In this document: in pieces, positions 1-64,000 of the stretch
Layout: each line of letters starts with the position of its first letter
Numbering within the stretch: position 1 is the first letter of the stretch
NCBI GenBank assembly: GCA_038060895.1
Contig: JBBTCT010000022.1
Span: 96,001-160,000 of the forward strand
DNA length: 64,000 nt
Direction: 5' to 3'
Source of the DNA: Planctomycetota bacterium
Lineage (GTDB): Bacteria > Planctomycetota > MHYJ01 > WSZJ01
Translations under genes and position numbers: made by a program
The notes under the pieces: generated by a model
The model's input: only the letters and a program-made list of their open reading frames with translations
What the model was told of the DNA's origin: nothing
Database searches by the model: none

Positions 1-46
1 AGCGGCCCCGTCTTGCGCGCAAGCTGGCCGAGGGGACAGGCCATGG

Positions 47-385
47 CTACCACCCCATCGCGGCCCGCGCCGATGGCGAGAGGAGTTCATGCGACCACGG
101 GGGCTCCCAGACCAGCGACACCGTGCAGGAGCGGACGCCGGGGACCCCCATCTCTACCGCCCGTTGTGCGCCGCTCACCATGGCCGGCCCGACGGGGCAA
201 CCCATGCTGGTGAGCGTCATCTTGATCTCCACGTCCTTGTCCAGAACAGTGACCTCGTAGACGAGCCCGAGTTCGACGATGTCCAGGCCGAGCTCAGGGT
301 CGAGGATGCCGTGAAGAGCCTCGATGACCTTCTTCATCGTGGGGACATCGTCCCGGCCGGGAATGGAGTGGTCGATTTGTCTCAT
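47..385 (-). CDS. DUF59/SufT/PaaD-like metal-sulfur cluster assembly factor
   Basis: DPELGLDIVELGLVY, MTLTSMGCP and VWEPPW motifs are typical of DUF59. Divergent from the redox operon. Confidence 0.9.
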   Translation of the reverse strand: MRQIDHSIPGRDDVPTMKKVIEALHGILDPELGLDIVELGLVYEVTVLDKDVEIKMTLTSMGCPVGPAMVSGAQRAVEMGVPGVRSCTVSLVWEPPWSHELLSPSARAAMGW

Positions 386-665
386 GATGGAGAAGTTTCA
401 CACAAGCCGTGTGCCGCGAAATGCGCAGGGGGCGAGGTAGCGCGCAGCGGATTTTTCCCCCGCGCAGCGTGGATTCACACAAATCAGGGGGTTGGGCACA
501 GTGAATCTGGTCCAGCGCTGTTGTGACTGCAGCTGCGGACGGCTACGAACTACATCATCGCCGAACCCTATGCGTCATTCGTTTTTTCCGATGTTGGAAT
601 CCGAAATTGCGCTGAACCCACCACTTCTGATCCTCGGATTATGGCTTGCCCTATTCCGGCTATTG

Positions 666-690
666 TATTAGTTAATGACATTTACTAGTA
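666..690. promoter_or_regulatory. AT-rich 12-1-12 inverted repeat, possible Fur-family operator
   Basis: TATTAGTTAATG-A-CATTTACTAGTA (2 mismatches), 66 bp upstream of the ATG at 757. Confidence 0.5.
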
Positions 691-756
691 TTCCGACGGC
701 CAGATTAGGCCGCGGAAAATGACCCCTGGGATCTGCCGCCGTTCAGGAAGGAATCC

Positions 757-3687
757 ATGAACCGTGATCGCCTGTTCGTTGTCTTCGCGATCCTCTCTCT
801 CGGTGTCGGCATCACCGTCTCCCTGGCGCGAGCCGGAAGAGCGGCCGATTCCAGCGTGCTTCCCACCGCGAATTCCATCGCCGACTCCTGGAAACGGCGC
901 TCGCTTCGCCCCGTCCCGAACCCCGATCCGAACGCGAAACCGCAGCCTCACCGCTGCCGTCCGTACCGCGTCGCCGCTTCGGCGGACGGCGAGCGAGCCT
1001 GGGTCACGCTCTCCGGAAAAGAGATCTGGCCCGGCTCGGAGGTCGCTGTCCTCGATGTCCCCGGGCGGCGCGAGGTCGGCCGCGTCGCCGTCGGTTCCTA
1101 CCCCTACGCCATCCGGATGCACCCCGCCGGCAAGTGGGTCGTCGTCACCAACCGTTACTCCAACTTCCTCTCCGTCATCGACGCCGTCACGAACAAGGTT
1201 ACTTCGGAGATTCCGGTCCCGTTCTATTGCGAAGAGCTTGAATTCTCCCCCGACGGGCGCCTCGCCTGCCTCTCGAATTTCTGGAACAACCAGGTCCTGG
1301 TCGTCGACCTGCAGGAAATGGACGGTTGCCTGAAGGGACGGATGCGTGAGCTGGGCTTCGACCGCGCGGCGTTCCGGGGCGAAGAGGCCGCCGGGACCAT
1401 CAGAGAGTCGGTGTGCGAGGCGTGCGGCTGGCGGGGCGAGCCGGCTTTGAAATGTGCCCGCTGCGGCGCGCCGGCGCCGCGGATCGTGGAGCGGCCGCGC
1501 GCCGTTTCGCGGCCGGGCGGCGTTTACTCCGCGCTGCGCGCCGGCTGCGGGACGGCGGGTTGCCACCTGTACGGGCTCGGCGGCTTCACGGCCGGTCCGG
1601 ACCCCGCGGAGACTTTCCGCAGCGCTGTGGCCCACGCGTTCCCTGACGCGCCCGAGGCCAGCCCGCTCCTCCGCTGCACAACCTCGCTCCGCGACGGCGG
1701 CTGGGCCGATGGCATCGACGGCCGGCACCACCCGGGCGGTGTCGCCTTCGCCGACCCCGCTCACAACCCCGACTACGCGCTCATCCGCGATTGGATCGCC
1801 TCGGGAACCGAGGGCCCCGGGATCTCCGTCGGCGACAAGCCCCGCGACATGGCCTTCAGCGCGGACGGACGCTTCCTCTTCGTCGCCAACACCGGCTCGC
1901 TCGACGTCTCCGTGATCGACCTCTCGACCCTCCGCGAGACCCGCCGCATCTTCACCCGCTCCCCCGTCAACGACATCGCGTGGGCCGGAGACCGCCTCGT
2001 TTTCGCCACCCTCGGCGTCGGTTCAGGGCACCCCAAGGCGCGCAACCCGGCGCGCGAGTCCCTCGATCGGACAGGCGCGGAGACGGAATTCTCGCTGAAG
2101 CGCGACTTCGCGACAGGGAAGCCTCTTCCGCTCGAGAACCAGGACCCCCTGGGCCCCTACGACGATGTGGACGGGACCGCGCAGGAGAAGTTCCGGGACA
2201 TCACGAACGACGTCGTGCTGCTCGACCCGTCGGTGAGCGACGTCGCGGCATACGCGGCGACGGACGCGTGGGTGAGGTACACGTCGGACACTTTCGAGGC
2301 CCTGCCGGGAGACAAGAGAGGCGACGTGCCTCCGGAGCTGATGAAGGTTGCCGGGGCGTTCCCTGAGCAGATCGCGACCGCGGCGGACCGGGTTTACGTG
2401 ACGATGTCCGGCACGTTCCAGGTGCAGGAGTGGTCGCGCGAAGGAAACCGGCTGGTCCCGGGGCGCGTGTTCGATACGGGGTTCAAGCCTTCGGGGATCG
2501 CCGCCGCGGGGCGCACCCTGGTCGTCGCCAACCACCTGCAGGAAAGCGTGACGTTCATCGACCTCGAATCCGGCGCGGCCTCCTCGCTTTCGCTGTCGCA
2601 AATCCTCGAGCCGTTCCCGGCAACGGATTTCGAGCGCGGCGAGTTCTTCGTCCAGACGTCGATCTTCTCCGTCGACCAGGACCAGAGCTGCGTCCACTGC
2701 CACTTCCGCGACACCTCCGACGGCAAGAAATGGTCCGTGAGCCAGACCATGGGCCAGAGCCGCGACGGAAATGAGCGCGCCGGCGGCAGCCGCGAGGTCC
2801 CGGATATGCGCGGGCTCTTCCATGACGTCCCCTTTTTCGTCGAGGGAACGCTCACCATGGACGAGCCGCTCACCATGATCATGGAGCAGAACCCGCTCGT
2901 GGATTTCCAGGGCAGGACGCCCGTCGGCGACTTCACGGGAATCGTGGCGACGCCCGACGAAGAGAAGAAGTACTCGAAGTCGGCGGACGCGATCGTGGTG
3001 GCGACGGGGAAGTGGTCGTCGCCGGATGTGAAGCTGGCAGATCTAATGAAGCGCCGGGAGATCCACTTTGCGAGGATCTCGGAGAAGTACTGGGGGAGCG
3101 CGTATGGTCTTCGCGACTGCCAGAAGTTCGTGGGGGCGTATCAGGGGGAAGAGCCGAGGCTGCTGGCGAACCCGGAGGCCTCCGAAGATCCGATGGTCGT
3201 TCAGGGGAAGGCGATCTTCGAGGACGCACGGGTCGGGTGCGCCCAGTGCCACCCCGCGCCGGCGTTCACGGACAAGAAGCACCCGAACAACATGAACCGG
3301 TCTTTCCCGCCGCTTGTGACGCCGGCGCCGCGGGACAACGTGCACACGCTGGTGAGCGCGGACCGCCTCGACGCGATCAACGGGTTCGTGCGGGCCTGGG
3401 ACGCGGAGGACAAGGGGCGCGTCGAAGAGCGTGAAGGGTTCTTCGTGGCGCCGTCCTTGCGCGGCCTCTGGGCGCGCCCGCCGCGGCTGCTGCACCACGG
3501 CCGGGCGGTCAGCCTGCGGGAAGTGGTTTGCACGCCCGGCCACGCCGCCCTCAAGCCGCTTCCCTACGGCCGCCACGAACAGGGGCTCAACGAACGCGAC
3601 GGCGTGCCGGACACGCACGGCGTGACGTCGCACCTCATGGTCTGGGAGATCGAATGCCTGGTTCGCTACCTGCGCTCCATCGAATAG
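757..3687 (+). CDS. Secreted YncE/YVTN beta-propeller fused to a cytochrome c and a di-heme cytochrome c peroxidase-like domain
   Basis: N-terminal signal/TM; YVTN-like repeats (VGSYPYAI..VVTNRYSNFLSVID, VGDKPRDMAFSADGRFLFVANTGS); CGTAGCH, CVHCH and CAQCH; CCP-like APSLRGLW..LLHHG. Confidence 0.8.
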   Translation: MNRDRLFVVFAILSLGVGITVSLARAGRAADSSVLPTANSIADSWKRRSLRPVPNPDPNAKPQPHRCRPYRVAASADGERAWVTLSGKEIWPGSEVAVLDVPGRREVGRVAVGSYPYAIRMHPAGKWVVVTNRYSNFLSVIDAVTNKVTSEIPVPFYCEELEFSPDGRLACLSNFWNNQVLVVDLQEMDGCLKGRMRELGFDRAAFRGEEAAGTIRESVCEACGWRGEPALKCARCGAPAPRIVERPRAVSRPGGVYSALRAGCGTAGCHLYGLGGFTAGPDPAETFRSAVAHAFPDAPEASPLLRCTTSLRDGGWADGIDGRHHPGGVAFADPAHNPDYALIRDWIASGTEGPGISVGDKPRDMAFSADGRFLFVANTGSLDVSVIDLSTLRETRRIFTRSPVNDIAWAGDRLVFATLGVGSGHPKARNPARESLDRTGAETEFSLKRDFATGKPLPLENQDPLGPYDDVDGTAQEKFRDITNDVVLLDPSVSDVAAYAATDAWVRYTSDTFEALPGDKRGDVPPELMKVAGAFPEQIATAADRVYVTMSGTFQVQEWSREGNRLVPGRVFDTGFKPSGIAAAGRTLVVANHLQESVTFIDLESGAASSLSLSQILEPFPATDFERGEFFVQTSIFSVDQDQSCVHCHFRDTSDGKKWSVSQTMGQSRDGNERAGGSREVPDMRGLFHDVPFFVEGTLTMDEPLTMIMEQNPLVDFQGRTPVGDFTGIVATPDEEKKYSKSADAIVVATGKWSSPDVKLADLMKRREIHFARISEKYWGSAYGLRDCQKFVGAYQGEEPRLLANPEASEDPMVVQGKAIFEDARVGCAQCHPAPAFTDKKHPNNMNRSFPPLVTPAPRDNVHTLVSADRLDAINGFVRAWDAEDKGRVEEREGFFVAPSLRGLWARPPRLLHHGRAVSLREVVCTPGHAALKPLPYGRHEQGLNERDGVPDTHGVTSHLMVWEIECLVRYLRSIE

Positions 3688-4724
3688 CCCTCGCCACCGC
3701 CGCCGCGTTCGCGCTGGCCGGCCTCGGCCTGTGGGCGCGTCGCGACGCGTTGCCCGCCGCCGCCCCGTCGTCCGCCGCTTCCGGCGGCACCGTCGTCCGC
3801 GCGACGCGGCCGCTCATGGGAAGCGTCTTTGAAATCGCGGTCTGGGCGCCTGCGGGGAAAGAGCCGGAGGCGGCTGAGGCGGCGCGGGCGGGGCTGGACC
3901 TGGTTGCGGCGCTCGAGGAGAAGATCAGCGAGTGGAAACCGTCGAGCGAGATTTCCGCCGTGAACGCGGCGGCGGGGGGCGAGCCTGTGAAGGTCGGGCC
4001 CGAGACGCGCGAGCTCGTCGGCGCGATGGTCGAGTGGTCGCGGCGGACGGGTGGAGCGTTCGACGTCACGGGCGGGCCTCTGTTCCGGCGGTGGGAGAAG
4101 GCGCGCAAGGAGAAGGACCTTCCGTCGGGCGCGGAGGTCGACGCGCTTCGGGCCCTCGTCGGATGGGAGAAGATCACGCTGGGCGCCGGAGCGGTCCGCC
4201 TCGCGAAGCCTGGAATGGCGATCGGTACGGGAGCGATCGGCAAGGGCTGGGCCGCCGACAAGGCGGGGGCGATGCTCGAGGAGCGCGGATTCCCCGACTA
4301 CATCGTGGACGCGGGAGGCGACCTGCGCGTCGGTGGCTCGCGCGGCGGCGAGCCGTGGACGGTCGCCGTGAAAGAGCCGCGGCGCGAGGGCTTTCTCGCG
4401 ACGATCGCCGCCGCGCCCGGCGGCATCGCGACATCCGGCGATTACGAGCGGTTCTGGCTCGTGGACGGCGTGCGCTACTCCCACATCCTCGACCTCCGAA
4501 CCGGCTGGCCGGCGCGCGGCCTCGCAAGCGTCACCATCATCGCGCGGGACGGCACTTCGGCCGACGCCCTTGCCACGGCCGTATTCGCGATGGGGCCGGA
4601 GAAGGGGCTCGAGTTTGCGAATGGTCTCAAGGGGGTGGAAGCGATGCTGGTGCGCGACGACGGAGGGGAGATCTTCACGCGCGGCCTTCGGCGGAAAGGC
4701 GACCGGCTGGAGGTGATCCGGTGA
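3654..4724 (+). CDS. apbE: FAD:protein FMN transferase
   Basis: LMGS, SEISAVN, TGGAFDVT, GAIGKGWAAD, DAGGD, ATSGDYERF, YSHILD, ADALATA. ATG at 3654 follows GGGAG. Confidence 0.93.
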   Translation: MPGSLPALHRIALATAAAFALAGLGLWARRDALPAAAPSSAASGGTVVRATRPLMGSVFEIAVWAPAGKEPEAAEAARAGLDLVAALEEKISEWKPSSEISAVNAAAGGEPVKVGPETRELVGAMVEWSRRTGGAFDVTGGPLFRRWEKARKEKDLPSGAEVDALRALVGWEKITLGAGAVRLAKPGMAIGTGAIGKGWAADKAGAMLEERGFPDYIVDAGGDLRVGGSRGGEPWTVAVKEPRREGFLATIAAAPGGIATSGDYERFWLVDGVRYSHILDLRTGWPARGLASVTIIARDGTSADALATAVFAMGPEKGLEFANGLKGVEAMLVRDDGGEIFTRGLRRKGDRLEVIR

Positions 4725-7700
4725 ACGGCGCGCAGGTGCGGGGGGCGATGGTGCTGGCGGCGGCTTCCGCGGCCGCGGCCATCATAGGATGGAAGGCGTT
4801 CGCGATCCGGGAACGACCTGCGCCGGCGCGGCAGGCCGGCGATTCCTTCGCCGTCTTCTGTCGCGAAGTCGTCCCGGTGCTGGACCGCCGCTGCGGCGGC
4901 TGTCACGGTGTTCCCGGCGACGTTTACGATGCCATCGCCGCCGAGCCGCTGAACCGCACGCTCCTGCGCTGGCCCGTCGACGAATCCGGCCGCATCGCGA
5001 CGGCCGGCCAGCGCGTCGAAGCGTTCCGCCGACTCACGCAGACCTCCGCGGGCGGAGGGAAGCAGTTCGCGCCGCTCGACCGCCGCGGGCCAGCCCTCGC
5101 AAGCCAGATTCTCCGGGCGCCGCTCGCTGAATCGCTCGGCGGCTACGTCCACGCCGAGGTGTTCGCCTCCGTCGCCGACCCGGACTTCGTCGCGCTGGCG
5201 GCGTGGGCCAGCCTGGAGATCTCCGCGAGTCCCGAGCCCGCCGCGACGCTCTCGCCCGGCGCCGAGACCTTCTTCGCCGAAAGGGTCGTCCCCATCCTCG
5301 AGCGCAAGACCTGCTTCGGCTCCAACTGCCACGGAAAGCTGGCCTTCAACGACCTCAAGCTCGACCCCGGCATCCCCGCCCTCCGGGAACGCTTCACCCC
5401 CGCTCTCCACCGCGCCAACCGCCGCGCGATGCTCGGCGAGGTCACCCGCCTGGTAAACCTGTCCGGCGACGTCGAGCAGTCGAAGCAGCTCAAGAAGAGC
5501 ATTCCCGTCGAGCAGGGCGGGATCGTGCACAAGGGCGGGAACAACTTCCTCGAGAAAGGCGACCCGGACTACGCCGTGGTGAAGGAATGGCTGGAGCGGG
5601 AACGGGCCGAAGCGCGGAAGGCGACCGGTGCAGCGCTTGGAGACCTGCGCGGGATCGTGTTCGTGCGCCGGCCGCGGGCAACGCCGGAGCGGTACTTCGA
5701 GCCGCTCGTTTGGCTGCCGGGAGCGGACGTGATCCTGCTTCGGGACGGCCGCGAGACGAACCTCACGGCGGCTCTTCACCCGTCCGCCCCCGCGGACATC
5801 CGTGCGGCGGAGGTCAGCTACGACGCGCGGAGGATCTCGTTCGCGATGCGCAGGAGCGAGGAAGAGCCGTTCAACGTCTGGGAGATCGAGCTCGAATCCG
5901 GCGCGGCGCGGCAGATCACGTTCTCGACGGACCCTGCGGTTCATTTCGTCGATCCGGTCTACGTCCCCGACCCCGAGGACGCCGACGGCCTGCGGCTCGA
6001 TCTCGCGGACCTCGTCGTGCTCTCGAACTTCTCGGGCGAATTCTGCGAAGTGAGCCCCGACGGGGTCCTCGGCGAGGCCGAAGGCGGGACGGCGGACGCC
6101 ATCGAGGACGCTGAGCTGCGCGAGAAGGCAGGAACGTTCGACGGACGGCGCCTGCGAGTCCTTCGCGGTGCAAACACCGGCGAAGCGCGGACCATCTCCC
6201 GCCAGGAGCCAGGCCGGCTCCAGCTGGACCGGCCGTTCCCGTCGCCCTGCGACTCCACGACCCACTACGTGATCGACGCGCCGGTAAGAGTGGCGCCGAA
6301 GTTCGATCTGTACCGCATGAAACTGGCGGCCCCGGGCGGCGAGCGCGCGGCATTCCAGGCGACGCTGCGGCGGATGACCTGGTCGCCGTCGCAGGCGCGG
6401 CGGCCATCGCTGCGGTCGAGCGGGGAAGTGATGGCGACGTTCCTGCGCGCCGGCTGGCAGGAAGGGCGACCGTTCTTCAACGGCGCGATCTTCCGCACGC
6501 ACATCGACGGCTCGAATTTTCACACTCACGGCGGCAACCGCTCCGGCCTGCCGATCCACGCAGACGGGCGCGAGGCCGCGGACGGGCTGGAGGTCCGGAT
6601 CGGGCGCGACGCGGACTCGTGGTGGGGCGGCGTGCCGATCCTTGTTGACCACCAGTTCGGCCCTCACATCGAGGACCGCAACCCCCTCGACGACCTCGAC
6701 CACCCGTGGCGCAATGGCCCCCCGAAGTCCGCGATGACGCGCTTCGCGTCCGCCTGGATCCCGCTCGACGAAACAGCCTCATGCCGCGGGTTGTCCCCGG
6801 GAGGCGCGTGGCACGACCTCTTCCCCATGCCCGACGGCTCGATCCTCGCGTCGTTCGCGCCGGGGCCCGTCGACCTCGACGACCCGTCGGCGGCTCCGGA
6901 CTTCGACATTGTGCGGCTCGTGCCCGACCCGGCGTTTCAGTCCGCGGACGGATTCGCGGGCGGAAAATTCCGGCGCGAAACGCTCGCCGGCGGGCCTTCC
7001 GCCGAGCTGTGGCCGCGCCCCGTCGCGCCGCACCTCAAGGAACCCCTGTCGAAAACCATCAAGATCGACGAGGACCTCTTCGGCCCCGCACCCCGCGACC
7101 GCGGCCTCGCCCGCTACCCCGCAGGCGCTGCATCCGTGCTCCAGGTGTTCGATCTGCCGCTCCTGGACGCGTTCTTCACCCAGTCCACGCCGGTCGGTGT
7201 CCGCCACATCGCGTCCGATGTCTGCCCCTCCTGCGGCGACGCGACCCCCGACATCGACCAGGTCCATCTCGCCCGCATCGTCGGCCTCCAGGCGCGCCCT
7301 GACCCCGCCGCGCAGCCCCGTCGCTTCCTCATCGCCGAAGTTCCCCTCGCCGAAGACGGCTCCATCCAGGCCGCCATCCCCGCCGGCATCGCGTTCGACA
7401 TCGAGTCGGTCAACGCGCGCGGCATGGCGCTGCGCTCCCCGAACCGCTGGCTCTACACACTCCCCGGCGAACGCCACACCCTCTCCATCCCGCGCCCGCT
7501 CTTCGCCCAGACCTGCGGCGGCTGCCACGGCGGCCTCACCGGCGCGCCCGCCGACATCCTCCGCCGCCCCGACATCATCACCTCGGCATCGCGGACACAG
7601 GCGATCTGGGATGTCGAGAAGCGCCGCAAGCTCCTGCCCTCCAACTGGGACGGCGGGCGCGCGCCGGCGCCGGTCGAAGTGAGCTTCGAGAAGAGCGTCC

Positions 7701-7978
7701 GCCCGATCCTCGAGCGCCGCTGCCTGGAGTGCCACGAGGGGAGCGGAGCGGTGTCGGGAGTGAATCTTGCGGGCGAAGCGGCCTACGACACCCTTTTGCG
7801 CTTTATAGATCTCGACGACCGCCGCGCGATCGTCTCGCGACTCGCCGAGCGGCTCGAGGGACGCGAACTGCACGCCCCGGGTGTAGCGCCCGCGGCACCA
7901 CACCCGGACGGCGCACCGCTTCCCGACGAAGATCTCCGCGCTATTTACCGCTGGATCGACCTGGGGGCGGAGCGATGA
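4721..7978 (+). CDS. Multiheme cytochrome c with a hydrazine synthase alpha (HzsA)-like propeller and middle domain
   Basis: GTG overlaps the apbE stop; CGGCH, CFGSNCH, CGGCH, CLECH; VSYDARRISFAMR propeller motif; EVPLAEDGS..IPAG..NARGMA..W..PGE..CGGCH resembles the HZS-alpha middle domain. Confidence 0.75.
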   Translation: MNGAQVRGAMVLAAASAAAAIIGWKAFAIRERPAPARQAGDSFAVFCREVVPVLDRRCGGCHGVPGDVYDAIAAEPLNRTLLRWPVDESGRIATAGQRVEAFRRLTQTSAGGGKQFAPLDRRGPALASQILRAPLAESLGGYVHAEVFASVADPDFVALAAWASLEISASPEPAATLSPGAETFFAERVVPILERKTCFGSNCHGKLAFNDLKLDPGIPALRERFTPALHRANRRAMLGEVTRLVNLSGDVEQSKQLKKSIPVEQGGIVHKGGNNFLEKGDPDYAVVKEWLERERAEARKATGAALGDLRGIVFVRRPRATPERYFEPLVWLPGADVILLRDGRETNLTAALHPSAPADIRAAEVSYDARRISFAMRRSEEEPFNVWEIELESGAARQITFSTDPAVHFVDPVYVPDPEDADGLRLDLADLVVLSNFSGEFCEVSPDGVLGEAEGGTADAIEDAELREKAGTFDGRRLRVLRGANTGEARTISRQEPGRLQLDRPFPSPCDSTTHYVIDAPVRVAPKFDLYRMKLAAPGGERAAFQATLRRMTWSPSQARRPSLRSSGEVMATFLRAGWQEGRPFFNGAIFRTHIDGSNFHTHGGNRSGLPIHADGREAADGLEVRIGRDADSWWGGVPILVDHQFGPHIEDRNPLDDLDHPWRNGPPKSAMTRFASAWIPLDETASCRGLSPGGAWHDLFPMPDGSILASFAPGPVDLDDPSAAPDFDIVRLVPDPAFQSADGFAGGKFRRETLAGGPSAELWPRPVAPHLKEPLSKTIKIDEDLFGPAPRDRGLARYPAGAASVLQVFDLPLLDAFFTQSTPVGVRHIASDVCPSCGDATPDIDQVHLARIVGLQARPDPAAQPRRFLIAEVPLAEDGSIQAAIPAGIAFDIESVNARGMALRSPNRWLYTLPGERHTLSIPRPLFAQTCGGCHGGLTGAPADILRRPDIITSASRTQAIWDVEKRRKLLPSNWDGGRAPAPVEVSFEKSVRPILERRCLECHEGSGAVSGVNLAGEAAYDTLLRFIDLDDRRAIVSRLAERLEGRELHAPGVAPAAPHPDGAPLPDEDLRAIYRWIDLGAER

Positions 7979-8424
7979 AGGGCGCCTCGATCCTCGGCAT
8001 TCTCCTGCTTGTCGTGGCGCTCTCGGCGGCGGCGTGGCTGGCGCATGAAGGGGTGTCGGGAGTTTCCTGCGCGAAGGCGGGTGACTGCGCGAGCTGCCAC
8101 AAAGGGTCGCCGCCGACGACGCATACACCGGCTTTCGTCGAAGAAGGGCACGGACCGGCGGCGCTTCAGAATCAGGCGTCCTGCCTCGGCTGTCACAAGC
8201 GCGAGTCGTGCGACGAGTGCCACGCAAAGGAGCGGCCGAAGTGGCACACGAGCGGGTTTCGGGCGCCGGGGAGGGGGCGGGAGGAGAGGGAGGAGCACAT
8301 CCGGATTTCGGCGGCGCACCGGGAGTCGTGCGGCGAGTGCCATGCGCGGCGGTTCGCGTCGCAGTGCGCGGAGTGCCACCGGCCGGACGAGGCGTGGCTG
8401 AAGACGGCCCAGGAGGCGCGATGA
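7975..8424 (+). CDS. Membrane-anchored or periplasmic pentaheme cytochrome c
   Basis: Hydrophobic N-terminus followed by CASCH, CLGCH, CDECH, CGECH and CAECH in 149 aa. Confidence 0.88.
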   Translation: MKGASILGILLLVVALSAAAWLAHEGVSGVSCAKAGDCASCHKGSPPTTHTPAFVEEGHGPAALQNQASCLGCHKRESCDECHAKERPKWHTSGFRAPGRGREEREEHIRISAAHRESCGECHARRFASQCAECHRPDEAWLKTAQEAR

Positions 8425-9542
8425 AGGTCCCGGCGCTGAAGCAGACGGTGCGCGAGGCGATCCGGGCGCTGGAGCCGGCGCCGGCAGTCCGCGTCCGGAC
8501 GGCCGGGCTGCTCGCGCGAGTGGTGCCTGGAGACCGCGTGGAAGCGGGGCAGGTGATCGCGGAGTCGCCGGAAGGGGAGGGGTTCGCGCGGCGTCGGCAC
8601 TCGCCGTACGACGGCGTCGTGGTTTCGGCGAAGCGCCCGGGAGAAATCCGGATCGAGGGCCGGCCGCGCGTCCTTCCTTCGGCGCCGCACCGGGAGTTGG
8701 CGTCGCTCTCGCCCGAAGCGGTGGTCGCCGCCGTGCGGGACGCCGGCATCGAGGGAATGGGAGGCGGGATGTTCCCGACGTATGTGAAGCTCGCGCCCGG
8801 CCGGCCGGTCGAGTGCGTGATCGTGAATGCCTGCGAGTCGGAGCCGTACCTCGCGTGCGACGCGCGCGTGATGGCCGAATTCCGCGACGACGTCGAGTGC
8901 GGGATGCGCCTCGCCATGCGCGCCGTCGGCGCCGCGCGCGGCGTGATCGTCCACGACGACGGCGGCTACCCGGGCGGCTACGAACGCTTCCTCGTCCGCC
9001 AGGTCCTCGGCCGCGATGTCCCACCGGGCGGCCGCCCGGCAGACGCGGGCGCGATCGTGATCAACGTGCAGACGGCCCGCGCGATCCACCACGCCGTCTG
9101 CCTGGAGCGGCCTCTGCTGGACCGCGTCGTGACCGTCGATGGCGGCGCCGTGGCGCGCCCCGGGAATTTCACGGTGTCGCTCGGCACCGAGTTCGGCCAC
9201 ATCCTCGCCTGCGCTTCGGCCGACCTCGCGCTGGCGGCGGTCCTTCTCGCAGGCGGTCCGATGATGGGCGTCGAGTCGCTGCCCGACGCCGTCGTCGAGC
9301 CGGGGACCGGAGGCGTCCTCGCGCTCACCCGCGAGGAGATCCGCCGCCCCACCGACAACCCGTGCATCCGCTGCGGCGACTGCCTCGAAGCGTGCCCCGT
9401 GGGCCTGAGCGCGCGTCACCTCATCCTTCGCCCCACGGCCGCCCTCTCGCGCTGCATGGACTGCGGCATGTGCCAGTACGTCTGCCCCGCCGACCGCTCC
9501 CTCGTCGCCCTTCTCCGCCGGGCCAAGGCGACATTGCGATGA
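8421..9542 (+). CDS. rnfC: Compact RnfC-like electron transport subunit
   Basis: AGIEGMGGGMFPTYVKL, NACESEPYL, YPGGYE, GGPMMG, and two 4Fe-4S motifs CIRCGDCLEACP and CMDCGMCQYVCP. Confidence 0.85.
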   Translation: MKVPALKQTVREAIRALEPAPAVRVRTAGLLARVVPGDRVEAGQVIAESPEGEGFARRRHSPYDGVVVSAKRPGEIRIEGRPRVLPSAPHRELASLSPEAVVAAVRDAGIEGMGGGMFPTYVKLAPGRPVECVIVNACESEPYLACDARVMAEFRDDVECGMRLAMRAVGAARGVIVHDDGGYPGGYERFLVRQVLGRDVPPGGRPADAGAIVINVQTARAIHHAVCLERPLLDRVVTVDGGAVARPGNFTVSLGTEFGHILACASADLALAAVLLAGGPMMGVESLPDAVVEPGTGGVLALTREEIRRPTDNPCIRCGDCLEACPVGLSARHLILRPTAALSRCMDCGMCQYVCPADRSLVALLRRAKATLR

Positions 9543-9997
9543 GCGAAGCGCCCCCGGCGCGCGCCCGCGTGGCGACCGCCGTCCTTCTCGCCGCCGCCGC
9601 GGCCGTCGCGTTCGCGCTGCGCCCTGCTGACCCGGACCGCGCGCTCGCCGAGCGGCTCATCGGCCCCGCCGCGCGCGTCCCTGGCGGCGGCCCGCCCGCA
9701 TTTCACAACGGCCGCAAAGCGGTCCTCTTCTTCGAACGCCCCGGCGTCCAGGGGCTCATCCGCGGCGCCGTCGTCCTCGAGGGAGATGCCGTCGCCGACG
9801 TCCTTGTCCTCACCAGCACCGAGGGCCACGACGGCCGCGTTCTCCAGTCCCCCGGGTTCCTCGCTTCGTTCCGCGGCCGGCCCGCACGCCCCCCCGTCGT
9901 CGTGGACTCCGTCACCGGCGCGAGCGTCTCCTCCCGCCTCCTCATCGACGCCGTCAACGACCGCCTCCGCTGGTGGTCCACCGAGGCCCCCCGATGA
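9539..9997 (+). CDS. RnfG-like FMN-binding protein
   Basis: N-terminal TM helix, GVQGLI, EG, and the flavinylation motif VDSVTGASVSS. Confidence 0.75.
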   Translation: MSEAPPARARVATAVLLAAAAAVAFALRPADPDRALAERLIGPAARVPGGGPPAFHNGRKAVLFFERPGVQGLIRGAVVLEGDAVADVLVLTSTEGHDGRVLQSPGFLASFRGRPARPPVVVDSVTGASVSSRLLIDAVNDRLRWWSTEAPR

Positions 9998-10392
9998 AAC
10001 TCCGCTTCCCCGCCGGGTGGATCCTTGCCGGGCTCGTGCCTGCGCTCTGGGAAGCGCCGCCGGTCGCGTCGCTGGCCTGGGCCGCCGCGCTCGGGCTTGG
10101 CGCGGCGCTCGCCGCCGGCCGGCCGTCGCGGTGGGTTGCGATCGCGTGGATCGCCGCGGCCGCCGTCCCTGGCGTCCCGCTCGCTCCCATCGCCGCCGCG
10201 GGCGCTCTTCTCGCCGGCGGTCGCGCCCACCTCGGCGCGGCCGCTCTCGGCGCTGCCCTCGGCGCCGCCGCGCAGTTCGCTCCCTTCGTCGTCCCTGTCC
10301 ATGCGGGCGGAGCCCTTCTGCTCGCGGCGGCCGCCGCCCTCGCCCTTCTGCCGTCAAACCCCGAACCGCCCGAAGAGGAGTCCGCCCGATGA
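9994..10392 (+). CDS. Small membrane protein, degenerate RnfE-like
   Basis: Ala/Leu-rich TM segments; lies between the rnfG-like and rnfA-like genes; PVHAGGALLL weakly recalls the RnfE C-terminus; no Cys. Confidence 0.45.
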   Translation: MKLRFPAGWILAGLVPALWEAPPVASLAWAAALGLGAALAAGRPSRWVAIAWIAAAAVPGVPLAPIAAAGALLAGGRAHLGAAALGAALGAAAQFAPFVVPVHAGGALLLAAAAALALLPSNPEPPEEESAR

Positions 10393-10772
10393 AGCCCTGG
10401 GACGCGGTCTTCCTCGCCGCCGCCGCCGGTCTTTTCCTCCAGCGCCCCCGCGCCTGGTGGCTGGCCGCAGCCGCTCCACTCCTCGCTCTCGCTGCGCAGC
10501 CGCTCGGCACGTTCGCCGGCCCGGCCGCCGCGCTGGCCGCCGTCCTCGTCGCGCCGCGCTTCGCCCCTGCCGCCCTCCTCCTCGCCGCCGGGCACTACAC
10601 CGGCTGGGCCGACGCGGCGCGCGCTTCGGCCGTCTGGCTCGCCGTGAGCGCGCTCCTGGCCTCGATGGAAGAGCGTTTTGAAGAAGTTTCGCCGCGCCTC
10701 CGCGGCGCGCCGATCCGGCTGTTCGCGACCGGCGTGCTCTACTACGCGCTTCTCCCGGTGGCCTACCTGTGA
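10389..10772 (+). CDS. Small membrane protein, degenerate RnfA-like
   Basis: C-terminal ASMEERFEEVSPRLRGAPIRLFATG matches the RnfA 'RERL..VP..RG.PI.L..AG' signature; no Cys. Confidence 0.6.
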   Translation: MKPWDAVFLAAAAGLFLQRPRAWWLAAAAPLLALAAQPLGTFAGPAAALAAVLVAPRFAPAALLLAAGHYTGWADAARASAVWLAVSALLASMEERFEEVSPRLRGAPIRLFATGVLYYALLPVAYL

Positions 10773-11683
10773 GCCCCGGCCCCCTGGTCCACAGCGGTCG
10801 CACGACCCGTGTCTTGATGGCGCAGGTGCTGATCGCACTCGCGCCCGCCCTGATCGCTGCCGTCGTGCGCGGCGGCGTAACGGCGGCCGCCTCGCTCGCC
10901 GCCGCCCTGTCCGTCGCGTGGGGAGTCCAGTGCTTCTTCCTCAGGCGCGCCGCGTTCCACGAAAGCGCTCTCGTCACCGCCGCCATTTTCGCGCTCACTC
11001 TCCCCGCGACGGCGCCGTGGTGGCTCTCCGCGCTCGGCGCCGCGATCGCGGTCTCCCTCGGGAAACACCTCGGCGGCGGCGCTGGCAACTCCCTCTTCAA
11101 TTCGGCCGCCCTCGCGCGCGCCGTCCTCATGGGCCTCGCTCCCGGCCTCCTTTTCGCCCCGCGCTGGCCCGCCGCCGACGGAATCACCGCCGCAAGCCCG
11201 CTCGCAAAAGAAGTCGATTCCGTGGCAACGCCGCTCCTCGACCTCCTCCTTGGCCAACACCCCGGCTCCCTCGCCGAAGCCGCCCCCCTGGCCGTCCTCG
11301 CCGGCGGCCTCTTCCTCGTCGCCGTCCGCGCCATCGAGGGCCGCGTTCCCCTCGTCTACTTCGCGACCGTCTCTCTCTTCGCCCTCTTCCTCCCCGCAGG
11401 CGACCGCATCGCCGGCCACGCGCCGTGGCTCGCCCACAATGCCCTCCTTCACATCGCTTCCGGCGGCGTGCTCCTCACCGGATTCTTCATGCTCACCGAC
11501 CCCGTCACCGCGCCCTTCACGCCGCGCGGCCGCATGCTCTTCGCCGCCCTCGCCGGCGCCGCGACCATGCTCGCGCGCTTCTACACGCCCTACCCCGACG
11601 CCGCCGTCCTCGCCGTCCTCCTCGCCAACGCATGCGTTCCCGCCATCGACGCGCGGACGATTCCGCGGGAAGCGCTTTCCTGA
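10769..11683 (+). CDS. rnfD: RnfD/NqrB-family membrane subunit
   Basis: MAQVLIALAP, SALVT, KHLGGGAGNSLFNSA, DGITAASPL, GSLAE, FFMLTDPVTAP, AVLLAN. Confidence 0.88.
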   Translation: MSPGPLVHSGRTTRVLMAQVLIALAPALIAAVVRGGVTAAASLAAALSVAWGVQCFFLRRAAFHESALVTAAIFALTLPATAPWWLSALGAAIAVSLGKHLGGGAGNSLFNSAALARAVLMGLAPGLLFAPRWPAADGITAASPLAKEVDSVATPLLDLLLGQHPGSLAEAAPLAVLAGGLFLVAVRAIEGRVPLVYFATVSLFALFLPAGDRIAGHAPWLAHNALLHIASGGVLLTGFFMLTDPVTAPFTPRGRMLFAALAGAATMLARFYTPYPDAAVLAVLLANACVPAIDARTIPREALS

Positions 11684-11701
11684 ACTACTGGTTCGGCACG
11701 C

Positions 11702-11746
11702 TTGATTTCGTGGGTCGCGCCCTTCGGACGCGACCCACGAAATCAA
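11702..11746. terminator. Long hairpin between convergent genes, probable bidirectional terminator
   Basis: TTGATTTCGTGGGTCGCG...CGCGACCCACGAAATCAA perfect arms. Confidence 0.7.
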
Positions 11747-11759
11747 AGCTGACTCACCA

Positions 11760-13688
11760 CTAGCGTGCGGCGCGCACGAGCCATTCGCGGAGGAGGCCGC
11801 GAAGCACTGCGGGATCGGCCTTCCAGGCGGCGACCCAGCGTGCAAGCTCCGCGGCCGCGGGGGCGGAGCCCAGAAGGGCGCGGTGCTGGCGTTCGAACCA
11901 GAGGGACGCGAACGCGTCCCGTCTGAGGAGTTCGGGTCCGAGTCCGCGGGCCGGGGGCGGGGTCGAATCGGACGGAACGCGCTCCCCGGCGAGGCGGGCG
12001 AGCAGCGTGCACGCGGCGACGGCGGAATCGGGGAAGCGGCGATTGATGTTCGAGTCGGCGAGCCAGAGCTTCCAGGTTTCCAGGAGATTCCCTTCTCCGT
12101 TGGCCCATCTCGCGGATTCCACGGCCAGGTCGAAACCGTCCGGCGCGAAGGGGCCCATGAGATCGAGGCAGGCGAGGTCGCGGGCGAGGAGGACGCGCCA
12201 GAAATCAGGATCGGCGAGGACATCGTTGGCGAGATCCTCGGGCGAAAGTGTGGCAAGCCGTGCGGCGGCAGAAGCGTCGGCCTCGAGGCCGAAGACACGG
12301 GCGACGAGGGTCTTGATGCGGGCGACGCGGGCGGCGGAGGGCGCCACGGGCGAGACGCCGGCAGTTGCCTTCGCGCGGAGCCGGACGCGCGAAGGAAGGC
12401 TCCGGCCGCGCGACGGGTCGATGACGGCCAGCTCGAGCACCCACGTTCCGGCGACATCCGCCTTCAGGCTCGCCTCCCGCCCGTCGGCATTGGCGAGCTT
12501 CGCCTCCGAGCCGGCGGGCGCGAGGACGATTCTCCATTCCCACTTCAGCCTCCGCCCTCCCGGCTCGCGGCTTCGTTCGCCGTCGAATTTCGCGACGCGG
12601 CCGGGCTCGATCTCCTGGTCGGGGCCGGCGTCGGCCAGGGGCCTGACCTCCGAGGGCTCCGCGCCCGCGGCGAACGCCACGAACGCCGTGTACTCCAGCG
12701 AGCCTCTCCGGAAGTTGTCGCCGCCTCCGTGTTCCGCGCCGCCGTCCTCGAGCGCCAGCGGCTTGAGGACGAGCGGCGAACGGTCGGGGGCGTCGCGGCG
12801 CGCAAAGCGCACGACGACGTCGAAGTTTTTCTTTCGCGAGATCGCCCCGTGGCCGGATTTCCCCGGAAGCGTCAGGACAAAACCGCCCACGGGAAGCCCG
12901 GGCTTCGCGTGGCACGACATGCAACTTGCGTCCAGAATCGGCAGGATTTTCTCGGAGAAAGTTGCCTGACTCAGTTCCTTCATTTCCGTTGCCCCCGGAG
13001 CGGGCAGCTCGGGGCGCGGCGGAAGCGGCGTCTTCGTCGCGACGTCGTACGGCGACTCGGAAGGCGGCTGCTTCACGGCGGGAGGTTTTTTCGACGGGGG
13101 CAAGTCGCGCGCGGGAGGCGGGTCGGGAACCTGTGGTTTCGGGGGAGGAGGCGGTTTTGCGGTCGCGGGACTGCCCTCGGAAGGCTCCGGCGCCTTTGCC
13201 GCTTCTTCCGGTGCTTGTGAGGAGTCGTGTTTCGAGGCGATCGGCGTGAAATCCTGGGTGAGTGCCCCGGGCGATTCGGGCCGCGCGGCCGGGAGGTTGA
13301 ATTCGCCGAGAGCGAGAACCAGGATTGCGGCGAATGCGACGAATGCGCCCGTCAGCCCCAGAACGACGGGAAGAAGTCCGCGCGGCGCACGCGGAAAAAT
13401 CAGCTCGTCCGTCGGCGCGTCTTCCGTCGCAACAGCGGGCGCCGTGCCGGCGTCAGGCCCGCGCCCCACGGGAGAACATCGCGGGCAGAGATCCGCTCCC
13501 GCCGCGATCTCCTCGCCGCAGCCGCACTCGAGCGAGATCACCTCTGCCCCCGCCACATCCGGCACCACCACCGACGTTCCGCAACCCGGGCAGCGGGACC
13601 GGTGGCCGGATTTGCGAAGGGGAGCGAGCAGCCGGTGACCGCAGGCGCACCGGAATTTGACCTGCAGATTCTGCTCGTCCTTCGACAT
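11760..13688 (-). CDS. Membrane protein with Zn-ribbon, TM, Pro-rich linker, monoheme cytochrome c and PKD-like domain
   Basis: CACGH..CPGCG and CGCG..CPRC; one TM; FSEKILPILDASCMSCH; ADAGPDQ..FDGERS PKD motif. Confidence 0.65.
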   Translation of the reverse strand: MSKDEQNLQVKFRCACGHRLLAPLRKSGHRSRCPGCGTSVVVPDVAGAEVISLECGCGEEIAAGADLCPRCSPVGRGPDAGTAPAVATEDAPTDELIFPRAPRGLLPVVLGLTGAFVAFAAILVLALGEFNLPAARPESPGALTQDFTPIASKHDSSQAPEEAAKAPEPSEGSPATAKPPPPPKPQVPDPPPARDLPPSKKPPAVKQPPSESPYDVATKTPLPPRPELPAPGATEMKELSQATFSEKILPILDASCMSCHAKPGLPVGGFVLTLPGKSGHGAISRKKNFDVVVRFARRDAPDRSPLVLKPLALEDGGAEHGGGDNFRRGSLEYTAFVAFAAGAEPSEVRPLADAGPDQEIEPGRVAKFDGERSREPGGRRLKWEWRIVLAPAGSEAKLANADGREASLKADVAGTWVLELAVIDPSRGRSLPSRVRLRAKATAGVSPVAPSAARVARIKTLVARVFGLEADASAAARLATLSPEDLANDVLADPDFWRVLLARDLACLDLMGPFAPDGFDLAVESARWANGEGNLLETWKLWLADSNINRRFPDSAVAACTLLARLAGERVPSDSTPPPARGLGPELLRRDAFASLWFERQHRALLGSAPAAAELARWVAAWKADPAVLRGLLREWLVRAAR

Positions 13689-13717
13689 CGCCACCTCTTG
13701 GCTCCGGATTGCCGGGC

Positions 13718-14971
13718 CTACGCCTTCTTCAGGAACCCGAGCGCCGGCGCCTGCGGCTTCCAGTCGGGGAAGAACTTCTCCATCTTCGTGAACCCGAGGA
13801 AACCGCTCAGCACCTCCGTGAACGGAAGGCGGAAGTCCGTGTGCACCGGCATGTCCCGCTCCTCGTACAGGCTCTTCGGTTCCAGCCCCGTCCACTTTCC
13901 GAAAATCTTCCCTCCGTCCACCTGCCCGCCGAGCGCCAGCATGATCCCGCCGTGGCCGTGGTCGGTGCCGTTGTTCCCGTTCTCCGCCACCGTGCGGCCG
14001 AATTCGGACATCGTCAGGACGAGCACGTCCTTCATGCGCGCCTCGCCGAGGTCCTCCGCGAACGCGGCCAGCGTGTCCGAGACGTTCTTGAGCATGTCCG
14101 CCATCTGCCCGTCTTCCACGCCTTCCTTCGCGTGGTGGTCCCACCCGTTGTAGTCCGCCGCCGCGACTTCCAGCCCGCACCCCGCCTTGATGACCTGCGC
14201 GATCCCCTGGAATTGCCGCCCCAGCGTCGTCGCCGGGTACTTCACGCCGCCGGCGCCGTCCGCCTTCGCGAGAATGTCCTGCAGGAAGCGCAATTTCCGG
14301 ATCGTTTCCTGCCCCGCACCCAGGATCTTGTCGGCGGGATCGTCGGACCGCTTCTCCATCCCGCCCCCCTTCCCGTACTGCCCCTCGAATTCGTCCATCG
14401 CCTGCATCGCGCGGTCCTCGGGAACGGCCAGCACAGGGAATTGGCCGCGAAGCGCTCGGGGCAGAAGCGGCTGCGCCGCGAGGGCGCGCAACTCGACTTC
14501 CTTCCGTTTCCCTTCGTTCGTCGCGGTCAGCCAGCGATTGAGCCAGCCTTCCGTAATCGTGCGGACGCCCGGCGCGGCGTACTCCATGAAGTCCTGCGCG
14601 TCGAAGTGGCTGCGCGTCGGGTGAGGGGAGCCGACGTTCAGGATCGGCGCGAACATTCCCTTCTTGTAGAGAGCGTGCAGCCCCTTCATCGACGGATGCA
14701 GCCCGAACCCGCCGCCGAGGTCGAGCGCGCCGCCGTCGGCGCCGGGGGGCGGGACTGCGATCGTCGGGCGGATCTTGCGGTACGTCGCGTCCGTGTACGG
14801 CGCGACGAGACTGAGGCTGTCGGCGCCGCCCCTCATGTAAAGCACGACGACGGTCTTCACGGCCGCGCCCTTCTCGTCGGCGAGGGCGCTGAGGCCGAAG
14901 CGGCCCGAGGCGATCGCGCCGAAGACCGCTCCGGAGGCGCGGAGAAAATCACGGCGGTTGAAATCGGTCAT
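13718..14971 (-). CDS. DUF1501 domain protein (Tat-exported)
   Basis: NRRDFL Tat motif, RGGADSL, RSHFDAQ, GWDHH, SEFGRT, NGTDHG. Confidence 0.9.
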   Translation of the reverse strand: MTDFNRRDFLRASGAVFGAIASGRFGLSALADEKGAAVKTVVVLYMRGGADSLSLVAPYTDATYRKIRPTIAVPPPGADGGALDLGGGFGLHPSMKGLHALYKKGMFAPILNVGSPHPTRSHFDAQDFMEYAAPGVRTITEGWLNRWLTATNEGKRKEVELRALAAQPLLPRALRGQFPVLAVPEDRAMQAMDEFEGQYGKGGGMEKRSDDPADKILGAGQETIRKLRFLQDILAKADGAGGVKYPATTLGRQFQGIAQVIKAGCGLEVAAADYNGWDHHAKEGVEDGQMADMLKNVSDTLAAFAEDLGEARMKDVLVLTMSEFGRTVAENGNNGTDHGHGGIMLALGGQVDGGKIFGKWTGLEPKSLYEERDMPVHTDFRLPFTEVLSGFLGFTKMEKFFPDWKPQAPALGFLKKA

Positions 14972-14982
14972 GGGGATCTCCG

Positions 14983-16629
14983 CTACTGTTCCTGGAAGGT
15001 GGGGGAACCGAGAAGAGCGCCGAGGAGCGCTTCGGCAGCCTGGCGCGGCTTGAGGCCCTGCTTGAGGATCTCCGCGCAGCGCGCCTCGGTCGGGGCGTCG
15101 ACGCCTCCGGGCAGAATCATGGACTCGAGCGCTTCTTTCATGCCGGCAGGGTCCTTGGCGAGGATCGGCTTGAAGTAGTCTGCCGACATCGAGATGCCGC
15201 CCATCCGGCCGCTGGCGAGCCTCAGCGCGAACTGCCACCGGTACACGAGAACGCCGGGGTCGAGCCACGCTTCCGCCTGGTCGAAGTACCCGGTCGGGTC
15301 CTTGCAGCGGCAGGTAGGCTGGCCCATCTGGTCGAGCATCCGGAGGGTTTCGTTCGTGTTCACGATCGAGCTTCCGGTGGCGCGAAGCGCGCTGACCGTG
15401 AACTCAAACGGCGTCTTGAATTTCACGCGGAAGTTCTCACGGCGATAGAAGTCGTCGCCGAAGATGATCGTCTGGTAGACGGCCTTGAGATCTCCGCCCG
15501 TCTTCAGGTATTCGGCTGCGGCCTTGTCCACGAGCGCCGCGGGCGGCTGGTCGTTCACGAGGTGCCGGCAGAGTTTCCAGCAGATGAACTTTGCGGTCAG
15601 CGGGTGCCGGGCGAGCCGGCGGATGACTTCCTCGCCTTCCTCGATTCCGCCGTTGCCCGAGAGGCTCAGGTTCAGGACGCCGATTTTCTTGGGGTCGTCG
15701 TCGTGCCACTCCTTGCGGAAGTTGAACTCGCAGCGGTCTTCGCCGAACGACACGGTCCATCCCGTCAGCGTCCGCGCCACGGCGATCACGTCCTGCTGCG
15801 TATAGCCGCCGGGGACGTTCTCGTTCTGCACGCCCACCGTGTGGAGTTCCATCACCTCGCGTGCGAAGTTCTCGTTCAACCCGTGCTGACGCTCGAGCTT
15901 CTGGATGAACTCGGACTTCTTTCGGTTCGCCCCCCCGCGCTCGACCATCTCCTTCTCGCGCTCCGACAGAGGCCGTTGCGACAGCACGTTGTCGAGGTAC
16001 ACGAGCATCGCGGGATGCTTCGCGCACGCCATCAGCATGTCCTCGAACTTCCCGAAGACGTGCTTCCGGATCACGTCTTCCTCGTAGTTCCCGGCGAGCA
16101 GCTGGCACTGGTCTTTCGACTGGTCGATGCTGAAGTGGTTCCGCCAGAAGTTCACGAGCACTTCGTTCAGCTGGCGCCGCGAATGTGCGGCGCGGAGGAT
16201 GACCGCCGATCGCAGTTCCTCCTGGACGTCGCGGCGGAGCCGGTTGTACTCCTGCTGCAGCTTCAGCAGTTCCTCGGGAGTGAGGTTCTTGCGGTCGCGG
16301 AGTTCCTTCGGGCGGTACTGGTCGATGACTTCGGAGGTGCTCATGAAGACGGACGGGCAGTCCTTCTTCAGCCTCTCCTGGAGCGCGGAGTCGTCGATCT
16401 TCTCAGGCTCGAGCTGTTCGAGGGTCCACGCCATCCAGCCCCGGGAAAGGATGTCGTCCACTTCGCCCGGCCGTGGTCCGAACGAGAGGCGGTTCAGGCA
16501 GTGGAAGGCGATCTCCCGCTGGCTCAGCTTCGTGCCCGGTTGCGCCTGCGTAGGCGGCGCGGGGTCTTCGCCGGGGCAGGCGAGGGCGGCGGCCAGGACG
16601 AGTACGGACGAAACGACTGTTCTGTTCAT
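14983..16629 (-). CDS. DUF1800 domain protein
   Basis: LNRLSFGPRP, FWRNHF, HPAMLVYLDN, NENFAREVMELHTVG, KFKTP. Confidence 0.9.
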   Translation of the reverse strand: MNRTVVSSVLVLAAALACPGEDPAPPTQAQPGTKLSQREIAFHCLNRLSFGPRPGEVDDILSRGWMAWTLEQLEPEKIDDSALQERLKKDCPSVFMSTSEVIDQYRPKELRDRKNLTPEELLKLQQEYNRLRRDVQEELRSAVILRAAHSRRQLNEVLVNFWRNHFSIDQSKDQCQLLAGNYEEDVIRKHVFGKFEDMLMACAKHPAMLVYLDNVLSQRPLSEREKEMVERGGANRKKSEFIQKLERQHGLNENFAREVMELHTVGVQNENVPGGYTQQDVIAVARTLTGWTVSFGEDRCEFNFRKEWHDDDPKKIGVLNLSLSGNGGIEEGEEVIRRLARHPLTAKFICWKLCRHLVNDQPPAALVDKAAAEYLKTGGDLKAVYQTIIFGDDFYRRENFRVKFKTPFEFTVSALRATGSSIVNTNETLRMLDQMGQPTCRCKDPTGYFDQAEAWLDPGVLVYRWQFALRLASGRMGGISMSADYFKPILAKDPAGMKEALESMILPGGVDAPTEARCAEILKQGLKPRQAAEALLGALLGSPTFQEQ

Positions 16630-16926
16630 CGTAGGGGTCTCCGATGCGGCTCCCGGGCCGCGCGGGACGGCCTCGAGGGGACGCTGTCCCCTTGCCGGAC
16701 CCGGCGCGCCGGTCTCCGCAGAATTCAACACGCGCGAAGGGGCCCGGTTGCCGGGAATCCCTCCCGCCGGCCGAATCGGCGGAACTACTTAATGGCCTTA
16801 ATGTTCCGCTTTCACGGCGCGCAGTTCAAGCGGGATTGCGTCCGGAATCTGCGGAATCCCCGGAAAGGGGGACCGCCTGTTCCGCCGCACAAGCCGACGT
16901 CCTGCGGGCGATGGCGGGGCGCCTGC

Positions 16927-19716
16927 TCACCGTGTCCCGCGCCGCGACACCAGAAACAGCGCCAGCGCTCTTCCCGCCCCGACCTGGATCGCCCGCGCGC
17001 GCAGCTGCGTCGCCTTCGACAGCTGGCGGCGGCCGGCGAAAACCTCGGCCATGAGGAGGTAAAGCTCCGCGGCGAGGTTGGGCGAGAGGCTGGCCGCGTA
17101 GGACCAGAGGGCTTCAAGCGGCTCGGAGCCGACGATGACGCCCGCGATGGGAGACCACTCGGGCATCGCCGCGACGGTTTCGGCCAGGCGGTTGATCGCG
17201 TCGTCGGAGCGGTTCATGGAAGAAAGGGCTGCGCACTCGAGAAGAACGCGGAAGAGCTCCTGGAGGGACTTGCTGGCGACATAGGCGGCGGATTCGCGCT
17301 CGAGTATCGAGAGGCACTCGTCGGGGTTGCCGTCGAGAAGCGCGACCAGCGCGAGCCAGTTGCGCGCCCAGGCGCCTTCGTTCGACGGGTGGGTGGCGCC
17401 GCCCATGACGACGGTGAGGGAGGCGCGCGCGGCGCGGAGGTCTCCCTCCGCGATCTGCGTTTCCGACAGCCGCAGCATCGTCACCCACCGGTCGCGCGCC
17501 GCCAGGTTGACGCCGAGCGCGAGCGTCTCCTGCAGTTCCATGCGGCATCGCGCAATCAGGTCCGGCGTCATCCCCGAGCGCGCGAGCGCCGCGTGGCACT
17601 CCATGCGGACTTCGACCGCGAACTTCTCACGCATCAGCTGCCGCGCCGCCTCGTCGCGCACGCGCGCCGGCCCCCCGATCACGCTGCACAGGCGCAGCAT
17701 TTCCGCGCACACCTGCGCCGCCTCCGTCGCATCCAGCCACCGCTGCCGAAGGAGTTCCTGGTACATCGAAGAGGCCTTGTCGGGCGACTCGCGCTCGACC
17801 TTGTCGATCGTCTCCAGGAGAAGCGTCCACAGCTCGATGCGCACGGGGTCGCCGGGATAGCGCTGGCAGCCTTCCTGAAGCGCGACCACCGCTTCGTACT
17901 TGTTTCCCGCCTTGAGTTCGAGCTTCGCCTGGCCGAGGGGGATGACGGCCTCGAGAGGCGTGCCGTCGAGCTTGCGAAGAGCCTCGAGCGCCTCGAGGCG
18001 CTCACCCATTTCGATCGAGCACAGCGCGCCCTTGTAGTGCGCGAGCAGCCCTTCCTCCCGGTCCGGGTGCGTCTCGCCCATCTCGCGGTACAGGTCGCGC
18101 GCTTCCGACATCTTGCCGAGCTGGTAGAGCTTGTCGGGGAGCGCGAGGAACGTCAGCTGCAGGGGCGCGCCGCGGCCTTCGAGCTTAAGTTCGCGGAATG
18201 CGACGCCCTCCTCGTCGCACGACAGGCCGACGCGGTCGCCGCGGAGGGGAAAGAGGTCGCGGTACTCGAGGGCGCGGGTGCCGTTGATGGTGAGCGTGAT
18301 GCGGTCGCCTTCGCGCAGGACGAGGATGCGGTAGCGCGTCCGCGCGGCGAGGCGCACGTCGATACGGCGCGCGGCGGTGACGCCGTGGCGGATCAGCTCG
18401 ACGCGCCCCTCGGGGCCGGCGGCCAGCCGGATCTGGTAGCCCTCCAGCGAAAAGCCACCGCGGATCGCCAGCCAGACCGAGGCTTCCCACGACGTGCGGT
18501 CCATGTCCGCGGCCAGCGTGAACTCGAGGCGCACGTCGCCGGTGACGCGCGGCACCGCCACGACCCGCGCCGACTGGCCGCCCGCGCAGACCAGGTCGCG
18601 GCCCTTGCGCGACCAGCGGCCGCTCACAAGGTCCCACGCCTCCGCGCCCTTTCCCTCCGCGACGTCGCGCCACGGAACCCGCCCCGCCAGAAACTCGTCC
18701 ATCGCCCGCGCCAGCTCGCGCGCCGTCGGGTACCGCTTCGCAGGATCCGGATCCATCGCCCGCTCCACGATCTGGCAGAGCGCGCGGGGAGCGAAGCGCC
18801 CCTGCCCGCGTTTGTGCACCGGCGTGATCTCCGCCTTGAGCGTCGCCCGAAGCGCTTCGTCCGGATCGCCGGTGTCCACGGGAGGATGAAGCGTGATGAT
18901 TTCGTAGAGGATCGTCCCCAGCGAGTAGACGTCGCTGGGAGGCCCGACGAGCGTTCCCATGCCGGCGGCCTGCTCCGGCGACATGTACCCCGGCGTGCCG
19001 ACGATGATCCCGTCGCGCGTCAGCCCGCCTTCTGCCGGCGACACGATCTGCGTTGTCTCCGCGCGCTTGCGCTTCTCGCCCATCACCCGCGCCAGCCCCC
19101 AGTCGAGGACGAGCGCTTCGCCGAATTCCCCGATCATGATATTGCCAGGCTTGAGGTCGCGATGGACGACGTCATTGAAGTGCGAAAACGCGATCGCTTC
19201 GCAGACGCGCGCGAAGACTCCGAGCAGCGCCAGGAGCGGCCAGGCTTCCTCTTCGCGCGGCTTGCGGTCGCGCAGTCCCTCGAGGATGTCGGAGAGCGGC
19301 CGGCCCTGGACAAGCTTCATCGTGTACCACGGCCCCCACGTCGTGTCGTTCCCGAGCTGGTGGACGGGGACGATCCCGGGGTGGGCGAGCCGGCCGGTGA
19401 CCACGGCCTCGTCGGCCAGCCGCTCCGCGAACTCCGCCGAGTAGACGTCGGGGCGCAGAACCTTGAGCGCGACGTCGCGGCTCAGGACGGGGTCGCGCGC
19501 GAGGTAGACGGTCCCCATCCCTCCTTCGCCCAGGATCGAGAGGATCTCATATCCCCCGATTTCCGACGGCTGCCCCTGCGGCGGCGTCGTCCCGGGCGCC
19601 GGCCCCTCCGCCAGCCCCGCCTTCGTCGGCGGCTGGCACCGGTCGCAGAGCCGCGAAGGCTCTCCGGCCGGCAGCTCGGTGCCGCAGCGGGGACAGCAGT
19701 TCACGGTAGGGGTCAT
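16927..19716 (-). CDS. Ser/Thr protein kinase with TPR-like C-terminus (PknD-like architecture)
   Basis: GEGGMG, VALK, HRDLKPGN, DWGLA, GTPGYMSPEQ; N-terminal CxxC pairs. Confidence 0.92.
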   Translation of the reverse strand: MTPTVNCCPRCGTELPAGEPSRLCDRCQPPTKAGLAEGPAPGTTPPQGQPSEIGGYEILSILGEGGMGTVYLARDPVLSRDVALKVLRPDVYSAEFAERLADEAVVTGRLAHPGIVPVHQLGNDTTWGPWYTMKLVQGRPLSDILEGLRDRKPREEEAWPLLALLGVFARVCEAIAFSHFNDVVHRDLKPGNIMIGEFGEALVLDWGLARVMGEKRKRAETTQIVSPAEGGLTRDGIIVGTPGYMSPEQAAGMGTLVGPPSDVYSLGTILYEIITLHPPVDTGDPDEALRATLKAEITPVHKRGQGRFAPRALCQIVERAMDPDPAKRYPTARELARAMDEFLAGRVPWRDVAEGKGAEAWDLVSGRWSRKGRDLVCAGGQSARVVAVPRVTGDVRLEFTLAADMDRTSWEASVWLAIRGGFSLEGYQIRLAAGPEGRVELIRHGVTAARRIDVRLAARTRYRILVLREGDRITLTINGTRALEYRDLFPLRGDRVGLSCDEEGVAFRELKLEGRGAPLQLTFLALPDKLYQLGKMSEARDLYREMGETHPDREEGLLAHYKGALCSIEMGERLEALEALRKLDGTPLEAVIPLGQAKLELKAGNKYEAVVALQEGCQRYPGDPVRIELWTLLLETIDKVERESPDKASSMYQELLRQRWLDATEAAQVCAEMLRLCSVIGGPARVRDEAARQLMREKFAVEVRMECHAALARSGMTPDLIARCRMELQETLALGVNLAARDRWVTMLRLSETQIAEGDLRAARASLTVVMGGATHPSNEGAWARNWLALVALLDGNPDECLSILERESAAYVASKSLQELFRVLLECAALSSMNRSDDAINRLAETVAAMPEWSPIAGVIVGSEPLEALWSYAASLSPNLAAELYLLMAEVFAGRRQLSKATQLRARAIQVGAGRALALFLVSRRGTR

Positions 19717-20030
19717 GAAGTGGTATCCGGAGAAGCGAGGTGGGAACCGGAGAGTATCGCACTCGGCGGCCTAAGGGATCGCCCATAGGGTGGCGTCGAG
19801 AATTCGCGCTTGGATGAGATAACTCGCCGTGGCCCTTTCAGCCCGCAACCTCGCCGTCTCAAACAATGTTCCCGCATGACGCGCACGCACCTGCGCCACG
19901 TCCCGCACCGATCCAGAAAGATCCGTCACTGTCAGCCACGCTCGCGACATGCCCATTGCTTACTTCGACGGTCTCTGACTCCAACCGATAACTGCCAACA
20001 AATGCGTGGGAAGCCCACCAGTCGCTCAGC

Positions 20031-20744
20031 TTATTCGCAGTTGAGGACCTGAGTCACAACAACGATCCCATCGGCGTCTCCTTCGATGCCCCCTAGAGGG
20101 CCCCCTTCGTCTCCTCCCCACCTGACTTTTGCCTCCGCTGTCGTATCCAAAACCGAGTTGTCTAAGAACGCACACGCAACCGGGTCGGAGACCGGAAGGA
20201 CCCATCGCAGGTCGATGTGGTCCTTCTTGCCATCGAATTTCGTTTTGAACTTCACCTGCCTTCCGATCGCCGGAACTCCGACGACAGGGGCTGCGGGGAG
20301 CGGACCCCACGAGACGAAGCATCCCATTGAGTCGGAGTCAAAAAACACCAAGACATTGTCGCAGGAAAAGGTCACCGTCCAAATGCAATCGACTATGAGA
20401 GTCCCGTTTGCGGTGGCTCGATCGGACTTGGTCTTGATCTTGAGATCTAGCTCTGCATCGGCTTGTCCAAAAGCAAAGTGCCCCGGGTGGAGCTGCCCTT
20501 GGTGGTTGCAAAGCGAAGTCGTCTGACCGAAGGAATGTACGTCTGCGTCACCGCCGCCCTTCCTCGAAACGCAGGTCAGTACCTGCGACCCCCCGGGCGA
20601 TTCCTGAGTGGTAGTGAAACCCAGGTAAACCAGAACCAGGGAATATGACGGCGAATCAGTACTACTGTGGTTGACGGGGCCTGTGACGCCGATGGCGCAG
20701 GTCACCAAGGCGGTGGCAACAGCAAGTCTCACCAGACGCATCAC
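20031..20744 (-). CDS. Hypothetical secreted protein in a lower-GC insert
   Basis: Signal-like N-terminus; AGGAGG RBS; overlaps the upstream gene's stop; atypical codon usage. Confidence 0.55.
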   Translation of the reverse strand: MMRLVRLAVATALVTCAIGVTGPVNHSSTDSPSYSLVLVYLGFTTTQESPGGSQVLTCVSRKGGGDADVHSFGQTTSLCNHQGQLHPGHFAFGQADAELDLKIKTKSDRATANGTLIVDCIWTVTFSCDNVLVFFDSDSMGCFVSWGPLPAAPVVGVPAIGRQVKFKTKFDGKKDHIDLRWVLPVSDPVACAFLDNSVLDTTAEAKVRWGGDEGGPLGGIEGDADGIVVVTQVLNCE

Positions 20745-22510
20745 TTTCCTCCTTCTTTTGGCTCCGAGTGAGCTTCGAGGAAATCCTCAAGCAGAGACAC
20801 CACTTGCTTGAGAGAATGATCCGCACCTCCGCTGGCCGAGAGCGAATCTCTGATTCGAGCCAGCATTTCGGGCGTGCAAGATTCACCGACCATCAAGGCC
20901 GACCGCAAGCCGAGTTTCTTGTCTCGTAACAGCTTGACGACTTCAGGTAACACCGCGGCTTGTGAATCTAGATCTCCGACCTTGAGAACATAACGAACCG
21001 CGTCGAGCCGCAATGCAGGTTTCGTCGACGAACCCGTGCCGATCTGTTTCATCACCCGGAGCAAGTCTGGGCTAAGTTCGCAACTCGAGGCACCGCGAAC
21101 CAGTCGCTCAACGGCAGGGTGATCGTTCGGCAGACGGTCCAGACAGGATGCAATCGTCGAGGCACCATCGGCCTCCCTTCGCGCGATCGCGGCAAAGCCA
21201 TCAGCGGCAGTCACACTTTGCATGACGGTCCCACCGACAACGTCCGACTCCAAGTCCTTCCGGATCGACTCGATTGCGGCGCCGGTTAGCCCTACGAGAT
21301 CGGAGCGAGCGATTAGCACGGACAGGCAGGAACGCACTGCCGGGTCCAAACACGCTTCTCGGAGATCCGAAAGGGTCGTCGCTTTCAGCAAGGCCGGATT
21401 CAAGAGAGATGCCGCCGACAGGAGATCAGAGCGCAGCGGATCCTCCGCCGATGTGGAGATCAATCGTTGAACGAATTGCTCGATGACCGTCGAATCGTTG
21501 ACGTAGGCGAGCGCGAATACTGCCTGCCGCTTGTGAATTGTCGGGTAGTCACCCTCGAGAATCCTCGCAAAAAATGTCGAAGCGAATTCCGGCGCCGCAC
21601 CTCTCATACCGTAAATGAACAGGTTTGTTTCGGTCGGATCCAACTGCAGGGTCAGCACTTCGATGGCGATCAACTCGAGGAATTCCGGATCTAACTTGGC
21701 CACGGCCTTCAGGAAAGGGTCCTCACCGGAAATGATTCCGTTCTTGGAGGCGCGAACGCCTACCGCCCACGCGCGAACAAGCCGGGTGACAATATCGGGA
21801 CGATTGGCAGCCCGAAGAAAGGCAGCCGCTCGCGCCTTGACTTCACGGTCGGTTCCGTTCTCGAGCAGTTCAAGGATTATCTCGGTTGCGCGGTCCGGGT
21901 TAAGCACGACTAGAATTCGCATGGCAGCGTCAAACAGGTCCGCGTCGCCGGAGTGTTCGAGCGCCAGGCGTTCGACGATTTCCTGGACTCCGTCGCAGGA
22001 ATTCGGAAGAAGCGCAGAGAGAGCAAGTACCAAGATCGCCTTGTCCTTCGACGCCTCAAGCAGAGTCCGTACGAACTTCAGTTCTGGCACCTCCGCCAGC
22101 AGAATTGTCGCGGCTAGGACGCGAACTGCTCGTTCGGACGACTCGAGTGCCAAGGCCGCGAATACGCCAGGACGCAATCGCGCCTCGGCCTCAAGCTGTC
22201 GATCAACGTCGCCGATTCCTCGCTGCATGGCGTCAAGCCGGCGCAGAAGGAGCGCCACAATTCTCAGACGATCGCTCTCAGCGACCGGTTCCAAAGGCAT
22301 TCGAGACGCCCCGGCTCCGGACACTAACTTGAACTCTGTCGTTCTGAATGGGACATTTGGTGGGATCGGTTTCTCAGACTGCATTGAGTCTCGCAGGATC
22401 CACATGGAAAGGCATGCCACGACGCAGGCGATGCTCATCACCACCGCGAGGAAAAGTTGTTTTCCTGTGCGAATCGACGGAAGGATCGAGCGGCCGGGTT
22501 TCTTGTTCAT
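20741..22510 (-). CDS. Hypothetical membrane-anchored helical/HEAT-like protein in a lower-GC insert
   Basis: 589-aa ORF, N-terminal TM, amphipathic repeats such as DREVKARAAAFL. Confidence 0.6.
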   Translation of the reverse strand: MNKKPGRSILPSIRTGKQLFLAVVMSIACVVACLSMWILRDSMQSEKPIPPNVPFRTTEFKLVSGAGASRMPLEPVAESDRLRIVALLLRRLDAMQRGIGDVDRQLEAEARLRPGVFAALALESSERAVRVLAATILLAEVPELKFVRTLLEASKDKAILVLALSALLPNSCDGVQEIVERLALEHSGDADLFDAAMRILVVLNPDRATEIILELLENGTDREVKARAAAFLRAANRPDIVTRLVRAWAVGVRASKNGIISGEDPFLKAVAKLDPEFLELIAIEVLTLQLDPTETNLFIYGMRGAAPEFASTFFARILEGDYPTIHKRQAVFALAYVNDSTVIEQFVQRLISTSAEDPLRSDLLSAASLLNPALLKATTLSDLREACLDPAVRSCLSVLIARSDLVGLTGAAIESIRKDLESDVVGGTVMQSVTAADGFAAIARREADGASTIASCLDRLPNDHPAVERLVRGASSCELSPDLLRVMKQIGTGSSTKPALRLDAVRYVLKVGDLDSQAAVLPEVVKLLRDKKLGLRSALMVGESCTPEMLARIRDSLSASGGADHSLKQVVSLLEDFLEAHSEPKEGGK

Positions 22511-22613
22511 GACTTGTAAGTAGGTGGCAATTTGCGTTGGTAAAACGCCTTAGGAACGTTCAGGCTAGCAAGTCGGCGGTACTGGAATCAAGGACAGAAC
22601 GGAGGAGTATTCG

Positions 22614-25439
22614 CTACCGCGCGCTCGCCAATTTTCTCACGAACTCGCGCTCGCCGCCTACCGAAAGCGCCTGCCGCCGCAGGGTCGTCGCCGAAGCGTC
22701 GCGCTGCCTCGCCATCTGCAGCTCCGCGCCTGCGATGTAGAACTCCGCCTGGAGATTCGGGGTCAACCCGCCCGCGTACTTCATGAATGCTTCCATCGGC
22801 TCCCGCCCCGAGAGCGCGTCCATCACCGCTCTCCACTCCGGGTGCGCCGTATCGCCTTCGAGCGACGGCACGATCTGTTCGCGAAGCCCCATCCAGGACA
22901 GCGCCGCCGCTTCCAGGATCGCGCCGATCAGGTGCTGCGGCTGCGCGGTCGCCGAATACTCCTTCGAATGCGGAGCGAGCGCCGTCAGCGCTTCCTGCGG
23001 GCCGCTTCCGACGATCCAGCAGAGCGCGAGCCAGTTGCGCGCCCAGGCGCCCTCGACGGACGGGTGCGGCGTTTCCTTCATGACGACCGAGAGCCAGCGG
23101 CGGGCGTTTTCGAGTTCGCCGGAAGCGATCAGCGTTTCGCAGAGCCAGAGGATGACGCGCCAGCGGTCGCGCTTGCCGAGGCGGGCGCCGAGGGCGAGCG
23201 TCGCGTGGAGCGCGAGGCGCGACTGCTGGACCAGCGCCGGGGTCATGCCGGAGCGGGCGAGCGCGGTGTGGCACTCGAGGCGGACGGGGACGTTGTGGGG
23301 ATAGACGGAGAGGATGCGCAGGGACTCGGACCGGATCTTCGGCTTGCCGCCGACAAGCCCGGCGAGCGCCATGAGCTCCGAGATCACCTGCCCCGTTTCG
23401 TGCGACTCGAGCCACGGCTCGCGCAGGAGCTGCTCGTAGAGCGTCGCACCGAGCTCCGCCGATTCGCGGCTCACGCGGTCGGCGGTGTTCATGAGCAGCG
23501 TCCAGATCTCGACGCGCACCGGGGCGTCCACGAAGCGCCGGCAGCCGTCGCGCAGAACCTCCCACGCTTCCATGATGTTCTTCGAGCGGAACCCGATGCG
23601 CGCGCGGCCGAGCGCTGACAGCGCTTCCAGGGTCGTCCCCTCGAGCTGCCGCAATTCCTCGAGCGCGGCGTCGTTCTCGCCGAGCTCGATCGAGCAGAGC
23701 GCGGACTTGTAGCGGGCGATCAGGCCTTCATCGCGGTCGGGGTGCGAAAAAGCGAGCTCGTTGTACAGCTCGCGCGCTTCCGTGAGCTGCCCGAGCTGGA
23801 ACAGCTTGTCGGGGAGGGCGAGGAAGGCGAGCTGAAGCGGCGCGCCGCGGGTTTCGACGAGGAGGCGGCGCAGGAAGATGCCGGCGCCGTCGGCGGCGAT
23901 GGCGACCCGGTTGCCGCGCAAGGGGAAGACGTCGCGGTATTCGAGGGCGCGCGCGCCGTTGATGAACAGGGAGATGCGGTCTCCTTCGCGCATCACGAGC
24001 AGCTCGTAGTCCGCGCCCGCCGAGAGGCGCAGGTCGAGGCGGCGAATCGCGATCACTCCGTCGCGCACGAACTCGACGCGCGCTTCGGGGCCGCCCGCGA
24101 GGCGGATCTGGTACCCGTCCACCGAGAACGACCCGCGCAACGCGAGCCAGAACCCGATCTCCCACGACGTCCGTCCTTCCGCGCGCACCGTCGCCGCGAT
24201 GCGCACGTCGCCGGGAAGCTGCGTTTCGAGGAGAGCGCGCGCCGGCCCCGCGAGGCAGGTCAGCGACTCCGCGCCGACGTCCCATTTGCCTGACGGAGTC
24301 TGCCACTTCGCCTTCCCCCCGTCCGTCACCGGCCGCCACGGCGCACGCCCGCCGAGGTAATCCTCGATCGCGCGCGCCACCTCGCGCGCCGAGGGAAGCC
24401 GGTCCGCGATGTTGAGCGACAGGCACTTCTCCACGAGCGTCACCAGCACGCGCGGGGCGGATCGGCCGTGCGGGCGCTTCTCCAGCGGCACGAGCTGGCC
24501 GGCGATGACCTTCTGAAGGGCGTCCTGCGTCGTCGCGGCGTCGACGGGGGAGCAGCGCGCGAGAAGTTCGTAAAGGATGGCGCCGAGGGAGTACACGTCC
24601 GAAGCGAGCCCGATATCGGATGACGCGCCCTTGGCCTGCTCGGGGGACATGTAAGCGGGTGTCCCGATGACCTGCCCGTCGTGCGAAAAGGACGAGCTGT
24701 CGGGGGTCAACGCCGCGGCCCCGGGGGCGGTGTAGAACTTCGTCGTCGAGGGACGCATGCCCTCGGGCGCGTTCTCCTCCAGCTTCTTCGCGAGCCCCCA
24801 GTCCAGGACCAGCACTTCGCCGAAGTCCCCGAGCATGATGTTCCCGGGCTTCAGGTCGCGGTGCACGATCCGGTGGTGGTGCGCGAAGGCCACCGCTTCG
24901 CACGCGCGCAGGAAAATGCCGAGGAGAACGGGCAGCGTGAACTTCTCCAGGTCCTCGGCGCGGTTCTCGCGGAGGCCGGCGACGACCGAGGAAAGCGCGC
25001 GTCCCTCGACGCGCTTCATCGTGTACCACGGCCCGTGCTGCGGGTCCTCGCCGATGCGGTACACGGGGACGATGCCGGGGTGCGCGAGCCGCCCGGTCAC
25101 GACGGCTTCGTCGAGGATTTTCCGCGAAATGTGGTCGCCGATCTTCGGCCGAGGGACCTTGAGGGCGACGAGCCGGTCGAATCCGGGCTCCATCGCGAGG
25201 TAGACCGAGCCCATTCCGCCGACGCCCAGCACGCCCAAAATGTCGTGGCCGCCGATCTGCCTGGGAATCGGTTCTTCCGTCGAAGAGTCCGGCGGCGGCT
25301 CGCCGGCACCGGTGTCGACCTGTCCCGACTGGGTGGCCGGCGTCTGCGCGGCGCGGCAGAGGCCGCAGAGCGCGAGCGTCGAGCCGGGCTCGATGGGGAG
25401 GCCGCAGCGGGTGCAGAAGGATTTTTCGGCGGTGGGCAC
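22614..25439 (-). CDS. Ser/Thr protein kinase, paralog of 16927-19716
   Basis: GVGGMG, HRDLKPGN, DWGLA, GTPAYMSPEQ; shares LEYRD.FPLRG and FLALPDKL blocks with the paralog. Confidence 0.92.
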   Translation of the reverse strand: MPTAEKSFCTRCGLPIEPGSTLALCGLCRAAQTPATQSGQVDTGAGEPPPDSSTEEPIPRQIGGHDILGVLGVGGMGSVYLAMEPGFDRLVALKVPRPKIGDHISRKILDEAVVTGRLAHPGIVPVYRIGEDPQHGPWYTMKRVEGRALSSVVAGLRENRAEDLEKFTLPVLLGIFLRACEAVAFAHHHRIVHRDLKPGNIMLGDFGEVLVLDWGLAKKLEENAPEGMRPSTTKFYTAPGAAALTPDSSSFSHDGQVIGTPAYMSPEQAKGASSDIGLASDVYSLGAILYELLARCSPVDAATTQDALQKVIAGQLVPLEKRPHGRSAPRVLVTLVEKCLSLNIADRLPSAREVARAIEDYLGGRAPWRPVTDGGKAKWQTPSGKWDVGAESLTCLAGPARALLETQLPGDVRIAATVRAEGRTSWEIGFWLALRGSFSVDGYQIRLAGGPEARVEFVRDGVIAIRRLDLRLSAGADYELLVMREGDRISLFINGARALEYRDVFPLRGNRVAIAADGAGIFLRRLLVETRGAPLQLAFLALPDKLFQLGQLTEARELYNELAFSHPDRDEGLIARYKSALCSIELGENDAALEELRQLEGTTLEALSALGRARIGFRSKNIMEAWEVLRDGCRRFVDAPVRVEIWTLLMNTADRVSRESAELGATLYEQLLREPWLESHETGQVISELMALAGLVGGKPKIRSESLRILSVYPHNVPVRLECHTALARSGMTPALVQQSRLALHATLALGARLGKRDRWRVILWLCETLIASGELENARRWLSVVMKETPHPSVEGAWARNWLALCWIVGSGPQEALTALAPHSKEYSATAQPQHLIGAILEAAALSWMGLREQIVPSLEGDTAHPEWRAVMDALSGREPMEAFMKYAGGLTPNLQAEFYIAGAELQMARQRDASATTLRRQALSVGGEREFVRKLASAR

Positions 25440-25475
25440 GATGCGGTTACTTTAGAAGGTGGGGGAAGAAAGGAC

Positions 25476-25518
25476 ACAACGAAACCAAAAACGAAAAACA
25501 AAAAAGGAAAAACGAAAA
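25476..25518. repeat. A-rich heptamer tandem repeat (AAAACGA-like), half element
   Basis: ACAACGAAACCAAAAACGAAAAACAAAAAAGGAAAAACGAAAA; resembles the left arm at 61844. Confidence 0.6.
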
Positions 25519-25575
25519 GACTCCTTGATCCGCCGGCCGTACTTCCTGAGTGCGAATGAAAGGCTGCAGGGGTCG

Positions 25576-26937
25576 CTACTTTCCGCCCGCCGCCGCCCAT
25601 TTCTTCCAGTCCGCGACCCTCGCGTCGTCGTCCTCTCCCGCCGACTTGCGCCTCGTCACCGATTCGAGCGATGCCATCGCCGCCAGGCGGATTTCTCCTC
25701 GCGCCACGTCGTTGCCTCGCGCGTCGCGGAGCGTCGCGGAACGGTCGTCGTCGAGAAGCGCCAGGAGCGCGGGCACGGCCGCGTCGCGCGGGGCGCGCGC
25801 CAGCGCCGCCGCCGCCACGAGGCGGACTTCCGCGTCCTCGTCCGCGGCAGCCTTCACGGCATCCGTGGCATCCGACGCCAGGATGATCCGCCACGCCGCG
25901 GCCCGCAGCGCGGCATTCTCGTCCGCGAGACACCCTTTCGCGTCCTCAATCCCGGGCGGATCGATCGCCGCCAGCGCTTCCAGCGCCGCCTGCCGCAGGA
26001 TCGGCGCGCGCCCCTCGACCGCCATCGCCGCGCGAATCGCCGGCGCCGCGTCCTTCGACTTCATCCTGGCGCACGCGTCGATCGCAGATCGCACCACATC
26101 CGTTCCCTCGTCGTCGAGCCCGCGAGCCGCCGCCGCCGCGCCGCGCGGGTCGCCGATCGCCCCCAGCGCTTCGATCGCCGCCATCCGCACCGCAGAAACC
26201 GAATCGACCGCTGACTCCGACAGCCTCTTCACCGCCGCGCTGTCGCCGATCCGCCCCAGGGCCCGCGCCGCCGCCGATCGCACCGTTCCGTCCCTCGCGT
26301 CGAGCGCCGAAAGCGCCGGCGGCAGCACCCGGCGCTTCACGACCTCGTCCAGCGCGTCCGGAGCCTTCCCGGTCGCGCGCCCCCACTCGCCGGCCACGCT
26401 GAGAGCCAGCACGCGCAGTCCGGGCTCGGGGTCGGTGAGAAGCGGCACGAGGCGTTCGAGGGAAGCGGGGTCGCGCAGGGTCGCCAGCGCGGAGGCGCGG
26501 CGCGAGACGAGCAGCAGGGCGTCCTTTTTTGCGCGGCCGGTTCCCATGTCCATGAAGCGCATGGCGGCCGGCACGACGTCCACGCCCGGGCAGGTCACGC
26601 CGAGCATCTGGATCCAGCGGATGAGCGACTCGTCGTCCGCCACCAGGATTTCGTCTGCCGCGGCCGGGTACTTCTTCAGGAAGGCGGCCGGAAGCGCCGT
26701 GCGCCACTCGATCTGGGCGAGGGCTTTTCCCGCCTTGGCCCGGACCTCGGCGTCCTCGCTGTTGGCCGCTTCGCGCAGGGCGGGGATCGCGGCGTCGCCG
26801 ATTTCCGTCAGCCGCTCCGCCGCTCTTTCGCGGGTGTCGTAGTCATCGTCGCCCAGCGCCTTTACCAGGTCGGCGATTTCGTCGGCGGTCGCCGTGAGGG
26901 CGAGGAGGGAGCACAGGCAGAGAATCGCGGCGCGCAT
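25576..26937 (-). CDS. Secreted HEAT-repeat protein
   Basis: Signal peptide; LGDDDYDTRERA, DAEVRAKAGKAL and VRSAAARALG repeats. Confidence 0.85.
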   Translation of the reverse strand: MRAAILCLCSLLALTATADEIADLVKALGDDDYDTRERAAERLTEIGDAAIPALREAANSEDAEVRAKAGKALAQIEWRTALPAAFLKKYPAAADEILVADDESLIRWIQMLGVTCPGVDVVPAAMRFMDMGTGRAKKDALLLVSRRASALATLRDPASLERLVPLLTDPEPGLRVLALSVAGEWGRATGKAPDALDEVVKRRVLPPALSALDARDGTVRSAAARALGRIGDSAAVKRLSESAVDSVSAVRMAAIEALGAIGDPRGAAAAARGLDDEGTDVVRSAIDACARMKSKDAAPAIRAAMAVEGRAPILRQAALEALAAIDPPGIEDAKGCLADENAALRAAAWRIILASDATDAVKAAADEDAEVRLVAAAALARAPRDAAVPALLALLDDDRSATLRDARGNDVARGEIRLAAMASLESVTRRKSAGEDDDARVADWKKWAAAGGK

Positions 26938-27026
26938 TCGCCCGATGGTAGAGGCTGCGTCCCGGCACGGAAAGCCCGCGTCCGTTTTCGATTGAGCCGC
27001 CCCGCGCGCGTCCGTACCCTTCGCCC

Positions 27027-27773
27027 ATGAGAATCCTCTTCGTCGCGGCCCTGGCCGCCAGCGTTTCCGTCGTCGCCGGATGCGGCAAGCCCGAGACCGG
27101 CCCGAAACCGATCCGGGTCGGCACCGAAGCCGCGTACTTCCCGTTCGAATTCGAGGAAGGCGGCGAGATCAAGGGCTTCGATGCCGACCTCATCCGCGCG
27201 GTAGGCCGCGAAATCGGCCGGCCGGTCGAGCTGCAGAATTGCGACTTCGGCGGCCTCGTTCCCGCCCTCAAGACAGACAAGTACGACGCGGTCATTTCCT
27301 GCATCACGATCACGGAAGATCGAAAGAAGGAAGCGGACTTCAGCGACCCGTACTACGACGCGGGGCAGATCGTGGCGGTCCGCGCCGAGGAGACGGCGAT
27401 CGGGTCGAAGGACGACCTGAAGGGCCGGGTCGTCGGGGCCCAGACGAACACCACGGGGTACGACCAGGCGGTCCTGATCACGGGCAGCAAGGACCTCGTG
27501 AAGCCCTACAAGGACGTCAACCTCGCCTTCCAGGACCTTCTCAACGGGCAGGTCGTGGCCGTCATCAATGACGAACCCGTCAGCCGCCGGCTCGTCGCCA
27601 CCAAGCCCGGGTTCAAGCTCGTGGGCGACGTCTTCACGACGGAGCAGTACGGGATTGAGGTCCAGAAGGGAAACAAGGAGCTGCTGGACCAGATCAACGC
27701 GGCGCTGAAGAAGATCCGCGCGTCGGGGGAGCTGGAGCGGCTTCGGGAAAAGTGGATCACGAAGCCCCAGTAA
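27027..27773 (+). CDS. Polar amino acid ABC transporter substrate-binding lipoprotein
   Basis: Lipobox VAGC, YFPFEF, GFDADL, ITITEDRK, FSDPYY. Confidence 0.92.
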   Translation: MRILFVAALAASVSVVAGCGKPETGPKPIRVGTEAAYFPFEFEEGGEIKGFDADLIRAVGREIGRPVELQNCDFGGLVPALKTDKYDAVISCITITEDRKKEADFSDPYYDAGQIVAVRAEETAIGSKDDLKGRVVGAQTNTTGYDQAVLITGSKDLVKPYKDVNLAFQDLLNGQVVAVINDEPVSRRLVATKPGFKLVGDVFTTEQYGIEVQKGNKELLDQINAALKKIRASGELERLREKWITKPQ

Positions 27774-27776
27774 GCC

Positions 27777-28442
27777 GTGGACCTGAAGCCCTATCTTGAG
27801 AGCCTGCCGTCCGCGATCGCAAACACGGCGTTGCTCACTGTCTGTTCCCTCGCGGTTGGAATTGTGCTGGGACTGGTCATCGGACTGGCGCGGGTCAGTT
27901 CGATCAAACCGCTGAGGATGGCCGCCGCCGTGTACGTGGAGGTGGTCCGGGCGATCCCGCTCTTCGTCCAGATCCTCTACCTCTACTACGGGATCGGGTA
28001 CCTGATCCGGAAGATCTACATCCCGAGTCCCTTCGTGTCGGCAACCGCGGCTTTCGGGCTCTGCTACGCCGCCTACATCGCCGAGATCTTCCGGGCCGGG
28101 TTCCAGTCCCTCGACAGGGGACAGTCCGAAGCGGCGCGGGCCCTCGGGCTGACGCGCCCCCAGGCGATGCGCTGGGTGCTGCTTCCGCAGGCCTTTCGCA
28201 ACATCCTTCCGGCGCTGGGTAACGAGGGCGTCGCCTTGCTGAAGGACACCTCGCTGGCCTCCGTCGTCACCATCACCGAGTTGACCCAGGTAGGCGGCCA
28301 GCTCACCAACCGGATCTACAAGCCCTTCGAAGTCTGGACCGTGATCGCCCTCTGCTACCTCGCGCTGACTCTTCCGCTTTCCTGGGCTGTCCGCAAACTG
28401 GAGGCTCGCCTGCGTGTCCGCGGCACCTCTCATACGGCTTAA
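27777..28442 (+). CDS. Polar amino acid ABC transporter permease
   Basis: [30 protein letters not shown]. Confidence 0.93.
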
Positions 28443-29148
28443 GGGCCTTCGAAAAACCCTGGGCGGCAAGGAGATCCTGAAAGGGATCGACCTCGACGTC
28501 GCCAAGGGGGAGGTCCTGTGCGTCATCGGACCGTCCGGATCGGGAAAGTCGACCCTGATCCGGTGCATCAACTTCCTCGAGGTCCCCGACCAGGGCACGA
28601 TCGAGTTCGACGGCGTCCTCGTCCGTCCGGATGGATCGCTCGATCGCCACCGTTCCCGGGTGGGAATGGTATTTCAGCGCTTCAACCTGTTCTCACACCT
28701 GTCCGTCGTCGAGAACTTGACCCTCGCCCCGACGAAAGTCCTCGGACTTTCCCCCGGCCAGGCGCTTCAGCGCGCCCGTGCGCTGCTCGACCGGGTCGGA
28801 CTCGCCGACCGCGAGAACGCGTACCCTGCCGAACTCTCGGGGGGCCAGCAGCAGCGTGTCGCCATCGCCCGGGCCCTCGCCATGCAGCCCCAAGTCATGC
28901 TTTTCGACGAGGTCACCAGCGCTCTGGACCCGGAACTGGTGGGGGAAGTGCTGGAAGTCATGAAGGGGCTGGCGCGCGAAGGGATGACGATGCTGGTGGT
29001 GACTCACCAGATGAAATTTGCCCGGGAGGTGGGGCACCGGGTGATCTTCCTGGAAGGGGGAGTCATTGCGGAAGAGGGGAAACCTGGGGATGTTCTGGAG
29101 CGGCCGAAAGGGGCCCGTTTGAAGGAGTTTTTGGGACATTTCTCATGA
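28414..29148 (+). CDS. Polar amino acid ABC transporter ATPase (GlnQ-like)
   Basis: [28 protein letters not shown]. Confidence 0.93.
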
Positions 29149-29347
29149 AGTTCCCATAAGTCATTACGCAGAAGCATGTTAAGATGTGGTCGATTTGCAA
29201 TCGTCAAAATGAAATGCACTTGAATTACCCCTTCTCCACGACATACAATTCTCCCTTGCCCCCCTGAGAGGTTGCCTCCGCCGCGCCGAACGCGACACCA
29301 CTCCTTGTCGCGCCAACCCGACCTCTCCGCCCCCAAAACACACCCCC

Positions 29348-31207
29348 ATGCTCACCATTACCAGCGCCAAGTTTGTCGGTCGGGACGCCGAATTCCAGGC
29401 GTTCAAGGACCTGATCGCCCGGCGCATCCTCCAGGCCGACCCCGCGGCCCACGACGTCTTCATCATGACGGGCCCCCCGGGTATCGGAAAGTCCCGCCTC
29501 TTGCAGGAATTCAAGTACCACGCCCTCATGAAGGAGGTCGGCTTCTTCATGGCCACCTCTCACGACGACGACGTGTCCTCCGCCCCATTCCTCGACATCA
29601 TTCGCCGCATGGTTCACCAGACCCTCGGCGCCTCCGGCCCCATGGTCGGATCCCAGACCCGCCGCCTCCTTGCCCAGACCGCCATCCCGAAAAACCTGTC
29701 CCAGCTCCTCGACAAGCATCGCGCCGCCCTGACCCCCTTCATCCCGGAATTCCGCGCCGAGGGCAATCCTCCCGAAGCCGCCCGCGGCCCACAATGGCAC
29801 AAGGCAGCCTTTAACTTCCTCTCCGACACCGCCCGCGTCATCCCCGCGGTCTATGCCGTCGAGGACCTCCACCTGGCCGACGAGCACACGCTCGCCATGT
29901 TCCGCGACCTCGCCCTTTCAGCCGCCGATCCCGGGCGCCGGCTTGTCCTCGTCGGCTCCACCTACCTCGAACTCTCCCCGGCCCATGCCCTCGCGCCCCT
30001 TCTCGCCCAGCTCCGCACCGCCGGTCGCGTCACCGACGTCCGGCTCGAAGGACTGAAGGCCATCGAGATCGCCGAGCTCATCCGCAACATGCTCCAGATG
30101 GACCGGAGCACCATTCCCCTCGTCAAGCGCATCATCCAGGACTGCCAGGGGAACCCGCTTTTCGTCGAGGAACTCATGAAGCTCCTCATCGAAGAGCGCG
30201 CCATCTACTGCGAAACGACCCGCTTCCGCACCAACCTCGACCGCCCGGAGGAATTCCGCTTCCCGACGTCGCTCGCCGAGTGCTACGTCCGCCGCCTGAA
30301 CCACCTCTCCGCCGACGCGCGCCGCATTCTCGCCGTGCTCGCGGCGCTTCGCAGGCCCGCCGACCTCAACGCCCTGGCCGAGAATGCAGGCTTCGAACGC
30401 GCCCGGATGGGCGAACTCCTCGTCGAAGCCGAACGAAAGGGATTCATCCGCAAGCAGATCGACGAGGACCGGGTCAACTACAAGCTCCGCCACCCGGCCA
30501 TGCGCGACGCCGTCATGTCCACGTCTCTCCAGACCGGGCTGCCCTCCTACCGGGGGGAACGCGGGCTCCGCGAAGTCCTCGAGATCAACAAGGGACTGTT
30601 CATGGAGACGTCCCTCGAAGCGCTTCATCGCCGCATCCTCGAAGGCGCCGCCCTCCTTTCCGGCGCCGAGCGCGGCTTCCTCCTCGCCCGCACCGACGGC
30701 GAAGTGCGCGTCGGCGCGATCCGGCGCTTCGATGCCGAGAAGCTCCTGGGCCCCGCCTACCGGGATCTCATCGACAAGGCCAAGTCCGTGTCCGCCCCGC
30801 AGCGCACCGTCGTCGGCGGCGAAGGCGCGGACCTCGCCCGTGCCAATCCGGAAGGCCTCGGCCTGCGGAGCACGATGTTCCTGCCTCTATCCGTCGGCGC
30901 GGAGAGTTTTGGCGCCCTGTGCCTGGACAACTCGCTGGCGGGCGCGCCGTTTCGCGAGGAAGACCTGCGGCTCGCGACGGAATTCGCCGAGCAGGCCGCC
31001 CTCGCGATCCGCTGTTTCCAGCGCGCGCCCGGACCGGACAAGGAGCCGGACGCGCCGTCCCGGACGCTGGAGTCCGTGGAGCTGGCCTACATTCGCGAAG
31101 TGCTGACCTACGCGGGCGGAAATCTTGCCCAGGCGTCGAGAATTCTGGGTGTGCCGTACGTCACGCTCTGGCGCAAGGTCAAGAAGCACCAGTTGGCGGT
31201 CAAGTAG
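29348..31207 (+). CDS. AAA_16/STAND-like ATPase + GAF + Fis-type HTH regulator
   Basis: FVGRDAEF, GPPGIGKS, EDLHLAD, GNPLFVEEL; GAF (AERGFL..GALCLDN..F); GNLAQASRILGVPYVTLWRK HTH. Confidence 0.8.
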   Translation: MLTITSAKFVGRDAEFQAFKDLIARRILQADPAAHDVFIMTGPPGIGKSRLLQEFKYHALMKEVGFFMATSHDDDVSSAPFLDIIRRMVHQTLGASGPMVGSQTRRLLAQTAIPKNLSQLLDKHRAALTPFIPEFRAEGNPPEAARGPQWHKAAFNFLSDTARVIPAVYAVEDLHLADEHTLAMFRDLALSAADPGRRLVLVGSTYLELSPAHALAPLLAQLRTAGRVTDVRLEGLKAIEIAELIRNMLQMDRSTIPLVKRIIQDCQGNPLFVEELMKLLIEERAIYCETTRFRTNLDRPEEFRFPTSLAECYVRRLNHLSADARRILAVLAALRRPADLNALAENAGFERARMGELLVEAERKGFIRKQIDEDRVNYKLRHPAMRDAVMSTSLQTGLPSYRGERGLREVLEINKGLFMETSLEALHRRILEGAALLSGAERGFLLARTDGEVRVGAIRRFDAEKLLGPAYRDLIDKAKSVSAPQRTVVGGEGADLARANPEGLGLRSTMFLPLSVGAESFGALCLDNSLAGAPFREEDLRLATEFAEQAALAIRCFQRAPGPDKEPDAPSRTLESVELAYIREVLTYAGGNLAQASRILGVPYVTLWRKVKKHQLAVK

Positions 31208-31219
31208 GCCTGCTGCGCC

Positions 31220-31383
31220 AAGTAGCTCCACGTTGATTCTGTGCCATGCAGCCGCCGCGAATCTCGCCGGCCCGCAAGGCGGGCCGGGACTGGAGCGGAA
31301 CGGAGCTCCAGTGAGGATCGACAACGAAGCGGGACGGCGAAAGGCGCGCGGATGCATGGCACAGAATCAACGTGGAGCTACTT
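31220..31383. mobile_element. MITE/REPIN-like element with 31-bp perfect terminal inverted repeats
   Basis: AAGTAGCTCCACGTTGATTCTGTGCCATGCA (31220-31250) with its exact reverse complement at 31353-31383; two internal hairpins. Confidence 0.7.
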
Positions 31384-32035
31384 AGCGCTTTCCGTACCTC
31401 CGCATCGCGAACTTCTTGCCCTTTCCTTCAGCGCGGATGTCCGAGATTTTCGGCGCGTCCGAGCCCTTTTCTTCTCCTGGAGCGCCTCCGGCGCCGGCCG
31501 GGACGGGAGGCGGGATGAAGTTGGGCTCCTGCAACCCGAGCTCCTGCTTCTGCCCTGCCGACAGCGCCATCCGTACCGTCGCCGGCGCTTCCTTCATTTC
31601 GAGACGGACGGTCGGTGGTTTCCCGGCCGATGTGCCGGGCGCCGGTGGCGGGGCGGGCGGCGGCGCGGCGACCGGCGCAGGCTCGCCGATCGGCTTCGAC
31701 TTCTCCACCAGCTCGAATGCGATCTTCTCCGGTGTCACATTCGAGGTCTGGCACTTCGGGCACTTGATCTTCTGCCCCACCGCAAGCCCCGCGACGTTCA
31801 TCTTCATCGCGCATTTAATGCAGAACACGACCCGCCGGCCCTGCTTCTTGTTCAACTCGAAGACCTGCGCTTCGCTCAGGTATCCCTTCTGCAGCATGAT
31901 CCGGTCCACCGTCGTCTGGCGCCCTTCCTTCTCAATCTCCTCCTGGTACTTGAGGCACTCTTCAACCCGCTCCCTGGTTGCGAGTTTTTCCTTCACCGCG
32001 AGAGAAGTGAATTCCACGTCGCCTTTGCTGGGCAT
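31382..32035 (-). CDS. Hypothetical protein: helical N-domain, Zn-finger, Pro-rich tail
   Basis: CIKC..CPKC; the N-terminus (EECLKYQ..IMLQKGYLS) resembles PilB/MshEN-like helical domains. Confidence 0.65.
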   Translation of the reverse strand: MPSKGDVEFTSLAVKEKLATRERVEECLKYQEEIEKEGRQTTVDRIMLQKGYLSEAQVFELNKKQGRRVVFCIKCAMKMNVAGLAVGQKIKCPKCQTSNVTPEKIAFELVEKSKPIGEPAPVAAPPPAPPPAPGTSAGKPPTVRLEMKEAPATVRMALSAGQKQELGLQEPNFIPPPVPAGAGGAPGEEKGSDAPKISDIRAEGKGKKFAMRRYGKR

Positions 32036-32189
32036 GGGCGGTTCTCCTGGGCCGGGCCGATGACCGCGACTTTATCGCGCCCGGCGACGCGTCCCACCAT
32101 AAATCAGCATGCCCGTGTCTGCGGGCAGCCCTGTTCCCGGCGGCTCCCCGTCGTGCTACCATTCGGCCGTTCATTGGAGGCCAGCGACC

Positions 32190-32585
32190 GTGGTCCGGAT
32201 GGAACTCTCCCGCATCGTCCTCTGCGAAACGAGCGACCAGCAGGTCATCACCCTCAAGGAAACCGGGGGGGAACGCTCGTTCCCCATCACGATCGGGATC
32301 TACGAAGCGGCCGCCATCGAGCGCAAGATCAAGGGCCAGCGCTCCGTCCGCCCGCTCACCCATGACCTCCTGACGTCCGTCATCGCCGAATTGGGCGCCC
32401 GAATCGCCCGGATCGTGGTCTGCGAGCTTCGCGAAGAGACTTACTTCGCAAAGCTGATCCTGGATAAGGAGGGGCAGGAAATGGAAATCGACGCGCGCCC
32501 CAGCGACGCCATCGCCCTGGCCATCGCTTCCAGCGCACCCATCTTCGTGGACGAGTCCGTCTTTGAAGCGATCGATTCGCACTAG
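32190..32585 (+). CDS. Bifunctional nuclease family (DUF151)
   Basis: FPITIGIYEAAAI, RPLTHDL, IDARPSDAIALA; GGAGG RBS before GTG. Confidence 0.92.
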   Translation: MVRMELSRIVLCETSDQQVITLKETGGERSFPITIGIYEAAAIERKIKGQRSVRPLTHDLLTSVIAELGARIARIVVCELREETYFAKLILDKEGQEMEIDARPSDAIALAIASSAPIFVDESVFEAIDSH

Positions 32586-32655
32586 GGGCGCCCGGTCGGC
32601 CCAACCCCTTCACGCGCGGGGCGTTTAACCACGGAAGCCCCCCCTCGGAGATCCC

Positions 32656-33477
32656 ATGCGTCCGCTCGCTCCTCTTCTTGTCCTCGCCCTCGCCCTCCCC
32701 GCCTCCGCAGGCGGCCTCGTCGAGCTCGCAGGCAAATCCATCGACGATTACACGTTTTCCTTCCGTGCCCGCTGCTGGACCAGCGACCAGAACTCTCTGG
32801 TCCAGGACTCGACGACTGCCCAGCCAGGAAGCGCCATCGACCTCTTTGACGACACCGATCTCGACCGGCGCATCTACATGCCCTGGGTCGACGCTGAGCT
32901 TCGCTTCGACGAACTCGCCATCCGTTTCGACTATTTCTGGGCCAACGACCAGATCCGCGGCGAATTCCGGGAAGGGGAAGGGTTCGACGGCCACGTGTTT
33001 CTGAGAGGCGACCGCGCGCTCATGCGCTTCCAGGCCCAGCAGGGGAGCGGTCACTTCGAATGGATTCCGTTGGATCTCGGAAGCGAAAAGACGATCGGAC
33101 TTGAGATCGGGCTGCTGTTCGGGGCGAGGCTTACGCGGATGGAAGCGCAGTTCCGGGACTCGGCTTCGGGCCAGCAATTCCACTCGAGTCTGGTAGGGGT
33201 AGGGCCGGACCCGGGTCTGACCATCACGCTGGGTGTGCTGAACTTCCTGTCAGTTGAGGGCCGGGTGTCAGGGATGCAATTCCGGCTGGGGACATACGAC
33301 TATCGCGCGCTGGACGCCAGCGTAGAGCTGAGGTTTTTCATCGACGACCACTTCTACATCGGACTCGGCTACAAGTACTGCTACGCGTCCATAGCGAAGG
33401 GAGAGGCCGATGAAAACGGCAGGCTCCTCGAATTTGCGTATTTCGGACCCTTTGCGGGCATCGGCCTCCAGTTCTGA
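32656..33477 (+). CDS. Outer-membrane beta-barrel protein
   Basis: Signal peptide, alternating beta-strand pattern, C-terminal GPFAGIGLQF. Confidence 0.7.
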   Translation: MRPLAPLLVLALALPASAGGLVELAGKSIDDYTFSFRARCWTSDQNSLVQDSTTAQPGSAIDLFDDTDLDRRIYMPWVDAELRFDELAIRFDYFWANDQIRGEFREGEGFDGHVFLRGDRALMRFQAQQGSGHFEWIPLDLGSEKTIGLEIGLLFGARLTRMEAQFRDSASGQQFHSSLVGVGPDPGLTITLGVLNFLSVEGRVSGMQFRLGTYDYRALDASVELRFFIDDHFYIGLGYKYCYASIAKGEADENGRLLEFAYFGPFAGIGLQF

Positions 33478-33627
33478 AACTGCGAGCGCGGATTGCCCTG
33501 AGGCGCTCGGCGCTGGCCCGCCCGACGCGCATCGAATGCGCGCTTTGTCTCGTCCACGGCAGCCGCAGCATTTCGCGGCCCCCTCCCCCGTGGGCGCAGC
33601 CCCGCGCGTCCCATCGCCTCGAAATAA

Positions 33628-33675
33628 TGGAGGGTGAGGGATTCGAACCCCCGGAACCTCAACCCGGACCTCTCC
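33628..33675 (-). pseudogene. tRNA-like minihelix or tRNA remnant (acceptor stem + T-arm only)
   Basis: Minus strand reads GGAGAGGTCCGGGTTGAGGTTCCGGGGGTTCGAATCCCTCACCCTCCA; no D or anticodon arm. Confidence 0.5.
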
Positions 33676-33829
33676 GCAGAAGACGACACGGACCAGCATA
33701 TCCGGCGGGGACGGCCCCGAAAAGTGAAGGTCAGATTCCCCGGTTTTAATTGCCCGAATCCCCGGCCCGGCCTAGACTTACAGGCCCGAATTTTCGAATC
33801 CCCGACGACCTGCAACTGGAGAAATCGCC

Positions 33830-35659
33830 GTGACGACCAGCCTCGCGCCCGAAAAGCCCAAGATTCAGGCCCCCGTGATCAACGACTTCTCGATCGAAAT
33901 CGCCACCGTGAACGGGTCGGGAAGCCAGACCGCCAACAACATGATCATGCGGTCGATCTTCCAGATGGGGGTTCCCTGCAGCGGCAAGAACCTCTTCCCG
34001 TCCAACATCGCCGGCCTGCCCACCTGGTACACCATCCGGGCGAACAAGGACGGCTACATCGCCCGCAAGGCGGAACTCGACATCCTCATCTGCATGAACC
34101 CCGACACGGTGTTCGAGGACATCCAGGGGCTCCGTCCGGGGGCCGTCTGCCTGTACAACGACGAACTGCCGGTCTCCGAGGACCTGCGCGCGGACATCAC
34201 CTGGTACCGCATTCCCTTCGCAAAGATCGTCAAGGAGTGCTGCCCGGACGCGAAGCTCCGCCGCCTGGTCACCAACATCATCTACGTCGGCGTCCTCGAT
34301 TTCCTTCTCGAGGTCGATATCCAGGAGACCTTCAAGGCCCTGCGGAAAAACTTCGCGCGCAAACCCAAGGCAGCCGAAATCAACATCGTGGCGGCGCAGG
34401 CGGGGTATGACTGGGCGAAGGCGAATCTGACGAAGCGCGACCCGTACCGCGTGCAGCGGATGGACAAGACGCAGGGCAAGATCATCATCGAGGGGAACGC
34501 CGCAGCCGCGCTGGGCGCGGTGTTCGCCGGCGTCACGGTGCTGACCTGGTACCCGATCACGCCTTCGTCCTCGCTGTGCGAGTCGATGATCGACTACCTC
34601 GAGGAATACCGCGTCGACAAGGCCACCGGCAAGCCGACGTTCGCCCACGTTCAGGCCGAGGACGAGCTCGCTTCGATCGGCATGGTCCTGGGCGCCGGCT
34701 GGGCCGGCGCCCGCGCCTGCACCGCGACCGCGGGCCCCGGCATCAGCCTCATGAACGAGTTCATCGGCCTCTCCTACTACGCCGAGATCCCCGCCGTCAT
34801 CTTCGACGTCCAGCGCACCGGCCCCTCCACCGGTCTTCCGACCCGCACCATGCAGGGCGACATCCGGCTCTGCGCCGGAGCCTCCCACGGCGATACGAAA
34901 CACCCGATGCTCTTCCCCTGCGATCCCTCCGAAGCGTTTGAGATGGCCGGCATTTCGTTCGACCTCGCCGAACGCCTTCAGACCACCGTCTTCGTCATGC
35001 TCGACCTGGACCTGGGCATGAACAACTGGATGTCAGATCCCTTCGCTTACCCGACCAAGCCGCTCGATCGCGGCAAGGTCCTCTCCGTCGAGGACCTCAA
35101 GCGCCTCGGCAAGTTCGAGCGCTACCGCGACGTCGACGGCGACGGCATCCCGTATCGCACTCTTCCCGGGACCGATCACGCCCTCGCGCCGTACTTCACG
35201 CGCGGAAGCGGCCACAACGAGAAGGCGCAGTACTCGGAGAAGCCGGCCGACTACAAGAACAACATGGACCGCCTCGCGAGGAAGTTCGAGACGGCGCGCA
35301 AGCACGTCCCGGCGCCGGTTGTCGAGAACGAGCCGGGCGCCGAGATTGGCTTCATCGCCTTCGGCACGACGCATCATGCAATGAAGGAGTGCCGCGACCA
35401 GCTGCGCAACGAGAAGGGGGTCAAGACGTCGTACCTGCGCCTCCGGGCCTACCCCTTCAGCCAGGACCTCAAGGATTTCATCACGAAGCACAAGCGCATT
35501 TACGTTGTCGAGCAGAACCGGGACGGCCAGATGCGCGACCTGATTGCGCTGGAAGTCGGCCCCGACGTCGCCAAGGTCCGGAGCATCCGCAACTACAACG
35601 GCATCCCTATCGACGCCCGCATGATCACCAACACCTTGCTGAGCCAGGAGGGCAAATAA
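33830..35659 (+). CDS. korA: 2-oxoacid:ferredoxin oxidoreductase alpha subunit
   Basis: NGSGSQ, YPITPSS, QAEDE, ATAGPGISLM, QRTGPSTGLPT, VVEQN. Confidence 0.92.
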   Translation: MTTSLAPEKPKIQAPVINDFSIEIATVNGSGSQTANNMIMRSIFQMGVPCSGKNLFPSNIAGLPTWYTIRANKDGYIARKAELDILICMNPDTVFEDIQGLRPGAVCLYNDELPVSEDLRADITWYRIPFAKIVKECCPDAKLRRLVTNIIYVGVLDFLLEVDIQETFKALRKNFARKPKAAEINIVAAQAGYDWAKANLTKRDPYRVQRMDKTQGKIIIEGNAAAALGAVFAGVTVLTWYPITPSSSLCESMIDYLEEYRVDKATGKPTFAHVQAEDELASIGMVLGAGWAGARACTATAGPGISLMNEFIGLSYYAEIPAVIFDVQRTGPSTGLPTRTMQGDIRLCAGASHGDTKHPMLFPCDPSEAFEMAGISFDLAERLQTTVFVMLDLDLGMNNWMSDPFAYPTKPLDRGKVLSVEDLKRLGKFERYRDVDGDGIPYRTLPGTDHALAPYFTRGSGHNEKAQYSEKPADYKNNMDRLARKFETARKHVPAPVVENEPGAEIGFIAFGTTHHAMKECRDQLRNEKGVKTSYLRLRAYPFSQDLKDFITKHKRIYVVEQNRDGQMRDLIALEVGPDVAKVRSIRNYNGIPIDARMITNTLLSQEGK

Positions 35660-35660
35660 G

Positions 35661-36719
35661 ATGGCGCCGGAAATCGCCTCACCGCAGGTCCCGCCGCAGG
35701 AGCGCAAGCAGAACCGCCTGGGCCTGACGCTGCCGGACTACCAGGGAAGCGCCTCGACGCTCTGCGCCGGGTGCGGGCACGACTCGATCACGAACCAGAT
35801 CATCCGCGCCTTTTTCGAGATGGGCGTTGCGCCGCACATGGTGGCGAAGATGAGCGGGATCGGGTGCAGCTCGAAGACGCCGGCCTACTTCCTCGGCAAG
35901 TCGCACGGATTCAACGCCGTCCACGGACGCATGCCCGCGATCGCGACGGGCGCAGTCCTCGGCAACAAGAAGCTGGTCACGATCGGTATTTCCGGCGACG
36001 GCGACACCGCCTCGATCGGCATGGGGCAGTTCGTGCACCTCCTGCACCGCAACGCGCCGTGCATCTACATCATGGAGAACAACGGCGTGTACGGCCTGAC
36101 GAAGGGCCAGTTCAGCGCCACGGCCGATTTCGGATCGAAGTCGAAGTGGGGCAAGGAGAACCAGACCCCGCCGATCGACTGCTGCGCGATGGCGGTCGAG
36201 CTCGGGTGCGGATTCGTGGCGCGGTCGTTCTCGGGTGACACCAAGCAGATGGTCACGCTTCTCAAGGCCGCCGTGGCGCACAAGGGGACGGCCTTCCTCG
36301 ACATCGTCTCGCCGTGCATCACGTTCAACAACCACGAGGGCTCGACCAAGTCGTACAAGTGGGCCAAGGACCACGAGGAAGAGCTGCACGAGATCGGCTT
36401 CGTCCCGTTCTTCGACCAGACCGAGGCGGAAGTCAAGCCCGGCGAGACGAAGGAAGTCCAGTTCCCCGACGGCTCGAGGATTCGCTTCAAGGCCGTCGGC
36501 AAGGAATACGACCCGACCAGCAAGGAGCAGGCTCTCCTCGAACTGCTCCGCACCCGCGAGCAGAACTCGTTCCTCACCGGCATGCTCTACCTGAACACGA
36601 AGACTCCGGACCTGTGCACCCAGCTCGACATGCCGGATGCCCCGCTCGCGACGCTTCCCGAAAGCCTGACCCGGCCGCCGAAGGCGATCCTCGACGAGGT
36701 CATGGAACGCCTGAAATAG
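35661..36719 (+). CDS. korB: 2-oxoacid:ferredoxin oxidoreductase beta subunit
   Basis: CAGCG, SGIGCS, HGR, GDGD..NNGVYGLTKGQ TPP motif. Confidence 0.92.
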   Translation: MAPEIASPQVPPQERKQNRLGLTLPDYQGSASTLCAGCGHDSITNQIIRAFFEMGVAPHMVAKMSGIGCSSKTPAYFLGKSHGFNAVHGRMPAIATGAVLGNKKLVTIGISGDGDTASIGMGQFVHLLHRNAPCIYIMENNGVYGLTKGQFSATADFGSKSKWGKENQTPPIDCCAMAVELGCGFVARSFSGDTKQMVTLLKAAVAHKGTAFLDIVSPCITFNNHEGSTKSYKWAKDHEEELHEIGFVPFFDQTEAEVKPGETKEVQFPDGSRIRFKAVGKEYDPTSKEQALLELLRTREQNSFLTGMLYLNTKTPDLCTQLDMPDAPLATLPESLTRPPKAILDEVMERLK

Positions 36720-36751
36720 TTGGTAGTCGGTGGTGGGTGGGGGGTAGGAAC
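36717..36751. repeat. G-rich heptamer repeat (GGTAGGA family), half element
   Basis: TAGTTGG TAGTCGG TGGTGGG TGGGGGG TAGGAAC, starting at the korB stop codon. Confidence 0.55.
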
Positions 36752-36756
36752 GACAA

Positions 36757-36787
36757 AGAAACGGCCTCCTGAACGGGGGCCGTTCTC
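36757..36787 (+). terminator. Hairpin after korB
   Basis: AACGGCCTCC-TGAAC-GGGGGCCGTT. Confidence 0.55.
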
Positions 36788-36860
36788 ATTGAAAAGAAGT
36801 GATGTCCCCGAGGACATCGGCTGCTAAATTGACCGCCCGCGGTCGTTGTCGTTCTCTGAT

Positions 36861-36954
36861 TTCACGGGGCGGGAATGTGAAGCGGAGTTCGTGCGGTTCG
36901 CGCGTCTTTTCGTGCGAGCCGCACGAACTCCGCTTCACATTCCCGCCCCGTGAA
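36861..36954. repeat. 44-bp-arm hairpin immediately upstream of tRNA-Ser
   Basis: Arms at 36861-36904 and 36911-36954; the two DNA mismatches are G-U pairs on the + strand. Confidence 0.85.
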
Positions 36955-36958
36955 TTCA

Positions 36959-37048
36959 GGAGAGGTGGCAGAGTGGCCTATCGCGGCGGCTTGCTAAGCC
37001 GTTGTACGGGTTATGCCTGTACCCAGGGTTCGAATCCCTGCCTCTCCG
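36959..37048 (+). tRNA. tRNA-Ser(GCT)
   Basis: GGAGAGG/CCTCTCC acceptor, anticodon loop TTGCTAA, long variable arm, GGTTCGAATCC; CCA not encoded. Confidence 0.95.
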
Positions 37049-37167
37049 TCGCCGAAGCGGGTTGGCCTGGCGGGACGCTCCGGCGTGGCCGATGTGAAGG
37101 GGTGTTCCGGAGGGCGGCCCTGGCGGCCGCGCCTCCGCGCCCCACCAGGCCAACCCGCTTCGGCGAC
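37048..37167. repeat. 23-bp inverted-repeat element directly after tRNA-Ser
   Basis: GTCGCCGAAGCGGGTTGGCCTGG ... CCAGGCCAACCCGCTTCGGCGAC. Confidence 0.75.
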
Positions 37168-37191
37168 CTGACGGCTGTGACGCCTGACCTT

Positions 37192-37347
37192 GCCTGAGCG
37201 CGAGAGGGATGAGCGGCTTGAAGTGGGTGGCGCCGGTCCGGCCGGACGCGCCGAGTTGGTCCAGTCCTTGATTCCACGACTGCCTCAGTCTCGCCGGATG
37301 GACTGGCGCTGCCCACTTCAAGCCGCGCATCCCTCCCGCGCTCAGGC
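37192..37347. repeat. 48-bp imperfect inverted-repeat (MITE/REPIN-like) element
   Basis: Arms 37192-37239 and 37300-37347 with 5 differences. Confidence 0.75.
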
Positions 37348-37377
37348 TTGACGCTCACTGCCGCGCGGGACTAGGAT
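37348..37377 (+). promoter_or_regulatory. Putative sigma70 promoter for the ferredoxin
   Basis: TTGACG-N18-TAGGAT. Confidence 0.45.
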
Positions 37378-37426
37378 GATCGGGTTCCACTGAACGATTC
37401 CCGAATGAGACTGGAGACAGGACGCC

Positions 37427-37921
37427 ATGGGCGGCTACACGATCCGGGAAGGGTGCATCGGCTGCACGGTCTGCGCGAAGCGCTGCCCGACCGAGGCGAT
37501 CACGGGCTCGACGAAGAAAATGCACTACATCGACCCCGAGCTGTGCATCGACTGCGGGGTGTGCGGGTCGTACTGCCCCGTGGACTGCATCTACGACCAG
37601 TTCGGCCAGCAGACGTTCATGATCAAGCAGGCCAAGCTCCGGCCGCTCGCCATCGTGCTCGAGGAAAACTGCACCGGCTGCGAAGCGTGCGTGAACATCT
37701 GTCCCTTCGACTGCCTTTCCATGCGCAAGGGCGGGGAAGAGGGCCACTTCTTTACCGTGTCCTGGCTTTCCAAGCCGAAGGCCTGCGTGGCCTGCAAGCT
37801 CTGCGAAGTGGCGTGCGGTGACAAGGAAGCGATCAAAGTCGTGTGGCCCGACAAGACCGGAGCCCTGGATCCTTACGGCGAGCCGCTGGTCAGTTTCAAC
37901 CTCCCGGCTTCGCTGAAATAG
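37427..37921 (+). CDS. Polyferredoxin with 4 x [4Fe-4S] motifs
   Basis: CIGCTVCAKRCP, CIDCGVCGSYCP, CTGCEACVNICP, CVACKLCEVAC. Confidence 0.9.
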   Translation: MGGYTIREGCIGCTVCAKRCPTEAITGSTKKMHYIDPELCIDCGVCGSYCPVDCIYDQFGQQTFMIKQAKLRPLAIVLEENCTGCEACVNICPFDCLSMRKGGEEGHFFTVSWLSKPKACVACKLCEVACGDKEAIKVVWPDKTGALDPYGEPLVSFNLPASLK

Positions 37922-38009
37922 CGCGGCCGGAAATGCGGAGTTCGGGGGTCTCCATCGCAACCATTTCCATCCCGGTTTCGACGCCGCCCCCGGAATGCGG
38001 GGGATTGCG

Positions 38010-38762
38010 GTGATCGCTATCGTCTCCGACATCCACGCGAACCTCGAGGCCCTCGAGGCAACGCTCAAGGACATCCGTGCCCAGAACGTGACGGAGATTC
38101 TGTGCCTGGGCGACGTGATCGGCTACGGCCCCAATCCGCGCGAGTGCCTGCGCATCGCGATGAAAGAGTGCCGCTTCAATCTGCTCGGCAACCACGAGCA
38201 GGCCGTCATGCAGGGTCCGATCGGGTTCAACCCCAAGGCGAAGAAGGCCGTGGAGTGGACGAAGGAGCAGCTGACGGCGAAGGAGTTTCCGGAAGCGGAG
38301 AACCTGGACTTCTGGAAGTACCTGAACTCGATGCCGGCGCAGCTGACGGAGGGAACGATCCTCTTCGTGCACGCTTCGCCTCTCGACCCCACGAACCAGT
38401 ACGTCGTGCCGATGGACGCGTACAACGAGGCGTTCATCGACGAGTTGATGGACGTGATTCCGCAGATCGCCTTCTGCGGCCACACGCACATCCCCGGGAT
38501 CTTCACGCAGGACTACCTGTTTCTGTCGCCGCAGGACATCGACAACGAGTACATCCAGGGCGAGAAGAAGCTTCTCGTGAACGTCGGCTCGATCGGCCAG
38601 CCGCGCGACGGGGATAACCGGTCGTGCTACATCCTGTGGGATGCCGAGAAGCGGTCGGTGAAGTACCGGCGCGTGGAGTACGACTTTGAGACGACGATCA
38701 AGAAGATCGAGAAGAGCGGGCTGCCGGAGACGCTGGGATTGAGACTGGCTCGCGGCGTCTAG
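38010..38762 (+). CDS. Calcineurin-like metallophosphoesterase
   Basis: SDIHAN, LGDVIGYG, GNHE, GHTH, NVGSIGQPRD. Confidence 0.92.
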   Translation: MIAIVSDIHANLEALEATLKDIRAQNVTEILCLGDVIGYGPNPRECLRIAMKECRFNLLGNHEQAVMQGPIGFNPKAKKAVEWTKEQLTAKEFPEAENLDFWKYLNSMPAQLTEGTILFVHASPLDPTNQYVVPMDAYNEAFIDELMDVIPQIAFCGHTHIPGIFTQDYLFLSPQDIDNEYIQGEKKLLVNVGSIGQPRDGDNRSCYILWDAEKRSVKYRRVEYDFETTIKKIEKSGLPETLGLRLARGV

Positions 38763-38815
38763 GTGGCCAGCGGCGGGTAGCCCCGAATGTCCGCTTCGCT
38801 TAATCTGGTCCGATC

Positions 38816-39601
38816 ATGGCTGACGCCCCCTTCAAGAACTACCAGCTCGCTTCGTCCTTTACCTACGGCCCCATCAAGACGCGCCGGTGCGGGATGTCGC
38901 TCGGGCTCAACACCCTGCCGCCGGATCTCAAGGTGTGTTCGTTCGACTGCCCCTACTGCCAGTGCGGTTGGACGGAGCCGACGGCGCGCGGGCGCGGGGA
39001 GCGGCTGAAGTATCCCGAGGTGAAGGAGATCCTCGGCGAGATCGAGGCGCGCCTCACGGAACTGTCCGCAGCCGGGGAGCGCGTCGACACGATGACCTTC
39101 GCGGGAAACGGCGAGCCGACGCTTCATCCGAAGTTCCGCGAGATCGTGGAAGGGACGATGGCGCTGAAGAAGAAGTTCTACCCGGCCGCGATCGTGGACG
39201 TGCTCTCGAACGCCCAGACGGTAAACCGCCCCAACGTCCGCGAGGGGCTCAAGCTGCTCGACCGCCGCATCCTGAAACTCGACGGCGGGAACATGCGGGT
39301 CATCGAGGCGGTGGACAAGCCGCTCGCGAAGTTCGATCTGCCGGAGATTCTTGAGGGACTGCGCACGCTCGGCGACGTCACGATCCAGTCGATGTTCGTC
39401 GCGGGGTCGACGGACAACACGGCGGACGAGGATGTGGCGGACTGGGTGAAGTGCCTCGACGTCGTGAAGCCGGTCGCGGTGCAGGTGTACACGCTCGACC
39501 GATTCCCGGCGGACAAGAGCCTGAAGCGCGTGCCGAAGGCAAAGCTGGAGGCGATCGCGGAGCGGGCGCGGAAGGCGGGGCATCCGGCTGATGTCTTCTA
39601 A
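38816..39601 (+). CDS. Radical SAM protein
   Basis: CSFDCPYC, FAGNGEPTLHP. Confidence 0.88.
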   Translation: MADAPFKNYQLASSFTYGPIKTRRCGMSLGLNTLPPDLKVCSFDCPYCQCGWTEPTARGRGERLKYPEVKEILGEIEARLTELSAAGERVDTMTFAGNGEPTLHPKFREIVEGTMALKKKFYPAAIVDVLSNAQTVNRPNVREGLKLLDRRILKLDGGNMRVIEAVDKPLAKFDLPEILEGLRTLGDVTIQSMFVAGSTDNTADEDVADWVKCLDVVKPVAVQVYTLDRFPADKSLKRVPKAKLEAIAERARKAGHPADVF

Positions 39602-39639
39602 ACGGAGGTAGAGGAGTGCACCCTGGGACGGCTAGATCC

Positions 39640-39975
39640 ATGCGGATCGTCGCCATCGGCCTGCTCGGAATTCCGGTTGTATGCGGAGTTGTGGCCACGG
39701 CAGCATTCAATAGCCAGGGCGGCTTCGGAGCGGGCCACGGCGACGCGGACCCGTTGATTGGATTGCTGGGGTGCCCGGCGTTGTTTCTGCTCCCATGGCT
39801 CCCGGTGCCGGACTTCATTTCGCAACATGACTTGATCGCGATCATCTGGCTACCGGCGGTATTGAACGAGCTCCTGGTCTGGGGGCCGATCGCCTGGTTC
39901 ATGTTCCGGCTTTCCCGGCGCGCGCCCGACGCGCGTCCCCTGAGCAAGGCGCAGGGGCCGGCTCTAGGCGACTGA
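39640..39975 (+). CDS. Small membrane protein
   Basis: Three hydrophobic segments; start uncertain. Confidence 0.5.
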   Translation: MRIVAIGLLGIPVVCGVVATAAFNSQGGFGAGHGDADPLIGLLGCPALFLLPWLPVPDFISQHDLIAIIWLPAVLNELLVWGPIAWFMFRLSRRAPDARPLSKAQGPALGD

Positions 39976-40019
39976 GCGGGGCGAATCCAGGGTCGAAGGC
40001 ACTGTCACGGCATGAGGCC

Positions 40020-40577
40020 TCACGGAGACTCGCCAAAGACCGCGGAGAGCGGGATCGCAATTCCTGGGAGCAGGGGAGACCGAAGTATGCCGTCGGCGCC
40101 GAACACACCGCGGCTGATCCATCGGCCGCCGGCGCGCTCCAGGATTTCGATGGTGCCCAGGTCCGGGTCCCCGATCCAATACTCAGGGAGTTTGTGCCGG
40201 AGGTAGAGATCTTTCTTGCGCTTGAGATCGTGTTCCCGGTGGGCCTTCGACAGGAATTCGATGGCGATGTCCGGCGCCCCTTCGAGGCGTTCTTTGAGAC
40301 GGTCGAGGTGAGCCTTGGCGATGAAAACGACGTCCGGTTGTACGACCGTGCGTTTTGACAGCACGACGTCGAACGGCGAGATAAACACCTCTCCGAGCTT
40401 GCGCCTGCGGACTCGTCCCTCAAGGAAGGCCGCGAGACGGAGGGCCGCGCGCTGGTGCCGTGCTCCCGGTGCGGGGGTCACGTCGTAGAAGACTCCGTCA
40501 ATGAGCTCGACGCCCCATTCGATGGGGAGGGCCATGTAATCGGCCACGGTCTTCGGGGGATCAGCGCGCACCGGCAT
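40020..40577 (-). CDS. Uma2 (DUF820) family endonuclease-like protein
   Basis: ELIDG, PAPGARHQ, VQPDV, GAPDIAIEFLS, EYWIGDP. Confidence 0.9.
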   Translation of the reverse strand: MPVRADPPKTVADYMALPIEWGVELIDGVFYDVTPAPGARHQRAALRLAAFLEGRVRRRKLGEVFISPFDVVLSKRTVVQPDVVFIAKAHLDRLKERLEGAPDIAIEFLSKAHREHDLKRKKDLYLRHKLPEYWIGDPDLGTIEILERAGGRWISRGVFGADGILRSPLLPGIAIPLSAVFGESP

Positions 40578-40660
40578 GCCCCTAGGATACGAGGCGTTGC
40601 GGAGTACGCGGAATCCGAAGATTCGGCGAGCGGGTGTTCGTGCAATCACGACTGACCAGA

Positions 40661-40688
40661 ATGATATCATGGATATATACGATGTCAA
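40661..40688 (-). promoter_or_regulatory. Putative sigma70 promoter for Uma2 with an overlapping palindrome
   Basis: Minus strand TTGACA-N16-TATCAT; ATGATATCAT palindrome at 40661-40670. Confidence 0.5.
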
Positions 40689-40761
40689 CGGCAGCATATG
40701 AAATAGTTTGCAAAGTGCGTTTCCCCTTCTCCGCCGGCCTCCAATCTGGCAAAACAGCCGC

Positions 40762-41043
40762 ATGCCCTTCCTCCTCACCGACCGCGCCGTCCGCCTCGCC
40801 CGCGAGGCCGGGGGGCATCTGCGCCTGGCGCCGCGTCCCGGGCCGCAGCATGTGCGGCCGATGCCGGTGGATTTCTTCCTGGAGGACGGGCCGCCCGCGG
40901 ACCACGTGTCGTTCCTGGCCGCAGGAGTGACGGTCTGGGTGCCGGCGCATCTGACGTGGATGGCGGATAACGAAGTGGCCATTGAAGCGGCGGCGGATGG
41001 GCACTTGCACGGGGCGATCGAGGACGTGCGGACCCCGTACTAG
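40762..41043 (+). CDS. Small hypothetical protein, HesB/IscA-like pattern without Cys
   Basis: LLTDRAV..LRL..D.VSF.AAGVTVWV pattern. Confidence 0.45.
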   Translation: MPFLLTDRAVRLAREAGGHLRLAPRPGPQHVRPMPVDFFLEDGPPADHVSFLAAGVTVWVPAHLTWMADNEVAIEAAADGHLHGAIEDVRTPY

Positions 41044-41070
41044 CGTGGCCGGCGGACGAATTGAGGGGAC

Positions 41071-41157
41071 GGCGGTGGGCAGGGGGTAGTTGGCAGGAGG
41101 TAGGAACAACTTCTCCCACGATGGCTTTTCCTGCCCCCCACCCACTACCAACTACTC
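41071..41157. repeat. Inverted heptamer-repeat element (GGTAGGA family)
   Basis: GGCGGTG GGCAGGG GGTAGTT GGCAGGA GGTAGGA AC ... TTCCTGCC..CTACCAACTACT. Confidence 0.7.
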
Positions 41158-41283
41158 CCGCCCGCGCAACACTCCCCAGCCGTTGTCCTAACGCCTTGCC
41201 TCGCTTGCCCTTAGACGGCATTGCCGCTTCTGGCGTTATCTGCTAACGTTGACTCCCTTTCCCACTCCCCGGAGCACGCAGCA

Positions 41284-44037
41284 ATGTCCGACGGCGCCAC
41301 GCCTTTCACGACCCGGCATTACTCCATGGAAGACCTCGACGCGCCCCAGAAGCCGCAGAACGGCAACGGGAACGGCGGCGACATTCACTCCTACCGGATC
41401 GACACGGACCCCGCGGAGACCGAGGACTGGAAGGACTCGCTGGACGCGGTCGTCGAACACCATGGGGTTGAGCGCGCTTACTTCCTGCTCAACACGATGC
41501 TCAAGCGGGCGCAGGTCAACAAGGTGCGGCTGCCGGCGCTGGTGCAGACGCCGTACATCAACACGATTTCGACCGAGCTGGAGCCGCCTTATCCGGGCGA
41601 CGAGGAAATGGAACGGCGGATCCGCCGCATCATCCGATGGAATGCGATGGCGATGGTCGTGCGCGCGAACTCCGCATTCCCCGGCATCGGCGGGCACCTC
41701 GCGACCTACGCCTCCGCCGCCAACCTGTACGAAGTCGGCTTCAACCATTTCTTCAAGGGCAAGAACGGCGACGCCTCCGGCGACCAGATTTTCTTCCAGG
41801 GCCACTCGTCGCCCGGAATCTACGCCCGCGCGTTCCTCGAGGGACGCATCCCGCTTGAAAAAATGGAGCGCTTCCGCCGCGAAGTCGAACGCGGCAAGGG
41901 CCTTTCGAGCTACCCTCATCCGTGGCTGATGCCTGATTTCTGGGAGTTCCCGACCGTCAGCATGGGCCTCGGCCCCATGGCCGCGATCTACCAGGCCCGC
42001 TTCAACAGATACCTCCGCGACCGCGGCATCAGGAAGACCGACGAGTCGCGCGTCTGGGCGTTCCTCGGCGACGGGGAATGCGATGAGCCGGAAGCGCTCG
42101 GCGCGCTGTCGCTGGCGTCGCGCGAGGGGCTGGACAACCTGACGTTCATCGTGAACTGCAACCTGCAGCGGCTTGACGGGCCGGTGCGCGGGAACGGCAA
42201 GGTCATCCAGGAGCTCGAAGCGATTTTCCACGGCTCCGGCTGGAACGTCATAAAGGTCATCTGGGGCCGCCGCTGGGACCCGCTGCTTGCACAGGACACC
42301 GACGGCGTGCTCGTGCGCCGCATGGGCGAAGTCGTCGACGGCGAATTCCAGCGCTACCAGATGGAAGGCGGCACGTACACGCGCCAGCACTTCTTCGGGA
42401 CCGACCCGCGCCTCCTCAAGATGGTCGAGCACCTCACCGACGACCAGATCGCGCGCCTCCGCCGCGGCGGGCACGACCAGAAGAAAAACCACGCCGCGTT
42501 CAAGGCGGCCGTCGAGCACAAGGGGCAGCCGACCGTCATCCTCGCGCATACCGTCAAGGGCTGGACCCTCGGCGGCAAGATCGAGTCGAAGAACGTCGCG
42601 CACAACCAGAAGAAGATGGAAGAAGAAGAGCTGAGAAAGTTCCGGGACGCGCTTCAGCTTCCGATCGCCGATGCGAAGCTGGCGGAAGCGCCGTTCTACC
42701 ACCCCGGGGAAGACTCGCCGGAAGTGAAGTATCTGCGCGCCCGCCGGGAGGCGCTGGGCGGCTATGTGCCGCGGCGCATCGTGCGCAAGAAGTCCCTGGC
42801 GCCGCCGCCGCTGGAGAAGTTCGACTACTTCTTCAAGGGCACGAAAGAAGCGGTCTCGACGACGGGAGCGTTCGTGCGGATCCTGGCGGACCTGTGCAAG
42901 GACCCGCAGATTGGCAAGCGGATCGTGCCGACGATTCCCGACGAGGCCCGGACGTTCGGGATGGAGGCGCTTTTCAAGACGCTGGGCATCTACTCCTCGG
43001 TCGGGCAGCTCTACGAGCCGGTCGATTCGAAGATGCTGCTGTCGTACCGCGAGGCGAAGGACGGGCAGGTGCTGGAAGAAGGCATCACCGAAGCGGGCGC
43101 GATGTCGTCGTTCATGGCGGCCGCGACGTCGTATGCGACCCACGGCGAGCCGATGATCCCGTTCTACATCTTTTACTCGATGTTCGGTTTCCAGCGCATC
43201 GGCGACCAGGCCTGGGCCGTCGGCGACGCGCGCGGCCGCGGATTCCTCATGGGCGCGACCTCGGGCCGGACGACGCTCAACGGCGAAGGTCTCCAGCACG
43301 AGGACGGGCACTCGCTCCTGCTGGCCTCCACCCACCCGACCTGCCGCGCCTACGATCCCGCATTTGCGTTCGAAATCGCGATCATCGTCCACGACGGCCT
43401 GAAGCGGATGCTGCAGGAAAACGAGGACGGGTATTACTACATCACGATCCAGAACGAGAATTACGAGCAGCCCGCCATGCCCGCCGGCGTGCAGCAGGGC
43501 GTGCTCGACGGGCTCTACCTGTTCCGCAAGTCGTCGCTCGCCAAGGGCCCGAAGGTGCAGCTCTTCGGGAGCGGCTCGATCCTGATGGGCGTCTTGAAGG
43601 CGCAGGAGATGCTCGCCGAACAGGGGATTTCCGCCGACGTCTGGAGCGCGACGTCCTATCTGAACCTCCGGCGTGAGGCTCTCGAGACTGAGCGCTGGAA
43701 CATGCTCCACCCCGAATCCTCGCCGCGCGTGCCGCTCGTGCAGCGCATTCTCAAGGGCGCCGACGGCCCGATCATCGCTTCCTCCGACTACATGAAGGCC
43801 GTTCCCGACCAGATCGTCCGCTGGGTCCCGCAGATGCACACCCTCGGGACCGACGGCTTCGGCCGGAGCGACACGCGCTCCGCCCTTCGCCGCCATTTCG
43901 AAGTCGATGCCGAGTCGGTCGTCGTCGCGGCGCTGTGGCAGCTGGCGAAACGCGGCCAGATGAAGCCCGCGGACGTGACGAAGGCGATCAAGCAGTACGG
44001 GTTTGACCCCGAGAAACCGGATCCTCGTACACTCTAG
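41284..44037 (+). CDS. aceE: Pyruvate dehydrogenase E1, homodimeric type
   Basis: IRWNAMAMV, GGH, QGHSSPGIYARAFLEGR, LSSYPHP, FPTVSMGLGP, GDGECDEPE, DEARTFGME; start may instead be 41326. Confidence 0.95.
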   Translation: MSDGATPFTTRHYSMEDLDAPQKPQNGNGNGGDIHSYRIDTDPAETEDWKDSLDAVVEHHGVERAYFLLNTMLKRAQVNKVRLPALVQTPYINTISTELEPPYPGDEEMERRIRRIIRWNAMAMVVRANSAFPGIGGHLATYASAANLYEVGFNHFFKGKNGDASGDQIFFQGHSSPGIYARAFLEGRIPLEKMERFRREVERGKGLSSYPHPWLMPDFWEFPTVSMGLGPMAAIYQARFNRYLRDRGIRKTDESRVWAFLGDGECDEPEALGALSLASREGLDNLTFIVNCNLQRLDGPVRGNGKVIQELEAIFHGSGWNVIKVIWGRRWDPLLAQDTDGVLVRRMGEVVDGEFQRYQMEGGTYTRQHFFGTDPRLLKMVEHLTDDQIARLRRGGHDQKKNHAAFKAAVEHKGQPTVILAHTVKGWTLGGKIESKNVAHNQKKMEEEELRKFRDALQLPIADAKLAEAPFYHPGEDSPEVKYLRARREALGGYVPRRIVRKKSLAPPPLEKFDYFFKGTKEAVSTTGAFVRILADLCKDPQIGKRIVPTIPDEARTFGMEALFKTLGIYSSVGQLYEPVDSKMLLSYREAKDGQVLEEGITEAGAMSSFMAAATSYATHGEPMIPFYIFYSMFGFQRIGDQAWAVGDARGRGFLMGATSGRTTLNGEGLQHEDGHSLLLASTHPTCRAYDPAFAFEIAIIVHDGLKRMLQENEDGYYYITIQNENYEQPAMPAGVQQGVLDGLYLFRKSSLAKGPKVQLFGSGSILMGVLKAQEMLAEQGISADVWSATSYLNLRREALETERWNMLHPESSPRVPLVQRILKGADGPIIASSDYMKAVPDQIVRWVPQMHTLGTDGFGRSDTRSALRRHFEVDAESVVVAALWQLAKRGQMKPADVTKAIKQYGFDPEKPDPRTL

Positions 44038-44055
44038 GCGCTTTGGGAGCCCCGC

Positions 44056-44412
44056 ATGCTTCGCGAAGAAAACCTGCTCTTCGCCCTTTACGCCTATCGC
44101 ATCGGCCTGCTCTCGAAGGAGCAGTTCCTGGCGGTTTCGAAGACCCTCCGCGCCGACAACGACGTGGACCTCGGCAAGTCGCTCGTGAAGCGCCACGTGC
44201 TGGACGACACGCAGTCGAAGACTCTCTGGGATCTCGTCGGCGTCCAGCAGGCGATGCTCGGGGACGCCAAGAACGCCATGGGAAACGTCCCGATGGACGA
44301 CGAAATCCGCACGGCGCTTCATGCCGCGATCCTCGCCGGCGAAATTCCCGCCTCGAAGGCGGCGACGGACAAGGGGACGATCAACATCGACGCGCCGATC
44401 GAGGGAACGTAG
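44056..44412 (+). CDS. Small helical protein (ENLLF family, copy 1)
   Basis: ENLLFALYAYRIGLLSKEQ; paralog of 45191. Confidence 0.7.
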   Translation: MLREENLLFALYAYRIGLLSKEQFLAVSKTLRADNDVDLGKSLVKRHVLDDTQSKTLWDLVGVQQAMLGDAKNAMGNVPMDDEIRTALHAAILAGEIPASKAATDKGTINIDAPIEGT

Positions 44413-44423
44413 GAGTCACGCCG

Positions 44424-45140
44424 ATGTCCATCGAGTTCACGAAAAACCACCAGGACCTCTCGACGGAGAAGGGGTTCCAGTTCAAGTTCTTTTGCGACAA
44501 GTGCGGCAACGGTTTTCTCTCCGAGTACGTCACGAACAAGCTTGGCGTTGCGGGGAGCCTTCTGAATGCGGCCGGCTCCTTCTTCGGCGGCGTCTTCAAC
44601 CAGGCCGGCAATTCTGCCCACCAGATCCAGAAGGCCGTCGGCGGCAAGCAGCACGACGAGGCGATCCGCGCTGCCGTCGCCGAGATGAAGCCGAAGTTCC
44701 GGCATTGCACGCGGTGCGGCAAATGGGTCTGCCCGCAGGCGTGCTGGAACGAAAAGAAGAGCCTGTGCGAGGACTGCGCGCCCGACATCGGCGAGGAACT
44801 CGCAGCAGCACAGGCGCAGGTCGCAAAGGACCAGGTCTGGGACAAGGCGCGCAAGGCCGACATGGTGAAGGACGTCGACGTCGAGCGCGAGACGGTCGCG
44901 AAATGCGCATCCTGCGGCGCCCGTACAGGCACTTCGAAGTTCTGCCCCGAATGCGGCAAGCCCGTCGCGGTGAAAACGAAATGCGGCGGCTGCGGCGCCG
45001 AAATGGACGCCGCGGTCAAGTTCTGCCCCGAGTGCGGCATTCCGCGCGAGAACAAGGTCAAGTGCGGCAAATGCGGTGCGCTGATTAATACCGGGACGAA
45101 ATTCTGCCCGGAGTGCGGCGAAAAGGGCTCCGGCCAGTGA
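44424..45140 (+). CDS. Multi zinc-ribbon (double zinc ribbon) protein
   Basis: GFQFKFFCDKCG and three C..CG...KFCPECG repeats; AGGAG RBS. Confidence 0.85.
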   Translation: MSIEFTKNHQDLSTEKGFQFKFFCDKCGNGFLSEYVTNKLGVAGSLLNAAGSFFGGVFNQAGNSAHQIQKAVGGKQHDEAIRAAVAEMKPKFRHCTRCGKWVCPQACWNEKKSLCEDCAPDIGEELAAAQAQVAKDQVWDKARKADMVKDVDVERETVAKCASCGARTGTSKFCPECGKPVAVKTKCGGCGAEMDAAVKFCPECGIPRENKVKCGKCGALINTGTKFCPECGEKGSGQ

Positions 45141-45190
45141 CGCGTTTTCCGCTTGGATTGCCCCCTGCGCCAAGCCGACAATAATCCTGC

Positions 45191-45529
45191 ATGAAACGCC
45201 CCGAGAACCTGCTCTTCACCCTCTACGCGCATCGCGTCGGCATCCTCACGCGCGACCAGCTCCTCCTCATCTGCCAGTCGCTCCGGCACGGGAAGGACAT
45301 CGACATTGGCCAGTCGCTCGCCAAGCGCGGCCTGATGGACGACCGGCAGGCGGAGGCGATCTGGAACCTGGTGGCCTGCCAGGTGGACATCATCGGGACG
45401 GCCAAGAAGGCGCTCCAGACCGTCGAGGCCGGCGAGTTGATCCTGCAGGCGATATGGGCCGCGATCCAGCCGCAGCCGGCGGCGAAGAACCGGCCGGGCG
45501 ACGACCCCCCGACGATCCAGCTTGACTGA
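45191..45529 (+). CDS. Small helical protein (ENLLF family, copy 2)
   Basis: ENLLFTLYAHRVGILTRDQ..DIGQSLAKRG..IWNLV..Q aligns with 44056. Confidence 0.7.
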   Translation: MKRPENLLFTLYAHRVGILTRDQLLLICQSLRHGKDIDIGQSLAKRGLMDDRQAEAIWNLVACQVDIIGTAKKALQTVEAGELILQAIWAAIQPQPAAKNRPGDDPPTIQLD

Positions 45530-45539
45530 GAACTCAAGC

Positions 45540-45926
45540 GTGCCCGAGGACCCGCGCTATCTGCACGGCATCGCGCTCTTCAATGCGCAGTATTTTTTCG
45601 ACGCGCACGACTCGTGGGAAGATCTCTGGGCCGACACGCGCGACGGGGACCGGCTCTTCTATCAGGCTCTGATCAACGCAACCGTCGCGCTCTACCACTG
45701 GCGTAACGACAACAAGAAGGGCGCGCGGCACGTCTACGGGTACTTCACGGAACGCGCGCCGCGCTACCCGGCGTGGCACCATAGCCTGAACCTGGGGAAG
45801 CTGCGCGAAGAGATGGCATCGCTGTTTGCGCGGCTGGAGACGGAGGCATTTGAAGCGGCGAAGGCACCGAAGCTGGAGACGGAAGGGCTGGAGATACCCG
45901 AGGCGAAACCGCACGAGGAGATGTGA
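45540..45926 (+). CDS. DUF309 domain protein
   Basis: [33 protein letters not shown]. Confidence 0.85.
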
Positions 45927-46489
45927 TGCTGAAGAGCGACCGGTGGATCCGTGAGATGGCGAAGGAAAAGGCGCTGATCGTGCCGTTTGTGGAGCGGCAG
46001 GTGTCGCGCGGGGTGGTGAGTTACGGGCTGTCGTCGTACGGGTACGACGTGCGCGTGGCCGACGAATTCCGGATCTTCACGAACGTCCACACGGCGGTCG
46101 TGGACCCGAAGGCGTTCGACGAGAAGAGCTTCGTCGAGGTGAGGGCGAAGGTGTGCACGATCCCGCCGAACTCGTTCGTGCTGGCGCGGACGGTCGAGTA
46201 TTTCCGGATCCCGAGAAATGTGCTGGCGCTGTGCGTCGGGAAGTCAACTTACGCGCGGTGCGGGATCATCGTGAACGTCACCCCCTTCGAACCCGGGTGG
46301 GAGGGATTCGCGACGCTGGAGGTGAGCAACACGACGCCTTTGCCGGCGCGGATTTATGCGGGGGAAGGAATCGCACAGGTGATATTCCTGGAGGCGGATG
46401 AGGAATGCGAGGTGAGTTATGCGGAGAGGAAGGGGAAATACCACAAGCAGAGGGGAGTGGTCGGGCCGCGGGTGAAGAGAACGACTTAA
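45926..46489 (+). CDS. dcd: dCTP deaminase
   Basis: [36 protein letters not shown]. Confidence 0.95.
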
Positions 46490-46980
46490 TTTTGAATATC
46501 AAATATCAAATATCGAATATCAGATAGCCGATGAGGGCGGAGGTGGAGAGGAGCAGGACGGAGGCGATGATCTTGAGTCCCTGGCGCAGGCGCGTGGATC
46601 CGATGATGGCGTGGCCGAGCTTCAGGACTTCTTCCGACAGTCCGAGTGGTTCCCGAACCAGATCCTCGGGTAGCAGGCCCGAGTCCTTGGCCAGCCGAAG
46701 CCAGTAGCCGGTCTCGTGGGCTTCCTTAGTCGCGATCCCGATCTTGTGGACGAAGTCTCGCGGGCTCTCCGCGGCCTGCGACTCCTCGACATTGGCGCCG
46801 CAGCCTGTGCCCGACCGGAAGAGCTGGTTCCGCAGGAGATCCAGCTTGTCGGCCTGAGGCCCGGTGCAGAGCTTTACGACCAGGACCGAGAGCGTGTAGC
46901 TCTTCTCGAGTATGGGATTCGGCACGCTTCAACCTCCATTCATTATTATGTATTAGATATTATATATTCATAATTATGTC
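46483..46980. mobile_element. Cassette bounded by imperfect AATATC-heptamer inverted repeats, carrying a four-helix-bundle gene
   Basis: 46483-46512 and the reverse complement of 46951-46980 match at 25/30 positions. Confidence 0.6.
46506..46925 (-). CDS. Four-helix-bundle protein (TIGR02436 / 23S-IVS-protein-like)
   Basis: QLFRSGTGCGANVEES..ES..DFVHK..IATKEAHETGYWLRL; GGAGG RBS. Confidence 0.9.
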   Translation of the reverse strand: MPNPILEKSYTLSVLVVKLCTGPQADKLDLLRNQLFRSGTGCGANVEESQAAESPRDFVHKIGIATKEAHETGYWLRLAKDSGLLPEDLVREPLGLSEEVLKLGHAIIGSTRLRQGLKIIASVLLLSTSALIGYLIFDI

Positions 46981-46988
46981 TTTGTCAA
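46959..46988 (-). promoter_or_regulatory. Consensus sigma70 promoter of the four-helix-bundle gene
   Basis: Minus strand TTGACA (46988-46983)-N18-TATAAT (46964-46959). Confidence 0.75.
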
Positions 46989-46998
46989 CAGCTTTGCT

Positions 46999-47826
46999 TC
47001 ATATTTCCACCACCCCCGCCTCTCCCTCCATCGCCCCGATCACCGCCAGCCCCTTCGGCGCCGCATTCCTCGCCAGTGCCACAAACTTGTCCACCTCGTC
47101 ATCCGTCCGGTCCGGCGCATGATGGAACAGCGCCAGCTTCTTCGTCCCGGCTTGCTCCGCCACCGACAGCGCATGCTCCCACGACGCATGTCCCCACTTC
47201 TCGTGCCCTCTCCAGTCCTCCGGCCCGAACGTCGTATCGTGGATCAGCAGATCCGCTTCCTTCGCAAGGTCGATCGCCGCCTGCACGGGAACCCCGCCCG
47301 GGTAGCCCACGTCGGTCATGTAGGCAACCGTCCCGCTCTTTCCCTCGACGCGGAAGCCGTACGACTCGATGCGGCCGTGGGGGAGGGAAGCGGCGGTGAC
47401 CTCGAAGTCGTGGATCTGGAACGGCTCTTCGCCCAGGCTGTGGAATTCGAGCTTGGCGGAGAGGTTCTTGAGGGAAAAGAGGGGCGAGTAGTCCGGGTTG
47501 AGCGACTCGTCGAGGACGTGGTCGACCTTTTTCCCGGCGCCGCGCGGGCCGTAGATGTCGATCTGCATTTTCGGGTTGAAGACCGGCGCGAAGAACGGGA
47601 AGCCCTGGATGTGGTCGATGTGGGTATGCGAGAGAAGGATCTGGAGCCTCTTGGCTCCCTGCCCCATCAGAGTCTTTCCGAGCTCGATGGCGCCGCTTCC
47701 CAGGTCCAGGATGATCCGCTTCTCCCCTTCCGTCAGCTCGACGCACGCGGTATTGCCGCCGTAGCGCACGAACTCTGCGCCCGCCGCGACGAAGGAACCG
47801 CGCACGCCCCAGAAGCGGATCTTCAT
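46999..47826 (-). CDS. MBL-fold metallo-hydrolase
   Basis: FWGVRGS, YGGNTAC, SHTHIDHIQG, WGH, LFHH. Confidence 0.9.
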   Translation of the reverse strand: MKIRFWGVRGSFVAAGAEFVRYGGNTACVELTEGEKRIILDLGSGAIELGKTLMGQGAKRLQILLSHTHIDHIQGFPFFAPVFNPKMQIDIYGPRGAGKKVDHVLDESLNPDYSPLFSLKNLSAKLEFHSLGEEPFQIHDFEVTAASLPHGRIESYGFRVEGKSGTVAYMTDVGYPGGVPVQAAIDLAKEADLLIHDTTFGPEDWRGHEKWGHASWEHALSVAEQAGTKKLALFHHAPDRTDDEVDKFVALARNAAPKGLAVIGAMEGEAGVVEI

Positions 47827-48734
47827 TCGATCACCAGAATCTGGCCCTGGCGGGCCGCGTCGATCGCTACGCCGGTGTCCGCCGCGCGCTCGATGGTGTC
47901 GGCGAGCATGCGGTCCATTTCTTCGTCCGTGCGGGTGGGGGAATGGTGGAAGAGCACGAGCTTTTTCGCGCTCGCGTCGCGGACGATCTCGAGCGCCTGC
48001 CAGGGGGTCGAGTGGCCCCAGTGAGGGAACTTCTCGTACTCCTCGTCAGAGAAAGTCGTGTCGAAGATGACGACGTCGCATCCGTGGATCGCGCCGACGA
48101 GGTCGCGGCGCATTTTCTCGAGGATTCGTTTGTCGCCGGTCGCGAGGCGCTTCGGAGTACCTTTCGCGAAACTGTGTTTGTAGCGGATGCGATCGAACGG
48201 GGAAGTGTCGGTGATGTAGGCGACGGATCTCTTGCCGTGGTCGATGCGGAAGCCGGTTGAAGTCCCGGGGTGGTTGAGCGCGATCGGCAGGACCCTCACG
48301 CCGCCGATGTCGAGATCTTCCTTCGGGTTCACCGGCAGGAACTTGAAGTTCGCGGGGAGTTCCTTGAACACAATCGGGAAGACCGCGTCTCCTGCGACGC
48401 CCGCGATCGCCTCGTTCAGGCGGGTGCCGCGGCCGCTTCGCGCGTAAATATTCAGCCGGTTTCCGCGCACGAAGACGGGGTCGAAGAAGGGCAGGCCCTG
48501 GATGTGGTCCCAGTGAAGGTGCGTGAGGAGCAGGTTGACGGTGCCATTCCCCTGCCCGAGCGGGCCTTTCTGGAGATGCCGCCCGAGCGCGCGCATGCCG
48601 GTTCCGGCGTCGAGAATGATCGGCGCGCGGCCGGGCACATCGACCTGCACGCAGGAAGTGTGTCCGCCGTACCGGACCGTTGAGGTTCCGGGCGTCGGGT
48701 ACGAGCCCCGGACGCCCCAGAACGTGATGCGCAT
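47823..48734 (-). CDS. MBL-fold metallo-hydrolase (tandem paralog)
   Basis: FWGVRGS, THLHWDHIQG, WGHS, LFHH. Confidence 0.9.
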   Translation of the reverse strand: MRITFWGVRGSYPTPGTSTVRYGGHTSCVQVDVPGRAPIILDAGTGMRALGRHLQKGPLGQGNGTVNLLLTHLHWDHIQGLPFFDPVFVRGNRLNIYARSGRGTRLNEAIAGVAGDAVFPIVFKELPANFKFLPVNPKEDLDIGGVRVLPIALNHPGTSTGFRIDHGKRSVAYITDTSPFDRIRYKHSFAKGTPKRLATGDKRILEKMRRDLVGAIHGCDVVIFDTTFSDEEYEKFPHWGHSTPWQALEIVRDASAKKLVLFHHSPTRTDEEMDRMLADTIERAADTGVAIDAARQGQILVIE

Positions 48735-48801
48735 TCCCGCTCTCCCTTGGGGGGGCGGGAAGGATACCAAGGCCCATGTAGGGGAGGAAATGTTGTGAGA
48801 G

Positions 48802-48987
48802 GGCAGATGGTGGTGAGCAGGAGGTAGTGGGTAGGGGGTAGGAGGTAGGCACCACCTTGGGCGGCGATCCCCATCGGCAGACGCCCGATCCTGGAACTGC
48901 TTTCGATCGAGATTGCCGATGCTTCGAGGTGCTTGGCTGTTCCTACCTCCTACCTCCTACCTCCTACCACTACCCCCTACCTCCTGC
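48802..48987. repeat. Inverted heptamer-repeat element (GGTAGGA family)
   Basis: Left arm (GGTAGGA-like)x7, right arm (TCCTACC)n. Confidence 0.8.
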
Positions 48988-49034
48988 GCTCTTTCCAGTA
49001 GACGCACCCAAGCCACATCAGCCATCCTTCGCGC

Positions 49035-49436
49035 ATGCCCGTCCGCGTCACCAAGCAACTCGAGTTCGCCGCTTCTCACACGTACTCCGTGCCGGGGGCG
49101 TCGGCCGCTGAAAACGAGAAACTGTTCGGGCCCTGCGTCCGCCACCACGGGCACAACTACATGCTGCACGTGACGGTCGAAGGAGAAACGGACCCGCGGA
49201 CAGGAATGGTCGTGAACGTCACCGATCTCAAGAAGGCGATGCAGGACGCGGTCGCCGAGCTGGACCACCGCAACCTGAACCGCGACGTCGCGCACTTTCA
49301 GGCCCGCAATCCCACGACCGAGAACATCGCGCTCTACATTTTCGAGAAGCTCCGTTCCCGCGTGGCGCCGGCGCGGCTCCGGACCGTGCGCCTCCACGAG
49401 GACGAGACCCTTTTCGTGGAGGTGGACGATGCCTAG
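49035..49436 (+). CDS. 6-pyruvoyl/6-carboxy-tetrahydropterin synthase family, copy 1
   Basis: FAASH, GPCVRHHGHNY, LDHRNLN, PTTENIA. Confidence 0.9.
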   Translation: MPVRVTKQLEFAASHTYSVPGASAAENEKLFGPCVRHHGHNYMLHVTVEGETDPRTGMVVNVTDLKKAMQDAVAELDHRNLNRDVAHFQARNPTTENIALYIFEKLRSRVAPARLRTVRLHEDETLFVEVDDA

Positions 49437-49833
49437 GGTTTCTCTCGTCCGGCGTTACGCTTTCTCAAGCGCGCACCGGCTTCATTCCGCAGAGATGTCG
49501 GCGGAAGAGAACAAGCGTCTCTACGGAAAGTGCAACAACCCGCAGGGACACGGGCACAACTACGCGATCGAGGTCGCGGTCACCGGCCCCGTCGATGCCC
49601 GCACGGGCTTCTGCTGCGACCTCAACGCCGTCGATGCCGCCGTCCGCCGTTCCATCCTGGACCGCTTCGACCACCAGGATCTCAACGCTCTTCCGGAATT
49701 CGCCCGCGTCGTGCCGACCGGCGAGAACATCGCGCGGGTGGTGTGGGACAAGCTGAAAGCGGAAGGACTTCCTCTGGCGTCCGTGCGGCTGCAGGAGACG
49801 CGCGACAACTTCTTCGAGTACCGGGGAGACTGA
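49429..49833 (+). CDS. 6-pyruvoyl-tetrahydropterin synthase family, copy 2 (PTPS-II-like)
   Basis: [34 protein letters not shown]. Confidence 0.9.
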
Positions 49834-50432
49834 TGAAACGCGGAGAGAAACTGACGGAAGCGCAGAAGGACGAGCTCCAGAAATCGGTGCAGCGGGTCAT
49901 CGAGATCATGGGAGATGATCCGAAGCGCGACGGGCTGAAGAAGACGCCGAAGCGGGTGGCGGAGGCGTGGGAGTTCCTGACGAAGGGATACGGGCAGGAT
50001 CCGAAGGTCATCCTGAACAGCGCGCTCTTCGACAGCGACTCGGACGACATGGTGATCGTGAAGGACATCGACTTCTACTCGATGTGCGAGCACCACATGC
50101 TGCCGTTCTTCGGGCGGGTGCACATCGCGTACCTTCCGGCGGGGAAGATCATCGGGCTGTCGAAGCTTCCGCGGCTCGTGGACATTTTCGCGCGGCGGCT
50201 GCAGGTGCAGGAGAGGATGACGACGGAGATTGCGAAGACGGTGCAGGACCTGCTGACGGCGAGGGGCGTGGGCGTGGTCATCGAGGCGCAGCACCTGTGC
50301 ATGATGATGCGCGGGGTGGAGAAGCAGAATTCGTATGCGCTGACGAGCGCGATGATGGGGCGGTTCAGGAAGGATGGGAGGACGCGGGGGGAGTTTCTGG
50401 ATTTGATTCGGCATGGGCGGATATCGGTGTAA
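49833..50432 (+). CDS. folE: GTP cyclohydrolase I
   Basis: [38 protein letters not shown]. Confidence 0.96.
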
Positions 50433-50437
50433 AGAAC

Positions 50438-50531
50438 GACCTAATTTTGAATATCGAATATCGAATATCCAATATCGAATGAACGTCCATTGGAAATTGG
50501 ATATCAGATATTCGATATTTCTATATTAGTC
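50438..50531. mobile_element. Empty (non-coding) AATATCG-heptamer inverted-repeat element
   Basis: GACCTAATTTTGAATATCGAATATCGAATATC... then ...GATATTCGATATTTCTATATTAGTC; left end nearly identical to 46483. Confidence 0.7.
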
Positions 50532-50555
50532 CGTTGCCGTAACCTCACCCCCCAC

Positions 50556-51260
50556 ATGACCCTCGCCACCCGCAACGCTTTCATCTCCGGCGCTTCCTCC
50601 GGCATCGGCCTCGCCACCGCCCAGGCGTTCGCTGCCGCCGGCGCGCGCGTCGCTCTTTTCGCGCGGCGGCTGAACATTCTCAAGGAACACGCGGCGGCGA
50701 TCGGCGAAAAGGCGTTCGCTCTTCGTGGCGACGTCCGCGAATTTCGGTCGATGGAAATCGCGGCGGACCACGTGAAGAAAAAGTGGGGCGCCCCCGCCAA
50801 CGTCGTCGTCGTCAACGCCGGCATCGTCCGGACCGGCGAAATCGGTGCGCTGTCCGCCGAGGATTGGAACGATACGATCGCCACCAACCTCACCGGCGCG
50901 TTCAACACCGCCCGGGCGTTCCTGCCGGGGCTCCTCGAAGGACCGTCCGACCTCGTCTTCATCGCTTCCGTCGCTTCCTACGACACCTGGCCGACCTGGG
51001 GCGCTTACTGCGCTTCAAAGTGGGGCCTCCTCGGCCTGGCGCGCTCGGTCGCGCACGAGGTCCGGCAGAAGGGCGTGCGCGTGACGATCATTGCCCCGGG
51101 CGCCGTTGATACGGAGATCTGGCCGGGCGGGAACAAGCCGCCGGCGGAGAAGATGCTGAAGGCGGAGGATGTTGCCGCGGCAATCGTGAGTGCTGTGTCG
51201 GCGAACCGGCGGGCGAGCTACGACGAGGTGCGGGTGATGCCGGCGTCAGGGTTGTTGTAG
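50556..51260 (+). CDS. SDR family oxidoreductase (candidate sepiapterin reductase-like)
   Basis: GASSGIG, NAG, YCASK; follows folE/PTPS. Confidence 0.85.
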   Translation: MTLATRNAFISGASSGIGLATAQAFAAAGARVALFARRLNILKEHAAAIGEKAFALRGDVREFRSMEIAADHVKKKWGAPANVVVVNAGIVRTGEIGALSAEDWNDTIATNLTGAFNTARAFLPGLLEGPSDLVFIASVASYDTWPTWGAYCASKWGLLGLARSVAHEVRQKGVRVTIIAPGAVDTEIWPGGNKPPAEKMLKAEDVAAAIVSAVSANRRASYDEVRVMPASGLL

Positions 51261-51383
51261 GCAGGTCCTGGGCCAGTCACTTTCGCACCAAGACCGGGGA
51301 CGAGGTCGATTTCCTGCTTGAGGTGCCCGACGGCCGCGCCGCTCAAGTCTGCCCCGCGATCCGCCGATGAACCCTTTTGCCCC

Positions 51384-52145
51384 ATGTCGCGGCACCACTC
51401 CGACTTTGGCCGACGACGGACGAGCTTCGCCCGATACGCGTGGCTCGCCGGCGCCGGTCTTGCAGCCACGGGAGGCGCGGCGGTATGGCGCTGGCCGGGG
51501 CACGTACACGCGGCGCTGGTCAGCGTTGGCTTCGCGAGGGAACGCACCGTGGACGACGCCGTCCGCGACTACGGCGCGCGCGCGAAGGAACGCTTTGAAC
51601 CCGCCTGCCTCGCCCACAAGATCGCCTGGCCGCCCCCGCGCGTCCGGCTGCTCGCCTTCAAGCGCGAGCGCGTGCTCGAGGTCTGGGTGGCGGGGAAGCG
51701 CGGCGCGTTCGCGAAAGCCGCGGCGTATCCGATCCTCGCCGCGAGCGGCGGGCCGGGGCCGAAGCGCCGCGCGGGGGATTGCCAGGTGCCCGAAGGCTTC
51801 TACAAACTCCCGGTCCTGAACCCCAACAGCAAGTTCCATCTTTCGGTCCGCGTCGATTACCCGAACGCAGACGACCTCGGACACCGCCCGGAGGATCATC
51901 CGGATCCGGGGACCGACATCTATGTCCACGGCGGCGCGAATTCCATCGGCTGCATCGCCATCGGCGACGCTGCGATCGAGGAACTGTTCGCCCTCGTCGC
52001 GCAAGTGCCCGCTTCCGGCCGCGAAATCTGGATCGCGCCGGTGGACCTGCGCAAGGAACCCGGGTACCGGCTGAAGGACGCCGAGCCTTGGGTCGAGGAG
52101 TCGTACCGGAAGCTCGCGGCCCGCATCAAGGCGGAGATGCCGTAA
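51384..52145 (+). CDS. L,D-transpeptidase family (YafK/DpaA-like)
   Basis: GPKRRAGDCQVPEGFY, LNPNSKFHLS..YPN, IYVHG..SIGC. Confidence 0.88.
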   Translation: MSRHHSDFGRRRTSFARYAWLAGAGLAATGGAAVWRWPGHVHAALVSVGFARERTVDDAVRDYGARAKERFEPACLAHKIAWPPPRVRLLAFKRERVLEVWVAGKRGAFAKAAAYPILAASGGPGPKRRAGDCQVPEGFYKLPVLNPNSKFHLSVRVDYPNADDLGHRPEDHPDPGTDIYVHGGANSIGCIAIGDAAIEELFALVAQVPASGREIWIAPVDLRKEPGYRLKDAEPWVEESYRKLAARIKAEMP

Positions 52146-54569
52146 CTACCTCGAGAGCCGCTTCCGCCACGCCTCGATCACCTCCGGCAAGACCGCGATG
52201 CGCGCCTTCCCGTCCTGCACCAGGATCGCGCGCTCGGAGTAGCGAACCGTTTCCCGGAGAATGTCCAGGACTGAAACGCGGCTTCCCGCGCGCCAGGTGC
52301 GCTTCGAAGAGAAGCCCTGCATGTCCAGCGAGGTACCGCCCAGGGCCGCCCAGGCCTCGATGTGCGAAGTGGTGACGAGATCCGAAGGGATTTCGCGCAC
52401 AACGGACGCCTTTCGCCACCATTCCGCTTCGTGCCGCGCCGCCAGCGCCAGAGCGAGGGCAGTGTTGAACTGGTCATCCCACGGCCGTGAGGCGGCGCGG
52501 GCCACCAGCGACGCTTGCGACTTTTCGTCGTCCTCTCCCCATTCGAAGAGCCGCAGCCGTGCCGCGAAACGGAGGAGGTCGTCGTCGAAGGCCGCGACGT
52601 TTCGGACGCGCCGGACGAGCTCGCGACGGTCGCGGTGATCCCAGGCCTGGAGAGTGCCGGAGTCGATGAACAACAAGAGGGAGATCTCGTCCCAGCCGAC
52701 CCACCCGATGTCGAAGCGAGCCAGCGTCCGCCGGGCGAGATCGGCCGACACGGCCGCCGGAATCTCGATCCTCATGCCCTGCCGGACCCACCATTCGTCC
52801 CCGTCGAGGGCCATGCGGACGAGCTCCGCGGTGGACCCGAGCGCCGCCAGGGCGCGTGCGGCGGAGTCGCGCAGGTTCGTGTCCTTCGACTCCGCAGCCT
52901 TGCGCAGCGCCGGCACCGCGTCCTTGTCCCCGAGGTCGCCCAGCGCCAGCGCGGCATACGCCTCCATCTCCCTGTCGGCCAGGAGCGCGAGCAGGATCTC
53001 CTTCTGCGCTGGCCCGCCGCGCCGGCCCAGGAAACTCGCCGCCTCCGCGCGGACCCATCGGTTGGCGTCCTTGAGAAGCGCTTCCGCTATCGGAAGCTGC
53101 GACGGCGCGTATGCCACCATGGCCGCTCCGAGTGCCTCCCGCCGCAGCCCGGATTCGGTGTCGCGCAGGAGCACGTCGAGCGCCGGGGCCCAGCGTTCGC
53201 CGCGTGTCGAAGCGATCAGGTACAGGAAGTTCTGGCGTATCTCGAGGTTTGGGTCCGACGCCAGCGGTGCTGCGGCCTCCACCAGGCCCGGCGGATCGAT
53301 CGACCGAAGCACCATGCATGCTGCGAGACGTGCCTCGGGGTGCGGGTCCTTGAGCAACCGAAGCGCCGCCGGCGCCGCCTCGCGGCACGCCGTCAGCTCG
53401 ATCGCTTCTGCCGCGGCGTAGCTCAGGTCCCCCGAGGGCGACGTCAACCAGTCGATCATCCGCTCCTTCCACCCGGGCGGCCGCAGCCTCGCAATATCCC
53501 AGCCGGCCAGGGCGGCCCCCTTGCGGAACGGCGCCGCGCCCACCGAATACAGCCGGACCGCCGACCCGGAATCCGCCAGCCCGCCATACGCCCACGTCGA
53601 AGCCGCCACAACTCGAGGCATCCTGTCCCGCAGCAACGGCTCCAGCCACGGAAGCGCTTCCCGCCGCCCCAGTTCCCGGAACGCGCGCGCGGCGGCGGTG
53701 CGCACATTGGTGACCGGGTCCATCAGGCGGCGACGCATCGCAGGCAGCTCGCGGTCCGTCGCGCACCCGCCGAGCGCCTCCACCGCCGCCTTGCGAATCC
53801 GCCAGTCCTGGTCCTCCGTGAGGTGCGCAATCGCCGCGGCCGCGGACGTCGCTTTCAGCTTCCGCGCGGCCTCGAGCGCCACCTTCTGAAGCGGCGCCGG
53901 CGCGAACACGTATCCCGTGACCAGGTCGCCGAACTTCGAATCCCCGGCCTTTCCAAGCGCTTCCACGACAAACGCCCGCTCTTTCTCAATGTCGTCCGTC
54001 CGCGCTTCCAGCCGCGCCGCAATCTCGGGAGCCAGCGGCCGGCACCCGCGACTCGCCAGCTCCCGGTACGGAAGTCCCCTCACCGGGTCGCCCCCGGCCG
54101 CCCGGATCATCGCCACCAGCTCCCGCACCTCCCGGTCGCTCGCGCCGCCGCCCTTCCAGGCCGAAGCCGCGAACTGCAGCAGCTTCGACGTCCGCGGGTC
54201 CTCCGGGGCCTTCACGTCGTCCGGATGATCCGCTTCCGTCGAATCCTCCGGCGGCTCCGGCGCCCCGATCCGCTCCCAGGCGCCCATGAGGCTGGGCCCG
54301 ATCCGGCGCAGAAGCGCAATCCTCTCCGCCGCCTGCCGCGCGCCCGCCGCGCGTTCGGCGTCCGCATCACTCCCGGCGTCCTGCAAGCGCTTGAAGTCCG
54401 CTTCGGACCACTCCTCAAAGCGCCGCTCGATTTCCTCCCGCGCCGCGCCGCGGGCCTCCGTTTCATCCGCAGCGAGGCGCGCGATCAGCTCCGCCATCGT
54501 CGCGGGATCAGCATCCGCCGGGGACATCAGCAGCAGCGCGACGGAAAGGATCCTCAGAGGGCGGAGCAT
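52146..54569 (-). CDS. Secreted HEAT-repeat protein
   Basis: Signal peptide; many D....VR.AA..AL repeats. Confidence 0.85.
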   Translation of the reverse strand: MLRPLRILSVALLLMSPADADPATMAELIARLAADETEARGAAREEIERRFEEWSEADFKRLQDAGSDADAERAAGARQAAERIALLRRIGPSLMGAWERIGAPEPPEDSTEADHPDDVKAPEDPRTSKLLQFAASAWKGGGASDREVRELVAMIRAAGGDPVRGLPYRELASRGCRPLAPEIAARLEARTDDIEKERAFVVEALGKAGDSKFGDLVTGYVFAPAPLQKVALEAARKLKATSAAAAIAHLTEDQDWRIRKAAVEALGGCATDRELPAMRRRLMDPVTNVRTAAARAFRELGRREALPWLEPLLRDRMPRVVAASTWAYGGLADSGSAVRLYSVGAAPFRKGAALAGWDIARLRPPGWKERMIDWLTSPSGDLSYAAAEAIELTACREAAPAALRLLKDPHPEARLAACMVLRSIDPPGLVEAAAPLASDPNLEIRQNFLYLIASTRGERWAPALDVLLRDTESGLRREALGAAMVAYAPSQLPIAEALLKDANRWVRAEAASFLGRRGGPAQKEILLALLADREMEAYAALALGDLGDKDAVPALRKAAESKDTNLRDSAARALAALGSTAELVRMALDGDEWWVRQGMRIEIPAAVSADLARRTLARFDIGWVGWDEISLLLFIDSGTLQAWDHRDRRELVRRVRNVAAFDDDLLRFAARLRLFEWGEDDEKSQASLVARAASRPWDDQFNTALALALAARHEAEWWRKASVVREIPSDLVTTSHIEAWAALGGTSLDMQGFSSKRTWRAGSRVSVLDILRETVRYSERAILVQDGKARIAVLPEVIEAWRKRLSR

Positions 54570-54585
54570 CCCTGCAGTGTAGCGG

Positions 54586-55176
54586 TCATCGCGCCAGCAG
54601 GTCGTCCATCACCCACTTCCGCCAGGTGTGCACCTGCCGCAGCGACTCCAGCCGCTCCCGGAACGCCTTGAACGGGAGGTGCAGCAGCGTCTGGTGAATC
54701 CAGTCCACGCGCGAAGCCGAGGCCGCTTCGTCAACAGCCCAGAGCAGAGGCTCGACGGAGCTTTCGTCGGCCAGGTGCCGGATCGCGGAGAAGAAAATCC
54801 CCGCCTTCCACCCGTTCCCCGTCTCGACGATCTTGATGGCGCGCTCCCAGCAGAACGGAAGCGCGTCGCGCCCGAGCTCTTGCTCGAGCACGTGCGACAG
54901 CCTGTTCACCGGCCCGTGGAGGCCGAGCCGCGTCCGGGCTTCCTCTTCGACGTTTACGTCCTCGACTTGTCGCAGGAAAGCGCGGAAGCGCTTTCCATGC
55001 TCCTTCCACGCCGCAAGGATCGCGGCGGTCGTGCGGATCCGGGGGTCGGGGTGGCGCGCGAATTTCCGGCGCAGGGCGCGCGGGTCGAACGAGCGGCGGA
55101 GGAATCCGTTGCGTGCCGAGGTCCAGGAGCGACCGCGGAGGGGAAGAAGGGAAAACAATTCGCTGGTGGGTTGCAT
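54586..55176 (-). CDS. Hypothetical protein
   Basis: Fills the gap upstream of the HEAT gene on the same strand; no recognisable motif. Confidence 0.5.
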   Translation of the reverse strand: MQPTSELFSLLPLRGRSWTSARNGFLRRSFDPRALRRKFARHPDPRIRTTAAILAAWKEHGKRFRAFLRQVEDVNVEEEARTRLGLHGPVNRLSHVLEQELGRDALPFCWERAIKIVETGNGWKAGIFFSAIRHLADESSVEPLLWAVDEAASASRVDWIHQTLLHLPFKAFRERLESLRQVHTWRKWVMDDLLAR

Positions 55177-55279
55177 ACCCAAACATAACCGGTTGGCGGC
55201 CTCGGATTTCCCCTTCATTGACGCACCCTTCGCCTCACGGCACGATTCTCGCCCCCAACACTCAAGCAGGAGTCGTCCC

Positions 55280-56788
55280 ATGCCGAAAGTCACCACCCGC
55301 ACCCTGAACCTGATCGGCGGAAAGTGGGTGGAAGCGAAGTCCGGGAAGTGGTTCGAGTCGCGGAATCCTGCGGATGACGGCGACGTTGTCGGCGAGGTGG
55401 CGAAGTCCGGCCCCGACGACGTGGACGCCGCAGTCAAAGCCGCGCGCAAGGCGTTCGACGGGTGGCGGCTGACGCCGGCGCCGAAGCGCAGCGAGATCAT
55501 GGGGCGGGTGGCGCAGATTCTGCGGGAGCGGAAGGAAGAGCTGTCGCAGCTGCTGACGCGCGAGATGGGGAAGGTGATCGAGGAAGCGCGCGGGGACGTG
55601 CAGGAGTCGATCGACACGGCGGCATACGCTGCCGGCGCCGGCACGCGCCTCATGGGCGAGACGGTGCCGTCGGAGCTGCCGGACAAGTTCGCGATGACGG
55701 TGCGCGCGCCGATGGGGGTGTGCGGGCTGATCGCGCCGTGGAACTTCCCGACCGCGATTCCGAGCTGGAAGCTCTTCCCGAGCCTCGTCTGCGGCAACAC
55801 GGTCGTCTTCAAGCCGGCCTCCGACACGCCGATCGTGGCGACGGCGCTGGTGCGGATTTTCGAGGAAGCGGGTTTGCCGGCGGGGTGCATCAACCTGGTG
55901 CACGGCGGCGGCGGCGATGTCGGCATGGCGATCGTGAAGCATCCCGGCGTCGCTTTGATCTCGTTCACGGGCTCCAGCGGCGTCGGCCGCGAGATCGCTT
56001 CGGAGTGCGGCCGCGCGCTTAAGCGCTGCTCGCTCGAGCTCGGCGGCAAGAACGGCTCGATCGTCATGGACGACGCCGACCTCGAGCTCGCCGTGGACGG
56101 CTCGCTCTGGGGCGCCTTCGGCACCACCGGCCAGCGTTGCACCGCGACGAGCCGCATCGTCGTCCACGAGAAGGTGAAGGCGGAGTACCTCTCGCGCCTC
56201 GTAGACCGCGCGAAGAAACTCAAGCTCGGCCCCGGCAACGACGAGAGCGTCAAGGTCGGCCCGCTCGTGAACGCCGGCCGCGTGAAGGAAGTCCAGTCCT
56301 GGGTGGACCGCGGGGTGAAGGAAGGCGCGAAGCTTCTCTGCGGCGGCAAGGCCGCCACGAACGGCGCCCTGAAGAAGGGCTGGTTCTACGAGCCCACCAT
56401 CTTCGACAACGTGAAGGCCGGTGACACGCTCGCGCAGGAAGAAATCTTCGGCCCGGTGCTGAGCGTGATCACCGTGAAGTCCTTCGACGAAGCGATCGCC
56501 GCGCTCAACAACTCGAAGTACGGCCTCAGCGCTTCGATCTACACGCAGGACGTCAACCGCGCCTTCCGCGCCGCGCGCGACGTCGAGACCGGCATCCTCT
56601 ACATCAACTCTTCGACGATCGGCGCCGAGAACCACCTGCCCTTCGGCGGCATGAAGGAAACCGGCAACGGCCACCGCGAGGGCGGATGGACCGCCTACGA
56701 CATCTACTCGGAGATTCGGACGGTCTACGTGGATTTCTCGGGGAAGCTGCAGCGCGCGCAGATCGATAATCGGAAGGCGGAGTCCTAA
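55280..56788 (+). CDS. Aldehyde dehydrogenase family protein
   Basis: PWNFP, FKPA, FTGS, LELGGKN, GQRCTA, EEIFGPV, PFGG; AGGAG RBS. Confidence 0.95.
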   Translation: MPKVTTRTLNLIGGKWVEAKSGKWFESRNPADDGDVVGEVAKSGPDDVDAAVKAARKAFDGWRLTPAPKRSEIMGRVAQILRERKEELSQLLTREMGKVIEEARGDVQESIDTAAYAAGAGTRLMGETVPSELPDKFAMTVRAPMGVCGLIAPWNFPTAIPSWKLFPSLVCGNTVVFKPASDTPIVATALVRIFEEAGLPAGCINLVHGGGGDVGMAIVKHPGVALISFTGSSGVGREIASECGRALKRCSLELGGKNGSIVMDDADLELAVDGSLWGAFGTTGQRCTATSRIVVHEKVKAEYLSRLVDRAKKLKLGPGNDESVKVGPLVNAGRVKEVQSWVDRGVKEGAKLLCGGKAATNGALKKGWFYEPTIFDNVKAGDTLAQEEIFGPVLSVITVKSFDEAIAALNNSKYGLSASIYTQDVNRAFRAARDVETGILYINSSTIGAENHLPFGGMKETGNGHREGGWTAYDIYSEIRTVYVDFSGKLQRAQIDNRKAES

Positions 56789-57063
56789 CCCGCGGCCGGC
56801 GGTTTCTTCCGCGACATCACGAAGCAGACGACCCCGACAACGAGGCCGAGGAGCCCGGGGACGAGGAGCCCGACGCCGATCCCGATCGCCGTGCCGACCT
56901 CGCTGGAATTCACGGCACCCGCGGCGGCGGCGATGATCGCGAACAGGCCGCCGAGCACGAAGAGGCAACCGCAGCCGCCGCATCCGAAGGCGCCGATCTT
57001 GAGCGCCGGGTTGGCGCCGGCCGCAGCAGGCTGGGAGGGTTGTGCCGTGGGTGCTGTCTCCAT
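56785..57063 (-). CDS. Small two-TM membrane protein
   Basis: GCGGCGCLFVLGG.. followed by a second TM and a basic tail. Confidence 0.6.
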   Translation of the reverse strand: METAPTAQPSQPAAAGANPALKIGAFGCGGCGCLFVLGGLFAIIAAAAGAVNSSEVGTAIGIGVGLLVPGLLGLVVGVVCFVMSRKKPPAAG

Positions 57064-57171
57064 CGACACGAACATCCGGAATCGGGGGCGCCATGTCAAT
57101 TCCGATTGCGCCGACTGAGCGCGAGCGCCGCCAATCCCGCCAGAACGGCGTTCGTCCCGTAGCATGTCCCG

Positions 57172-58548
57172 GTGATTTCCGCCGAGACGAGCTACCTGTT
57201 CCGGCACGCGCTGCTGCGCGACGCCGCTTACCACCTGCACCTCCCCGGCGACCGCGCCCGGCTTCACCGGCTGGCACTGGAGGCGATTGAAGCCCTGGCC
57301 GGCGGCCGGGCGCCGGAGGGTGACGGGGCGCACCCGACGGACGCGTTCGCAGAGGAGCTGGCCGGACACGCCGCGGGCGCGGGGGAGGAGATGAGGGAGG
57401 TCGAAAAGCGCTACCTCGCCCGCGGGGCGCGGCACGCCTCGCGCCAGAACCGCGACGACGCAGCCGAGCGTCTCTGGCGCCGCCACGCCGGCCTGTCGGC
57501 GGGCGCCGAGCGCGGCGACTCGCTCGGACGCGCCGGGTCCGCCGCGGGAAACGCGGGGCGGCAGAAGGCCGCCCTGGCGCTCTTCGAAGAGGCGCTCGTC
57601 CTGCAACAGGCCTCCGGCGACCGGGTGCGCGAAGCCCAGGCCCTGGGCAATCTAGCTTCCGCGACACTCGACTTCGGCGACGTGGACGAGTCGCTGCGCC
57701 GGTTCGAGCAGGCCCTCGCTCTTCACCGCGCCGCCGGCGACCGCTCCGGAGAAAGCGTGACCCTGAACGGCCTTGCGATCCTGCTGCGCAACACCGGCCG
57801 ACTCCCCGAGGCCGAGCGCGCTTTCGAGGAGATCCTCGCCTCAAACCGCGCCGCCGGCGACCTCCACCGCGAGGCCGCATCGTTCGGTAACCTCGGCGCC
57901 GTCTACACCGAGACCGGCCGTGCTGAGAAGGCCCGCGAAGCCTTTTCACGGGCCCTGGACAATTTCCGCAGTCTAGGGGAACGCCGCCATGTAGCCATTG
58001 CGGAAGCGAACCTCGCCACGATCGACAGCGTCGCCGGCCGGCTCGACGACGCCGAGAAACACTTCAAGTCGGCCCTGGCCACTCACCACGACCTGGGCAA
58101 CCGGCGATCCGAGGGGATCCTCCTCACAAACCTCGGAGCGCACTACGCCAACAACGGCCGACCCGTCGAAGCGGAGAGCGCGCTCGACTCCGCCCTCGCT
58201 CTTCACCGCGAAACCGACAACCTCCGGTACGAGGCCGCCACTCTCGGCAATCTCGCGATCCTGCGGCGGGATGCGGGGAGGCTCGACGAAGCGCTCGCGG
58301 TGGTGGACGAGGCGCTGTTTCTGCACCGCCAGTTCCGGAACCGGCGCTACGAGGGGATTGTGCTCTGCGACCGTTCGTCGATCCACCTTGCAGCGGGGCG
58401 GATCGAGTCGGCGTGCAAGGACTGGAAGGACGGGGTGGCGCTGCTGCGCGAGGTCGGCGACACCGGGAGCCTCGAACGCAAAACGGTGGCGATGCGCGAA
58501 GCGTGCGCGGCGGCGGGGGTGACGGCTCTGGATGCAGCCTCTCCGTGA
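57172..58548 (+). CDS. Tetratricopeptide repeat protein
   Basis: Repeated EA..LGNL(A/G) TPR units; starts with YLFRHALLRDAAY. Confidence 0.85.
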   Translation: MISAETSYLFRHALLRDAAYHLHLPGDRARLHRLALEAIEALAGGRAPEGDGAHPTDAFAEELAGHAAGAGEEMREVEKRYLARGARHASRQNRDDAAERLWRRHAGLSAGAERGDSLGRAGSAAGNAGRQKAALALFEEALVLQQASGDRVREAQALGNLASATLDFGDVDESLRRFEQALALHRAAGDRSGESVTLNGLAILLRNTGRLPEAERAFEEILASNRAAGDLHREAASFGNLGAVYTETGRAEKAREAFSRALDNFRSLGERRHVAIAEANLATIDSVAGRLDDAEKHFKSALATHHDLGNRRSEGILLTNLGAHYANNGRPVEAESALDSALALHRETDNLRYEAATLGNLAILRRDAGRLDEALAVVDEALFLHRQFRNRRYEGIVLCDRSSIHLAAGRIESACKDWKDGVALLREVGDTGSLERKTVAMREACAAAGVTALDAASP

Positions 58549-58562
58549 CCGCCGAAAATCCG

Positions 58563-58859
58563 CTACCCGCCTGCGAGCGCCCCGATGATGTAGTACGCCT
58601 CAACCCCGCGGGCCACTGCTTCAGGCAGCGGCGCGTCGATCGGCTCGTCGCTCAGGTCCTTCTCGCACGCGAAGAATCGCAGGAACGCCCGGCGTAGCTT
58701 CGTCGAGTGGTCCCGAATTGTCCCCGCGAGCATGGGGTACTTCGCCTCGAGCGCGTCGAAGACCCGGCGCTGCGTGACCGGGGCCTCGACTTCGAGAGCG
58801 ACTTCCATGCCGACCTTTGCCAGGGTGCGAAGGTGCTGCGGCAGCGCGACGCGGATCAC
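58563..58859 (-). CDS. MoaD/ThiS ubiquitin-like protein
   Basis: [24 protein letters not shown]; ends in GALAGG. Confidence 0.88.
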
Positions 58860-59971
58860 TTGAGCGTCTGCACTTCCACGGAGACGACCGACGGCAGGTT
58901 CTGGACGATCGGGCGCCAGTTGTCTCCTCCGTCCGGCGAGACGTAGACCTGGCCGCCGGTGGTGCCGAAGTAGATGCCGGCCTCGTCGAGCGAGTCGGTG
59001 GAGAAGGCGTCGCGCAGGACGTTCATGTAGTTGTTGGCCTGCGGGAGCCCCTTGCCGAGCGCTTCCCATTCGTTGCCGCCGACCTTGCTCCGGTAAACGC
59101 GCATCTTGCCTTCGGGGGTGTAGTGCTCGGAGTCGGAGAGAATCGGCACGACGTACACCGTGTTGGGCTCGTGCGGGTGCACGGCGATGGGGAAGCCGAA
59201 GTCGCTCGGCAGGTTGCCGCTGATGATGCGCCAGTTGTCGCCGCCGTCGTCGGAGCGGCAGACGTTCCAGTGGAGCTGGAGGAAGAGCGTCTTTGGCTTC
59301 GACTTGTGCATGGCGATCTTGTGGACGCAGAAGCCGACGGTGGCCTTGGGGTCGGGGATGTACTTGGAAGTGAGGCCGTTGTTGCTGGGCCTCCACGTTT
59401 TCCCTCCGTCCTCGGTGCGGAAACACCCCGCGGCCGAGATCGCGATCCACATTTTCTTCGAGTCGGCCGGGTCGAACAGGACGGTGTGGAGGCACATGCC
59501 GCCGGCGGACGGCATCCAACCCGACGACGACGGGTGGTTGCGCAGCCCCGCGAGTTCGCTCCAGTTCTTGCCGCCGTCGGTCGATTTAAAGAGCGCCGCG
59601 TCCTCGACGCCCGCGTAGACGGTGTCGGCGTCCTTCGGGTCGGGCTCGACGTGCCAGACGCGTTTAAAAGCCCACGGCTTGTCTGAGCCGTCGTAGTACT
59701 TGTGCGTCCCGGTCGGGCCGTCGTACTCGAATTTGTTGCCGACCGCTTCCCAGGTCTTGCCGCCGTCGCTCGAGCGCTGCATGACCTGCCCGAACCAGGC
59801 ACTGGTCTGTGAAGCGTAAATCCGGTTCGGATCCACGGGGGAGCCCTTGAGGTGGTAAAGCTCCCAGCCGCCGAAGAGCGGGCCCTGGACGTCCCACTTT
59901 TCGCGTTTGGCGTCGGAAGTGAGAATGAAGGCGCCTTTGCGGGTGCCGACGAGGACGCGGACGTGGCTCAT
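58856..59971 (-). CDS. BNR/Asp-box beta-propeller (sialidase-like) protein
   Basis: VGTRKGAF and repeated S.DGG..W Asp-boxes. Confidence 0.88.
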
Positions 59972-60081
59972 GGGGGCTCCTGGGGATGTGGTGGAAGGGA
60001 GGTTGTACTAGAAGTTGCGGGGGCGGAAAAGATCTCGGGCTCTGTGGAGGGGGAGAGGTCATGACCTCACTCCGGGGAGTG

Positions 60082-60216
60082 AAAACGGCAGGGGCCAGGG
60101 CAGGATCGGGTTGGGGATTGGGGGGGCTGGGGCTTGGGATGGGGATAGGGCGTCGTAAAAGGAGCGCCCCATCCCCCCCCGGCCCAAACCCGGCGTTCCC
60201 CATCCCCTGCCGTTTT
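60082..60216. repeat. G-rich/C-rich inverted element with 13-bp terminal IR
   Basis: AAAACGGCAGGGG ... CCCCTGCCGTTTT, with GGGGATT-like units inside. Confidence 0.55.
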
Positions 60217-60254
60217 TCCATTCCGAACCAAAGCGCTCCCACTTCCGTTACCTC

Positions 60255-60282
60255 TTGATAGCACGCGACTTGCCCCTATAAT
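60255..60282 (+). promoter_or_regulatory. Putative sigma70 promoter for the GT2 gene
   Basis: TTGATA-N16-TATAAT. Confidence 0.6.
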
Positions 60283-60314
60283 CTCGCGCCTTCTCGAGGA
60301 ACATCCCCCCCACC

Positions 60315-61835
60315 ATGAACGACGTCCTCAACATCATCGTCGTCTCGCTCTACTTCGCCGTCCTCGGCGTCCTGTCCGTCTGCGGATTCCACCGCTACGC
60401 CATGGTCTGGCTGTACTACCGCCACAAGGAAGAAACCCCGCGCCCGCGCGTGTTCTTCAAGGAACTCCCGGCGGTCACCGTCCAGCTCCCCATCTACAAC
60501 GAGATGTACGTCGCAGACCGCCTGATCGACGCCGTCTGCAAACTCGACTACCCGCGCGAGAGACTCGAAATCCAGGTTCTCGACGACTCCACCGACGAGA
60601 CCGTCGAAATCGCGCGCAAGAAAGTTGCCGAGAAGCGCGCCGAGGGATTCGACATTCACTTCATCCACCGCACCGACCGCACGGGCTACAAGGCCGGGGC
60701 CCTCGAGAACGGCCTCCGCCATACGAAGAACGAGTACATCGCCGTGTTCGACGCCGATTTCCTCCCGCGCAAGGACTTCCTCCAGGAAACCATCCACTTC
60801 TTCGCCAACCCGAAGATCGGCATGGTCCAGGCCCGCTGGGAGCACATCAACCGCGACTGGTCCCTTCTCACGAAGATCCAGGCCATCATGCTCGACGCCC
60901 ACTTCGTCATCGAACACACCGCGCGCAACCGCTCGGGCCGCTTCTTCAATTTCAACGGCACCGCCGGCATGTGGCGCAAGCAGGCGATCGCCGAGGGCGG
61001 CGGCTGGCAGCACGACACGCTGACCGAAGATCTCGACCTGTCGTACCGCGCGCAGCTCAAGGGCTGGGAATTCGTCTACCTCAAGGACCTCGCTTCGCCC
61101 TCCGAACTCCCTGGCGACATCAACGCGTTCAAGACGCAGCAGCACCGCTGGGCCAAGGGCGGCGTCCAGACCGCGCTCAAACTGCTGCCGACGATCTGGG
61201 CCTCGAAGGTGCCGTTCAAGGTCAAGATGGAAGCCACCCAGCACCTCGGGAACTACGTCTCGTTCCTCGGCATGGTCCTCGTCTGCCTCCTCATCCTCCC
61301 GTCGATGATCGCGCGCCGCGAGATGGGCTGGCTGCAGGACCTCAAGTGGGCCGACGCGATCGTCCTCATGGGCGCGTTCGTCTCCGTCCTCTTCTACTAC
61401 GGCTCCTCGCAGATCGAGCTCGGCAAGGGCTGGGCGAAGCGCTTCCTCATGTTCCCCCTCATGCTCGCCGTCGGCGTCGGGATGTGCCTGAACAACGCCA
61501 AGGCGGTGCTGGAAGCGCTGATGGGGCACCAGACCGGATTCGTGCGGACGCCGAAGCACGGGCTGGCGACGAAGGGGAGTTCGCTTGCGGGGAAGAAGTA
61601 CCGCACGAGCTGGAGCGTGCTGGCGGTGGTGGAGCTGACGTTCGCGGTGTACTTCACCTTCGTGTGCGGATTCGCGTACCAGTTCGAGATGTACGCTTCG
61701 CTGCCGTTCCTCGCGCTGTTCCCGATCGGGTTCTACTACATCGCGGGGTTGAGTTTCGCGCAGGCGTTCGCGGCGAAGCCGAGGGCGGTTGCTGCCGCGG
61801 TGCCCGTCGTCGAAAGAGAGAGAGTCAGCCTGTAG
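60315..61835 (+). CDS. Family 2 processive glycosyltransferase (cellulose-synthase-like)
   Basis: VQLPIYNE, VLDDSTD, GYKAGAL, FDADF, TEDLD, QQHRW, C-terminal TMs. Confidence 0.93.
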   Translation: MNDVLNIIVVSLYFAVLGVLSVCGFHRYAMVWLYYRHKEETPRPRVFFKELPAVTVQLPIYNEMYVADRLIDAVCKLDYPRERLEIQVLDDSTDETVEIARKKVAEKRAEGFDIHFIHRTDRTGYKAGALENGLRHTKNEYIAVFDADFLPRKDFLQETIHFFANPKIGMVQARWEHINRDWSLLTKIQAIMLDAHFVIEHTARNRSGRFFNFNGTAGMWRKQAIAEGGGWQHDTLTEDLDLSYRAQLKGWEFVYLKDLASPSELPGDINAFKTQQHRWAKGGVQTALKLLPTIWASKVPFKVKMEATQHLGNYVSFLGMVLVCLLILPSMIARREMGWLQDLKWADAIVLMGAFVSVLFYYGSSQIELGKGWAKRFLMFPLMLAVGVGMCLNNAKAVLEALMGHQTGFVRTPKHGLATKGSSLAGKKYRTSWSVLAVVELTFAVYFTFVCGFAYQFEMYASLPFLALFPIGFYYIAGLSFAQAFAAKPRAVAAAVPVVERERVSL

Positions 61836-61843
61836 AAAAAGGG

Positions 61844-61936
61844 CAACAACGAAAGTAAAAACGAAAAGCGAAAATCCCCGCAGATTCCGATGATTTGCTT
61901 TTCGTTTTTTGTTTTTCGTTTTTTCTTTCGTTGTTG
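61844..61936. repeat. Inverted heptamer-repeat element (AAAACGA family)
   Basis: CAACAACGAAAG..AAAACGAAAAGCGAAAA ... TTTTCGTTTTT..CTTTCGTTGTTG; 12-bp perfect termini. Confidence 0.75.
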
Positions 61937-61953
61937 TCTTTCTTCTGCGCCGC

Positions 61954-62691
61954 CTGACAATCACTCCTCTGGATCCCACCGCCCCCATCGTCTCCCTCCG
62001 CTCCCTCACGCGCGTCTACCGCATGGGCGACACGCTGGTCACGGCCCTCGACCGCCTGGACCTCGACATCGCCCGCGGCGCCTTCTTCGGCGTCGTCGGC
62101 CGCTCAGGCAGCGGCAAGTCCACGTTCCTGAACCTGCTCGGCGGCCTCGACACGCCGACGGCGGGAACGATCGAAGTCGACGGACTCAAAGTCACAGGCG
62201 CTTCGCAGGACTCGCTCGCCTCCTACCGCCGCGACAAGGTCGGCTTCATCTTCCAGCAGTTCAACCTCATCCAGTCCCAGACGGCGCTTCAGAACGTCGA
62301 GATGCCCCTCGTCTTCGCCAACGTCGCGCCGGCGGAGCGAAGAAAACGCGCCGAAGAGCTTCTCGACCGAGTCGGGCTCGGCCCGCGCCGCAAGCACCGC
62401 CCCGTCGAGCTCTCCGGCGGCGAGCAGCAGCGCGTCGCGATCGCCCGCTCCCTTGCCAACCGCCCCGCGATCCTCCTCGCCGACGAACCCACCGGCAACC
62501 TCGACAGCGCGACCGCCGCTTCCGTCACCGAACTCCTCAAGCAGATGAACCGCGACGGCCAGACGATCATCCTTGTCACGCACGACCGCCCGATGGCCGA
62601 AGCCGTCTGCAGCCGCTTTATCGAGCTCAAGGACGGCCGCGTCCTCTCGGATTCAGCCACGCCAACCCCCCAGCCCGCGGCAGGAGCCTGA
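61954..62691 (+). CDS. ABC transporter ATPase (LolD/MacB-type); start uncertain
   Basis: [40 protein letters not shown]. Confidence 0.9.
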   Translation: MTITPLDPTAPIVSLRSLTRVYRMGDTLVTALDRLDLDIARGAFFGVVGRSGSGKSTFLNLLGGLDTPTAGTIEVDGLKVTGASQDSLASYRRDKVGFIFQQFNLIQSQTALQNVEMPLVFANVAPAERRKRAEELLDRVGLGPRRKHRPVELSGGEQQRVAIARSLANRPAILLADEPTGNLDSATAASVTELLKQMNRDGQTIILVTHDRPMAEAVCSRFIELKDGRVLSDSATPTPQPAAGA

Positions 62692-62692
62692 C

Positions 62693-64000
62693 ATGCGCGT
62701 TGCCGACATGTTCCGATACTCGTTCGGCAATCTCGCGCGGCAGAAACTCCGCAGCTTCCTCACCGTCTTCGGCGTCATCGTCGGCACTTCGGCGATCACC
62801 CTCATGGTCTCGCTCGGGATCGGGCTGCAGAAACAGACCGTCGAGTTCTTCAACAGCGTCGATTTCCTGACGTCGGTGCAGGTGTTTCCGCAGAAGCGCA
62901 ACACGTCGCTCATGAACTTCGGCCGGCCGATCGCGGGCGGTGCGACGATGAAGCTGGACGACGGGACGGTCGAGGAGTTCAAGAAGATCCCGGGCGTGCT
63001 CACGGCCTACCCGACGCTCGACTTCGGCGGCAACCTGACGGTCGAGCGGACGGTCGACGGAAAGAAGAAGGCGACCACGGGCCGCTTCGTGCAGTTCGTC
63101 GGCATCCCCCAGGCCGCAATCATGCCGATGTACCGCGACAAGACGCTCGCGGGGGCGTTCTGGACCGAGGAGTCGCCGGGCGAAAACATCGCCGTCGTCC
63201 CCGCCGACGTGCTTCATGACATGGGACTCGGGCCGCCGCTTCCGGGGCATGAAAAGGAGGGGGAGACGGCGGCCTTGAAGGGCGACCCGCGTTGGAAGGA
63301 GCTGCTGGGGATGGAAGTGAAGCTCCAGTTTTCGGTGGTGGTGCAGAACGGGGAGCCGGCGCCGAAGGAGGAAGAGAAGGAAGGGGAGGATGGGGTGAAG
63401 GAAGACCCGCCGGAGAAGGAGATCATGACGAAGCGGGTGACCCGGCGATACCGGATCGTGGGCGTCTACGATTCGGCGGACATCGGGCTTCCGATGGCGC
63501 CGCTCGTTTTCATTCCGCTGGACCAGGGGAAGGAAATCCTGAAGCTGAGAGCTCCGCGGTCCTCCGCGGCGCCGGAATCGACCTACCGCTCGATTACGGT
63601 CAAGGTGAAGGACGCGTCGCTCACGGACCAGGTGCAGCGCGAGATTGACGGGCGCGGCTACGGGACGATGACGATCCAGGACGTGGTGCAGGTGATCGGC
63701 TACGTCTTCATCACGCTCAAGGCGGTCCTGGGCGCGGTGGCCTCGATCGGCCTGATCGTGGCGTTCTTCGGCATCGCCAACACGATGATCATGGCGATTC
63801 TCGAGCGCACGCGCGAAATCGGGGTCATGAAGGCGCTCGGCGCGCGCAACGCGGAGATCCGGAGGATGTTCGTCATGGAAGCGGCCGCGATCGGCGGACT
63901 CGGCGCGCTCTGTGGCATTGCGGGCGGCTGGGCGTTCGGCAAAGGGCTCAACGCGCTGGCAGCGTGGTTCGTGGAGAAGCGCGGCGGGCCGGAAGGAGTT
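62693..64000 (+). CDS. MacB/FtsX-like ABC permease (runs off the window end)
   Basis: MRVADMFRYSFGNLARQKLRSFLTVFGVIVG..; GIANTMIMAILERTREIGVMKALGA. Confidence 0.92.
   Translation, partial: MRVADMFRYSFGNLARQKLRSFLTVFGVIVGTSAITLMVSLGIGLQKQTVEFFNSVDFLTSVQVFPQKRNTSLMNFGRPIAGGATMKLDDGTVEEFKKIPGVLTAYPTLDFGGNLTVERTVDGKKKATTGRFVQFVGIPQAAIMPMYRDKTLAGAFWTEESPGENIAVVPADVLHDMGLGPPLPGHEKEGETAALKGDPRWKELLGMEVKLQFSVVVQNGEPAPKEEEKEGEDGVKEDPPEKEIMTKRVTRRYRIVGVYDSADIGLPMAPLVFIPLDQGKEILKLRAPRSSAAPESTYRSITVKVKDASLTDQVQREIDGRGYGTMTIQDVVQVIGYVFITLKAVLGAVASIGLIVAFFGIANTMIMAILERTREIGVMKALGARNAEIRRMFVMEAAAIGGLGALCGIAGGWAFGKGLNALAAWFVEKRGGPEGV

Follow-up and report, generated by a model that had tools for sequence, protein, structure and literature searches.

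A nine-gene operon from an uncultured planctomycete, at positions 757-11683 of the window (the whole 64,000-nucleotide stretch that was analysed), combines distant relatives of hydrazine synthase (HZS) with a cut-down Rnf complex. We consider it probable, at roughly 60%, that the Rnf part acts as an outward, NADH-driven half-Rnf feeding the HZS-like complex for a reductive reaction in the periplasm.

Organization of the operon and its recurrence across phyla

All nine open reading frames lie on the + strand. G1 and G2 overlap by 34 bp and the seven other junctions by 4 bp each (ATGA or GTGA), so that the tightly overlapped layout described in a sequence-only reading was confirmed from the sequence and coordinates (Table 1). 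The 12 haem-binding motifs that it had counted were also recovered, namely two CxxCH in G1, three in G3 and five in G4, plus one CxxxxCH in each of G1 and G3, and across the homologues of these three proteins they are invariant or almost so. The same reading had pointed to a divergent DUF59 Fe-S maturation gene. That gene exists (PF01883, 3e-20) but is not a conserved neighbour, a homologue being detected by tblastn in just 1 of 67 related loci.

Table 1. Genes of the operon and the divergent DUF59 gene, with positions in the window.
Gene	Position	Strand	Length	Product
G1	757-3687	+	976 aa	HZS beta-gamma fusion homologue
G2	3654-4724	+	356 aa	ApbE, FAD:protein FMN transferase
G3	4721-7978	+	1085 aa	HZS alpha homologue
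G4	7975-8424	+	149 aa	pentahaem cytochrome c, membrane-anchored or secreted
G5	8421-9542	+	373 aa	RnfC
G6	9539-9997	+	152 aa	RnfG/NqrC-like FMN_bind protein
G7	9994-10392	+	132 aa	hydrophobic membrane protein, no family, no Cys
G8	10389-10772	+	127 aa	Cys-less RnfA/NqrE remnant
G9	10769-11683	+	304 aa	RnfD/NqrB-family membrane subunit
DUF59 gene	47-385	-		divergent from operon

Related loci were sorted into 31 MAG loci with at least 49% identity in G3 (type A, counts being taken among loci with room for the gene) and 36 more distant ones with 29-41% identity (type B). Type-A loci are labelled as Planctomycetota, Akkermansiaceae, Myxococcota, Gammaproteobacteria, Bacteroidota and Acidobacteria. 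The gene set is conserved among these genomes and its order recurs in the 31 type-A loci, with G1 present in 24/24, G4 in 29/30, rnfC in 26/27, G6 in 22/25 and rnfD in 19/20; ApbE was found in 18 of 25 and not detected in the other 7, and for G7 tblastn gave a homologue in 12 of 23. Three loci (L024, L025 and L028) have a gap between rnfC and rnfD that fits only G6 and G8, and a fourth, L026, stops after G6, having no G7, G8 or rnfD although 8 kb follow. Because the same order is found again across phyla, the nine-gene layout lies far beyond chance, and these counts contradict a merely coincidental vicinity of the cytochrome and rnf-like genes.

Type-B loci follow the order G3-G1-FGE-ApbE-cytochrome-RnfD, with the pentahaem cytochrome gene directly upstream of the RnfD-like gene and with added periplasmic FGE-sulfatase domains. 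Among the 17 that carry an RnfD-like gene, a NuoF-like gene (Complex1_51K + NADH_4Fe-4S) occurs in 15 and a 2Fe-2S/4Fe-4S (NuoG-like) gene, directly downstream or fused, in 16. In these loci the place of RnfC is taken by two proteins adjoining RnfD, a NuoF-like flavoprotein and an Fe-S protein resembling NuoG, a module that constitutes a second NADH-type input to the same periplasmic enzyme. Five divergent type-B loci with room for an RnfD-like gene have none. No separate FMN_bind gene was seen in the four type-B loci inspected, which means that not every cluster includes the G6 step.

An RNA library yielded contigs with at least 99% likeness that extend over parts of G1, apbE, G3, G6 and rnfD and span the G4/rnfC and rnfC/G6 junctions. 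A DNA run from the same study covers the operon region similarly, and the RNA-library contigs, which could be DNA carry-over, are weak evidence for a joint machine.

A reduced Rnf complex with its flavin transferase and cytochrome

The products had earlier been named ApbE, RnfC, RnfG-like and RnfD, and these identities held when each protein was run against Pfam and NCBIfam, the matches being clear for ApbE, RnfC and RnfD and marginal for the FMN_bind protein, whose motif is conserved. G2 matches PF02424 (E 4.1e-81) and has an N-terminal membrane anchor. G5 scores 260 bits against TIGR01945 rnfC (cut-off 245.95) and matches PF01512 (E 1.6e-30); its Complex1_51K domain, which binds NADH/FMN, is accompanied by an SLBB domain and two 4Fe-4S motifs. 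G6, with an N-terminal anchor, reaches 22.8 bits against PF04205 (cut-off 22) and bears the flavinylation motif TGAS, which is kept as [S/T]GA[S/T] in 22 of 23 aligned homologues. G9 matches PF03116 (E 1.6e-73) and scores 188 bits against TIGR01946, below the cut-off of 207; its flavinylation-type site is TAAS, and [S/T]-x-A-[S/T] with the last S/T is present in all 37 aligned RnfD homologues. The pentahaem cytochrome recognised earlier in G4 was borne out, with five CxxCH motifs also in 36 of the 46 homologues (16 of the 17 from type-B loci among them).

The two small membrane proteins fared differently. G7 had been called RnfE-like, a label that is unsupported because G7 has no detectable family: it matched no Pfam or NCBIfam model, no PDB profile below E 5 and nothing at 0.8 or above in Atlas, and its hhalign probability against G8 was 1%. 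G8 likewise matched no Pfam or NCBIfam model. Its profile, by contrast, retrieved RnfA 9eri_A (E 1.8e-4, RnfA residues 82-183), followed by RnfA 7zc6_A (0.072) and NqrE (0.62); the match covers the C-terminal two-thirds of the RnfA/NqrE family and includes the common C-terminal motif R..E..vP..LRG.PI.L. The description of G8 as RnfA-like therefore stands only in the sense of a remote remnant, the G8 alignment containing no conserved Cys, so that the 2Fe-2S-ligating cysteine of RnfA/NqrE is absent. A complex model of RnfD with G7 and G8 set G8 against RnfD and G7 with a score of 0.74 (best control 0.29), a partner pLDDT of at least 81 and contacts that agreed between runs to at least 93%, a result that may partly reflect likeness to Rnf because Rnf complexes are solved.

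In the host genome assembly, which is 86.5% complete, G9 is the only RnfD/NqrB homologue and no match to PF02508 (RnfA/E/NqrD/E) was found. One 'rnfB' match was rejected as a polyferredoxin beside a 2-oxoacid oxidoreductase. RnfB, RnfA and RnfE are absent from the assembled genome. The operon shares with Rnf (RnfABCDGE, ferredoxin:NAD+ oxidoreductase) RnfC, RnfD, an RnfG-type FMN protein with flavinylation sites, ApbE and an RnfA-derived subunit. Unlike Rnf, it has no RnfB and no PF02508-class RnfA/E as assembled, and G8 lacks the 2Fe-2S cysteine; the ferredoxin branch and the known ion-pumping loop are therefore missing, and the reduced complex is not a true Rnf.

The HZS-like periplasmic enzyme

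G1 consists of an N-terminal membrane helix, a beta-propeller bearing an inserted CxxxxCH haem (C264-H270) and a C-terminal di-haem domain (C645xxCH, C828xxCH). In 21 sequences C269/H270, C645/C648/H649 and C828/C831/H832 are invariant and C264 nearly so. The profile of the 21 homologues matched HZS beta (5c2v_B, E 1.2e-23) and HZS gamma (5c2v_C, E 1.3e-8) in the PDB, and the top Foldseek match of the AF2 model was again 5c2v_B (E 1.2e-16, TMt 0.70), in a model with a mean pLDDT of 65 whose di-haem domain is poorly modelled (25-45). Against NCBIfam hydrazine_beta the score was 56.6 bits (cut-off 560). What had been read as a propeller/peroxidase fusion is thus a fused homologue of HZS beta and gamma, a homology that went unremarked in that reading.

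G3 begins with a membrane helix and a region of ~300 aa with two extra haems (C58xxCH, C198xxxxCH), followed by an HZS-alpha-like body made up of a propeller, a middle domain with C932xxCH and, at the C-terminus, a domain carrying C1001xxCH; C58/C61/H62, C198/C203/H204, C932/C935/H936 and C1001/C1004/H1005 do not vary among 20 sequences. HZS alpha (5c2v_A) is its only PDB sequence match, over five collinear stretches (E 5.7e-25), and also the best fold match of its AF2 model (pLDDT 83.9; Foldseek E 3.1e-25, TMt 0.59), ahead of TolB at 2e-9, which upholds the earlier HzsA-like label even though the Pfam HZS_alpha score is 23.4 bits against a cut-off of 26.6. Profile and predicted fold alike indicate an HZS-alpha homologue. 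Together G1 and G3 hold seven haem-c sites. An ApbE domain is part of one G3 homologue, the fusion protein P0051 (1444 aa).

An outward conduit serving a peroxidase or MauG-type oxidant handler instead of a nitrogen-oxide enzyme is unlikely, though it is the alternative to which we give most weight. The operon would then serve NADH-dependent peroxide detoxification, or would modify a protein or small molecule with the help of electrons and either peroxide or O2. G1's C-terminal domain does belong to the di-haem peroxidase/MauG/MbnH superfamily, with weak matches to PF03150 (17.9 bits) and TIGR04039 MbnH, and CCP-like motifs are legible in the G1 alignment; many carriers are labelled as Maribacter, Saprospiraceae or Akkermansiaceae, which are mostly aerobes, and the FGE-sulfatase family represented in type-B clusters includes O2-using enzymes. 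Against it, the C-terminal domain of G1 taken alone has HZS gamma (5c2v_C, E 1.9e-10) as its closest solved relative and sole significant match, the nearest peroxidase being at 0.27. A plain peroxidase, moreover, would have no known need for an HZS-alpha-like partner, and periplasmic peroxidases draw electrons from ordinary cytochromes or quinol, for which an NADH-level conduit is unneeded.

Proposed electron flow and relation to known systems

From the synteny we infer that the nine products assemble into one membrane-bound machine. On its periplasmic side would stand the two-protein HZS relative (G1 and G3) with the pentahaem G4, and on the membrane and cytoplasmic side a cut-down Rnf of RnfC, RnfD, G6, G7 and G8. 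RnfC would supply two 4Fe-4S clusters and an FMN as well as the NADH site; RnfD would carry a covalent FMN, as would G6 on the periplasmic side, both attached by the operon-encoded ApbE; G8, the RnfA remnant now devoid of its Fe-S ligand, and G7, of unassigned origin, may be small scaffold proteins. Electrons would pass from NADH through RnfC, the FMN of RnfD, the FMN of G6 and pentahaem G4 to the haems of G1 and G3, and at this low potential would drive a reduction at G1's gamma-I-like haem, which a further step at the alpha-I-like haem in G3 may follow, by analogy with HZS. As substrate we would first guess a small N-oxide, for example NO, nitrite or hydroxylamine; the analogy says little on this point because residues linked in HZS with hydrazine chemistry have not been retained. 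The earlier proposal that NAD(P)H is wired to a periplasmic multihaem enzyme remains the best-supported reading, type-B loci having swapped RnfC for another NADH module, while its direction and chemistry are what we infer.

A review of Rnf and Nqr describes their C, D and G subunits (for Nqr, NqrB and NqrC) as flavin carriers acting one after another (PMC12174285). The canonical forward Rnf leg runs from G to D to C to NAD+, opposite to the flow proposed here, so the Rnf parts alone do not fix the direction. We therefore considered the same machine in reverse, in which the HZS-like complex would oxidise a very low-potential periplasmic substrate and electrons would run from G4 through G6, RnfD and RnfC to NADH. 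The forward Rnf leg has exactly this direction, and the type-B NuoF/NuoG-like module is reversible in principle. But in a complex that has no energy-coupling branch the donor potential would have to sit well below that of NAD+/NADH, for which few periplasmic substrates qualify, and inward electron transfer would oppose the membrane potential; HZS itself, according to PMC12758564, consumes electrons at its gamma haem. Reversed flow is accordingly improbable, slightly more so than the peroxidase or MauG-type enzyme.

Far less credible is a genuine hydrazine synthase in an unrecognised anammox bacterium, although both HZS subunit types are co-located and a study of cold seeps interpreted divergent HzsA genes, spread over ten phyla, as a sign of anammox potential (PMC11828985). 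The NCBIfam HZS scores are 22.3 for alpha (cut-off 800) and 43.4 for beta-gamma (cut-off 1250). G3 has T940 in place of a Tyr four residues past the alpha-I CxxCH, and no additional invariant Cys is present in the haem domain of G1 to form the third haem link. The sole HAO-family ORF in the host genome scores 72.5 against a hydrazine dehydrogenase cut-off of 900, and Hagglund et al. reject the anammox reading for HZS-like homologues generally (PMC12758564). Sequence evidence, as far as it reaches, already refutes this reading, and the G1/G3 pair is not a true hydrazine synthase. That the cytochrome and rnf-like genes are mere neighbours with no joint function, for which only L026 and the five divergent loci lacking an RnfD-like gene speak, can be dismissed in view of the overlapped junctions through all nine genes, the recurrence of the order across phyla, a partnership that survives rearrangement and a swapped NADH module in type B, and the G3-ApbE fusion.

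Like HZS of the anammox bacterium Kuenenia stuttgartiensis (PDB 5C2V), the pair under our preferred reading, an NADH-fed HZS relative, is a predicted extracytoplasmic multihaem complex in which G3 is collinear with alpha, G1 is homologous to beta plus gamma, and the two haem motifs of gamma and the two of alpha are retained; Hagglund et al. note a beta-gamma fusion in Scalindua too (PMC12758564). It differs in its identity of about 16% and scores far under the family cut-offs, in three extra haems (one in G1, two at the G3 N-terminus), in the missing alpha-I tyrosine ligand and third cysteine link, in electrons that would come from an NADH-linked half-Rnf and in hosts that are not anammox bacteria. 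The sequence-only reading knew of no described system with this gene set. HZS-like alpha and fused beta-gamma pairs are in print: Hagglund et al. (2025) describe them in non-anammox bacteria (clades I-IV), with key HZS residues not conserved, as here (PMC12758564). Their clades I-III have FG-GAP/CRTAC1 and ABC-transporter neighbours and clade IV no fixed neighbourhood; clades I-III keep a peroxidase tryptophan where the G1 family appears, by motif, to have Phe/Tyr. In that paper 'Rnf' occurs in the reference list only, and 'ApbE', 'NADH' and 'flavin' are absent.

One-way Nqr/Rnf-like systems leading from NAD(P)H to the outside have likewise been proposed by Meheust et al. 2021 (10.1101/2021.01.07.425746) and in a 2024 mSystems follow-up (PMC11334425), as partial Nqr/Rnf complexes that pass electrons from cytoplasmic NAD(P)H via an NqrB/RnfD-type subunit to an extracytosolic flavoprotein. 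Their two-subunit systems, reported mainly from Actinobacteria and CPR, contain a fusion of NqrB/RnfD with an NqrF-type NAD-binding domain (PF00175) and lack the RnfD flavinylation threonine; here, unlike in those systems, RnfC provides the input (a NuoF/NuoG-like module in type B), RnfD retains its site and a multihaem enzyme serves as acceptor. Methanosarcina acetivorans also has a multihaem cytochrome c gene (MmcA) among its rnf genes, thought to draw electrons out of the complex (PMC12174285), but in a complete six-subunit, ion-pumping archaeal Rnf to which no HZS-like enzyme is known to be attached. HZS-like pairs and one-way Nqr/Rnf-like conduits have thus each been published already, while our literature search found no paper on their combination or on the full gene set. 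In several phyla, distant relatives of anammox HZS are encoded together with an Rnf remnant that is probably fed by NADH.

Operon layout and the hydrazine-synthase-like pair

The ~70% G+C content of the window fills raw ORF lists with spurious frames; the nine genes G1 to G9 were resolved from translations, start codons and family searches (Table). The overlap between G1 and G2 is 34 bp long; all remaining junctions are 4-bp overlaps, either ATGA or GTGA. The operon encodes ten CxxCH and two CxxxxCH haem motifs (CxxCH + CxxxxCH: G1, 2+1; G3, 3+1; the rest in G4). The seven motifs of G1 and G3 were all invariant or nearly so among 20-21 homologues, and 36 out of 46 G4 homologues had five. Since the gene, junction and motif readings agreed, the sequence-only reading of nine overlapping genes with 12 haem motifs was confirmed.

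Table. Features of the window and of related loci. Positions without a prefix refer to the window; the last column gives tblastn detections among type-A loci with room for the gene.
Feature	Position	Strand	Description	Type-A loci
G1	757-3687	+	976 aa, HZS beta-gamma-like	24/24
CxxC-x(n)-CxxC insertion in G1	~1414-1476		residues 220-240	
G2	3654-4724	+	ApbE	18/25
G3	4721-7978	+	1085 aa, HZS-alpha-like	
G4	7975-8424	+	five haem motifs	29/30
G5	8421-9542	+	RnfC	26/27
G6	9539-9997	+	FMN_bind	22/25
G7	9994-10392	+	no family match	12/23
G8	10389-10772	+	remote RnfA-like remnant	15/20
G9	10769-11683	+	RnfD/NqrB, 304 aa	19/20
Convergent ORF	11760-14180	-	806 aa	
DUF1800 gene	14983-16731	-		
Kinase gene	16927-19770	-	~945 aa	
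Kinase gene	22614-25451	-	~945 aa	
2-oxoacid:ferredoxin oxidoreductase region	33776-37921			
Polyferredoxin	37409-37921		170 aa	
HAO-family multihaem ORF	G000:C24:36534-37100 (L071:1210-2802)	-	530 aa; PF13447, 83 bits	
Variant region	L026:3690-11623		Pirellulales MAG contig	
FGE region, type B	L055:16397-19176			
DUF1800 gene, type B	L055:21428-23080			
Hybrid sensor histidine kinase	L022:3129-5780			
LuxR-type regulator	L057:5248-5847			

A profile of G3 and 19 homologues, searched against all PDB sequences, found as its sole match the alpha subunit of hydrazine synthase (HZS; 5c2v_A, E 5.7e-25), in five collinear stretches that include the C-terminal haem motif. The AF2 model of G3 (pLDDT 83.9) had the same chain as its top fold match (E 3.1e-25, TMt 0.59), followed by TolB propellers at ~1e-9. 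G3 additionally carries an N-terminal membrane helix and an extra N-terminal region of ~300 aa with two further haem motifs. G1 combines a membrane anchor and a beta-propeller with a di-haem domain, and its profile matched both HZS beta (5c2v_B, E 1.2e-23) and HZS gamma (5c2v_C, E 1.3e-8). When the C-terminal domain was searched alone, HZS gamma was the only significant match (E 1.9e-10; nearest peroxidase, 0.27), both G1 haem motifs and a C-terminal D-x-HG-x-TSHL motif being aligned with it, and G1 scored below the Pfam gathering threshold of the di-haem peroxidase/MauG family (PF03150; 17.9 vs 25.6 bits). HZS beta was also the top fold match of the G1 model, in which the di-haem domain was modelled badly (pLDDT 25-45). 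These profile and fold matches indicated that homologues of the three HZS chains are co-encoded, as an alpha-like protein and a fused beta-gamma-like protein. Part of the G1 family, G1 itself included, bears a zinc-ribbon-like insertion in the propeller.

Judged by their sequences, G1 and G3 are not HZS itself, for several reasons. The NCBIfam equivalog cut-offs were not reached for alpha (22.3 vs 800 bits), beta (56.6 vs 560), hydrazine_gamma (23.5 vs 625) or hydrazine_BC (43.4 vs 1250). Haem alpha-I of HZS is described in passages of PMC12758564 as having a tyrosine ligand (Tyr591) four residues past the CxxCH histidine; G3 reads C932-G-G-C-H936-G-G-L-T940 there (family consensus CxGCHGxLTG), without the tyrosine, by motif reading rather than structural superposition, the loop being modelled at pLDDT <50. 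The same source describes a third covalent cysteine link (Cys165) at haem gamma-I, and no equivalent was found in the G1 C-terminal domain, whose invariant cysteines in 21 sequences are the four of its two CxxCH motifs, the 5c2v_C stretch matching the Cys165 region having been left unaligned by HMMER. Finally, no hydrazine dehydrogenase partner was found in the genome (86.5% complete), where the lone HAO-family ORF is far from that enzyme (hydrazine_HDH, 72.5 vs 900 bits).

A partial Rnf module

G5 exceeded the NCBIfam cut-off for RnfC (260 vs 245.95 bits) and contains, besides two 4Fe-4S motifs, a Complex1_51K (NADH/FMN) domain. G9 belongs to the RnfD/NqrB proteins (PF03116, Pfam E 1.6e-73; TIGR01946, 188 vs a cut-off of 207) and carries PF03116 only, with no fused NqrF-type NAD-binding domain (PF00175). 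G6 barely passed the FMN_bind cut-off (22.8 vs 22), and G2 is an ApbE (E 4.1e-81); N-terminal hydrophobic anchors were readable in both. The flavinylation motif was retained in 22 of 23 G6 homologues and the corresponding RnfD site in 37 of 37. RnfC, RnfD and RnfG counterparts therefore occur together with flavinylation sites, and ApbE is encoded beside [S/T]GA[S/T]-type sites in G6 and G9, in keeping with ApbE-dependent extracytosolic flavinylation systems.

G8 was not recognised by any library model. Built from 13 homologues, its profile matched RnfA (9eri_A, E 1.8e-4, residues 82-183), and also another RnfA and NqrE through the C-terminal motif of the family. The site of the RnfA cluster-binding cysteine is occupied by another residue in G8, and no cysteine is conserved among its homologues. 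G8 is no more than a remote RnfA-like remnant without the 2Fe-2S cysteine. The label 'RnfE-like', initially proposed for G7, found no support in Pfam, NCBIfam or PDB profile searches, in hhalign against G8 (probability 1%) or in the Atlas comparison (<0.8), and no relatives of G7 outside the cluster were detected by the PDB profile, hhalign and Atlas comparisons. In three loci the rnfC-rnfD gap has space for G6 and G8 only. Complex prediction of G8 against RnfD and G7 scored 0.74 (best control, 0.29), with a partner pLDDT no lower than 81 and 93% or more of the contacts common to runs, a pass that partly reflects likeness because Rnf complexes have already been solved.

In the 5.4-Mb genome (86.5% complete), G9 is the sole RnfD homologue, and no PF02508-class RnfA/E was matched at E <= 0.01. 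The operon has no RnfB, and the only rnfB match above cut-off in the genome is a polyferredoxin encoded beside 2-oxoacid:ferredoxin oxidoreductase genes; it covers just positions 109-165 of the 190-position model, a stretch that we read as the 4Fe-4S ferredoxin part. On these grounds the module is Rnf cut down to its C-D-G flavin leg, the ferredoxin branch being absent.

Conservation and genomic context

Among 79 database relatives of G3, most were nameless and the names given were only 'hypothetical protein', except for two (P0043 and P0048) carrying the generic title 'mono/diheme cytochrome c family protein'. One relative (P0051, 1444 aa) is a G3 homologue fused to an ApbE domain, which ties the HZS-alpha-like protein to the flavin transferase. 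A locus scan with one genome per species yielded 67 loci, every one from MAGs. In 31 of these (type A; G3 identity of at least 49%) the gene order of the window is kept, so the cytochrome and rnf-like genes are indeed syntenic elsewhere; by record titles the hosts are Planctomycetota, Akkermansiaceae, Myxococcota, Gammaproteobacteria, Bacteroidota and Acidobacteria. The misses of G6, G7 and G8 in type A are mostly divergent copies invisible to tblastn, the gaps being filled by right-sized hydrophobic ORFs. One true exception is L026, in which nothing like G7, G8 or rnfD follows G6 and a 1226-aa ORF lies where they were expected; the contig either represents a genuine variant or was assembled wrongly.

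The other 36 loci (type B; 29-41% identity) are rearranged, with the order G3, G1, an FGE-sulfatase-domain protein, ApbE (often as a fusion with a second FGE domain), a small cytochrome and an RnfD-like gene. The latter was present in 17 loci and missing from 5 with room for it, 14 contigs being too short to tell. RnfC is absent from type B; of the 17 loci with the RnfD-like gene, 15 have a NuoF-like gene (Complex1_51K + NADH_4Fe-4S) and 16 a 2Fe-2S/4Fe-4S gene, immediately past RnfD or fused with it. The occurrence of two distinct NADH-dehydrogenase-type modules on one RnfD-plus-cytochrome core speaks most strongly for a coupling of the enzyme to the cytoplasmic NAD(H) pool. This wiring, anticipated by the sequence-only reading, is well supported by the comparative evidence. 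The periplasmic FGE-sulfatase domains (PF03781), one or two between G1 and the cytochrome, one of them fused to ApbE, were seen in L029, L038-L040, L042-L045, L047, L048, L050, L052, L054-L056, L058, L060, L062 and L065, and in none of the type-A clusters.

In a phylum sample, G3 matches (E <= 1e-20) occurred in 3 of 301 Planctomycetota genomes, namely the window's own and two of the three others of its genus, which shows rarity among the genomes searched rather than absence. The patchy spread, with 50-60% identity between phyla, points to horizontal transfer. A divergent DUF59 gene, earlier taken for a maturation factor of the system, had a tblastn match in just 1 of the 67 loci and was discarded as a member. 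Upstream of the clusters, 13 loci encode a hybrid sensor histidine kinase whose sensor domain is periplasmic (PF21623), and 5 type-B loci encode a LuxR-type regulator; both are missing from the 12 kb upstream of the window (L070). A further upstream 'family', recurring in 8 loci, gave no Pfam match and may represent spurious ORFs. The operon is followed after a few kb by a DUF1800 gene, and another lies immediately past the type-B cluster of L055, a proximity that may be coincidental because the family is abundant in Planctomycetota. The window also contains two paralogous Ser/Thr protein kinase genes with TPR repeats, and the convergent ORF next to the operon has weak PKD-domain matches, a CxxCH motif and a family-less C-terminal region, with no tblastn match in related loci.

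Two RNA libraries from a single aquifer sample yielded Logan contigs that match the window at 99% or more. They span pieces of G1, apbE, G3, G6 and rnfD, and also run across two junctions, G4/rnfC and rnfC/G6. Such contigs carry no strand, level or transcript ends, uncovered parts of the operon are uninformative, and possible DNA carry-over makes them weak evidence of expression. Scans for promoters (0) and terminator-like sites (2 vs 5.6 expected) gave nothing above chance.

Proposed electron path and function

The conserved cofactor sites suggest a continuous path in which electrons would enter at the NADH site, FMN and two 4Fe-4S clusters of RnfC, pass to the covalent FMN of RnfD and then that of the periplasmic G6, continue through the five haems of G4 and end at the seven haems of G1 and G3. 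C/D/G-type subunits are treated as consecutive carriers of Rnf and Nqr in passages of a review (PMC12174285), and the portions available of Meheust et al. and its follow-up (10.1101/2021.01.07.425746, PMC11334425) propose one-way flow from NAD(P)H to the outside for partial Nqr/Rnf systems, with an Nqr/Rnf-like architecture unlike the present module. Outward flow is probable here as well, since electrons are consumed at the HZS gamma haem according to passages of PMC12758564, since, with no energy-coupling branch, electrons could flow inward only from a donor of exceptionally low potential, and since a dedicated NADH-level supply would suit a reaction beyond the reach of quinol.

The first candidate for the substrate is a small nitrogen oxide. 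Supplied with low-potential electrons by the half-Rnf, the gamma-like haem would reduce NO or nitrite to the level of hydroxylamine, and the alpha-like haem would carry out a second conversion, either a further reduction or a condensation that forms an N-N or N-O bond. We give this full reading, of a widespread and so far uncultured class of NADH-driven periplasmic nitrogen-oxide enzymes, about one chance in seven; the main alternative is peroxide- or O2-dependent chemistry.

Hagglund et al. 2025 (PMC12758564) report four clades in which an HZS-like alpha gene lies together with a fused beta-gamma gene, next to neighbours different from those of the present operon, and the portion of that text available contains no Rnf, ApbE, NADH or flavin. 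A cold-seep paper (PMC11828985) infers anammox potential from the divergent HzsA genes of ten phyla, with no mention of Rnf in the corresponding portion. Searches of article texts (supplements aside) gave no paper on hydrazine synthase with ApbE, only ordinary anammox genomics for hydrazine synthase with Rnf, and ordinary rnf operons for RnfCDG-type modules, with nothing on this gene set; the supplementary tables of PMC12758564 and PMC11828985, outside this search, may list family members. The initial impression that no system with this gene set had been described thus held for the literature searched, and the system is real, conserved and apparently undescribed, combining parts of two kinds already known.

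The cut-down module represents a new mode of reducing Rnf to a one-way conduit, in which the C-D-G flavin leg is retained and what is left of the A subunit would serve purely as a scaffold that has lost the iron-sulfur cluster. To our knowledge, hydrazine synthase was long regarded as an enzyme without relatives. Recent papers have found distant homologues and assigned neither function nor partners to them; the homologues described here have a fixed, dedicated electron supply, built in two forms from different NADH modules, which narrows the question of their function, as their reaction appears to need NADH-level electrons brought across the membrane. The question of function thereby becomes an assay, the NADH-dependent turnover of candidate substrates by membranes. 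For metagenome surveys, such hzsA-like genes should not be counted as anammox potential. If the nitrogen-oxide reading were true, a step hitherto ascribed to anammox bacteria alone would take place in heterotrophs and sulfur bacteria from six or more phyla as well, adding an extra route to the nitrogen cycle.
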